Source: Eledone cirrhosa (Eukaryota). From it: a stretch of DNA of 64,000 nt. The translations under genes and the position numbers were made by a program. The stretch covers positions 17,980,001-18,044,000 of the forward strand of contig OZ024741.1 in NCBI GenBank assembly GCA_964016885.1. The letters run 5' to 3'. The notes under the pieces are model-generated. The model was not told the DNA's origin. It did not search any database and worked only from the letters and a program-made list of their open reading frames with translations. Of this stretch, positions 1 through 64,000 are shown piece after piece; position 1 is the stretch's first letter, and each line of letters starts with the position of its first letter.

Positions 1-2380
1 CGCATTTATGCTGCCTATTCTGAGTGAGGTCATGTTTAAAATAGAGTGGAAAAGATGGGAAAGACCACTTACCGTACTTTTGGTAGAGGAGGGATGGTTT
101 TTACATCCCTTTTCACTTGATCGTCTGGTGAAGGGACCGTTGAATCGTCCCTTCGGCTGGTCGTCGGCTCTTCTAAGAGAATGTCTGAATATACTCTTCG
201 ATTGATGGTTCCTCCTAGGTCCCTGAAATCACCAACTGCGTTGGGGAATTTCGTTTTGATGTTTGTGTATTGTTTCTGTGCTATTTTTAGCAGTCTTATG
301 TTAGTTGGCGTTTTGATTGGTGCTGGTATTATGTAGTCCTGTTGTGAAATGTCTGTGTGTTCAATTATGTAAGTCATTAGTTTCTTGTTGTGTGTGTTTA
401 TTGCCGTGCATTTGTTTTTCTGGGGGTGGGGTGTGGTTCTGCTATTTTCTTGTCGTTGTTGCTGGGTGTGTGTGTTTTGTTGTTGTGTTTGCGATGTTGG
501 TGCTTGTGGTGGTGGTGTTGAAGGTGTTGTTGGCGGTGGGGTTGTCGCCGGTGGTGATGGTGGTGCTGGTGTGGGTGGTGATGGTGTTGGTGGTGTTGCT
601 GCTGTGGGTCTCTTTGCAGTAGACTTTACTCTTTTCTCATTTCTTTCCTCCCTTTTCAAAGGCGACGATGCGCTGCTTCTGCGTTTGTGCCTTCTTGCGA
701 CCTTTTGCCATCCCTCTCCCACCTCACACTCCATGTCTGATTCTGTAAGGTCGGGGAGGGGTACCAGCTCCACTCTTTCACTTGTTGTTGTTGGTGATGT
801 TTGCACTGGAGTCTCTGTTGCAGCTGCATTTGGTATTGCTGTTGTTGTTGTTAATATTTCCACTGCTGCTGCTGTCTTTGATTTCCGTGGAGTGGGTATG
901 GGTGCCACGGACCTATCGTTCCTGGTTGCCGCTTGTCCTGTTGCTGGTAGCCGTGGAGCCGGATTCGGAAGGAGGGGGGTTTTCTCCTTTCTCAGGGTCT
1001 TCTCGTTGCAGAAGGCCCTGAGGTGAGTCTTCGATCCACAGCGAAAGCATTTCGGGCGTTTGCCTTCAACACTTATGGGCAGTTGAGTGCCGTTATCGAA
1101 GTCTATCACATCCGGGATAGCTTCGATGCACTCCTGGTTGGTTTGGATTAGCATCTCAATGGAGGAGCCGACCCAATCTTCTCTTACTTTTTTCTGTACT
1201 TGCAGTACAGTTGTTTTGTCCTCGATTCCGACGAGGACAGACGCGGCCAGCCAAGAAGGGGTCATTCCGGGGGGGACGTGGGTCAGTTTGACCCTCACAA
1301 TTTTTTGCCCACAGTAGGAGGGCACCAACACCATTTCCTCGCTCCTTAGGGTCACTACTGATTGGGCCTTTGCCTCCTGGGGTGTGGCAAAAAGTACGTC
1401 TACGGTGGCATATTTTTTGCCTCGGGTGATGTGCGTTTTCCGCTGCCACACAGACCCCAAGGCTTTTTGTATTTGGGCCTCTGTGGCTCTTTCCACCCTA
1501 CGGGATTTTGTACTTACTGTACGGTACGTGACCGTACAGTGCTCTTGGGTTTCGAAAAAATTTTTCGCTGCCTTGCAGATTGCTCGGTGTCCGTTCTTTG
1601 TCACCATCTTCTTCGCTTCCTCTAATTCCTCATTTGTTATGAGGATTGTTTCCAAGTTTTTCGCAATACCTGCAAATGAGATTGGTTTTTCTCTGCTGTT
1701 GTTGTTGTCGTCAGAGCTGCTGGTACTTTTGTTGTTGCTGCAGGTACTACGACTACTGCCTCCGCCGCTGTTGCTGTGGTTGTTGTTGGTGTTGCTGCTG
1801 CTAATGCTGTTGTTGTTTATGCTGCTGCTGATGCTGTTGCGGCTGCTACTGTTGTTTTCATTGTCACTGTTGCTGTTGTTATTACGGCTGCTACTGCTAT
1901 TATTCCTGACGTCAGACGAATGAACTGGGTTTTCGTATTTCCCGCACACCTGTTTCGTCGCTGTCGTCGTCGTCGTGGAGAAACCTTGCACGCTTTGCAC
2001 GAGACTTTTCTTTTCTTTCGTCACTTGCGAAATAGAAGGGAGGGAGAGAGACACATTTAAAGAAGGGAGGGAGAGAGACAATCTTCTCTCTGCTGTAGTG
2101 ATGATTGAGGAAGAAGAAGACGGAATGAGTGGGAGTGACGTATGAAATTTCTTTTTCGTAGCCATGTTGTTTTTTGTTTAAAATGAAATTTTGGGTACAA
2201 AACCCCAATAACTGGTTATTTAACCCCGAAGGGCCAAATAACGGACAGAAAGACCCCTCTCACGAGGAGGAGGGTGTCTTTATCAACAATTTGGTTCAAG
2301 TTTTAAACAATTTACAATTGTTTTAACGGTTAAAAATTACTATACCTTACAGAGCCGAGCCTCCGTCAACCATGGCATTC
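1..2380 (-). mobile_element. Tx1/L1-clade LINE family A, copy A1 (5' UTR, ORF1, first codons of ORF2; runs off window)
   Basis: Near-identical to 6099-8495; 5' end GAATGCCATGGTTGACGG abuts (TTA)n; ORF2 ATG at 33. Confidence 0.93.
69..2165 (-). CDS. LINE ORF1p, intact (Asn/Ser tract, RRM-like region, CCHC knuckle, Pro/Thr-rich tail)
   Basis: 698 aa open frame with CFRCGSKTHLRAFC; directly upstream of an APE-RT ORF2. Confidence 0.88.
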   Translation of the reverse strand: MATKKKFHTSLPLIPSSSSSIITTAERRLSLSLPSLNVSLSLPSISQVTKEKKSLVQSVQGFSTTTTTATKQVCGKYENPVHSSDVRNNSSSSRNNNSNSDNENNSSSRNSISSSINNNSISSSNTNNNHSNSGGGSSRSTCSNNKSTSSSDDNNNSREKPISFAGIAKNLETILITNEELEEAKKMVTKNGHRAICKAAKNFFETQEHCTVTYRTVSTKSRRVERATEAQIQKALGSVWQRKTHITRGKKYATVDVLFATPQEAKAQSVVTLRSEEMVLVPSYCGQKIVRVKLTHVPPGMTPSWLAASVLVGIEDKTTVLQVQKKVREDWVGSSIEMLIQTNQECIEAIPDVIDFDNGTQLPISVEGKRPKCFRCGSKTHLRAFCNEKTLRKEKTPLLPNPAPRLPATGQAATRNDRSVAPIPTPRKSKTAAAVEILTTTTAIPNAAATETPVQTSPTTTSERVELVPLPDLTESDMECEVGEGWQKVARRHKRRSSASSPLKREERNEKRVKSTAKRPTAATPPTPSPPTPAPPSPPATTPPPTTPSTPPPQAPTSQTQQQNTHTQQQRQENSRTTPHPQKNKCTAINTHNKKLMTYIIEHTDISQQDYIIPAPIKTPTNIRLLKIAQKQYTNIKTKFPNAVGDFRDLGGTINRRVYSDILLEEPTTSRRDDSTVPSPDDQVKRDVKTIPPLPKVR

Positions 2381-2445
<65 letters not shown>

Positions 2446-2458
2446 TAATAATAATAAT
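2381..2458. repeat. (AAT)n microsatellite between A1 head and A2 tail
   Basis: Direct reading. Confidence 0.97.
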
Positions 2459-2747
2459 GATTTCTTTATTGGCCACAAGGGCTGACATCAAGAAAAACAT
2501 CACAGACGGAACAGGACGGTACGATGTGGTTTTTGTGCGTGTAAATATTTTTATTATTTATATAAGAAAAGAAAAAAGACATAAAACATATATATATATA
2601 AACAATAAAATGAAAATTGAAACAATGAAAAATTCCCCAATAGGGGGGAAACCTCCGAGGGTTACTCGTGGCGAAAACCACACAAAAGACCACGGCCACC
2701 CTGACTACCAGGGCAAGCGCCCTCTCTCAATTTTTCCATCTCTCAAA

Positions 2748-5700
2748 CTACAGACGTATATTCAGAGTGGTCCCGTTCACTCGGACCATTCTCGCTACAT
2801 TCACCCACCTTTCAACAAACTTGCTAGAAAGCAGCACTTGCCTCTCCACCCTGATTTTCCTCTTCAAGTGAAACTTGAAAAAGTTAATCAGGGATTCGCC
2901 GAAGAGGAAAGTGTTTGTCTTTAATCCTTTTAACCTTGTCCACCACACAATCTCTTTCGCCATGGCCACCAGGCAGATGAAAACCGCCTGCCCTTCCTCC
3001 TCAAAGGAAGACGGCGAGACCATCTGCACAATGGACTCAGTCGACAACCGGATCAGTCCCACACGTGACAGCAACTGTTCGACATAGCTCCACAACTCAG
3101 CAATGCTCGGGCACTGAACGAGTGCGTGCACAACGGTTTCGTCGCTATGCGCGCATCTCGGACAGGCTCGGCTGACGGCACTTCCGTGCCTGTAGAGCTT
3201 ATCTCGAACCGGCAGCGCTCCCCGGTAGCACTGCCAGGCCAGGGATTTTTGGAATTTATCCATAGGCCCCGGGCTGAAAGTTCTCCGGAAGAGAGCAAGC
3301 AGCTGATCTTCTTCGACGCCCAGGATCTCTCCGAGAACGTCGTCGCTCTTCCCCTCCACTAGTCCTCTATAGAACGCCGAGGTGGATGTTCCACCGATAC
3401 TGGTGCCCAACTGGGAGAGGGCAGTGAGCTCCTGGAGACATTCCAGTTTCCAAGCGCTATCCCTCGGTCTTTTTCTGACCCAGGACTGCAGCTCCGTCAA
3501 GGAGACGAGCTGTCGGAAAATGTGCCTGGCGAACGGCGACCACATCCGTTCACCATCAAGGAAGCACCAGAGATGTCGCAGCCTCAGCGCATGTTTGCGC
3601 ATCATCAGCCATGGCATGCCCAGTCCTCCACGCAACGGGTGTTGACAGCAGATGCATCGTCTGACCATGGGAGCGCGTCCCTTCCACAAAAAGCGGAAGA
3701 GGAGGCGCTCCATTTTGGTGAGAGTTGGGCTGGAGCAAGGGACGACGGTGAGGCGGTAGCAGATGACGGATGCGATGTACGCATTCGCCACTTCCGCCCG
3801 GCCTTTCAGGGACAGCTTACTCTCAGCCCATTTCAGGGTGAGGGAGGTCACCCTGCTCGTCACCTCGTTCCAGTTTTTCTCCATCTGGAGGTCCGGTCCG
3901 AACCAGACCCCGACGCTGTCGGACGGCATGGCCTTGCCTCTCCAGGTGCCTAGCTGCAAGCCCACCGACTTTTCCTGGTTTATCTTTGCTCCTGTCACCG
4001 TTTCGTATTTCTTGAGAGCGGTGCCGAGCATCTGGACGTCTCTGGTGCTTGACACCACAACGGTGACGTCGTCAGCGTAAGCCGACTCGGATTTCCCGCA
4101 TCCTAGTTCGCGTGGGACACCCCTCATCGCCCCCAGTTTGTGCAGTAACGGCTCGAGAGCCAATACGTACAAGAGGGACGAGAGGGGACAAACCTGGCGG
4201 ACTGAGCGCATGATGCTGAACGGCTGCGACAGGTGACCGTTCACCCTCACAACTGAGCAGATGTCGCTGTACATTGCTGCGATCCAACGCCTAAAAACGG
4301 GCCCGAAACCGGCTGTCTCGAGGACCGCCGCCAGGTACCGATGGTCGACCCTATCGAATGCTTTGGATTGATCCAAGTTGATCAGGGCCCCACCCTTGCC
4401 AGGTTCCTTAACCACCCTCTCTATGATGTATCGCATGAGGTGGAGGTTGTCGTGTATGGATCTGTCCGGGATGGCGCATGTCTGCGCCTCTCCCACCAGA
4501 CCCTTGACGACAAGCGCCAACCTCGCTGCTAACACCTTGGCCAAAATCTTGAACTCTGCGTTTAGCAGAGTTATGGGCCTGAAATTATCAATAACATCCC
4601 CCTTGTTCGGGTCTTTTCTCAGCAACGCCACTGCTCCTCGGCTCACAAAACTGAGAATGCTCCCGTTCTGCTGCCAGTTGCAGTAGACGTCTGCCAAGAA
4701 GTCACCGAACAAGTCTGGCATAAATGCATAATGCTCGTAGGGCAGACCATCTAAACCTAGCGATTTACCTCTTGTGCAGTTAGCCATCGCTTCCCGTATT
4801 TCACCGGCTGTTATTGGCTTTTCGCAACACTGTGCTGCGGTCGTCGAGAGCCGAGGCAGTCCGTCGAGGAATGCACTGAAGTCCATGTCATGATCCGGGC
4901 CGCCGCCGCTCCCGAACAGTTCAGCAAAGTGCTGCTGAAAAGCTTCACACATCCGCTCGGGTTCGAGCATCACGCACCCGTTTTGGTCAGACAAAGACTG
5001 AATTGTGGCTTTATTGCGACGTCGCGCCTCTGCCACCCGGGCCCATTGGACGGCTTTTGTCCCCTCGTGTTTCAGAGCACGCGCTCTAGCTCTGACAACG
5101 CAGCCTTCGTGTTTTGCGTTGAAGAATTGGTCGAGTGCCAATCTCGCCGCAAGCACGTCGGTTGCGATGCCTGTCCTAAACGCCTCTTCTAGCTTTCTGA
5201 CTAGCTCTCACTCTACTCTATTTTCCTCTATCACTACTCCTTTGCTAAACCTAATCGACTCTATTTTAATTGCCCTTTTTAGGGCGAACCACCACCTGTT
5301 GTTGACGACCGCTCCCGTCAACGCCCGCTTAACTAATACGCTAATCCGGTCTCTGTAGGCCTTGCGCGCCGGGAAAGACGCGTTCAGCTTCCAGTAACCA
5401 GGCCCTTGTCTATGAAGTCTGTCTATGTCGATCTCACAGATCACAAATTTGTGGTCTGTGTAGTCGACTATTTTAAATTGTGGACAGCTTATACTAGCCT
5501 TATCTAGTTCCCTGCAGAATACCCTATCTAGATACGATCTGGACGACCCGATGCGGTTTGTCCATGTCCACATTGGCACATTCGGGTGATCCAGTCGATA
5601 CCTGTCAGACAGTTCAAAACGTCTGAGCAGGTTGGTGAGGCTCTTGCACCCTCCACCCCTATCCGCTAATCCCACACAGTCCCAGCGTGCATCTAAGATC

Positions 5701-6131
5701 CCGTTCCAGTCGCCCACTAACACTAAAGAGCGGGATGTTCCAAGAAAGGTCTCCAGACGCCGGAAGAAATCAGGCCGCCCTGCTCCTGTCGGGGCATAGA
5801 CGGCCACTAGCCTGAAAGCTTGCCCGTCTCCGCTGGTCACGTCCAGCACCACCAACTTACCCTCTGGGTCCAGGAAGATGGCCCGTATGGCGAGATCCAA
5901 ACCTCTCCCAAAAAGCACAGCAACTCCTCCCCCCAATCCAGGACGGCTGGGAGATGCGTACACATCGTAGCCGCCGAAGATCGGTGCGAAGGCCCGTGCT
6001 TCGGAGATTCTGGTCTCGCTGATGGCCACTACATCTATGTTTAGTGACCTGAGGTCGTTGAGCAGGTGACCCTGCTTCCATGACGACCCCAATCCACGCG
6101 CATTTATGCTGCCTATTCTGAGTGAGGTCAT
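2748..6131 (-). pseudogene. ORF2: AP endonuclease, reverse transcriptase, C-terminal Zn knuckle; frameshifted near 5200
   Basis: SINARG, SET, VYAP, GDWN, YLDR, TDH (APE); FRPITLLN, LDQSKAFDRV, YADD; CPRC..H..C. QGCPLS reads QVCPLS; 36-nt deletion relative to family B. Confidence 0.93.
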
Positions 6132-6166
6132 GTTTAAAATGGAGTGGAAAAGATGGGAAAGGCCAC

Positions 6167-8275
6167 TTACCGTACTTTTGGTAGAGGAGCGATGGTTTTT
6201 CCATCCCTTTTCACTTGATCGTCTGGTGAAGGGACCGTTGAATCGTCCCTTCGGCTGGTCGTCGGCTCTTCTATGAGTATGTCCGAATATACTCTTCGGT
6301 TGAGTGTCCCTCCTAGGACTCTGAAATCACCAACTGTGTTGGGGAATTTCGTTTTAATGTTTGTGTATTGTTTCTGTGCTATTTTTAGCAGTCTTATGTT
6401 AGTTGGCGTTTTGATTGGTGCTGGTATTATGTAGTCCTGTTGTGAAATGTCTGTGTGTTCAATTATGTAAGTCATTAGTTTCTTGTTGTGTGTATTTATT
6501 GCCGTGCATTTGTTTTTCTGGGGGTGGGGTGTGGTTCTGCTATTTTCTTGTCGTTGTTGTTGGGTGTGTGTGTTTTGTTGTTGTGTTTGCGATGTTGGTG
6601 CTTGTGGTGGTGGTGTTGAAGGTGTTGTTGGCGGTGAGGTTGTCGCCGGTGGTGATGGTGGTGCTAGTGTGGGTGGTGATGGTGTTGGTGGTGTTGCTGC
6701 TGTGAGTCTCTTTGCAGTAGCCTTTACCCTTTTTTCATTTCTTTCCTCCCTTTTCAAAGGCGACGATGCGCTGCTTCTGTGTTTGTGCCTTCTTACGACC
6801 TTTTGCCATCCCTCTCCCACCTCACACTCCATGTCTGATTCTGTGAGGTTGGGGAGGGGTACCAACTCCACTCTTTCACTTGTTGTTGTTGGTGATGTTT
6901 GCACTGGAGTCTCTGTTGCAGCTGCATTTGGTATTGCTGTTGTTGTTGTTAATACTTCCACTGCTGCTGCTGTTTTTGATTTCCGTGGCGTGGGTATGGG
7001 TGCCACGGACCTATCGTTCCTGGTTGCCGCTTGTCCTGTTGCTGGTAGCCGTGGAGCTGGTTTCGGAAGGAGGGGGGTTTTCTCCTTTCTCAGGGTCTTC
7101 TCGTTGCAGAAGGCCCTGAGGTGAGTCTTCGATCCACAGCGAAAGCATTTCGGGCGTTTGCCCTCAACACTTATGTGCAGTTGAGTGCCGTTATCGAAGT
7201 CTATCACATCCGGGATAGCTTCGATGCACTCCTGGTTGGTTTGGATTAACATCTCAATGGAGGTGCCGACCCAATCTTCTCTTACTTTTTTCTGTACTTG
7301 CAGTACAGTTGTTTTATCCTCGATTCCGACGAGGACAGACGCGGCCAGCCAAGAAGGGACCATCCCGGCGGGGACGTGCGTCAGTTTGACCCTCACAATT
7401 TTTTGCCCGCAGTAGGAGGGCACCAACACCATTTCCTCGCTCCTTAGGGTCACTAAGGATTGAGCCTTTGCCTCCTGGGGTGTGGCAAAAAGTACGTCTA
7501 CGGTGGCATATTTCTTGCCTCGGGTGATGTGCGTTTTCCGCTGCCACACAGACCCCTAGGCTTTTTGTATTTGAGCCTCTGTGGCTCTTTCAACCCTACG
7601 GGATTTTGTACTTACTGTACGGTACGTGACCGTACAGTGCTGTTGGGTTTCGAAAAATTTTTCGGCTGCCTTGCAGATTGCTCGGTGTCCAATTTTTTTT
7701 GTCACCATCTTCTTCGCTTCCTCTAATTCCTCATTTGTTATGAGGATGGTTTCCAGGTTCTTTGCGATACCTGCAAACGAGATTGGTTTTTCTTTGCTGC
7801 TGTTGTTGTTGTTGTTGTCGTCAGAGCTGCTGTTACTTTTGTTGTTGCTGCAGGTACTACGACTACTGCCGCCGCCGCTGTTGCTGTGGTTGTTGTTGTT
7901 GTTGCTGCTGCTAATGCTGTTGTTGTTTATGCTGCTGCTGATGCTGTTGCGGCTGCTACTGTTGTTTTCCTTGTCATTGTTGCTGTTGTTATTACAGCTG
8001 CTACTGCTATTATTCCTGACATCAGACGAATGAAATGGGTTTTCGTATTTCCCGCACACCTGTTTCGTCGTTGTCGTCGTCGTGGTGGAGAAATCTTGCA
8101 CGCTTTGCACGAGATTTTTCTTTTCTATCGTCGCTTGCGAAAGAGAAGGGAGGGAGAAAGACACATTTAAAGAAGGGAGAGAGAGAGACAATCTTATCTC
8201 TGCTGTAGTGACGATTGAGGAAGAAGAAGACGGAATGAGTGGGAGTGACCTATGAAAATTCTTTTTCGTAGCCAT
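6167..8275 (-). pseudogene. ORF1 of A2 with premature stop at 7556
   Basis: ORFs 7556-8275 and 6167-7549 are collinear with A1 ORF1; TTG>TAG change. Confidence 0.9.
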
Positions 8276-8495
8276 GTTGTTTTTTTTTTCTGTTTAAAAT
8301 AAATATTGGGCACAAAACCCCAATAAGCGGTTATTTAACCCCGAAGGGCCAAATAACGGGCAGAAAGACCCCTCTCACGAGGTGGAGGGTGTTTTTGTTT
8401 ACAAGTTGGTTAAAGTTTTAAACAATTTACAATTGTTATAGCGGTCAAAATTTACAATACCTTACAGAGCCGAGCCTCCGTCAACCATAGCATTC

Positions 8496-8558
<63 letters not shown>
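8496..8558. repeat. (AAT)n microsatellite
   Basis: Direct reading. Confidence 0.97.
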
Positions 8559-9350
8559 TTAGAGATCCACAGACATGGAACTGGTTGAGAAGAGGAGACC
8601 TCAAAAACGCTACAGAAGGAATGCTAATGGCTGCGCAGGAGCAGGCCCTCAAAACGAAGTGGTTGAAGCACCATATCTACAAGGAGGAGGCTAGCCCACT
8701 GTGCAGGATCTGTGGAGAGAGAGAGGAGACTGTGGCTCACATTGTATCCGAGTGTAAACACCTAGCCCAGACCCACTATAAGGGCTGGAGACACGATGTG
8801 ATGGGCAGGGTGATCCACTGGCACCTGTGCAAAGTAAACAATCTACCACATTCTGAGAAATGGTATGAGCATAGGCCAGAGGCGGTGATGGAGAACAGTC
8901 AGGTGAAGGTGCTGTGGGATTTTAGGATACAGACGGACAAAAAACTGGAACACAATAGACCTGACCTGGTGGTTGTGGACAAAGAAAAAAGATCGTGCCT
9001 GATTGTGGATGTGGCCTGCCCGTTCGACACGAGAGTGCAAGAGAAGGAGAGGGAGAAAATTAACCGATACCAGGACCTAAAGTGGGAGGTGAAAAGGATT
9101 TGGAACTGCCATGAAGTCAAAGTGATCCCGATTGTCATAGGCGCACTGGGGACTATCTCCAAAGGTTTCCAGGGATGGTTAAAGAAAATCGGCCCCTTCA
9201 CGCTTTTTGGAACGCTTCAAAAGGCATGCTTGCTTGGAACGGCAAGAACCCTCCGATACGTCCTGAATATCTGAGGCTGCAGGTAGTGGCTTGATATTCA
9301 ATCCAACGGACTTTCCAGTTAACCAACATCAATGACTGAGATTCAAGGAA
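8559..9350 (+). mobile_element. R4/Dong-like RLE LINE family D2, 5'-truncated 3' fragment
   Basis: [29 protein letters not shown]; near-identical to reverse complement of 48486-49277; (TAA)n tail. Confidence 0.92.
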
Positions 9351-9360
9351 TAACAATAAC

Positions 9361-9444
<84 letters not shown>
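9351..9444. repeat. (AAT)n shared tail between tail-to-tail D2 and Tx1-B fragments
   Basis: Direct reading. Confidence 0.95.
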
Positions 9445-9446
<2 letters not shown>

Positions 9447-9827
9447 TTTCTTTATTAACCACAAGGGTTTACATAAAGTAGACATTAAGGACAGTGCAGG
9501 ACAATGCAGGACGGTACAAATGGGCATTTCTGCGTGTAAAAAACAAAAACAGAGGATGTAACAAAAAATAACAATGAAAAATTCCCCAATAGGGGGGAGA
9601 CTTCGGAGGGACATTTGTGGAGAAAGCCCAGTAAAAAGCCACAATGACCCTGACCACCAAGGCAAGTGCCCTCTCCCAGTTTTCCACCTTTAGTTTACAG
9701 ATATATACTCAGAGTCGGCCCATTCACTCGGGCCATTCTTGCTTCTCTCACCCATCTTTCAACAAAATGCTGGGAAGAGAGCACTTCCCTCTCTACTCTG
9801 ATTTTCCTTTTCAAATGAAATTTGAAA

Positions 9828-9828
<1 letters not shown>
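9445..9828 (-). mobile_element. Tx1 family B, 5'-truncated 3' fragment
   Basis: Reverse complement of about 48076-48458; encodes FFKFHLKRKIRV...TLSIYL. Confidence 0.92.
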
Positions 9829-9914
<86 letters not shown>

Positions 9915-9962
9915 AAGAAGAAGAAGAAGAAGAAGAAGAAGAAGAAGAAGAAGGGAAGAAGA
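9829..9962. repeat. compound (AAT)n(AAG)n microsatellite
   Basis: Direct reading. Confidence 0.95.
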
Positions 9963-10915
9963 TGCACGAGGTGGTAGAAGGTCATGAAATCGCTCCCGTA
10001 AGTTTTTGATTTTTAACATATTTAAATCAATTGTGAAATAACAATTCTTAGTACAAATGTTGCATAAACCACCGAATCAAGTCCCATAAAATTTCGGATC
10101 CATATTATATTGTTATATCGCTCAAATATTCAATTTTGTATTATATATTTTGTATTAAAAAAAAGAAAATGGTTATAAATGGAAGAAAACACCCTCTGTC
10201 TACACTATATAGAACAGCCAAATAACAGCAATTTCACCAACACCAGAAACTTGATACACCACCTACCCCATCACACTAAATATAACAGCCAGATAACGGC
10301 AATTTCACCACCACCACCACCAATCCCAGCATCATAATAATAATTACTATTATTATTGTCTCAAGTTTTAACAAAATGTTTAATTCCAATTTTACGGGAA
10401 TATGTCAACACAATATATATTAAACATACGAACACAAACTCATAGATACTACATATCACAAAACTCAGTAACGACAACGCCACCGCCGCCATCACTCTAT
10501 CCATCATTGCTACCACTATCCCATCACCGCCGCCACCACTCCTTCATTGCTACCACCACTATTCCCCTGTTAACTTGAGAGAGAAAGGGGAAGGTGGCGG
10601 TATCACTAGACAAGGGAGAGGCTAGCAAAAGATATAAATAGATTGACTTAGTGACCTGGCCACCGGCCAAACGTCAACATCAACAACTATGGGACTGCTG
10701 GCTCACCCCTTCCTCACCAACAATATAAAAAGCCCCGGCACCACCACCGACATAGCCTACAACAATAACAGGCAACTTCAGCAAAAAGTATATTATATTA
10801 TTGTAATGCACTGGGTGATTGCTGGCCTTGTGCCTGGAGTGGAGACAATTATTAATAATTTCATTCTTAAGCCACGCAATGCTCACATTAAGGAACCACT
10901 CATGATAATAACAAT

Positions 10916-13900
10916 TTAAAAAAACAACAAAAAGAAAACCCCGTGACCAAGAAATACGGGATGGCGGCCGGCTGGGAATAGCCGTGTCTCTAGGGGAGAA
11001 CGGCCCCTCTAGTCTTGGTTGACATTCGTTCTAGAAGTGGTAACACGAAATGATTACCCCTTGGCGGATAAGGATAAAACGCGACAAAATAAAGTAAATG
11101 TCTAATGATAAAATCTCATACCGGATCGGCCGTCACCCGGGTAAAAAAGGGCCGCGTCCCTCAGAGAGGAATCAGACTGGGGTCGAAAAATCAGCTAATG
11201 GTTCAAACCTTCCCATCATTTCGGAGCTGGAGACCTCCCATAACCGGAATACTCCTACTGTTGGCCCTCCATGTTCACCACCAAGAAATCCAAAGAAAAA
11301 GGGAGGAAAATGGTCAAGGGAAGATAATAAAGAAGTCCTTGAGGCTTTTTACACTGCCATGTACTACCCATCAAATACATCGAATACAGAACAGACATAT
11401 ATCAACTGGAAAAAGAAACATCCCGAAAACAGAGGCTATATTGACAGTAACAAACTAGCCAATATACGAAGAAATATTGTAAGAAAAAAGTTACTAACTG
11501 ATATAGAAATTGATCAGATCAAGCTATTAGCACAAAGTCAGCGAAGGGAAAATGAAACATGTGTCAGTGAAAACGAGGTAAATTGTAACACTTCGAATCC
11601 CAAGGTTGGGGCGGAATCACTGGCAACAGAACAAATTAAAGAAAGGATCGAAAAAGTGGAGGGAATGCATGCTCAAGATGAAACTCCAAATGAAAATAAT
11701 GAGATCGTAAATGATAAAGAAATGAATGAGAATGAACTTGCCAACTTGAAGGATGAAATTATGATCGAATGGATGAAAATGAAAGAATCTGACATGGGGC
11801 AACGAGACACCCTCCCTAAGATCCAGAACTCCAAACAGAACCAAAAGATAATACACAAGACTAACATAATTCTCAGAAACATTATCATCACAAACAAACT
11901 AAACATTACTGATTTAAATCATCTCCATTATGCATCGGCTAAAGTCACCACTCACTTATGTGGAGTGAAGATGAAAAAACAAAGGAATTCCCACAAGAAA
12001 TCTACTTGGCAAGAGAACATCAATCGCCAAATAAACCTTCTCCGATCTGACATAGAAATTTTAACAAACTATAAAGTAGGTGAACATGTTAAACAAACTA
12101 AACTTAGAAAATTGAGAAAAAAGTACAGTATAAAATCAACATGTGACATAGACATGCTGATAGAAATAATCAAGCAAAAAGTGTCGGCCAAAGCTGCTCG
12201 TATAAGGCGCTTTGAAAAACGATCTAGATTCTATAAGGACAATAATATGTTCAAAAACAACCAAAGAAACTTCTACAGAAAAATTGGTAAGTCAACAATA
12301 ACTGCTAAATCAATACCACCCAAGGAGGAAGTGCAAGAATTCTGGGAAAAGATCTGGGCCGAAGAAAAAGTTCATAACATACATGCCCCATGGATAGACA
12401 GACAAATGAAAGATACAGCTCACCTTGAGGAACAAATATGGGAAAACATAACAGTTGAACAGTTGCGCTTGGCTCTAAGAAAAACCAGCAAATGGAAATC
12501 CCCAGGAAAAGACAAAATACAAAACTTTTGGATAAATGCCTTCACAGAGTCTCATGAGCTGTTAGCCCAACTTTACAATGAAATAGTTAAGGAGCCAGAA
12601 AAGATACCATCATGGCTAGTTAACGGCATTACATTCCTGCTTCCGAAGAATGATGAGACAAACAATCCCCAAAATTACAGACTGATAACTTGCTTGACCA
12701 CAATGTATAAAATTTTAACATCAGTCCTAACTGAATACACATATGACCACCTGATAACAAATGACCTATTTCCCATTGAGCAGAAAGGGTGTAAACGAGG
12801 CTCATATGGCTGTAAGGATCAGCTTCTGGTTAACAAAATGATACTGGAAGATTGTCATAATAGACACAAAAATCTATCGATTGCTTGGATAGATTATAAA
12901 AAAGCATTCGATAGTTTGCCACACAGTTGGATTGAAAAATGTTTAGAAATTTTCAAAATATCCCCCGTTGTCAGGAGGTTTTTGTCATTCAGTATAAAGA
13001 CATGGAAAACGACACTCCTTTTGAATAGTGAAACAAAATCACTGGAAGCTGGAGAAGTTAATATTAATTGTGGAATTTTTCAGGATGATTCTTTATCACC
13101 GCTTTTATTCTGCATCGCACTTATACCATTAAGTAAAATGCTCAATGAAACAAAACATGGATATAAAGTCTATGACAAAACCATTAATCACCTGTTCTAC
13201 ATGGATGACCTGAAACTATTTGCAAAAAATGATGAACAATTGCAAGGGCTATTATCCACTGTGGAGCAGTTCAGTGATGACATTAAAATGGAGTTTGGAC
13301 TAGATAAATGCGCCAAAGCAACGTTCACCAGAGGAAAGCTGCTGAAGAGTTCAGACATTAATCTTGATCGGGGGAACGTGATAAGAGAACTTGATCAAGA
13401 AAAAACTTACAAATATCTAGGTGTTTGTGAAGGAGACGGAATCAAGCACTCGACAATGAGGGAAAGGATAAGGAAGGAATGTTACCGCAGAGTAAGAGCA
13501 ATCTTAAGAACGGAATTGAATGCAAGGAATAGGATCGATGCCATAAACACGCTTGCCATACCAGTAGTAACCTACAGTTACAATGTCATCAACTGGTCAA
13601 GCACTGAGATCCGTAGGCTCGATACAAAAATTCGAAAATTCTTAACCATGCACAGAATACATCACCCTAAGGCAGATATAGATAGAATATATCTCCCTAG
13701 GAACGAAGGAGGACGTGGGTTAATCCAGTTAGACATTGCGTTGAAAACTGCAACAATTGGATTATCTACATATCTAAGGGAATCACATGATTGGATCATT
13801 AAACTCGTTTTGAAACACGAAAGCATCAAAAGATCATATTCCATTACAAAAGATGCACAAAGATACAGTAATGGACTACAAATTTCAGAAGTCCCATTTA

Positions 13901-14892
13901 CTGCTGAAATGGAAAACACAGAAAAAGCAAAGCAGGTAAAAGTAACTGCAAAGAAAGAACTGCTACAGAAACTGGCTAAGAAATGGCAAGAAAAGCCTCT
14001 GTATGGAAAATACCCAAAGCGAGCTAACAATCCTGATGTTGACAAAACTTTAACCCATCAGAGGTTGGCATCCTCTGGACTGAAATCGGAGACTGAAGGA
14101 CTGATTATATCAGCACAACATCAGTGTCTGCCAACAAAAAATTACCAAGCCAACATAATAAAAAATGGATGCAGCCCATTATGCCGTGTATGCAAAAAAC
14201 AACCAGAGACCATTGACCATATAATTTCAATGTGCAGTCCTATAGCTCCAACTGAATACCTAAACAGGCATGACAGAGCTGCACAATACATACATTGGAT
14301 AATGTGTAAGCATTTTGACCTGCCCCATCAAAAGAATCGGTGGGAGCATCAACCACCTCCCATACTTGAAAAAGATCACATCTCAATCTTGTGGAACTTT
14401 AGCATCCAAACAGACCGAAAAATAGATGCAAATAGACCTGATATAATATTGAAGGACTTTAAAAAGAGGGTATGCCTGCTAATTGATATGTCTGTTCCAA
14501 TAGACAAGAATGTATATATAAAAACATTTGAAAAATTGAGCAAGTATAAGGACCTGGAGATGGAAATTGGAAAAATGTGGAAATTGAGAACTAAAACAAT
14601 ACCAGTGGTTGTAGGCGCTCTGGGAATGATACCTAAGGGGTCTAATGATTACTTATCGCAAATCCCAGGAAACCCGCGTATAGGAGAAATACAAAAGATA
14701 GTACTAATGGGAACTGCCCATATACTAAGGAAGATTCTGTCAATATAAGTACATCACAAGTCTAAACACTAAAGATGCATGTGTGAGTATGTATGTTCTT
14801 TCTTGAACATGGCGGACCTTGTTGTCTCTTGAGGTCACTGGTTGTGACTTGGTGATAACTCGTATGAACATAAAGCAAGATAAATGCAACTG
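10916..14892 (+). mobile_element. R4/Dong-like RLE LINE family D1, apparently full length
   Basis: Structured 5' UTR, single long ORF, 3' UTR, then (TAA)n at 14893-14917; 5' boundary approximate. Confidence 0.92.
11098..14748 (+). CDS. Single ORF: N-terminal domain, RT, CCHC knuckle, restriction-like endonuclease
   Basis: 1216 aa; WKSPGKD, IDYKKAFDS, HLFYMDDLKL, CRVC..H..C, RHD, RPDII, IDMSVP. QGDSLSP reads QDDSLSP and YRPIT reads YRLIT, so probably impaired. Confidence 0.92.
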   Translation: MSNDKISYRIGRHPGKKGPRPSERNQTGVEKSANGSNLPIISELETSHNRNTPTVGPPCSPPRNPKKKGGKWSREDNKEVLEAFYTAMYYPSNTSNTEQTYINWKKKHPENRGYIDSNKLANIRRNIVRKKLLTDIEIDQIKLLAQSQRRENETCVSENEVNCNTSNPKVGAESLATEQIKERIEKVEGMHAQDETPNENNEIVNDKEMNENELANLKDEIMIEWMKMKESDMGQRDTLPKIQNSKQNQKIIHKTNIILRNIIITNKLNITDLNHLHYASAKVTTHLCGVKMKKQRNSHKKSTWQENINRQINLLRSDIEILTNYKVGEHVKQTKLRKLRKKYSIKSTCDIDMLIEIIKQKVSAKAARIRRFEKRSRFYKDNNMFKNNQRNFYRKIGKSTITAKSIPPKEEVQEFWEKIWAEEKVHNIHAPWIDRQMKDTAHLEEQIWENITVEQLRLALRKTSKWKSPGKDKIQNFWINAFTESHELLAQLYNEIVKEPEKIPSWLVNGITFLLPKNDETNNPQNYRLITCLTTMYKILTSVLTEYTYDHLITNDLFPIEQKGCKRGSYGCKDQLLVNKMILEDCHNRHKNLSIAWIDYKKAFDSLPHSWIEKCLEIFKISPVVRRFLSFSIKTWKTTLLLNSETKSLEAGEVNINCGIFQDDSLSPLLFCIALIPLSKMLNETKHGYKVYDKTINHLFYMDDLKLFAKNDEQLQGLLSTVEQFSDDIKMEFGLDKCAKATFTRGKLLKSSDINLDRGNVIRELDQEKTYKYLGVCEGDGIKHSTMRERIRKECYRRVRAILRTELNARNRIDAINTLAIPVVTYSYNVINWSSTEIRRLDTKIRKFLTMHRIHHPKADIDRIYLPRNEGGRGLIQLDIALKTATIGLSTYLRESHDWIIKLVLKHESIKRSYSITKDAQRYSNGLQISEVPFTAEMENTEKAKQVKVTAKKELLQKLAKKWQEKPLYGKYPKRANNPDVDKTLTHQRLASSGLKSETEGLIISAQHQCLPTKNYQANIIKNGCSPLCRVCKKQPETIDHIISMCSPIAPTEYLNRHDRAAQYIHWIMCKHFDLPHQKNRWEHQPPPILEKDHISILWNFSIQTDRKIDANRPDIILKDFKKRVCLLIDMSVPIDKNVYIKTFEKLSKYKDLEMEIGKMWKLRTKTIPVVVGALGMIPKGSNDYLSQIPGNPRIGEIQKIVLMGTAHILRKILSI

Positions 14893-15834
14893 TAATAATA
14901 ATAATAATAATAATAATTAATATATATATATATATATAAAAGCTAGGATGTGTGTGTGCCTGTGTACAACTTTGGATACCTTAGGCTTTTACAATTACAA
15001 CCGAATTTGACCAAATCTTCTGTGCACGTTGCACCTGTCGCTAAGATGGTCACATCACAAACATTTTTCAAATCGACCCACGTTGAGCAATAAAAAAATC
15101 GATAGCAAAATTATCGGTATCAAAATTATTTTTTCTAAAGTGCATCATGTAAGGGAGATAACCAACTTTATTGAAAATCATTATGAAGAGAGTGAGATAG
15201 GGGAGATATGGAGACCTTCGTTTTCACTTTCAAAACAACAATCATCGTCGGACGAAATTTCAGAAATATAAACTTCAGATTCATTTGAAGATAAATCACT
15301 AATATTATCGCTTGTTTCTTGTTTATTCTGAATGTCGTCGTGTGTAAAACCTTCAAAGTCGTTATCTCTATTTTCATAAGCCATGTTGATACAAAATAAA
15401 ATTTGTTGCACTTTCAAAGTTAAAAAAACACTTGTTGTTTTAACTTGTTTCACTATATTAAGTGTTAATTTTCGCGGTAAGGGCCTAATCTCGGAGCAGT
15501 CTCGAATTGACGAGATTTTGATGATGGTTTGTTTATTTTTAGAACAATCCTTATGGGACTTTCCATTCAAACCATTGGGACCTACAACTTTTACATTTTT
15601 AAAGTAATTTCGTCCACATTTGAGGCAGGCATTATCTATGCTTCCAGCTGTATTCGTACGCATCAAACTTTTTTGACAATGAAGGAACATACTGAACAGG
15701 ATGTAGTTATTCAAATGATTTTTTAAGTTTTGCCAGTATATTTTTAATTTTACTGTAACGCTTCAATTCATACATTTTGACTTTACAATTTTTCACCAAA
15801 TAAAAGAAAGTATGCACATATTGGCTCTCGGACT

Positions 15835-18800
15835 TTGACCTCTCGGTCGAAGAAAACAATGCGTGTAAATGACGCTCCGCCGATAACCGAAAATAGACAA
15901 TCACAAAATGCGGTGAGTACAGTTATTGAAACATCTTTGTCCGCCGCTGAGCGTCGGTTAGTGCGGCGAACCAATAATGCTAAAGCAATTGCTGCAGCAC
16001 GAACTGCAGAGACAACAGAGCAACATGAAACACGCCTTGCTATGGATGCTACAGATACTGCTGCAGCAAGATCTGCAGAGACAGTACAAACAAATGAAAG
16101 AAGCTGTGTGCGTAATGCTTCAGCTAATGTTGCAGCAAGAGCAATTGAGACTGAGCAAGAACGTCAAAGTCGCCAATTGAGAAATGCTTCAGCTACTGCT
16201 ACGGCACGAGCTGTAGAGACTGTAACAAGTCGAGCTATTCGGCTGGAGGGTAACGCTCAACGTAGAGCTTTATCGCGGGGTATTTCAAAGGCATCACGCT
16301 CACGATGGTACCTTAAGGCAGTTAATTATGACCCCAATGTAAACTATCAAATCCATCCTGATATTCAAATATAACCCATGTCAAATACTTGCCAACATTG
16401 TAAAGCTAAAAATTGGGCGGGAGAATAGGCTGGAATGTGCTTCTCTAATGGTAAGGTTAATTTGCCCACCTTTAGGGAACCACCGCAACCTCTCCAGATG
16501 CTTCTAACAGGTAAGCATTCACAATCACGTGATTTTCTGAAGCATATCCGACAGTACAACATTGCGTTTCAAATGACCTCTTTCGGTGCAAAACGTCTGA
16601 TGGAAGATGGATTTATGCCGACTTTCAAAGTACAGGGCCAGGTGTATCATCTCATTGGATCACTGCAACCGCTGCCTACTGAAGAGCCACTATTTTTACA
16701 GGTTTACTTTATTGTTAACTGTCATCAGCAAGCAGATCGACGGCAATCGTACACTTCAGACACTAAACTGGAACTCTTGATTGACCTCCAAGACATGCTT
16801 CACTCTAACAATAGCTACATTCAAAGCTTCAAGTATGCTTTAGAAGAAGCACCTTCGCCAAATTACGATATCGTCATTTACGCTGATGAGAGACCATCTG
16901 GGGATCATGCGGGCCGGTATAATGCATTTACTTGTAATGAGGTAGCCATCGTTATTAGTGGAGAGCAGCACAACAAGAGATACATTATTATCAAGCGACG
17001 AGACAACAGCCTTAACAGAATAAGTGAAACCCATCGATCTTACGACGCACTCCAGTATCCGCTATTATTTGTTTATGGTGAGGATGGATACCATTTCGGA
17101 ATTCATCAAATTAATTCCACAAACCAAGATGAGCATACCACGAAAATTGTCATGTGCATGGATTTTTACGCTTTCCGATTCATGATCCGCGACAGCTGCT
17201 TCAACCAGCTGTACCGATCACAAGACCTCTTCAATCAATTTGCAGTTGACATGTTCGCAAAAATGGAGTCCGAGAGATTATGCTTCATTCGACTTAATCA
17301 GAAACAACTTCGCTGTGACACTTAGTGATGGAATGAACATTGATGCAGATCCTGATAGTATTGGACTGTTGTGCATCCTGCCTTCATCTTTCACAGGAAG
17401 TCCTCGGTTCTTTTTCTAAAAAATTCAAGATGCTTTAATTATTGTGCGCCTTTTCGGTAAACCAGATTTGTTTATTACTTTCACTTCAAACCCAAAATGG
17501 GAAGAGATTCAGAAAGAACTCTTTCCAGGTCAAAAAGCTACAGCCAGGCAGGATCTTATTGCCAGAGTTTTCCATCTTAAGTTAATTAAGCTCATGTAAC
17601 TTATCAAAACAGGTGAAATCTTTGGCCCAGTACAATGTGACATGCTTACATTTGAGTGGCAAAAGCGAGGTTTACCACATGCCCACATTCTGATCTGGTT
17701 AAAGACAAAACTTAGATCAGGTGAAATTGACAATGTCATTTCTGCTGAGTTTCCGGATCCGGCAATCGACAGGGACCTTTACCAAAAAGTTAAAGCACAC
17801 ATGATGCATGGCCCATGTGGACATGGATTTCACAACAACCTACCGGGTGTTAAGGACAAATCTAGGTGCTCAAAGAAATTTCCCCGACAGTTCCTTAAGG
17901 ACACTCAGACTGGTCATGACCGATACCCACTATATCGCCGGAGAAGACCCGAAGATGGTGGATTCACAGCAAGGGTTGGCAAACATGAGGTTGACAACAT
18001 ATGGGTTGTTCCATATAATCCACTCCTTATAAAGATTTTTGAAGCACACGTCAACGTAGAATACTATAATTCGATTAAATCTATAAAATACATTTGTAAG
18101 TATATTAATAAAGGCTCTGATGCTGTTACTTTTCGATTACTTCGGGAAAACAGCCGAGATGAAGTGGCCCAGTACCAAACTGGAAGATACATTAGCTCTA
18201 ATAAAGCGTTCTGGCGGATTTTCGGATTTGTTATACATCAACGGCATCCTGCTGTTCCAAAACTCCAAGTGCACCTGGAGAACTGTCAGAGAGTATATTT
18301 TACGAATGCATCAGCTGCTCAGTTAGCACAAGAACCAAAGGATACTACTCTTACCGCTTTCTTTAAACTATGTCAAGAAGATCCATTTGCTAAAACCTTA
18401 CTATATCCACAAGTCCCATCTTACTATACCTGGGACAAAAATACATGGAAGCGAAGAGAAACAGGACAGTGTGTCGAAGGTTATCCAGGCATCAAGTTCA
18501 ACGAGTGCTTGGGCAGAGTTTATACTGTGCCCTCAAACCAACACGAGTGCTTCCATCTTCGCATGCTACTACATGAGGTCAGAGGACCTACCTGCTTTGA
18601 TGGTCTCCGAACGTTAGACGGACAAGTTCTTCCAACATACACAAAGGCATGTTTGGGGCGTGGATTGCTGGAAGATGGTTTGCAGTGGGATGCAACGATG
18701 GCGGAAGTTGCTCTTTCACATTCACCTGCCAGCCTAAGAAATTTATTTGCGGTACTTTTGCACTCGTGCAACTTATCTGATCCTCTGTCCTTGTGGATGA

Positions 18801-20433
18801 AATATAGGGATGAACTAACAGACGACTACAGACACCAAGCACAATTTCTGCTTCCAGAAATAGAGTTCGGCTTTAGTAATGAATTATACCACAGAGCTCT
18901 CATTGATATTGAGGACAAGTTAGTTCTGATTGGAGGAAAGGTTTTACGTTACTACGGTTTACCAGAAACTGATCGCACAGACTCAAACAAACTTCCCACA
19001 GATATCATACAGGAGACTTCTTATGACATCCATGATCTCGGCCTCTAAGTCACAGATAATGAGCCAAAACTTCTAGCTGATCAGCGACTGGCTTATACCA
19101 CCATTACTGAATCGGTATTTCAAAGAAGAGGTGGCATATTTTTCCTCGATGCTCCAGGGGGGACAGTAAAAACTTTTGTTACTAAACTTCTTGTTGCAAA
19201 GGTTAGACAGAATAAGGACATAGCAATAGCAGTTGCGTCCTCTAGAATCGCAGCAACTTTGCTCCCTGGTGGAAGGACGGCACATTCAGTTTTTAAATTG
19301 CCCTTGATTTGTCAAAATTGGAAACTCCTACTTGTCATATCACCAAAGACTCCGAAAGGGCTCATCTGCTGCGAAGGTGTCACCTTATTGTTTGGGATGA
19401 GTGCACAATGGCGCACAAAGGTGCTCTTGAGGCACTAGACAGGTCTTTGCAAGACATACGGGATTGCAGTGATGTTATGGGGAGTGTCACCCTTCTGCTA
19501 TCAGGAGACTTCAGACAGACTCTTTCTATAATACCGAAAGGAACAAGAGCAGATGCGGTAAATGCATGTCTTAAGTCTTCACCATTGTGGCGACAAGTGA
19601 CATCATTAAGACTAACTACCAACATGCGTGTAAGGTTGCATGGGGACCCTCTGTCATCAACATTTTCTGGAGACATTCTTACAATAGGAGATGGTAACCT
19701 ACCTCCGGATACAGATGGACACATAGCAATTCATCACATTTGCAATGTAGTTGAAATTGTCGATGATCTCAAGGGGAGTGTACTCCCAAACTTGCGTGAT
19801 AACGATACGAATCTTGATTGGCTATGTGAAAGAGCCATTCTTGCACCCCAAAATATCACGGTTAGCTGTATTAACGATCAGCTTCTCCAGCTTCTTCCTG
19901 GATGTCCACGGATATATAAATCTATTGATACTGTATGTGATCCACAGGATGCTGTCAATTATCCAGTTGAATTTCTAAATTCTTTAAATCCTCCTGGTTT
20001 ACCTCCTAATACATTGGTTCTGAAGGAGGGAACGCCAGTTATTTTGCTGAGAAATATCACTCCTCCAAAACTATGCAATGGTACACGCCTTGTGGTTAAA
20101 AAACTGTCTCCACTTAGTATTGACGCTACCATTCTATCTGGATGTGGAAAAGGCGAGGAGGTGATAATAACAAAAATTAACCTCACTACATCAGGCGTGG
20201 ATACTCCCTTCTCCTTTCGCCGAACCCAATTTCCCCTTCGTGTTGCCTTTGCGATGTCCATAAACAAGTCGCAAGGTCAAACTCTGTCCGTCACTGGAAT
20301 TCACTTGGATGAACCTTGCTTTTCGCACGGACAATTCTACGTTGCCTGCTCACGAGTTGGCAGTCGAGATAATCTCTTTGCGTTTGTTCCAAAAAGAAAA
20401 ACAAAGAATATCGTCTATCCTGAAGTGCTTTAG
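15835..20433 (+). pseudogene. Helitron RepHel (HUH Rep plus PIF1-like helicase) with stops and frameshifts
   Basis: N-terminal AAR.AET.EQ repeats; SYDALQYPL; EWQKRGLPHAHIL; KYICKYINKG; IVWDE, GDFRQ, QFPLRVAFAMSINKSQGQT, HGQFYVACSRV. Confidence 0.93.
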
Positions 20434-20804
20434 TGTTAACAAAAACACTTATTACAGCTCTGCCTTGACTTCACCTTACTCATTACAAAACATACCAATG
20501 AATATGTCATGCAGGATATTTTGGATTATAAGTTCAAAATTTAACCATACACAGCAAAGGATGCTCTCAAAGAATAGATTTTCTCTTATTCTACTCTCAT
20601 TGTTTTTTTGTTTGTATACAACTCTGCTTTCATTACAACTTTTTGTACTTTAGCAAAACTGCCTGTTTTTATACAGATTTGCAACGTGTATTGGTCTTTA
20701 ATCATTTGTATAACTACATCCTGTTCAGTGTTTCCCTACATTATCAGCATAGTTTTATGTGTACAAAGATTGCACTAAATATTTGTTTGCATTATTTATT
20801 GAAG

Positions 20805-20990
20805 GGCGGTGGATTGGCAATATCAGTATAGGGTCGGACAACATGCTTTGACGCATAGAGTTACGGCCCTTGCCATTCTGAGTTCAAATCCCGCCAAGGT
20901 TAACTTTGCCTTTCATCCTTACGGGGTCGATAAAATAAAGTACCAGTGATACACTGGGTAATTGCTGGCCTTGTGCCTAACGTAGAAACA
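20805..20990 (+). mobile_element. tRNA-derived SINE inserted in the Helitron
   Basis: B-box GAGTTCAAATCCC; flanking direct repeat ATTATTTATTGAAG at 20791-20804 and 20991-21004; other copies in the window. Confidence 0.85.
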
Positions 20991-21309
20991 ATTATTTATT
21001 GAAGACTTCTGCTTATTTTGACAGGTTGGGGACAAATAATTTTCCTCTTTTACTTCCTAGCTGTATATTCTTAGCATAATTTCAAACCCCGGGCAACGCC
21101 GGGTAAATCTGTTAGTATATATATATATATTGCATTTCCGTAGCGGAATGGAAAGATCCCACAGTTAAATAAGTTACATTAAGGAGAGAAAAAGGAAGCA
21201 TAATTTATTTCAGAAGGAAATTACTTCTACAGGACTAGCCCTGTTTCAGTCGGTTATATACGTAAAAGGACTCAACACAATTAAACTAAAGCAGCTAACC
21301 TAACTTATA

Positions 21310-21497
21310 GATGTTTGGCAGTATGGGTGGAGGGTTGGACGCCATGCTTTGACGCATAGAGTTACGGCCCTTGCCATTCTGAGTTCAAATCCCGCCGATG
21401 TTAATTTTGCCTTTCATCCTTACGGGTTCGATAAAATAAAGTACCACTAATGCACTGGGTAATTGCTGGCCTTGTGCCAAAAAGTAGAAACAATTAT
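21310..21497 (+). mobile_element. SINE, same family as 20805
   Basis: Collinear similarity. Confidence 0.82.
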
Positions 21498-22420
21498 TTC
21501 ATTTCGAATACAAATGAACTTACATATGAAACAAACTTTCTTACATAAAACACTGAAATATAACTCTTTTTCTCTCCCCACCTCTTTCTCTCTATCTCCC
21601 TCTCTGTCTCTCGCTCTTTTCCTCCTCTCTCGCTCTCTGTATATATATGTGTATATCTGTGGGTTGTTTGTATGTATATATATATATTGCTCGTGATCTA
21701 CCCCTGTGGTTTCATCCGACTGGCTTTCTCCCTAAAATCTGTCCCGAGAGATTCTAAGCACCTGTCCAAAATACTGGAGTTGGGATCTCTCGATTCGGAG
21801 AAGCACTGGGAACCCAATCGAGTAAGCTTATTCCCCCAAACTTTAGGCAATACTCCCACTAATTCTCAAAGACCTGCCACAGTGTAATTACATGGTCGGC
21901 TGTGCTGTGTTAGGGGTGAAAACCACCCTGTTCGTCAGTCAGCATGGGCTCTACAGTATCCCTACATGCTTTTTGCCGGACAATTAGTATATACATAAAC
22001 CTTCACTTGAAAATATATGTCTGCGTATATAAATACGTGAATATGTCAATATGTACAGATATATATGTGTGTTTAATTCTTCCCAGTGTATGTATGTGTG
22101 TAACTCTGTGTGTGTGTGTGTATCTGTGTGTCTGTGTGTGTGTTCGAATAAGTGTTTCCGTTCACGCCTCCTTATATCCCCGTATCACGTGATCTGTTCA
22201 TTAGCTTCCAGGTCAGGTATTACAAGTTCAGTAATGATAATAGTAATAATAGTGTGGTGAAGATGGTGGTGGGAAGGATGAGCATGATGAGGGGAAGGGG
22301 GGAGCAGGTGGAGGGGGAGGAAGAGGAGGAAGAGAAGGAAGAGAAGGTTGAGGAAAAGGATGCGGATGAGGGAGAGGAGGAGGAGAATGGTGATGATGAG
22401 GAGTTGGAGGAGGAGAGTTT

Positions 22421-22800
22421 TTCATTTATTTGCCACAAGGGCCTCGAATGAACAATACATTACAAGGACAGGTTATATGGGCAGGGGGGGGGGGGTTATA
22501 TGGGAGTCGGACAAGTGAGAAGAAGAAGAAGAAGAAGAAGAAGAAGAAGAAGAAGAAGAAGAAGAAGAAGAAGAAGAAGAAGAAGAAGAAGAAGAAGAAG
22601 AAAAGGAAGAAGAAGTGAGTAGATATGTGTGTGTGCGTGGGGTGAGGTTAATCAGACATTCTGGCGAGATCCCTAAATAGTCTAGTGTGTTACAGGTCGT
22701 GCCTTTCAAAAAGAAATGGGGTGAACTGTATAATTATCTGTTTACGGTTATGGCGAAGCGGGTGGCAGACTGGGATACCCGCCTTAGAGAAATACTGGTT
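22421..22800. mobile_element. Degenerate pieces of a third Tx1-like family around an (AAG)n tract
   Basis: Minus-strand CCTTGTGGCAAATAAATGAA resembles the A/B 3' end; plus-strand [12 protein letters not shown] resembles MAKEIVWWTRL. Confidence 0.45.
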
Positions 22801-22874
22801 GATGTGTATTTCTATAGACACTGGGTATATGTATATATATACATATATATATATACCCCAGTGTCTATAGAAAT

Positions 22875-23011
<137 letters not shown>

Positions 23012-23028
23012 CCAGTGTCTATAGAAAT

Positions 23029-23237
<209 letters not shown>

Positions 23238-23312
23238 TACACATGTATATATGTATATATATATACATACAGCATGGCCACAGCCGGATGGCTGAAACAG
23301 GTAAAAAAAAAA

Positions 23313-23371
<59 letters not shown>

Positions 23372-23507
23372 CACACACACATGTATACTGACATATCCGA
23401 CAGGGTGGGTTTCCTCACCGTTTCCGTCTATCAAATTTCCCTCGCAGGAATACATATATTTACTCACACACACACGCAAACATAATACATACATACATAC
23501 ACACACT

Positions 23508-23649
<142 letters not shown>

Positions 23650-23778
23650 TATTGTTATACTTTAGGTGTCAATAAAACTTTAGATGTCAATAAAACACAA
23701 GCACCTGTTGGTTTTCATTTCATTTTACTAGAAATTTCAAGTTGGTTGGTTTAATAACCTGATGGTTGTTTATTCATT

Positions 23779-23821
23779 GTCAAAGCTCTTTCGTCACAGA
23801 TTCTGTGACCTCCCAAGTGAC
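23779..23821 (-). ncRNA. Degenerate minimal type-I hammerhead motif
   Basis: GTCA-CTTGGGA-GGTCACAG/AAT/CTGTGAC-GAAA-GAGC-TT-TGAC; core deviates from CUGANGA. Confidence 0.5.
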
Positions 23822-23958
23822 TAATTTGTTATTTTGTGTCTTTTCTTTGTTCTGTCCTAATAAAATGATCCAAAACGGAGGCTTTACAAACATCAAATTT
23901 TAAAATCAATGTTTGTACATGTTATAAAGATCCTCACAGACCCTCCATCTCAACTCTA

Positions 23959-23994
23959 CTTTTGAAAAGCAGAAGAACTGCGAAACCGGTAAAG
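23959..23994 (+). ncRNA. Degenerate minimal type-I hammerhead motif
   Basis: CTT-TTGAAAA-GCAG/AAGAA/CTGC-GAAA-CCGG-TA-AAG; palindromic stem III; two transitions from CTGAAGA. Confidence 0.55.
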
Positions 23995-24124
23995 GAACCA
24001 AATAAATATATATATATTTTTTTAAATAAGACTCCAGTTGCATTTTCGATTTCATCTTTTTTTCTTTATACTTTCACTCGTGTAGGACACCTCCTTTATT
24101 TTTCATTTTGTAAAAAAAACCCAC

Positions 24125-24181
<57 letters not shown>

Positions 24182-24183
<2 letters not shown>

Positions 24184-24510
24184 AGGTGCGCTTTTCAAAT
24201 CCTTTTTTATCATTTTTATTATATAACGTGATCTGCATAGAACATTTATTAACGCCAAACTTTTTTTCATAATATATTTAACTTTGATGACTTTGGTAAG
24301 TTTTGGCCAGTATTAGCCCAGGCCGTGTCTAATTTAATAGCACCACCTGGCGAAGTCTTTCAAATCAGTGTTGGGACACCATGGCTCGCTCAAGTAAAGA
24401 GTTATTGAATACGGAGACATTTCTGGGTGTCGGAGGTTTATCCGGAATTTCTTGGAGGAATTTGTCCAAAGACGTTTTGAATTTTATTGTGTCTGTTTCT
24501 GTTTTAATGT
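24182..24510 (-). mobile_element. 3' end of a CR1/L2-group LINE
   Basis: [20 protein letters not shown] resembles the CR1/L2-group ORF2 C-terminus; 3' UTR follows. Confidence 0.6.
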
Positions 24511-24527
24511 GTGTGTGTGTATATATA

Positions 24528-24692
<165 letters not shown>

Positions 24693-25073
24693 ATAAGTGT
24701 ATGTAAAAGATAAATATATATATATTTCAAGAGATAAGAGTAACATGGTTGTCTGTACAATAAGGGCTTTAGTCACAGTGCTGACAATTGTTTCTTTGAT
24801 CTGGTAGGTCTAGAGTTCGCTAATCGCTAGATGTTGCGTCAATCGAACTCCAATACTTTGTTTATAACCAGTTAATTCATCAGAGCGAGCGAATGTGAGG
24901 ATAATATACAAGGCATGGCTTTTATAGAGGAGTGGTATTAGACCAGAACCCTGGTCTAATAATAGACCACGGAGTACTCTAACTGGACTACCTCTAAGTG
25001 GGTGCCTATAGTGATAACTTGTTATCCCGTATATATATATATATATATATAATGACGAAATGTTATATATATA

Positions 25074-25119
<46 letters not shown>

Positions 25120-25332
25120 CATATATATATATCTATATGTATATATAGTGTATTTTGCAAACAGGGGGGAGATAAAGCTGACAAGGCCTTGTTTCTGCAT
25201 TTATTTATGCTTATCAAAGCCAACTACTCCTCCCGTTTGCTGAGAACCTGGATGTTATGTTCTTATAGAATTCTAGTAAATAATCAGGAACTGATTATAC
25301 AGAGCGGTTGCCGGTCAAGCAGAAATTAAAAA

Positions 25333-25790
25333 TTAGAACTGGTGCTCTGAAATAGCTATATATATATGAATGTATATATAGTGTATTTTGCAATACACTT
25401 TATGCTTAATTAAAAGCATTTTGAAGACCTTATGCTATTGTTTTAAAGTAGTGACAGACTCACTTACTTTAATTTCAGCAAACAGGGGGAGATAAAGCTG
25501 ACAAGGCTTTGTTTCTGCATTTATTGATGATTATCAAAGCCAACTACTCCGTGATTTCAGCAAACGGGAGGAGTAGTTGGCTTTGATAAGCATCAATAAA
25601 TGCAGAAACAAGGCCTTGTCAGCTTTATCTCCCCTTGTTTGCTGAAATTAAAGTAAGTGAGTCTGTCACTACTCTAAAACAATAGCATAAGGTCTTCGAA
25701 ATGCTTTTAATTAAGCATAAAGTGTATTGCAAAATACACTATATATACATTCATATATATATATGGCTATTTCAGAGCACCAGTTCTAAT
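25333..25790. repeat. Long inverted repeat (about 220-bp arms); partial third copy at about 25140-25240
   Basis: 25333-25550 is the near reverse complement of 25570-25790. Confidence 0.88.
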
Positions 25791-25936
25791 ATATCTCTCT
25801 CTATATATATATATATATACATACATATATATATCTCTATATATATATACATACATATATCTATATATATATATATATATACATACATATATATATACAT
25901 ACACGCAGATATATATATATGTATATATATATATAC

Positions 25937-26338
25937 ATGGTGGCTGCCAACTCGTTTTCGAGTACGGCCACTACTTTATATCCATGTAGGAGAACCCCTA
26001 CTGATGCGCTGAACGAGTGTGAATTTTTAGTCCAGCCTGCAACTTGAAAACTCTGGTACAAACACTACACTTGTGACAATTACTGACACATAGTGCTGGG
26101 CCCATGGTATCATGTGACGACAAGTGCAGAGAGATCTCCAGATATAAAGCAATGCCTGTGCCGTGAAGCTTTTATAGTGAGCAAAGGCACTGCACAAAGC
26201 CAGTCCCACTCTCTTAACCAAGATGATATTTACCAAAAAGAAGAACAAGTCAACATCATTGGATACCATCAGGGTTGCAGGTGTTATATCAGAGTTTTCC
26301 TTCTCCTAGAATTCTGCCTTGGCAAAGGCTAAGGGGTC
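25937..26338 (-). mobile_element. RTE-derived bipartite non-autonomous element
   Basis: RTE-type 5' motif TAGGAGAAGGAAAACTCTGA joined to an ORF2 3' end; matches 33591-33965. Confidence 0.72.
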
Positions 26339-26404
26339 ATACATACATATATATATATATACATACATAGCATTCTATTCCACAAATAGCCGTCGATGTA
26401 TTTT

Positions 26405-26506
<102 letters not shown>

Positions 26507-26509
26507 ATG

Positions 26510-26707
26510 TATAAACTCCCCTTTCCGACGCATAATCTAGAAAGTTTCCCTTCCGAGGCACAAGTCCGAGCAAGATTGTCCAAGGGATAGGCAAAGGCCG
26601 GTATAGGGTGGTGACTTCGCAACTCATCCCGACAGGACATTCGGTCGGGATATCGAACTTACAACTTAACCACTGTAAGCCCAAATCTCCAACCTCCAAG
26701 CTATTCA

Positions 26708-26710
<3 letters not shown>
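26510..26710 (-). mobile_element. Degenerate tRNA-headed SINE
   Basis: B-box-like GTTCGATATCCC near the 5' end; flanked by (TA)n. Confidence 0.5.
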
Positions 26711-26806
<96 letters not shown>

Positions 26807-27017
26807 TTTATTTTGTTTGACCTGTTTAGCTTGATTTGTTTTTTGGCTTAGGTGGTTAATGCCTTCTTAACCACTGTTTCAATTTGTATGGCGTTCTATA
26901 TATATGTTTAGCTCTGGGTTTTTTAAACTATGGAGCGCTTGCCAGCATTTCTACGATTTTGCGTTTCGTTTCACTTTTTCTACCAGCCGAAATACGATTC
27001 TAGCTGAATTATATTTG

Positions 27018-27104
<87 letters not shown>

Positions 27105-27632
27105 GCACAAATACAGACACACATTCGTCACACAAGCGAACACTAACAATTACATACAGGCTTACACAAACGTACGCACTTATACACATATACACACACA
27201 TATACCTACACACACATATACCTACACATACATATACCTACACCCAGAAAGAGTTGCTGCACATTTCCATCGGTATTCTAGCTATCTGAGGTATTTGAGT
27301 GCTTGCGACATACAAAGAAACATTAAGTATTTTTTATATATATAATACATATAGAAAGCAGTCAACCGTTGCGTGTGTTCATTGGAAACCGTGTTAGCTT
27401 GACGAATCAGTTGTAGAAAATATCTTTGAAAAGCTCGTTCTTTTATATTATGTTGACGCAGATCAGTGAAATATAGTCGGGCACTTAAATACAGACGTTC
27501 ACACCCACATTTTATATCTTAACAGTGTCTATATTCAGATGAGCTTGCAATATTACAGATAAATGTTATATATATCGTTGTGTGTGTATATATACATAGA
27601 TATACATAAATATGCATCTTCCACACAAACAC

Positions 27633-27720
<88 letters not shown>

Positions 27721-27735
27721 GTGTGCGTGTGTGTG

Positions 27736-27767
<32 letters not shown>

Positions 27768-27887
27768 CGCTAAGTCGCGTCTGACAAGGGTTGGGCTCCG
27801 GCCTCGTCAGATTTAAATGCATGTATGCCATGACGGCGCCCGTACGACTCTTGTCATGAGTTATGAGCCCATTAATATATATGTATA

Positions 27888-28701
27888 TCTATATACATAA
27901 ATGCCAATTTCTGTCTGTTTGTGGATTTGTTTGTGAACTCAAAACTCAAAAACTACCAAACCGATCTTGATGAAACTTGTGTGGGTGTCATGTCCATTTA
28001 ATTTCTTACGTATATTTCATTTTAATCAAAGGGTTTCCCAGGGGCTCAAACCCCCGCTGAATATGTATTCCATTCGATTTATATGAAATTTAAACGATAG
28101 GTAAATGACAAGATATGATGCCTATTCACAAAATTTCAGCAAATTTCAATAATATTAAGACACCCTTATGGGGGTTAAACACCCTATAGTGAAAACTTTG
28201 GCCAATAAATGGAACAAGATTTCACGAATTCCTCCTATGGTTTTGGAGATAGACTCCCCATAACCTTATATATTCTGAAACTACATTGCCCAGAGTACTT
28301 GGATAAGAATATTTCATTTTAATCAAAGGGTTCCCCGGGGGCTCAAAATCCCCGCTGAAATTTCTTTCCATTCGATTTATATGAAATTTAAACCATAGGT
28401 AAATGACAAGATATGATGTCTGTTCACAACATTTCAGCAAATTTCAATAATATTAAGACACCCTAATGGGGGTTCTATCTTTTCCCTTATAACAACACTC
28501 AACTTCTCTGACAAACATTTTGTCGCCTGTCCAATGCAATCAACAATATTTGTTTGTATTATTGTTTCGTAAACGAATTTGTCTTCGCTTTTGGTTATCT
28601 GTCCTATATTTGGATTTCATTTTTGGTCTGAGAGGCATTGGGCATTTTAATGGGAACTGGGAATACCCCCGTTCCCGGGTATTACCGGGTACCTCAGCTA
28701 G
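27888..28701 (+). mobile_element. Non-autonomous Helitron with internal duplication
   Basis: A|TC start; 3' CCCGGGTATTACCGGG hairpin and CTAG|T; about 28010-28175 repeated at 28310-28475; related to 61170-61680. Confidence 0.82.
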
Positions 28702-28714
28702 TATATATATATAT

Positions 28715-28747
<33 letters not shown>

Positions 28748-28751
28748 TAAG

Positions 28752-29297
<546 letters not shown>

Positions 29298-29366
29298 GGA
29301 AAAATGAAACGAAATTTCATTTCCCACTCTTAGTACGGCTGTTACTTAAATATAAGTATGTACACG

Positions 29367-31419
<2,053 letters not shown>

Positions 31420-31458
31420 ATAATATTAATAAATGGAAACTATCTTTATAAAACCATA

Positions 31459-31524
31459 TATATTTTATTATATATATTTCAAGTGTACCACAATTTTTGG
31501 TACGCTCTCATCAGATAAAATATA
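31459..31524 (-). ncRNA. Type-I hammerhead ribozyme, second copy (within unit about 31397-31695)
   Basis: Same motif as 28995-29060, with one stem-II mismatch. Confidence 0.83.
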
Positions 31525-31692
31525 AAAGTTGTTTTACAGATAGTGACATATTCAAAACAAGAACTTATCGTTTTGACTTCTGTTTGAATAGTTTGACTAT
31601 TCAAACAGAACTTAAAACGATAAGAACATAAAATAAATATTGAGTACTCTGGTGCGTTATGGTCCATCTGATTCCTTACCACAATTCGTTTG

Positions 31693-31748
<56 letters not shown>

Positions 31749-31799
31749 AAAGGAAAAGAATGACATCACTTGTAGTTCTAAACAATTTGATTTAATATT

Positions 31800-31880
31800 A
31801 TAATTGTTTCTACTTTTGGCACAAGGCCAGCAATTTCCCAGTGTATTACTGGTACTTTATTTTATCGACCCCGTAAGGAT
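31800..31880 (-). mobile_element. SINE 3' fragment
   Basis: Matches the 3' half of 20805-20990; a similar plus-strand piece lies at about 10805-10855. Confidence 0.72.
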
Positions 31881-32089
31881 TATAATATTATAATATTATG
31901 AGTTGGTAGATCTAGTACGTTCTTTGTTAACTTCGGTGGGAAGATTTTTAAAGATTCCTGGTTAACTTTCCTGGAGAACTTTCTCGCATTCGTCGGTGGC
32001 GGTGGCGATTGTCAAACAGAGATCTGGTTGACATTCTTTTTAAGCATAATATTTCTCTTTTTCGATTCTTTATTTCTCACCGTTTAATA

Positions 32090-32430
32090 AGTGTCTGTGT
32101 GTGTATGTGTGTATGTGTATGTATGTGTGTGTATGTGTGTGGGTTTACGTGAAAATATATCAATGGTTTGCAGGTCTGTGTGAGTGTGTGTGTGAGAGAG
32201 TGTGTATGTGTGAGTGTGTATGTGCGAGTGTGTATGTGTGTGGGTTTACATGAAAATATATCAATGGTTAGCACGTCTGTGTGTGTATGTATGTGTATGT
32301 GTGTGTATGTGTGTGGGTTTACGTGAAAATATATCAATAGTGTCTAGGTCTGTGTGAGTGTGTGCGTGTGTGTGAGAGTGTTTATGTGTGTGGGTTTATG
32401 TGAAAATGCATCAATGGCATGCAAGTGTGT
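32090..32430. repeat. Minisatellite, four units with core GTGGGTTTACGTGAAAATATATCAATG and (GT)-rich spacers
   Basis: Direct reading. Confidence 0.8.
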
Positions 32431-32719
32431 GCGTGTGTGTGTGTGCGTGCGATTGTGTACAAACGTATATAAGTGAAATTAATCGATAAAGTACTCAATG
32501 AGGTGAAGTTGAGTGTAATAAGTTAGCTAGATATTTACAGAGAGATTCCCACCCACAGAAGTCTCAATTGTAACAATACATATATTGAGGTGACCGTGCC
32601 AAAGAAGGGACATACACCACCAATATTATAGTTATGTATATATACATATAAGTATGTGTATATATAAGAATATATACAATCATAGATAGAGAGAGAGAGT
32701 AAAAGAGTATATATATATA

Positions 32720-32920
<201 letters not shown>

Positions 32921-32940
32921 GTATGTATATATACATATAC

Positions 32941-33006
<66 letters not shown>

Positions 33007-33388
33007 ATATATATATATATCATATTTATATATATATACATACATATATATATATAATCTTTGATTCATGAAATAGTATGTGTAACGAAATATTAGTTCT
33101 AAGCTAGACAACAACAACTTTAACAAAAACAACAACAGCCATTTCAATAGACGGCGGCCATTGTATGAAGGGTTACAAAAGATAAAATATATTAGTTTCC
33201 GGTGTACTGTTGGTTCTAACCTCATTAAAAAAGGTATTTTAAGGAGAATCGAGCAACGAATAATGGCTGCTTCCAGTTATTATCTTTGACGTTATAACGT
33301 AACTTGTATGTCTGGCTGTATGTAGGTAATGTCTATATATATATATATACGTATGTGTGTATAGATGCATATGTGTAGACATGTTTAC

Positions 33389-33424
<36 letters not shown>

Positions 33425-33590
33425 ATATACATACCTGCGTGTGTGTTTCAATATGTATCTATGTATGTAATGTATGTAATGTATGCATGTATGTATGTGT
33501 GTGTATGTGTATAAGTATGTATATATGTGTGTATGTGTATATGTATATATGTATGTGTGTATGTATGTATGCATGTATGTATGCATGTAT

Positions 33591-33965
33591 GAATTCTAGG
33601 AGAAGGAAAACTCTGATATAACACCTGCAACCCTGATGGTATCCAATGATGTTGACTTGTTCTTCTTTTTGGTAAATATTATCTTGGTTAAGAGAGTGGG
33701 ACTGGCTTTGTGCAGTGCCTTTGCTCACTATAAAAGCTTCACGGCAGAGGCATTGCTTTATATCTGGAAATCTCTGCACTTGTTGTCACATGGTACCATG
33801 GGCCCAGCACTATGTGTCAATAATTGTCACAGGTGTAGTGTTTGTACCAGAGTTTTCAAGTCGCTGGCTGGACTAAAAAGTCACACTCGTTCAGCGCATT
33901 GGTAGGGGTTCTCCTACATGGATATAAAGTAGTGGCCGTACTCGAAAACGAGTTGGCAGCCACCA
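33591..33965 (+). mobile_element. RTE-derived bipartite non-autonomous element in (TATG)n
   Basis: RTE 5' motif plus terminal C2H2 remnant [22 protein letters not shown]. Confidence 0.75.
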
Positions 33966-34318
33966 TGTATATATGTATGTGTATAAGTATGTATGTATAT
34001 ATTATGTATGTAAGTATGTTTGCGTATATGTATGTATGTAAGTATGTATTATATATATGTATATATGTATATAACCTATATATGTATATAATGTATGTTT
34101 GTATATAACGTATGTTTGTATATAAAGTATATATATTGTATGTATGTTTAGGTGGGTGTTGTCACAGTGGTGTGTTAACGTGCCGAATATATTACGTCTT
34201 GTTTCAATATCAACAGACGAATTCAACCTGACATAGTCTTTCATTTTCACCTCTTCTTCTTCTTCTTCTTCTTCTTACTGTCACCATCATCATCAGTATC
34301 GGTATGTATATATATATG

Positions 34319-34352
<34 letters not shown>

Positions 34353-34370
34353 TGTATGTATGTATGTACG

Positions 34371-34404
<34 letters not shown>

Positions 34405-34434
34405 TGTATGTATGTATGTATGTATGTATGTATA

Positions 34435-37400
34435 TTCTTCTGGTTTTATAATTTCACAAATTTTACCAATAGAGAGAGAGTCGGTTTCTAACATAGACAC
34501 AAAACTCTCTCATTGGAATTCACACAACATCAACTAGGTAGATATGTATGTATGCATGCATGTGTAGATATGGATGTTATTGTATGTGTGGATGTGGATG
34601 TTTTGAGTTGTATGTGTGCATGTGTATATGCTTTGTACCTGTACATGTGTATATACAGTTATTAGATGCAACATTTTTGGAATGTTTTACATATTTTTAC
34701 TGTTCCATTAATAGATTGTACTTGTAATTTCCTCATTAGTTGTGTTCTTTCAGTTCCTGTGAAGCCTAGCTTCTCAAGATTTGTATTGAGGCAGTTACTA
34801 ACATATCCCAGTGCCCCAATAATCACAGGCATAAATCTGAAGGTGTAATCAGGGTGGAATATCTGCAGATTCCTCATCAGTTCTGCATAAATATTCTCCT
34901 TTTCGCTAATCTTTGATATTATATTGGTATCTGCTGGGCAGCTAACTTCCACTACTGTGCATGTTTTCTTCTCCCTGTCCCATATCATCATATCTGGTCT
35001 GTTACGCCTGCATTTTATTGGGGTTTTTACTGGCACATTCCACCAGTACTGTTTCATATGTACATGGATGTCTTCCACATTGTTGTAGCTTTTAATGTGT
35101 TTATTATCGGGGCTATCTTTTTTACGAACTGCATTGTACAGTGTTTTGGCCACTACATCATGCCTCATAGGAAGATAGTACCACGATGACATCTTTGGGC
35201 AGCTGCTGATGACATGGGTGCTATCCTCGATGTTAATTCTGCAGAGTCTGCACTTGTTATCACATCTAGGTGTTTTGCCTGCATCCCTATCTCTTTTGTG
35301 AATCAGGTATTTCGTACTAATCTCCTGTTTCTGGATTGCAAAAGCGTATCCTTCAAAGTGGGAGCCAATATAGCGGTTGTTGGTCCAAGATAGACTACTT
35401 TCCTTATCTATATTACTCTCACTCTGGAGCTTCCTGGCAACATATCCATGCATGATTTTTTGCTGATAGGCATGCAGTTTTTCATCCATGGATTCTCTTC
35501 GATACTGCTGAGCGACATCCCTGGGTGTGAGCTTTTGATTATCACATAGAATATCTCTCAAGGAGTTGCTTCCCAACTCTCATGATCTTATCTGGTTCAT
35601 GCAGATAGACTTGCTCGAGAAGCGGGCTCCTACGCTTCGAGGTTCGTAGATGTTGTCGGAGAGATATGATGCGACCTTCAAATGTTGTCTGGACTGATGT
35701 TAGGCCTCTGCCTCCCTGCTTACGTTTCAAGTAAAGGCGGTCTATGTCACTGTTGATGTGAAGTTTCCGGTGTTGTTCAGTATTTTTTGAGTTCCAACAT
35801 CAACTGCTCGGATTTCGTCTATCGTCCAATTGAGTATTCCAAACGTTGGAGTTAGGACAGGCACAGCAAACACATTGTGAGCCACTGTTTTGTTTTGCGC
35901 AGAGAGTTCCGATGACCAGATCTTTCTTAATCGGGTGTAGTATTCCCTGGTTACGCGTTCTTTATTACAGATACCATTATAGGATATGTTCTCATCTATC
36001 CCCAGGTATCTGTAGCAGTCCTCATCAGATATCGGTGAAACAGTTAGACCATTGATGACAATGTTGCTAGATTGGGTTGTTGTTTTTCCCCGCTTTACAG
36101 TCACGCATGACCATTTATCTTGGCCAAACTCCATTCCTATATGCTTTGAGAACGTTGTAACCAGGTCAAGATTTTTCTTCATCCCATTCATGTTCTTGGC
36201 ATAGAGTTTCAGATCGTCCACAAAGAAGTTATGGATTAGGTTCGTATTTCTGTCCTCCTGTGAGCCAATGATGTATCCCTCACATTTCTTGAGCAGAAAG
36301 GACAAGGGGTTTAATGACAAGATGAACAATATCACAGAGAGACTGTCTCCCTGAAATATACCCCTGCAATATTTTATTTTATCAGTGAAAATAGAGTCCT
36401 CCCTCTCTGTCTTTAACCTTAGGATAGTAGCCCAAGAAGAAGACAGCCTCTCTATGGCTCTGATAATAATGTCTGGGACTTTAGCAAGTTGGAGGGCCTC
36501 TATCATCCAAGAGTGGGGAACAGAATCGAAAGCTTTCTTGTAGTCCAGCCAGACTGTAGTCATATTCCTCCTAAGTTGTCGCACCTCTGATATCGCAGTT
36601 TTGTTGATTAGGAGTTGTTCAACATATCCCCAAACCCTTTTCTTTCCAGCTGCTTGTTCATCTGTGATGATGTTATCATTTTCACAGTGATCTTGGAGGA
36701 ATATGTTCAGGCAGGCTGTATACATCTTATACATCAGGTTCTGGCATGCAATGGCTCGGTAGTTTTTTGCCAAGTGGGTGTCTTTGTTCTTGGGGACCAG
36801 TAACGTTTGTGCTAATGTCAACCATTCTGGTATAAGTGTATCTCCCTTAAGAACTTGTTGGTAGAGGTCAGTAAGATACCTCCGATAGAATATTAGTTGT
36901 TTGTACCAGTAGCCGACAATCATGTCTCTTCCTGGTGTTTTCTTATCTTGCAGTTTTCCTATCACAGTCTCAAGGGTACCCTCACTTATTTTGTATGTTT
37001 TTGTTGCAGTGTAGGAGCAATAGTTCTTTTGGATTTCTCTTAGCCACACTGCATCTTGGTTGAAATTCTTCTTTTCACCCCATATTTTTCTCCAAAAGGA
37101 ATCTATGTCTTTCTGGGATGGGGCCTCAGCGACACTTATTATTTTGCCCTTCATATCTCTATAGACTGATGTTTGGTTACGTCTGAATCTTTTATTAAGC
37201 ATTTTTCTCTCATCTACCTTCTTCAGGTATCGGCGTTTTTCGCTAACAGCTCTCAATTCTTGTTTGCGGGTGATCAGCTTATATTGGAGAGTTCTGGTTC
37301 TACTGTTACCAAACATCGTCTCTATTTTATTTTTCACTCTTTGTTGGTGAGGAGTGAGTTTTTTTTGTGTTTGTTTGCATGTAAGGAGCATTGTCACATG

Positions 37401-38503
37401 TCCTATGTTTTTTCGTAGGTCAGCACTCTTTTTTTCTATTTTAGTTATATATGATGGTATTTTTGTTGGTGTCTTGTTCTTGTTAATATCTCTGCTATCA
37501 CCAAGATAATGCTTCACTGTCATTGCTAAGGCATATAAACAGGCGTTGATTTGCCAAAATGTTGGGGTTTTTATCCGTCGTAATTATTCAACCCCTATTT
37601 CGTCAATAACACGTAGTATTTGATTATTTGGTTTTTTATTCACCATTGTCATTTTAACACGTTCAGCCAGAGAGATATTTATACATGAGTTAATTTCTCT
37701 CTGGAACATTTCGTTGAGGGAAATTTTCAATTCTTTATACTTTTGATTATCATTATCGATAGTATTTTCCACAACAGTCGAGGTAGACTCGGATGGTATA
37801 CGTGGTGTCACATTTATTCGATTATTATTATTATCGATAGTGTTTTCCCCAGCATTCGAGGTAGACTTAGATGGTACAGGTGGTGTCGAGCTTTTTACAG
37901 GCATAGTTGTTTCAAGGCGCTGTTCGACCTGGCTGCTAGGAAGTCTAGTAGCATGGCGACCTGTAACACGTGTTGATTCCATGTTTGTTGTGGGGGACTT
38001 ACAATTAATAATATTTATCTTATTTTTACGTTCAACAAACGTCGCTTGTTGGCGTAATTGTTTCGCTGTGAAATAATTTAGCTCTGGGTGCATTTCGTCC
38101 CAGTGTAGCTTCATATAGCCAATGGAGGGATTGTTTTTTGCCACTTTATAACAATTAAATAAATCATTATTAAGTTCGCAACTCCAAGAGAAATGCGATT
38201 TATAATTTCGGTTTCTTCTGTAGCTACAACTTGTTATTTGTCTTCGATACTTCCTTAATTTTTTTGTTGATGTTGTGTTCAGCCCTGCTGTTTGTAGCAA
38301 ATCCTTGTAAAATGAATTATGTATTTAGTCGGATATCTCTACGAATTCGAATAAAAGATGTCTTCAAAAGGGATAGTTAGAAGAATAACCAGTTATTCAA
38401 CCTGGCTGTAGTTGTGGCATTACTGTCGGAGATAGTATTCATCTTAAATTTAATAAATAGTCTCCCACGCCAAAATATGCGACTGATCGCGTTGACTGAC
38501 TGT
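34435..38503 (-). mobile_element. R4/Dong-like RLE LINE family D3, near full length, flanked by (CATA)n
   Basis: Coding fragments span N-terminus to RLE; 3' end GAAGAA is followed by (TACA)n. Confidence 0.9.
34662..38300 (-). pseudogene. D3 ORF (RT plus RLE), several frameshifts
   Basis: [53 protein letters not shown]. Confidence 0.9.
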
Positions 38504-38546
38504 TATGTATATATGTATGTATGTGTGTATGTATCGATTATGTATG

Positions 38547-39087
38547 TTCTTCTGGTTTTATAATTTCACAAAGTTTTACCAATAGCGAGAGTCGGTTTCT
38601 AACATAGACACAAGACTCATTAGAATCAACTAGATAGATACGAGGCAATATAGCGGTTGTTGGTCCAAGATAGACTACTTTCCTTATCTATATCACTCTC
38701 ACTCTGGAGCTTCCTGGCAACATATCCATGCATGATTTTTTGCTGATAGGCATGCAGTTTTTCATCCATGGATTCACTGCGATACTGCTGAGCGACAACC
38801 CTGGGTGTGAGTTTTTGATTATCACAAAGGTAATATCTCTCGAGGAGTTCCTTCCCAACTCTCATGATCTTATCTATTTCATGCTGATCGACTTGCTTGA
38901 GAAACGGGCTCCTACGCTTCGAGGTTCGCAAATGTTGTCGGAGGGATTTGATGCGACATTCAAATGTTGTCTGGACTGATGTTAGGCCTCTGCCTCCCTG
39001 CTTACGTTTCAAGTAAAGGCGGTCTATGTCACTGTTGATGTGGAAGTTTCCGGCGTTATTTAATATTTTTCGAGTTCTAGCATCAAT
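38547..39087 (-). mobile_element. D3 second copy, 5'-truncated and internally deleted
   Basis: 38547-38635 matches the D3 3' end; 38645-39087 matches about 35365-35805. Confidence 0.87.
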
Positions 39088-39205
39088 GTATGTATGTGTG
39101 TATGTATGTACGTACGTGCATATGTGTGTATGTTTGTAGGTATTTTTACATCTGTATACATACATATATATATACACACACACACACGAACGCATGCAGA
39201 CACAC

Positions 39206-39240
<35 letters not shown>

Positions 39241-39261
39241 TTGAGAAATAAAATTTAAAAT

Positions 39262-39318
<57 letters not shown>

Positions 39319-39634
39319 AAAGAAATAGGATTTCGCTTCAAACATCGCTTTATACAATTTGTATAAATATTTCTCCAAAGAAATACGGTTTTATGAAGCC
39401 GTAGTTATGCAAGCACCGGGGAGCTAACGCCCTCTGGTGTTGTCCAGCAGAAGCAAGGGGGACAATCACCTATGCATTTCAGGCTTAACTGGCCATCGTG
39501 AGGACGGTCCCTCCCACCGCTTGCGACTGCTGGGCTAGAAGATAGGCGAGAATATATTGTTTTCTCGTCTGTGTAAATAAGTTGAGCCAACTTATGCAAC
39601 TTCATATGCAAATGAGATTAATCACCTCCGTGAG

Positions 39635-42550
39635 GTTGACTTAGATAGACTTCATAGACAGAGACTGGAAGCTAAACGCGTCATTAACAGCGCGCAAGGC
39701 CTACAGAGACCAGATTAGTGAACTAGTTAAGCGGGTGTTCACGGGAGACATCGTCAACAACGAAACGTGATTTGCTCTGAAAAGAGCGATTAGAATAGAG
39801 TCCATTAAGTTTAGTAAGGCTTTAGCAATAGAGAAAAATAGAGCCGAGGGAGAACTAGTTAGAAAATTAGACGAGGCGCTTAGTAAAGGCATCGCGACCA
39901 AACGTACTTGCGGCGAAATAGGCCCTTGACCAATTCTTCAATGCATTGTCAGAGCTAAGGTGCGTGCTCTCAGACACGACGGGACGAAGCCGTTCAATGG
40001 GCCCGAGTGGCGGAGGCGCGTCGTGGCAACAAAGCCACGATCCGGTCTTTGGTGGACCATGACAGGCGCATGCTACTCAATCCCGGGAAAATATGTGAAG
40101 CTTTCCAGCGACACTTCTCTCAGCTGTTCGGCGGCAGCGGCGCGCCGGATCGAAGGATGGACTTTAGTGCCTACCTCGACGGACTGCTGCGGCTCTCGCC
40201 CACTGAGGCGGAGTATTGCGAAAAGCCGATAACGGCCGCTGAAGTACGGGAGGGAATGACTACACAAGGGGTAAATCGCCTGGTTTGGATGGTCTGCCCT
40301 ATGAACTTTACGTACAGATGCCAGACTTGTTCGGAGGCCTCTTGGCGGACGTCTACTGCAACTGGCAACAGAACGCAAGAATTCCCAGCTCTGTGATCCG
40401 AGGAGCGGTGGCGCTGCTGAGAAAGGATCCGAACAAGGGGGATAACATAGATAATTTCAGGCCCATAACTCTGTTAAACACAGAGTTCAAGATTTTGTCC
40501 AAGTTGCTAGCAAAGAGGTTGGCGCTTGTCGTTGGTGGTCTGGTGGGAGAGGCACAGACATGCGCCATTCCCGACAGATCCATCCACGACAACCTCCACC
40601 TCATGCGATACATTTAGGATCGGGTAGCTAGGGAACCTGGCACGGGTGGGTCCTTGATCAATTTAGTTCAGTCGAAAGCTTTCGATAGGGTCGACCATCG
40701 TTATCTGGCGGCAGTCCTGAGGGCGGCTGGCTTTGGGCCCGTCTTCAGAGGCTGGATCGCTGCCATGTACAGCGACATCTGCTCTGTGGTGAGGGTGAAC
40801 GGTCACCTTTCGGAACCGTTCAACATCATGCGCTCGGTCCGCCAAGGATGTCCCCTCTCGTCCCTATTGTACGTATTGACTCTCGAGCCATTACTGCACA
40901 AACTGGAGACGTTGAGGGGGGTCCCGCACGAACTAGCATATGCCGACGATGTCACCGTAGTGGTGTCGAACGCCAAACACATCGAGGCGATCGGCACTAC
41001 ACTAAGAGAATACGAAGCGGTGACAGGAGCAATGATCAACCAGGAAAAGTCAGTGGGCCTGCAGCTGGGCACCTGGAGAGGCAGGTCCATGCCGTCCAAC
41101 AGCGTCGTCGGGCGCTGGACGGACGGACCGGTTAAATTGCTAGGGGTCTGGTTCGGTCCAGACCTCCAGACGGACAAAAACTGGGACGAGGTGACGAGCA
41201 GGGTGGCTTCTCTCACCCAGAAATGGGCGGAGAGGAAGCTATCCCTGAAAGCTCGAGCGGAGGTGGCTAATGCGTACATCGCGTCCGTCATCTACTACCG
41301 CCTGACCGACGTACCTTGTCCTAAGCTTCGCCTGACTGCGCTGGAGCGTTTGCTCTTTCGCTTTTTGTGGAAGGGACGCGTTCCGATGGTTAGGCTGTCC
41401 ATCTGCTGTCAACACCCGCTACGTAGAGGGCTGGGCATGCCGTGGCTGATGATGCACAGACACGCGCTCAGGCTACGACATCTCCACCTCTTCCTCGACG
41501 GTGATCAGGTGTGGTCGCCATTTGCTAGACGCGTCTTTCCCCAGCTCGTTTCCTTGACGGAGCTGCAGTCCTGGGTCAAGCGAAGACCGAGAGGGAGCGC
41601 TTGGATACTGGAATGTCTTCAGGCGCTCACAACCCTCGACCAATCGGGCAATGTGATCGGTGGAAACTCCACCTTGGCGTTCTATAGAGGATTAGTGAAG
41701 GGGAAGAGCGTCGACGTACTTGGGGAAACTCTAGGCGTCGACGAAAATCAACTAGCTAATCTCTGCGGAAGAATTTTCGGGCCTATGGACAACTTCCAGA
41801 AATCCCTGGCCTGGCAGTGCTACCGAGGAGCTTTGCCAGTTCGGGATAAACTCTACAGGCATGGAGCTGCCGTCAGCCGGGAATGTCCGAGATCCGCGCA
41901 GGGCGACGAAACCGTCCTGCACGCACTCGTCCAGTGTCCGAGCATTTCTGACTTGTGGGTTTATGTCGACACCTGCTGTCGAGTGTAGGACGGATCCAGC
42001 TATCAGCTGAGTCCATCGTGAGGATTGCCCCGCCCTCTTCCTTTAGCCGGGAAGGGCAGGCAATTTTTATCTGTCTGGTGGCCATGGCGAAAGAGATAGT
42101 ATGGTGGACACGTTTGAATGGGCTGAAGACGAGCACTTACCTCTTCGGTGATGCCCTGATTAACTTTTTCAAATTTTATTTGAAAAGAAAAATCAGGGTA
42201 GAGGGGGAAGTGCTCTCTTCCCAGCATTTTGTTGAAAGATGGGTGAGAGAGGCAAGAATGGCCCGAGTGAATGGGCCTACTCTGAGTATGTGTCTGTAAA
42301 TTAAGGGTGGAAAACTGGGAGAGGACACTTGCCCTGGTGGTCAGGGTCACTGTGGCTTTTTAATGGGCTTTCTCCACAAATGTCCCTCGGAAGTCTCCCC
42401 TCTATTGGGGAATTTTTTCATTGTTTTATTATTACATCCTCTTTTTCTTGTTTTTTACACGCAGAAATGCCCATTTGTACCGTCCTGTATTGTCCTGTAC
42501 TGTCCTTAATGTCTACTTTATGTAGACCCTTGTGGTTAATAAAGAAAGCA
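39635..42550 (+). mobile_element. Tx1 family B copy B1, 5'-truncated, decayed ORF2
   Basis: Collinear with 45516-48458; RT motifs, multiple indels; (TTA)n tail. Confidence 0.92.
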
Positions 42551-42790
42551 TTATTATTGTTTTTATTATTATTATTATTATTGGCGACCTACGTAGTAAA
42601 TCGTATCATCGTGAGCTCTGCAAAGGTTTGTTATTTCCGTTTGTTAAAAATTGTCATTTATGGAAAATTTTATTGTTAACTGTTTATAAGCGCACATACA
42701 TTGTTTTCCGAAAAGGACACCCAAAAAGATTGGGGCCTTGTGCCCAAAATTTTAACTTTTATTATTATCCAGAAATTTCTTTGAAAAAAA

Positions 42791-44780
42791 ATGGCTAATT
42801 CCCCTCTGCACGAAGCAGCTGAAAGCCTTCCTCACAAAATAACACCTCACACCGACACCACCATTGTAAATGTTACTACGTTTGCCAACACAAAAAAAAA
42901 TATAAGCAGTAGCAATATTTTAAATTTGTCTCAGGCAGACATTCATTTCCCGCCATTACCAATGACTGCAGGTGTTAAACCCTCCACCACCACCACCACC
43001 GCGACAACCACCACCACCACCACCACCACCGCGACAACAGAAACAAAAGAAGAAAAAAATAAATTAACTCGTGACGTCGAAATGAAATCAAGCAAAATGG
43101 ACTCTTCCCCACCAAAGACGACTGACGTCACCACCACCACAACTGAAAATAAAATTAATATTAACGATAGCAACAACAACAACAATGACATTATAAAACC
43201 AACCCTCAGTTTCGCCATCGTAGCAAAACAATTCGAAGCGTTCACGGTAACTCAAGAAGATTTAGAAAATGCCAAACAAATGGTAAAGAAAGATGGGTAC
43301 AGGGTCAGCCTCACCCCCCCCCCCCCTAATAAAATGGAGCATCGGCGCCTGTGCACCGTGTCGTATAGAACAATAAATGTAAAATCGCGCCGAGTGGAAC
43401 GGGCATCCGAGTCCCAAATCCAAAAAGCTTTGGGACATGTGTGGGCAAGAAAAACCCACATCAGACGTGGGCAAAAGTATGGAACCGTGGATGTGTTCTT
43501 TGAAACACCAGAGGAGGCTAGAGAACACTCCATGGCCCCATTAAAAAGTGACGACCTCACACTCGTCCCAAGCTATTGTGGCCAGAGACTCGTAAAGATC
43601 AGGGTGACCCACGTTCCACCGGCCATCGAAATTCCCTGGCTAATAGCGGCTGTCCTCGCCGGCATCGAAGCCAACACGAAAATAATAGCAGTAGCAAAAG
43701 AAAAGCAGGAAAACTGGTCCGGATCTGGGATGGAGCTCCTGATCCAAGCGGACCAAAAAAGCATTGAGGAGATCCCAGAGGTAATAGACCTCACTGACGG
43801 CAGCCACCTCACGGTAATTGTCGAGGGCAGAAGACCTAGGTGTGTCGTTTGTGGTGAAGGAACCCACCTAAGGGCTTTCTGCCCTCAGGCTAAAAGGTTG
43901 AGGCCACCTCTCCTACCCACCCCAGTGACCAAACCATCAACACCACCAGTAGCAGAGATGGCAGCAACAACTGTAGCAGCAACAACAGAAGCAACTATAA
44001 CAGCAACAACCCCAGCAACAGTAGCAAAACCAACACCACTACCACCACCAGCAAAACCAACACCACCACCACCCAACGCTTCAGAACTAGCACCAGCGCC
44101 TACACCATCCACCACACCACAACCAAAACTAACGGCTGTGGAGGATTGTCCACTCCCCGGCCTATCACAACTGGAGACAGATTGTGACGACGAGGAGTGG
44201 GAAACGATATCCGGAAAAAAAAAGAAACCAAAAAAGAAAAAATTCTCTTCCTTCCCCCTCCAAAAACAAAATACAGAGGGAAACAAATAAACTAAGAAAC
44301 AAAAAAGTTAGGACAGATATGCCACCATCCACACCAGCATCACCAACTCCATCAACCCAAACACCAACACCATCACCATCATTAACTCCAACACCACCAT
44401 CACCTACACCACAAAAGTCACCAAAATGTGAAACAGAAACAAACCTACAACAAACGCAAACAAAACAAAACAACCAAAACGATACACACTACACAGCATT
44501 AAATTTGAACAACAAGCAATTATTACACTACATCCAACACAACACCAGCATCACAGAAAAAGACTACACAACAACCCCAAAATTCACACCACCTCCACAC
44601 ATACAAATCACTCGCATCACACAGAAAACGTACATGACACTAAAACAAAAATTCCCCAAAGACATCGGAGACTTCCGACAAGCACTCTCCAGGAGGATTT
44701 ATAAGGACATCCTTCCTGAGGAGGCCACAAGCAGTGAAAAGGATGGAAAAGCCGTCCTTCCCCTATGAGAAGTAAGGTAA
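42791..44780 (+). pseudogene. Family B ORF1 (frameshift near 44220-44240; TGA four codons before the homologous TAA)
   Basis: Homologous to A ORF1 (KSRRVERASESQIQKALG; CVVCGEGTHLRAFC). Confidence 0.88.
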
Positions 44781-44814
44781 GTGGTCTTTCCCATCTTTTC
44801 CACTCCTTTTCAAC

Positions 44815-47800
44815 ATGACCTCACTCAGAATAGGCAGCATAAATGCGCGTGGCTTGGGGTCGTCATGGAAGCAGGGCCACCTGCTCAACGACCTCAGGTC
44901 ACTAAACATAGATGTAGTGGCCATCAGCGAGACCAGAATCTCCGAAGCACAGGCTTTCGCACCGATCTTCGGCGGCTACGATGTGTACGCATCTCCCAGC
45001 CGTCCGGGATCGGGGGGAGGAGTTGCTGTGCTTTTTCGGAGAGGTTTGGATCTTGCCATACGGACCATCTTCCTGGACCCAGAAGGTAAGTTGGTGGTGC
45101 TGGACGTGACCAGCGGAGACGGGCAAGCTTTCAGGTTAGTGGCCGTCTATGCCCCGACAGGAGCAGGGCGGCCTGATTTCTTCCGGCGTCTGGAGACCTT
45201 TCTTGGAACGTCCCGCTCTTTAGTGTTAGTGGGCGACTGGAACGGGATCTTAGATGCACGCTGGGATTGTGTGGGATTAGTGGATAGGGAAGGAGGGTGC
45301 AAGAGTCTCACCAACCTGCTCAGACGTTTTGAACTGTCTGACAGGTACCGAATGGATTTCCCGAATGTACCAATGTGGACTTGGACAAATCGCATAGGGT
45401 CATCCAGATCATATCTAGATAGAGTATTTTGTAGGGAAATGGATAGGTCTAGCATAGGCTGTCCACAATTCAAGATAGTCAGCTACACGGACCACAAATT
45501 CGTGATCTGTGTGCTTGACTTATATAGGCTTCATAGACGAGGACCCGGCTACTGGAAGCTAAACGCGTCCTTACCAGCGCGCAAGGCCTACAGAGACCGG
45601 ATTAGCGAACTAGTTAAGCGGGCGTTGACGGGGGCCATCGTCAACAACAAGTGGTGGTTTGCTCTGAAAAGAGCAATTAGAATAGAGTCCATTAGGTTTA
45701 GTAAGACTTTAGCAATAGAGAAAAATAGAGCAGAGGGAGAATTAGTTAGAAAATTAGATGAGGCGCTTAGCAAAGGCATCGCGACCGACGTACTTGCGGC
45801 GAAATTGGCCCTTGACCAATTCTTCAATGCAAAGCACGAAGGCTGCGTTGTCAGAGCTAGGGTGCGTGCTCTCAGACACGAGGGGACGAAAGCCGTTCAA
45901 TGGGCCCGAGTGGCGGAGGCGCGTCGTGGCAACAAAGCCACGATCCGGTCTTTGGTGGACCACGACGGGCGCATGCTATTCGATCCCGGGCAAATGTGTG
46001 AAGCTTTTCAGCGACACTTCGCTCAACTGTTCGGGGGCAGTGGCGGGCCGGATCGAGGGATGGACTTTAGTGTCTACCTCGACGGACTGCCGCGGCTTTC
46101 GGCCACTGAGGCGGAGTGTTGCGAAAGCCGATAACAACCGCTGAAGTACGGGATGCAATGACTAGTTGCACAAGGGGTAAATCGCCTGGTTTGGATGGTC
46201 TGCCCTATGAACTTTACGTACAAATGCCAAACTTGTTCGGAGGCCTCTTGGCCGACGTCTACTGCAACTGGCAATAGAACGGGAGAATTCCCAGCTCTGT
46301 GAGCCGAGGAGCGGTGGCGCTTCTGAGAAAGGATCCGAACAAGGGGGATAACATAGATAATTTTAGGCCCATAACTCTGCTAAACACAGAGTTCAAGATT
46401 TTGGCCAAGGTGCTAGCAAAGAGGTTGGCGCTTGTCGTTGGTGGTCTGGTGGGAGAGGCACAGACATGCGCCATTCCCGACAGATCCATCCACGACAACC
46501 TCCACCTCATGCGATACATCGTAGAGAGGGTAGCTAGGGAACCTGGCACGGGTGGGTCTTTGATCAATTTAGATCAGTCGAAAGCCTTCGATAGGGTCGA
46601 CCATCGTTATCTGGCGGCAGTCCTGAGGGCGGCTGGCTTTGGGCCCGTCTTCAGAGGCTGGATCGCTGCCATGCACAGCGACATCTGCTCTGTAGTGAGA
46701 GTGAACGGTCACCTTTCGGAACCGTTCAACATCATGCGCTCGGTCCGCCAAGGATGTCCCCTCTCGTCCCTATTGTACGTATTGACTCTCGAGCCATTAC
46801 TGCACAAACTGGAGACGTTGAGGGGGGTCCCGCACGAACTAGCATATGCCGACGATGTCACCGTAGTGGTGTCGAACGCCAAACACATCGAGGCGATCGG
46901 CACTACACTAAGAGAATACGAAGCGGTGACAGGAGCAATGATCAACCAGGAAAAGTCAGTGGGCCTGCAGCTGGGCACCTGGAGAGGCAGGTCCATGCCG
47001 TCCAACAGCGTCGTCGGGCGCTGGACGGACGGACCGGTTAAATTGCTAGGGGTCTGGTTCGGTCCAGACCTCCAGACGGACAAAAACTGGGACGAGGTGA
47101 CGAGCAGGGTGGCTTCTCTCACCCAGAAATGGGCCGAGAGGAAGCTATCCCTGAAAGGTCGAGCGGAGGTGGCTACCGCGTACATCGCATCCGTCATCTA
47201 CTACCGCCTGACCGTCGTACCTTGTCCTAAGCCCCGCCTGACTGCGCTGGAGCGTTTGCTCTTTCGCTTCTTGTGGAAGGGACGCGCTCCGATGGTAAGG
47301 CGGTCCATCTGCTGTCAACACCCGCTACGTGGAGGGCTGGGCATGCCGTGGCTGATGATGCGCAGACACGCGCTCAGGCTACGACATCTCCACCTCTTCC
47401 TCGACGGTGATCAGGTGTGGTCGCCGTTTGCAAGACACGTTTTTCCCCAGCTCGTCTCCTTGACGGAGCTGCAGTCCTGGGTCAAGCGAAGACCGAGAGG
47501 GAGCGCTTGGAGACTGGAATGTCTTCAGGCGCTCACAGCCCTCGACCAATCGAGCAATGTGATCGGTGGAAACTCCACCTTGGCGTTCTATAGAGGATTA
47601 GTGGAGGGGAAGAGCGACGACGTACTTGGGGAAACTCTAGGCGTCGACGAAAATCAACTAGCCAATCTCTTCGGAAGAACTTTCGGGCCAGGGCCTATGG
47701 ACAACTTCCAGAAATCTCTGGCCTGGCAGTGCTACCGAGGAGCCTTGCCAGTTCGGGATAAACTCTACAGGCATGGAGGTGCCGTCAGCCGGGCATGTCC

Positions 47801-48209
47801 GAGATGCGCGCAGGGCGACGAAACCGTCCTGCACGCACTCGTCCAGTGTCCGAAAATTGCTGACTTGTGGGTTTATGTCGAACACCTGCTGTCGCTTTTA
47901 GGATGGATCCGGCTATCATCTGAGTCCATCGTGAGGATTGCCCCGCCCTCCTTTAGCCGGGAAGGGCAGGCAGTTTTTATCTGCCTGGTGGCCATGGCGA
48001 AAGAGATAGTATGGTGGACACGTTTGAAAGGGCTGAAGACGAGCACTTACCTCTTCGGTGATGCTCTGATTGACTTTTTCAAATTTCATTTGAAAAGGAA
48101 AATCAGAGTAGAGAGGGAAGTGCTCTCTTCCCAGCATTTTGTTGAAAGATGGGTGAGAGAAGCAAGAATGGCCCGAGTGAATGGGCCTACTCTGAGTATA
48201 TATCTGTAA
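44815..48209 (+). pseudogene. Family B ORF2 (APE-RT-Zn knuckle), 1-nt deletion near 46125 and stop near 46275
   Basis: ORFs 44815-46134 and 46299-48209; QGCPLS, YADD. Confidence 0.93.
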
Positions 48210-48485
48210 ATTAAAGGTGGAAAACTGGGAGAGGGCACTTGCCTTGGTGGTCAGGGTCATTGTGGCTTTTTACTGGGCTTTCTCCACAAATGTCCCTCCG
48301 AAGTCTCCCCCTATTGGGAATTTTTCATTGTTATTTTTTGTTACATCCTCTGTTTTTGTTTTTTACACGCAGAAATGCCCATTTGTACCGTCCTGCATTG
48401 TCCTGCACTTTCCTTAATATCTACTTTATGTAAACCCTTGTGGTTAATAAAGAAATCATTATTATTATTATTATTGTTATTGTTA

Positions 48486-50545
48486 TTCCTTGAATCTCAG
48501 TCATTGATGTTGGTTAACTGGAAAGTCCGTTGGATTGAATATCAAGCCACTACCTGCAGCCTCAGATATTCAGGACGTATCGGAGGGTTCTTGCCGTTCC
48601 AAGCAAGCATGCCTTTTGAAGCGTTCCAAAAAGCGTGAAGGGGCCGATTTTCTTTAACCATCCCTGGAAACCTTTGGAGATAGTCCCCAGTGCGCCTATG
48701 ACAATCGGGATCATTTTGACTTCATGGCAGTTCCAAATCCTTTTCACCTCCCACTTTAGGTCCTGGTATCGGTTAATTTTCTCCCTCTCCTTCTCTTGCA
48801 CTCTCGTGTCGAACGGGCAGGCCACATCCACAATCAGGCACGATCTTTTTTCTTTGTCCACAACCACCAGGTCAGGTCTATTGTGTTCCAGTTTTTTGTC
48901 CGTCTGTATCCTAAAATCCCACAGCACCTTCACCTGACTGTTCTCCATCACCGCCTCTGGCCTATGCTCATACCATTTCTCAGAATGTGGTAGATTGTTT
49001 ACTTTGCACAGGTGCCAGTGGATCACCCTGCCCATCACATCGTGTCTCCAGCCCTTATAGTGGGTCTGGGCTAGGTGTTTACACTCGGACACAATGTGGG
49101 CCACAGTCTCCTCTCTCTCTCCACAGATCCTGCACAGTGGGCTAGCCTCCTCCTTGTAGATATGGTGCTTCAACCACTTCGTTTTGAGGGCCTGCTCCTG
49201 CGCAGCCATTAGCATTCCTTCTGTAGCCTTTTTGAGGTCTCCTCTTCTCAACCAGTTCCATGTCTGTGGATCTCTAAATTCAGTTTTCTCAAAGAAGGTA
49301 CTATGAAGGGATTTTCCCTTAAGGCTGCTCTTCCTCCTTGATGTTATTTCCTCCTTGGATATCCCCTGGCCTACTGTCCCCTCCTTCAGTACAGCTCTGA
49401 GCATTGGCTCCTTACTATAGGTCACGTATTTGTATAGGTTGTTTTTCTCCATCTGAACACAGTCCTCTATGCTGATAAGACCTCTTCCACCCTCAGATCT
49501 CCTTAGGTAGAGTCTATCGACATCACTCCTCTTGTGGAACATGTTGTAGATAGTCAATAGCTTCCTAGTCTTCCTATCCATTTCTTTTTGTTCAGCAACA
49601 TTCCATCTCAGAATTCCCGCACTGTACCTAATAATAGACACAGCTCGGGAATTTACTGCGCTTATGGCATTTCTGCTGTTCAGATGTGACTTCAATACGC
49701 TCCTTACTCTCCGAATGTATTCAGTTCTTAACAATTCCTTCATTTTTTTGTTCTTTATGCCATCAGCCTCCAGAACGTCCAAATACTTGTATCCTTCCTC
49801 AGAGTCAATTTCCTTTATCATCTCACCTGTTGGTATCTGGATCCCGTTACTTCTGCTCAACCTACCCCTCCTCATCACAATGACTCCACATTTACCAATA
49901 CCAAACTGCATACATATATCACTGCTGAAAATACGGACAGTGTCAACAAGCACATCCAACTCCTTCTCACTTTTCCCGAAGAGCTTAAGATCGTCCATGA
50001 AGAGGAGGTGATTGATGGTAAGCTCTCCCCTTCCCAACTTGTATCCTGCTCTCACTTTTCGCAGCATAATGGTCAAGGGCATCAGGGCAAGGACAAACAA
50101 CAGAGGGGACAGGCTATCTCCCTGGAAGATACCTCTCTTGATCTTCACGCTTCCCAAGGATACTCCAGTTGATGTCAACTCTGTCTCCCAGGACCCCATA
50201 CTCCTGCCCAGCAACTGTCTGATGTTATCTGCCACCCTGAAGATCTCCAGGCTTTTGGTGATCCAGGAATGAGGCACCATGTCAAATGCCTTTCTGTAGT
50301 CTATCCATCCCATGGCAAGATCAGTGTGTCTCCTCCTGCAATTCCCCATTACCATCTTATCAATAAGCAACTGGTCCTTTGTACCACGTGACTTCTTTCG
50401 GCATCCTTTCTGTTCGTCCGGTAACAAGTTGTTTGTGTGGAGGTGATGGTAGATTTCCTCAGACACAATGCTCGTCAACAGTTTCCACATTACGGGCAGA
50501 CATGTGATAGGTCTATAGTTGGTAACATCATTATAGTTGGTAACA

Positions 50546-50549
<4 letters not shown>
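48486..50549 (-). mobile_element. R4/Dong-like family D2, 5'-truncated, open RT-RLE frame ending at 48562
   Basis: [31 protein letters not shown] motifs; (TAA)n on both sides. Confidence 0.93.
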
Positions 50550-50609
<60 letters not shown>

Positions 50610-51149
50610 AATCATGTATGTGTAGTATGTATATATATATATATATGTGCATGTCCATGTATATATCCGGTCTAAAGTCAGTTTCGTTTATATTAATGTC
50701 TTTTAATGTCCCACAACTTCACAGAAATCAATAAAATAGCAACAGTAAATATATCCAGTAAATATATATAAATGACCACAGTCCTGTGACTGAAACTAGT
50801 TAGATAACATTTAGTAGAAAATGTAAAACTGCTATGAGGATCACAATAAGGCTAACATATAACAATAATATTAATACTAACATATGTTAAAGGATCGATA
50901 ATCGATTCACAATATTCATAGTTTTTTCAATTTACATTGAAATAAAAAATACGTTTATATGTTTATATGTCTATATCCTCAATATTTATATATATATATA
51001 CACACATTTACACAATCCCTGTTAAACTTTGTACTGTATATATATATATATATATAGTGTTAATATCAATGTATATATAACAAATAAATAAACAACCTCC
51101 CTCTTACACCAGTGGCCAACCAATACAGGCTGGAGATAAAATGTGTAAC

Positions 51150-51215
51150 AACAAGGGCGGTGCCCCAGCATGGCCTCAGCCGGATGGCTGGAACAGGTAA
51201 AAGAGTAAAAGAGTA
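51150..51215 (+). mobile_element. SINE/LINE-type 3' tail fragment (also at about 23270-23310)
   Basis: GGTGCCCCAGCATGGCC..GGCTGRAACAGGTAAAA; the CAGCATGGCC..AACAGGTAAAA part occurs twice. Confidence 0.6.
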
Positions 51216-51521
51216 ACCAGGGTTTAACTATATTATTTAATAGATTTACGTACGTTTCTTTCGAAAATTATTTATTTACTATAGTTTATAACTTTCCCTA
51301 TTAATCCGTATGGTGAGCAAATGGGGTCCCACGTGCTGGACTCCCCACAGCCCCGGCGGATAGGATGGAGAAGGCGTTTCCCCGGGGGACGGCAAGGGAG
51401 ACGCGCTGGAAAAGCCATTCCAACTCGCGAGGCTCACACCTGCGACTGGCCAGCTCCGCGCCTATATACAGAACGAATTACCGTTTATCCCTCTGTATTG
51501 AATTTTTCAGAATCATTAAAT

Positions 51522-51708
51522 AATTGTTTCTACTATTGGCACAAGGCCAGCAATTATCCCAGTGTATTACTGGTACTTTATTTTATAGACCCTGTAAGGA
51601 TGAAAGGCAAAGTTAACCTCGGCGGGATTTGAACTTAGACCGTAAAGGGGCGTAACTCTATGATGCAAAGCATGACGTCCGCCCCTCTACAGATACTGCC
51701 AATCCGCG
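51522..51708 (-). mobile_element. SINE, same family as 20805
   Basis: Collinear; TTAAATAAT on both sides. Confidence 0.8.
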
Positions 51709-51789
51709 TCCGTTAAATAATATAAAAAAGATAGTTTATTACCGACCACATCTGTGAATGTCTCCAAACAGTAAACTATTGAAAAACGT

Positions 51790-52022
51790 AAAGACTTTAT
51801 TTCACTTTGCTCCAGTCTACTCAGCTGGCAAAAATGAGTTGTACCTGTAATTCGAAAGGTCTGTCATGACACATTCTGTGTCACACTGAATCTCCCTGAG
51901 AACCACGTTAAGGTTACGCGTGCTTGTGGAAGGCTCAGTGACCTGCACGTTAATTTCACGAGTAGACTGTTTCGTTGATCGTAACAAGTGAAGCACTCGT
52001 CGTCGTAACAGACGGAGTGCCG
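51790..52022 (+). mobile_element. Headless body of another SINE family
   Basis: TGCTCCAGTCTACTCAGCTGGCAAAAATGAGT resembles a SINE central domain; recognised from memory only. Confidence 0.5.
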
Positions 52023-52409
52023 GTTATAGAGAAATACTATTACATAGTTTGATATATATACTCGTTTGACCAGTCAAATCTCCTCATGTGGTCTAGAAGA
52101 TGGTAGACATATTTGATAGTATGAACATAGGTTCACTATACCAAGTTAAAAGATGAGATGGTCACGACTGGGATGTCCATAAGTCTACTAAACAAAGATC
52201 CCAACGACTACTAGTAGTACTACTATGGTATTTAATGTAATTATGTTCCAGGTATAGTTGGAACTTCTACGTCACGGCAACGTTTCTCCTCAGAAAATAT
52301 ATTTCTACACTTAATCAGTATTGAGTACTCCTCCTCAGTCAGTTAATGTTTGAAGGATTTAAAATATACGGTATATTATATACATACATATCGATCGACT
52401 TTCGTCAAA

Positions 52410-52480
52410 TCAGACCGAGGAATCGAACTCACAACTTCAAGATTGTGAATCCAATTCTCTAACCACACAGCCACACGCCT
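52410..52480 (-). mobile_element. tRNA-like SINE head
   Basis: A-box TGGCTGTGTGG and B-box GAGTTCGATTCC; poor acceptor stem. Confidence 0.6.
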
Positions 52481-52726
52481 TATATACATATATTTCATAT
52501 ATATATACGCTCGTATATGTGTGTGTGTGTATATATATATATATATGTGTGTGTGTGTATATATGTATGTGTGTATGTATGTATATATGTATGTGTGTGT
52601 ATATATATATATATGTGTGTATATGTGTGTGTATGTATATGTATGTGCGTATGTATATATGTATGTGTGTGTATATATATATATATATGTGTGTGTATTT
52701 TTTGTATGTATATATGTATGTGTGTG

Positions 52727-52829
<103 letters not shown>

Positions 52830-53235
52830 ACTTGTGTGTATGTATGTATATATGTATGTGTGTGTATATATAAGTACCAATATGTATATAATTATATATA
52901 TATATATAGACGTACACACATGCATCATACATACACAGAGATAAAGAGAGAACGAGAAAAAGCAGTGATGATGGATGGGGAGGGGTGGAGGGAGAACGAG
53001 GAAGATGGGTAGTAGGAGTAGGGGGAAGAGGGGTAGTAGGAGTAGGGGGAGGAAGAGGGGTAGTAGGAGTAGGGGGGGGGGGCTATGTATAGAGAAGTGC
53101 TTTGATACATAAAAGCGATATTTCTATAGAGCTGTGTATAGTAAGTTACAGGTCATTGCATACGGTACGTGATTGGTTTATTCTATGAGAGAAATCCATT
53201 TATCACGATGGTGAGCTGAGAGGGGGGGGGGTAGG

Positions 53236-53290
53236 AAACAACAACAACAGCGGCGGCAGCAGTGGCAGCAGTAACAGCAGTAACAGCAGG

Positions 53291-53321
<31 letters not shown>

Positions 53322-53443
53322 ACAACAACAGAAAAAGCAGCAGCAACAACAATAACAGCAACAGCAACAACAGCAACAGCAACAATAGCAACAACAACAG
53401 CAGCAGCAACAACAATAACAGCAACAATAGCAACAACAACAAT
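53236..53443. repeat. (CAA/CAG)n low-complexity tract
   Basis: Direct reading. Confidence 0.9.
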
Positions 53444-53603
53444 CTTGCAGACACAATAACAAAATAAAATAAATATTGTAGTTACTGAAAATAGCAATGG
53501 CGTTTTTAACAGAATTTTAACTGTTTTTCCCGCCACTGGTACAGTAGATATTAACATGGACGACGTAAGGACAGTGGGATAGCTTCCTGAGATTATAGGG
53601 TCT

Positions 53604-54235
53604 GGTGTGGTATGGTGTAGTGTGGTGTGGTGTGGTGTTGTGTAGTGTTGTGTGATGTGATGTAGTGTACTGTGATGTAGTGTACTGTGGTGTGTAGTGT
53701 GATATGGTGTGGTGTAGTGTGGTATAGTGTAGTGTGGTATAGTGTTGTATAGTGTACTGTAGTATAGTGTGGTGTGGTATAGTGTAGTGTGGAAAGGTGT
53801 GGTGTAGTGTAGTGTGGTGTAGTGTGATGTAGTGTGGTATAGTGTTGTATAGTGTACTATAGTGTAGTGTGGTGTGTAGTGTGATGTGGTGTGGTGTAGT
53901 GTGGTGTAGTGTGATGTAGTGTGGTGTAGTGTGATGTAGTGTGGTGTAGTGTGGTGTAGTGTAGTGTGGTGTGGTGTAGTGTAGTGTGGTATGTTGTGGT
54001 GTGGTGTGGTATAGTGTAGTGTGGTGAGGTGTGGTGTAGTGTAGTGTGGTGTAGTGTGATGTAGTGTGGTGTAGTGTAGTGTGGTGTGGTGTAGTGTAGT
54101 GTGGTGTGGTGTGATGTGGTGTAGTGTAGTGTGGTGTAGTGTGGTGTAGTGTAGTGTAGTGTAGTGTACTGTAGTATGGTATAGTGTGGTGTGGTGAAAT
54201 GTGGTGTGGTGTGGTATTGTGTGGTGTTGTGTAGT
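53604..54235. repeat. (GTGTA/GTGTG)n pentanucleotide array
   Basis: Direct reading. Confidence 0.92.
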
Positions 54236-54713
54236 AAAAGCCTGAAATAATTTAATAAGTAAAAATCTTATTCGTGATCAGCTTATATGAAATAACGGAC
54301 GTTTGACAAACCTCGTCCCAAAAATAGAGGCAAAAAATTAAGGAACTGTCATGGCTGAAATGATGAAATGTCTACAGCGTTGTAATGGTGGTGGTGTAGC
54401 TGGTGCTGGTGTAGGTGTGGTGGTGTAGGTAGTTGTGTAGGTTGTGGTGGTGGTGGAGGTGAAGCTGGTGGTGGTGTAGGTGGTGGTGTAGGTGGTGGTG
54501 GTGGTGGCGTAGATGGTGGTGGTGGTGGTGTAGCTGGCGGTGGTGGTGATGGTGTGGGTGGCGGTGGTGTAGATGGCGCTGGTGTCTGTGGTAGTTGTGT
54601 AGTTTTTTCGTGCTGGGGGTGGCGGTGAAGAAAAATCGGTGGCCAGGCCAAAACGTGAAGAGGAAAAGTAGAAAATGAAACGACAAGTATATTTTGCTGC
54701 CGCTGATATGGAC

Positions 54714-54922
<209 letters not shown>

Positions 54923-55130
54923 TGTAATGATAACTTGACGAAAATTGATTAACCTTGTCAGTTGAACAACTATGTAATATATATATATATATAATAGGTA
55001 AATCAGATAATTCGTAGTGTGCCATGGTTTTTACTTATGCATTATATGTAAGGGAAGTGTATACAATCTCTTTATATCTACAGTATAATATATATATATA
55101 CATATATATATATCAATATATGTGTGTGTG

Positions 55131-55168
<38 letters not shown>

Positions 55169-55349
55169 TATGTATATTTCTATATAATGTAGTTGTATAG
55201 ATTTAAACGACAGTGGAATATAAGTGAATAAGAGATGGAAAATGGCCGTCACAGCCGCTGGTTTGAATGAGAACTGACAAATGTGTAAAGACTTTAGAAA
55301 GGCTAATGGACGGCTTTGACGTTCTAACGTCCACATTGTAATACAAAAT

Positions 55350-55382
<33 letters not shown>

Positions 55383-55452
55383 CACATACACATACACATA
55401 AACACACACACACACATATATATATACATAGAGTCAGACAGACAGACATACT

Positions 55453-55598
<146 letters not shown>

Positions 55599-55600
55599 TA

Positions 55601-57670
55601 GTAAACCCTCTGTTAGATTAATTAGTCCATTGAAGTCAGATATAGGAATTATCAGTAAGAAAATTTTAGACGGCGTTATACCCACCATCAGGAGGAAAAT
55701 AAATCTAGAGCTATGGGAGAATACGGAAGAGGTTTTGAAATGGTTCTCAAGCCTTAGCAACCATAAATCCCTTAAATTTATACAATTCGACATCGATGCG
55801 TACTACACCTCAATCTCCCCCATACTCCTTAATAAGGCCCTAATCATGGCCTTGCAGAAAAGTGACCTCACTAGGTCTCAAATTGATGTCATTCTTGCGG
55901 CCCGGAAAACGATAATCACAATTGAGGACGAATTGTGGACCCGCAAGAATACGCCCAATAACTTCGACATCACAATGGGATCTAGTGACTCTGCACAAGT
56001 AACGGACCTGGTAGGATTGTACCTCTTAAAGGAGTTACATGAGACATTACCGCACTTGAAGGGCGGCTTATACCGTGATGACGCCCTCCTCACTCTCGAG
56101 TATAAAAAGTGCAATATAGAAAGAACTAAGAAACAGTTACGTAGGTTCTTTAAAAACTTTAATCTAAGTATTACCATAGATGCAAATGACAAAACAGTAA
56201 ACTTCCTAGACGCCACCCTTGACCTAGAAACTAAAACATTTGCACCCTACCATAAACCTAACGATAGACTAACATATGTAAACGCCAGCTCCAACCACCC
56301 CAAATCAGTCCTAAACGCTATTCCCAAAGGGGTCTCTAATAGAATTAGCAGACTGTCCTGTAATGAAAGTATCTTCAACTCCAATGCAGAGTATTATGAC
56401 AAGGCCCTAGCAGAATCTGGTTACGGGAGTAGATTATCATATATACATAAGGACTCCAAAACCATGAGTGTGAAACCTACCAACATAATCACACATAGTA
56501 TGGCCACAAAGCCTAACCAACTTAGAGGCAAGAATAATAGTAAGAACCCTAATAGCGGTAACCCAGCTAAATGTAACCCACGTAAAGACAATACTAGAGT
56601 CCCTCACCACAACTCTAAAACAGCAAATGATCACGCCATGAATATAAACCATCCGGGCTTAAGCAAAACAGACAACGCCACTAACGTTAATAACGGAACC
56701 CTACAAAATAGTACGCACAGTAGCGAGACTCACCCCACAGATAAGAAAAATAGAAGAAGGAAAAACATGTATTTTAACCCACCTTTTAACTCTGAGGTCC
56801 TCACTAACCTCCCCAGAGTATTCTTCTCATTATTAGAAAAAAACTTCCCACCAGGCAATAGATATCGCAACATAATTAACAAAAATGTGATTAAATTATC
56901 CTATTCGACCACACCTAACCTCGCATCACACCTAGCACGCACGAACATTAGGAAAACTAGGGAAGGTTTCGAAGCAATTAAAATGGCAGTTAACCACCAG
57001 CAACCGACTACACTGGAAAATGGGCAACATAATAGCATCAATGAGCCATCTAATTATATAGAGACACCTAGTGATAATGCTAGTAACCAAAGTTCGGGAG
57101 GTACGCTAACTAATCGAACCCGCAGTTGCAATTGTAGGCGGAGTAGTAATTGTCCCCTAAGGAGGGATTGCCTCATGAAAAACATCGTATATGCATGTGA
57201 CGTAACCACACACAACTCTACCAAAACATATATAGGAGCAACGCCCAATACAATTAAAACTAGATTTAACGCGCATATGTACACATTTAGACACGATAGA
57301 CATAAGAATGCCACCTCACTGGCGGTATACATCTCCTTTTAAAAAAATAATAGTACCCCATACAAACTTTTTGGAGGAAGCTTACTAGATCCACGCCATA
57401 CCGACCGCAGAGCGGGAGTTGTGACCTGTGTTTGCTGGAATGCCATGCCATAATACACTCTAAACTGAACCTGCTTAACAGGAAATCGGAAATTTTCTCC
57501 TCTTGCCAACACAAAATCCTGAGTTCCTTCTTCTATTTTAAACCTAGCACATAGACGTAACATATATTACGCAACCCCCACCTAGACATACCCCTCCTTG
57601 ACTATAGATTCCCCCCTTCCCCAACCCGTAACCCAGATAGATAGGTAGACTAAGGGTGGAACAGTCCCCT
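55601..57670 (+). mobile_element. Penelope-like element 1 (RT plus C-terminal GIY-YIG), 5'-truncated at (TA)n, frameshift near 57340
   Basis: [54 protein letters not shown]; 3' boundary approximate. Confidence 0.9.
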
Positions 57671-58954
57671 ACAAGGTTGGTGTTTTTGTGTGTGTGTGTA
57701 TGTGTGTGTATGTGTGTGTATGTGTGTGTGTGTGTGTGTGTATTCTCCTTTTCTCTCTCACACACACACACACACAAACATATGTCTATGTGTGTGCGTA
57801 CGTGTGTGCATGCATGCATGCATATGTGCGTGCATTGTATACATGTATATTGTATATATATATGTATATTGTATGCATGTGTATTATATTGTGTGTATGT
57901 GTATATGTGATATGTATGTGTATATATGAATGTATGTGTATATGTGTGTATGTGTATATGTGTGTGTATGATGTGTGTATATATGTGTATATGTATGTAT
58001 ATTTTTTCTGAGAAGTCTTCTCTATATGTGGTGTTTGGCATGAATTCCTCCTATAATGCTCTTCTTTGAGAGGAGTACGATATGTAGAGTAACACATATG
58101 TATTGTCGAAGTTGAAACTGAGAACCACCAGCCCTCCTGCTGACCCAAATGTTTACTGAGGACCAGAACACAATTTTCCGCAATATAAGAGAGGAATGCG
58201 TTTGCCGGACTATTGATGACCAAAACATCACATTCCAAGGTAATGGCAAAACACAGTGAATGCTAAACACGACCAGAACACCACAACATGCACATCGGAG
58301 CAACAGAGATATAATATCAATAAGCGAATCAATTTAATTTTTTGAGTTGAAATACATATAAATATGTGTCTGTGTGTATCGGACACACGTACACATAAAG
58401 AAACTGCTGACCTAAATGTACCTGTCATGCCTGTCTGAATTCCTAAGAGAATTTTCAGTCAGTTACTATCTTGACCGATTACCCTCACAATTACTACGTA
58501 GCGGTTCTTGCACGTGACTGCTGGACCCGGATGAAACGAAGACGAAGAATTTCCTTGCCTACCGTTTTGTACCACAGATGCGATCTCACTCTGCCGATTT
58601 TTGTATAATTAATGAGCTCCAAATTGTTGAGCTAATAATTCGCATGGTCGGGCTGCACTTTCTAGCATCTTTCCCAACCATGAGAGCCGTTATTTGATTC
58701 GAATAACACGTGATTTCGCCCACTCTGGCTCGCGTGTCTATTTGCAATCTCTCTAGCTATGAAGGTTAGATGTACAGATTTCAGTCTCGCATTTTGCTAA
58801 CTGATGATCCATGTGGACTGTTATCCTGCACATATAGGTGGTGACACATATAAGTGGTGAAACGAAAAACTAGGTTCGTATCAGCAAAAAATATAGTTAT
58901 AAGGTTTGTGATTTAAAATTCCAATCCAGAGATTTGAATCTGATCTGGTTTTTT

Positions 58955-61153
58955 TCTATGAGTATGGGCGCCAGTGATTCTGCGGAGGTTACTGATCTTA
59001 TCGGCCTTTTCCTTCTTTTCTCTATCAAGGACGAATTCCCCAACGCGGGCGGTGGTTTGTACCGTGAGGATGGTCTTTTGACCATGATTAAGTGCGGACC
59101 TCGTGCTTGCGACAGGTTCAGAAAAGAACTCACAGCCTTCTTTAAAGGCTTCAACCTCTCTATACAGGTTGAGGCCAATCTCTCGGTCGTTAATTACCTC
59201 GACGTTACCCTCAACTTATTGAATGGGTTGTATTACCCGTATAGAAAGCCGAATGATACGCTTAATTACATAAGTAAGCATTCCAACCATCCTGCCAGCA
59301 TAACCAAGAACCTGGTAAGAAACGTTTCGTTGAGGCTTTCCCGTCTTTCCACCAACGAGCGTATTTTCAACGACCATTCCACTTATTACAATGAAGCTCT
59401 TGCTCGAAGTGGATTTGTCGATAAGTTAGCATATACAGAGTACGAAAATAGACCTAGAAGAAATAGATCCCGTCGCATTTGTTGGTATAACCCACCATAT
59501 AATATGGAGGTGGCCACACCATTAGCTAAGATCTTTCTTTCCCTTATAACGAAGCATTTTCCCCCTACACATAAGTATAGTAAAATTTTTAATAGAAATA
59601 CTATTAAAATTTCTTACTCTACGACTCCTAACCTTGCACATAACATCACAGCTTCAAATTTAGCTAAACTACCTGGCCGTAGGAACACGTGCAACCCTGT
59701 AGTTAGTACTAACTGTAATTGTAGGAATCGGGTTGACTGCCCCCTATCCGGGAAATGCCTCTCTAGTAACATTGTCTACAAATGTAAGGTTGTAACACCC
59801 ACGTCCCGTAGGGCCTACATAGGGTTAACCGCCAATAGATTCAAGCAGCGTCTTTACATGCATACCCATTCTTTTCGTTACCCTCTAAGAAGGAATATGA
59901 CGTCACTTTCAGCTTATATCTGGAGTCTAAAAGACAACCACACCTAAGTTACACTGGGAGATCCTAGCTAGGGCTAGATCGTATAACGGAAATAAAAGAC
60001 CATGTGACCTCTGCGCCGTTGAGGCCCTGGAAATACTCTACGCCACAGTCCACATCTTAAACAAAAAATCTGAGGCAATTTCGGCTTGTAAACATAAATT
60101 GCACAAAACTTTCCTGTATTACAGCCCCACGTTATACCCTAACGGATAGTACGATCTATACGTGGATATTTTACGTCTCGATGTGGGAGCCTAGTATATG
60201 TTTTATTTATACCTTTACTTATTTGCATAGGTAAGTATATATTATCCGTATGTTTTGTGAAGGTACGTATACCTTCTCGTACGTATATTTGATTGTTATG
60301 GCGTATAATTTTTTAATATATTCTGGTACATATGGTTCGGCTATGTGTATACGGGAGTTTTGCGTCTGTGTGAGTATGCAGGTTCGTACGTATGTAGGGC
60401 GTGTGTATATGTGTACTTCATGTTTTGGTTGACTTACGTCTCCGAACATTCGTGTATTTACATGTAGGTATGTGTGTGCGCTTGTTATATACGTATTTAT
60501 TTATTTATATACGTTTATATAATTATTTATTTATTTGTATACACGCTTACACACACACACATATTTATATGTGCGTGGTTTTGTATAACCATGGCAAGTG
60601 TTTTCGCGTATGCTTGTGTATGTACGTATTTGTATGCGTGTATGTATTTATTTAATTTCTATTACCTCTGTATTGTATTTTATTTACTTCATACTTAACT
60701 CTGAAGCGGAGATTCATTCGGTTTCCTAGTTAGAATTTTAGTCTACGACTTCAGTTATACCATTTACGTGGTTTTGTCTTTGCGTGTAATTGTTCTCCCC
60801 GCTCCACATAGGACGTATTATCTTCGTTTTTTCCGTTCATTGCCAGAGAACGTCTCTATGAACCACCTAAGAGAATATTAGTCTACGACTTCTTTTATAA
60901 CATAAACCTGGTTCTGTCTTTGCGCGTAATTGTTTTTCACCGCTCCTATTAATGACGTATTATATTCGTTTTTTCCCGTTCTTAGCCAGCGAACGTTTCC
61001 ACAAACCAAAGTATCGTCTTCCTGTCTTCCTCCGGTTGCAACGTTTTTTGAAATATCCAGTTCTGCGTTTACAGATTGACTTTGTTAGTTTCAGAAGATC
61101 CCGTTAAGGGTGAAAGCACCGATTCTTTGCTTAAACTTTAATCTGTTATTTTA

Positions 61154-61160
<7 letters not shown>
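58955..61160 (+). mobile_element. Penelope-like element 2, 5'-truncated, long 3' UTR ending in a hammerhead-like motif
   Basis: MGASDSAE, GLYREDG (YRDD mutated), WYNPP, CNC..CPL, IVY..YIG; stop at 59947; tandem repeat about 60740-61010. Confidence 0.88.
61087..61137 (+). ncRNA. Degenerate type-I hammerhead at the PLE-2 3' end
   Basis: AGTTT-CAGAAGA-TCCC/GTTAA/GGGT-GAAA-GCA..TGC-TT-AAACT. Confidence 0.6.
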
Positions 61161-61169
<9 letters not shown>

Positions 61170-61192
<23 letters not shown>

Positions 61193-61680
61193 TGTATTCC
61201 TGTCTGTTTGTTTGTTCACGAACTCCTCCTATGGTTTTGAAGATAGACCCCCCCCCCATAACCATATATATTCTGAAACTACATTGCCCAGGGTACTTGG
61301 ATAAGTATATTTCATTTTAATCAAAGGGTTCCCCGGGGGCACAAACCCCCGCTGAAAATTTTTTCCCTTCGATTTATATGAAATTTAAACCATAGGTAAA
61401 TGACAAGATATGATGCCTATTCACAAAAGTTTTGAATTGATACTTTAAAAAAAATTATTTACAAGAAACAAAATAAGAATAAGATTTAATAATGTAATTT
61501 TGATTTGATATGTTACAAAAAATAATGTTTTCCAATTTTTCATGCATTACATTTTACATTGAGTAATATTGAAATGCAGAGTTTTTCTCCATAAATTATA
61601 TCACTGATTTAAAATCAATCATCATTTTCTTACAAAATAAAAATGTGTGAAACGCAATAAGGCGCGGGTAATTCGGCTAG
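61170..61680 (+). mobile_element. Non-autonomous Helitron related to 27888-28701
   Basis: Shared body of about 210 bp; ends GGCTAG|T in (TA)n. Confidence 0.72.
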
Positions 61681-61749
<69 letters not shown>

Positions 61750-61786
61750 AATGGCGCGCTGCGTTGTTGCAAATGGGATACATATG

Positions 61787-62169
61787 AATAAAATTCGAAC
61801 AGAAGATAAGGCGTCCGTCATCAGTGATTTTCCAGCGGTCGTTGGTATTTCTTCGCATTAAAGACCTCTGGCTGATGCGAGCAACAACTAAAAAAAAGTT
61901 ATGTAAACAAACAGAGATGGTAATGCAACGGAAAGAAAGGAAGAAGATTGATCGAACTTAAGTTCACAGATATCACGGACTTGCTTATCCTCTTCCTCTC
62001 TTTCCGTTGCATTACCTTCTCTGTTTGTTTACATGACTCGCTCGCTTCACCCTATTCTACGTGTCCCAATAACTTGCCAGAGGTATATGATCTTTAATGC
62101 GAAGAAATACCAACGACCGCTGGAAGATCACTGATGACAGACGCCTTAACTTCTGTTCGAATTTTATTC
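61787..62169. mobile_element. Foldback/MITE-like element with nested inverted repeats
   Basis: Outer arms about 61787-61872 and 62077-62169; inner arms about 61902-61936 and 61999-62033. Confidence 0.75.
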
Positions 62170-62180
62170 GTGTGTGTGTG

Positions 62181-62283
<103 letters not shown>

Positions 62284-62851
62284 GTGTGTTAAGAAGAAGG
62301 ACGCTGAACCTAATCATAAGTTTATTCCTACTACAATAAAATGCTGCGAAATGACAGATGTTGTAAAGACGATATCTTCAAAACATTGATTGTGAGTAAT
62401 TTTTATGCAGCTGTGCCTGTCAACATTCGAACTGTGCCTGTCAACATTGATTGTGCGTGATTTTTATGCAGCTGTGCCTGTCAACATTCGAAAATTTTAA
62501 TATTCCCTGGAAATTACAATATTCCCAGTTCAACAAATGTCGACTTTTCTTTTGTGAAATAGCTTAAATCTGAAATGATTCTCTTTTTAGGAAGAATCTT
62601 TGACACAAATTAACATTCCTTTACATCTGGTATATAAATGTCCTCCCCAGTTGTATCGGGCAGTCCGTTTATTGTTTTGAAAAAGGATACATTGAAAAAC
62701 GCTTTAATTTCAATTTTAATAAGATATGGTCTATTAAGCAAAGGTATTTATGCGGAATATTTTCTAAACCTTTCATTCAATGTTTTAAAAAACTAAAAAT
62801 TATTTGGAAATTGAAAATATAGTCCACACAGTACAGATAACTCTAATAATA

Positions 62852-63035
62852 GTTTCTACTTTTAGCACAAGGCCAGCAATTACCCAGTACATTACTGGTA
62901 CTTTATTTTATCGACCCCGTAAGGATGAAAGGCAAAGTTAACCTTGGCGGGATTTGAACTCAGAATGAAAAGGGCCGTAACTCTATGCGTCAAAGCATGG
63001 TGCCTGACCCTCTACCGATGCAGCCAATCCACCGC
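62852..63035 (-). mobile_element. SINE, same family as 20805
   Basis: Collinear; ATAACWCTAATAATAGTT on both sides. Confidence 0.85.
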
Positions 63036-63723
63036 TAATAACACTAATAATAGTTGATAACTATAAATGATAGATACAATACGCCTGTTTTTACTCATAT
63101 AAATGATAGACCATGTGTGAGAAACTGGCCGGAATACTAGAGCAGAAGGCAAAATGCATTGCGGCAATTATTTTTGCTCCGTGTCTAAGTTTAAATCACA
63201 GGGAGAATAACTTGCCCTTTCAGTCTTTCAAGATCAATAAAATAAACAATCAGACCAGAGCGGTGTGTTGCTAGAATTTTTAGAGCGTCAGATGGGATGT
63301 CTTGCGTCTCTGTCCAGGATTTTTGCCTCATAAGTTCAAAATCCTGCTGTGGCCAAATTAGATGGTAGATTTAATCCGACGTACGGTTTAATAGCCCGTC
63401 ATGGACATAGGGTATTTTTAACGGAGTCCATTCTAGAAAAGAGTACTCAATACCGGTCCATCATATCTTAAATACACTTCAATTAAATCACGTACGCCAC
63501 ATTTATTTTATCTTTCATCTTCATGTTTATATGATTTACTATATAACCGTTGTCTCGTTGGTTCCAAAATCAGTGTTTTGATAATTTACCTGGTATAAGT
63601 AGTATTTAACATTGTAGGTAGCGATTTTAAGACATAATGGATTGCACACTAGACAATGAAACATGTTAATACTTGGAATAAAACTCTATTGTATAGCTTA
63701 TCCGTGTTCATCATCATTCATTC

Positions 63724-63795
<72 letters not shown>

Positions 63796-63802
<7 letters not shown>

Positions 63803-63963
63803 GTGAGGTTTTTTTTACAAAATGAAAAATAACCGAGGTGTCCTACACGAGTGAAAGAGTAAAGAAAAAGAGATGAAATCGAAAATGAATAAATAAATAA
63901 ATAAATATATATATTTTTAAAAAAAATAAGACTTCAGTTGCATTTTCGATTTCATCTCTTTTT

Positions 63964-63968
<5 letters not shown>
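63796..63968. repeat. Inverted plus direct pieces of the 24001-24130 post-hammerhead segment
   Basis: 63796-63887 is the reverse complement of about 24041-24130; 63900-63968 is a forward copy. Confidence 0.75.

Positions 63969-64000
<32 letters not shown>

Follow-up and report, generated by a model that had tools for sequence, protein, structure and literature searches.

A 64,000-nt stretch of the Eledone cirrhosa genome (the window) contains two full-length LINEs, A2 and B2, and raises the question of how two elements that are otherwise strongly diverged came to share a nearly identical segment at the start of ORF2. The preliminary description of the locus had proposed a recent recombination between two families, in which the endonuclease was exchanged as a targeting module.

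The window is microsatellite-rich DNA composed mostly of mobile elements of the L1-Tx1, Dong-R4, Penelope and Helitron types, a mix resembling the repeat list for Octopus vulgaris (PMC13282606), in which 80 L1-Tx1 families are given. Self-comparison of the window yielded five related pieces, namely A1, A2, B1, B2 and a short B-type 3' end (9828 to 9445) (Table 1). Among these copies, the endonuclease is present only in A2 and B2, which are separated by 39 kb and lie on opposite strands, each with its own flanks. Pfam matches to PF03372 (APE-type endonuclease), PF00078 (reverse transcriptase) and PF13966 (zf-RVT, C-terminal zinc-binding) were obtained for ORF2 of both, and the endonuclease weakly matched chains of the L1 endonuclease (E 3e-6 to 1e-5). 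A Pfam scan of ORF1 returned no match. Direct inspection identified a CCHC zinc knuckle (C-x2-C-x4-H-x4-C) in ORF1 of A1, A2 and B2, and the atlas neighbours of ORF1, which are taken as a lead only, comprised zf-CCHC (12% of the top cluster) and ZCCHC3-type RNA-binding domains. A separate ORF1 with a CCHC zinc knuckle and an RNA-binding region is a feature of the Tx1 clade, and the L1 ORF1 (Transposase_22) and DUF1725 domains are markers of the mammal-like L1 clade. An assignment to the latter was rejected, as neither marker was matched in the Pfam scan of the ORF1 and ORF2 pieces. The elements are Tx1-like, a label given by architecture and target preference, with no named Tx1 reference among the protein matches; the only named relative of the ORF2 protein is from Argonauta hians (55%). 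Tracts of (ATT)n, which account for 0.6% of the window, were found at four of five 5' junctions and four of four visible 3' ends (counted in one window with nested copies, the 5' flank of B1 not being (ATT)n). They thus exceed the 20% of flanks of one type that is used to define a target preference (PMC4494074).

Table 1. Features of the A- and B-type elements and of the shared block (window coordinates).
Feature	Position	Strand	Basis or remark
Shared block in B2: last 3 ORF1 codons and stop, 34-nt spacer, ORF2 codons 1-178	44770-45347	plus	three-segment likelihood fit
Shared block in A2	5599-6177 (read 6177 to 5599)	minus	self-comparison, likelihood fit
Identical run of 41 nt ending at the 3' breakpoint	45307-45347	plus	
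Element A2, full length, between (ATT)n tracts	2459-8495	minus	
A2 ORF1	8275 to 6167	minus	one stop
A2 ORF2	6131 to 2748	minus	stop at codon 308, 36-nt deletion
Element B2, full length, between (ATT)n tracts	42583-48457	plus	
B2 ORF1	42791-44780	plus	interrupted
B2 ORF2	44815-48209	plus	one frameshift at ~46124, one stop at ~46275, 21-nt deletion before YADD motif
Element A1: 5' UTR, intact ORF1, spacer, first 33 nt of ORF2	1-2380 (read 2380 to 1)	minus	runs off window
Element B1, B-type 3' part	39627-42549	plus	5'-truncated at ~codon 232, hence without block
Endonuclease beta-hairpin loop T189-S199, outside block	45379-45411 (B2); 5567 to 5535 (A2)	plus (B2); minus (A2)	L1 mapping
Run of 434 nt identical between B2 and B1, including their shared 21-nt deletion	46701-47134 (B2); ~40795-41228 (B1)	plus	
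Copy of B2 3' end, interrupted (ATT)n tail and 0.8 kb of flank (48075-49278), in (ATT)n just 5' of A2	8558-9828	minus	
Predicted RNA stem-loop, ORF2 codons ~12-30	44849-44904 (B2; same region in A2)	plus	z for first 126 nt

Several other elements are present in the window. Three further reverse transcriptase elements at 11098-14748 (plus strand; a 1216-aa open frame), 48562-50520 (minus; between (ATT)n tracts and tail to tail with B2) and 34662-38324 (minus) have C-terminal nuclease-like motifs and no APE domain, and are presumably Dong/R4-like. A degraded element at 34662-39390 includes a 445-nt direct duplicate (35362-35803 and 38642-39086; 93%). A broken Helitron Rep-helicase (16429-20433, plus) was matched by the Pfam models Helitron_like_N and PIF1. 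Two reverse transcriptase frames with GIY-YIG-like ends (55432-57342 and 58874-59947, plus), for which Pfam gave just a weak D5_N match in the first frame, are taken by us to be Penelope-like on inspection. Finally, a dispersed, SINE- or MITE-like repeat family of ~190-210 nt (86-95% alike) is found at 20792-21002, 21315-21502, 31800-31880, 51513-51725 and 62845-63035.

The shared block differs between A2 and B2 at 20 of 578 aligned nucleotides, compared with base-level mismatch of 42% upstream and 17% downstream. Support for its edges in B2 spans 44770-44779 on the 5' side and 45335-45357 on the 3' side. The preliminary description had reported some 178 near-identical ORF2 codons with six amino-acid differences, and codon-by-codon comparison gave 18 nucleotide and six amino-acid differences in codons 1-178; the drop in identity that it had placed right after GACAGGTA coincides with the end of the last identical run. 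Its designation as an endonuclease block was correct as to the near-identity and inaccurate as to the limits: the block starts ~45 nt further upstream, where it takes in the end of ORF1, the stop codon and the spacer, and it covers only part of the domain, since the Pfam match extends to residue 227 and the block ends at ~178. Immediately upstream lies a 34-nt shoulder with ten mismatches, which is equalled by 9% of ORF1 windows. Within ORF2, the likelihood ratio peaked at 50.0 for a breakpoint after codon 177 (support 171-186). In 10000 permutations it never exceeded 23.6, so that none of them reached the step in silent divergence. No second step was detected in the codons after the breakpoint (p 0.94), and the remainder is uniform.

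A uniform dS along ORF2, which had been set against the recombination reading at the outset, was not found. Silent differences affect 11.5 of 136.2 sites in codons 1-178 (pS 0.084, dS 0.09) and 257.8 of 661.0 sites from codon 179 to the end (pS 0.39, dS 0.55), while replacement differences amount to 6.5 of 397.8 sites (pN 0.016) and a pN of 0.102, respectively. At four-fold sites, 6 of 94 differ in the first part versus 120 of 369 in the rest of ORF2 (Fisher p 5e-8). The claim that ORF1 and the UTRs are far more diverged was likewise borne out. The ORF1 core of A2 and B2 is saturated (pS 0.79; amino-acid identity 54%), with differences at 43 of 56 four-fold sites, again distinct from the 3' part of ORF2 (p 5e-10). 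UTR divergence tracks the adjoining segment: in the 5' UTR, 100 of 181 aligned bases are the same, barely above 20 shuffles (mean 45%, highest 53%), and in the 3' UTR 162 of 246 (66%). A2 and B2 therefore consist of three segments of three ages, namely the 5' UTR with ORF1 (saturated), the 578-nt block (dS 0.09) and the rest of ORF2 with the 3' UTR (dS 0.55). These tiers are not ORF-specific rates, because ORF and UTR rates agree within families. Sister copies differ by a dS of 0.085 (A1 and A2, ORF1) and 0.081 (B1 and B2, ORF2), and the silent divergence of the block is indistinguishable from either (p 1.0 and 0.86).

Such a pattern could also arise in a lineage that had never recombined, if the silent sites of codons 1-178 were held by an overlapping function such as a second reading frame, an RNA structure for ORF2 translation or a promoter. 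There is indeed a predicted stem-loop at codons ~12-30 (z -3.59 in B2 and -2.53 in A2), and a weak stem spans the ORF1 stop (z -2.16, -0.63 and -1.73), with compensatory changes in 0 of 26 pairs. Nonetheless, codons 36-178 alone still show a pS of 0.086 (9.5 of 110.5 sites; p 3e-11), all five other frames of codons 1-178 contain 2-12 stops, 150-nt folds compared with synonymous shuffles gave z values of +0.5 to -1.7, and folds of equal strength are predicted immediately after the breakpoint, amid dense silent changes. In a fold at codons 202-242, 2 of 31 pairs are changed on both sides in the two sequences compared. The relatives, moreover, vary widely in the block (at the protein level only). 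From A2 and B2 they differ at 20-39 residues per 109-129 covered and 35-44 per 155-176 covered, or about 20-35%, and among themselves they are 65-88% identical in 17 of 18 pairs, the remaining pair (97%) being two near-copies. Of the 178 block columns, 79 are variable among eight close relatives, and A2 and B2 differ at four of those 79, compared with 24 of 71 relative-variable columns in codons 236-436. The p values of four outgroup tests were 0.0002, 0.002, 0.04 and 0.009. Constraint is hence a very improbable cause of the silent identity. An overlapping frame was rejected on account of the stops in all five other frames, and RNA structure on account of there being just one short stem-loop and a signal that persists without codons 1-35.

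Irrespective of the cause of the identity, the stem-loop just after the ORF2 start could serve ORF2 translation, a role that such a structure is said to have in SART1. The pyrimidine-rich spacer is complementary to a purine run at the end of ORF1, and pairing of the two could enclose the ORF1 stop (44733-44805 in B2, 6215-6140 in A2). This stop sits in GGTAAGT, which we take to be a splice-donor-like word.

The changes within the block bear on when its two copies separated. For 18 scattered changes without selection, ~12 amino-acid changes are expected, whereas six were observed (p 0.001-0.003 in four mutation models). The block copies thus diverged under purifying selection, in active lineages. 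A direct conversion between the genomic copies of A2 and B2 after insertion would predict the former number, through post-insertion decay, and is extremely improbable, even though both elements reside in one 50-kb locus and a piece derived from B2 adjoins A2. This piece, at 8558-9828, differs from B2 at 7 of 379 positions in the 3' end, at 0 of 33 in the tail and at four of 791 flank bases; both of its ends lie in (ATT)n with short microhomology, and its flank stems from the Dong/R4-like element that neighbours B2, 40 kb from the A cluster. It is likely a 3' transduction of the B2 end, and at least one copy has been made of the 3' end of the B2 locus.

An assembly or polishing chimera, in which reads from distinct copies were merged where their sequences agree, deserves consideration in tandem 6-kb repeats within microsatellite-rich DNA, the more so as a 41-nt identical run lies at the 3' breakpoint. 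The identical run between B1 and B2 could itself be such an artefact. These elements differ at 154 of 2920 bases (5.3%), and an identical run of 434 nt was obtained in 0 of 5000 permutations; the 21-nt deletion just before the YADD motif is common to B1 and B2 and absent from A2 and P0004. The run reflects either a recent conversion between tandem neighbours or assembly homogenisation. As for the block, a chimera is quite improbable: its copies differ at 20 of 578 nucleotides and carry a signature of selection, the ORF1/block junction of A2 recurs in A1, a copy 4.5% apart from it, and A2 and B2 are distant, inverted and separately flanked. A misjoin elsewhere in either element is conceivable. 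Given their sister-level divergence under purifying selection, neither collapse nor direct conversion of a single sequence accounts for the block copies; A2 and B2 rather hold two independent copies of a segment from one young family.

The feature is therefore real, and recombination, all forms taken together, is very probably its origin. That divergent lineages recombined recently, as proposed at first, was supported by every test run, and the data support A2 and B2 as recombinant (mosaic) Tx1-like LINEs. Because ORF1 is older than the rest of ORF2, at least two events must have occurred. We lean towards a reading in which the block was not transferred as a module but is where two separate single crossovers overlap, with one breakpoint at the ORF1 stop/spacer and the other close to codon 178. 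In the simplest version, a young family L would have combined an A-type 5' end, this endonuclease start and a B-type 3' part; B2 would represent the ORF2 of L behind a foreign 5' UTR and ORF1, and A2 the 5' part of L before a foreign 3' part. Both crossovers could also have taken place in succession in one lineage, with the same outcome. They may have arisen during target-primed reverse transcription, if the cDNA annealed to or switched onto a related element at a conserved stretch, and insertion into (ATT)n tracts, including each other's tails, would often have placed a new copy directly behind a relative. The 5' boundary would then mark the end of usable homology, because the ORF1s are too diverged to pair.

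Two breakpoints are needed for single crossovers, as opposed to three for a moved tract. Other movement of sequence at the locus is apparent in the B1/B2 identical run and in the copied B2 3' end. Two segments were independently seen twice in the window, the A-type 5' part (A1, A2) and the B-type 3' part (B1, B2), which fits family L in a tiny sample. The junction between A-type 5' part and block is represented by two copies; those between B-type 5' part and block, block and A-type 3' part, and block and B-type 3' part are represented by one copy each. Counting against L, the family itself was not seen in the window, where A1 exits 33 nt into ORF2 and B1 has no 5' end, and an equal dS would also be expected had an A-family copy simply donated the tract.

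A donation of this kind, in which gene conversion from another genomic copy, or else a double template switch, transferred one 578-nt tract in one step on top of an older replacement of ORF1 and 5' UTR, is possible but doubtful. In its simplest form, the tract would have passed from the A family to B2 or its ancestor, with no selection on targeting. A1 and A2 have their 5' junction in common, as pure A copies would, and both unusual junctions would then be confined to B2; in addition, B1 and B2 have a homogenised tract of similar size (434 nt), the 5' end of the 578-nt tract coincides with the limit of homology, and the 34-nt shoulder could mark an older junction. Set against this are the three breakpoints required, one of them hidden inside the tract, and the lack of a B-type endonuclease among the relatives found. 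The partners are also 17% apart, a distance at which gene conversion is expected to be inefficient. Third-position make-up is alike in A and B and thus gives no codon-based clue to the donor, CpG depletion by segment was uninformative, and separate segment trees left an A2+B2 grouping unresolved at 80% support in both segments. No protein at least 90% identical to either lineage was present in the protein collections, where the nearest were 82-86% identical across a portion of the domain, and the matches thus do not distinguish donor from recipient.

Whether the exchanged piece constitutes a targeting module was judged from its content, by alignment to the human L1 endonuclease and to the loop-graft structures 2v0r and 2v0s. 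An AlphaFold model of the endonuclease (mean pLDDT 55.7, below 50 for residues 143-216) was left unused. The block makes up about three quarters of the endonuclease domain and includes N10, E39, Y112, D141 and N143, five of the seven mapped catalytic residues, with D202 and H227 outside. In the L1 endonuclease, a beta-hairpin loop (T192-S202) inserts into the minor groove and is crucial for target recognition, loop and scaffold not being freely modular (PMC1950540). This loop corresponds to T189-S199 in the present elements, past the upper bound of the breakpoint (186), and the exchanged piece thus contains neither the whole domain nor the specificity hairpin. A2 and B2 show five silent changes and no amino-acid change across its 11 codons, which means that the loop was already identical in the two 3' lineages. 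It is also the same in the relative P0011 and differs in P0006, P0007, P0008, P0010 and P0171. Compared with A2 and B2, P0011 differs at 20-22 of 109 residues in the block and at just two of 27 after it (residues matching 179-205, loop included).

The preliminary view, according to which the targeting part was exchanged and kept since it alters or improves (ATT)n targeting, does draw on precedent. The endonuclease largely sets the target, SART1 and TRAS1 were redirected by endonuclease swaps (as cited in PMC4494074 and PMC1919474), and residue Y98 in the N-terminal part of R1Bm affects specificity (PMC1919474); the block also carries most of the mapped catalytic residues and begins at the ORF2 boundary. 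By analogy with R1Bm, a targeting role of the N-terminal segment is compatible with these data. As an account of the exchange, this view is nevertheless improbable: the loop and two catalytic residues lie beyond the block, the loop is identical in both 3' lineages despite a dS of 0.55, and again in P0011, yet variable in other relatives, and there is no sign of spread, with one copy per mosaic in the window. A single module swap would, furthermore, have to be joined by another event, given a saturated ORF1 next to an ORF2 dS of 0.55. No change of target is required, given that the loop and the terminal (ATT)n are common to both 3' types.

The crossovers proposed here would add a new case to a known process, since recombination between LINE families is already established for mammalian L1. 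What sets it apart is the distance between the partners, the breakpoint inside the endonuclease and the common microsatellite target. It is a clean case from an invertebrate, in a Tx1-like lineage with a preference for a microsatellite. Searches of the open-licence literature found no paper describing recombination between Tx1 families, and the accessible parts of PMC6581046 and PMC5381506 are likewise silent on it. The arrangement suggests that target sharing promotes exchange, via head-to-tail stacking of relatives. It also serves as a warning that family libraries and trees built from reverse transcriptase alone misstate such mosaic elements. A more far-reaching reading, which we regard as unlikely, holds that the (ATT)n-sharing Tx1-like families form one recombining pool and that the N-terminal endonuclease segment confers an advantage and is therefore spreading in a sweep across several divergent families. 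If so, stacking would let lineages at a dS of 0.55, with saturated ORF1, swap segments; the advantage would consist in better nicking or escape from host silencing, and the sweep would mirror, in nature, the engineered endonuclease swaps. The case would carry greater weight if the segment proved to have spread through several families or to alter target choice.

A close parallel is provided by the mouse L1Md Tf and Gf families (PMC3600994), mosaic LINEs that arose by independent single crossovers near the 5' end of ORF2 and ~700 bp further on; frequent capture of another 5' end is described there, with a proposed origin at reverse transcription. Both systems have one breakpoint close to where ORF2 begins and another several hundred bases downstream. 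Unlike the mouse partners, which are a few million years apart, those described here are separated by a dS of 0.55 in ORF2 and by saturation in ORF1; they also prefer and stack in a microsatellite, and most of their junctions are known from single copies. The horse families L1_Ec2_VII and L1_Ec1_X (PMC5872511) similarly have a breakpoint inside ORF2, co-active families and unrelated 5' ends, but reflect one mid-ORF2 event rather than a block with two breakpoints. With the Tx1 families Kibi, which targets (TC)n, and Koshi, which targets (TTC)n, and with crocodilian Tx1 (PMC4494074), the present elements share two ORFs, an APE-type endonuclease and a microsatellite preference, whereas their own target is (ATT)n and no recombination between those families is mentioned in the accessible part of that source. 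In the SART1/TRAS1 swaps and the L1 LTx and LR1 grafts (PMC1950540), endonuclease and hairpin loop shape target choice; whole domains or loops were exchanged there, in contrast to the natural block described here, which comprises the N-terminal three quarters of the domain without the loop.
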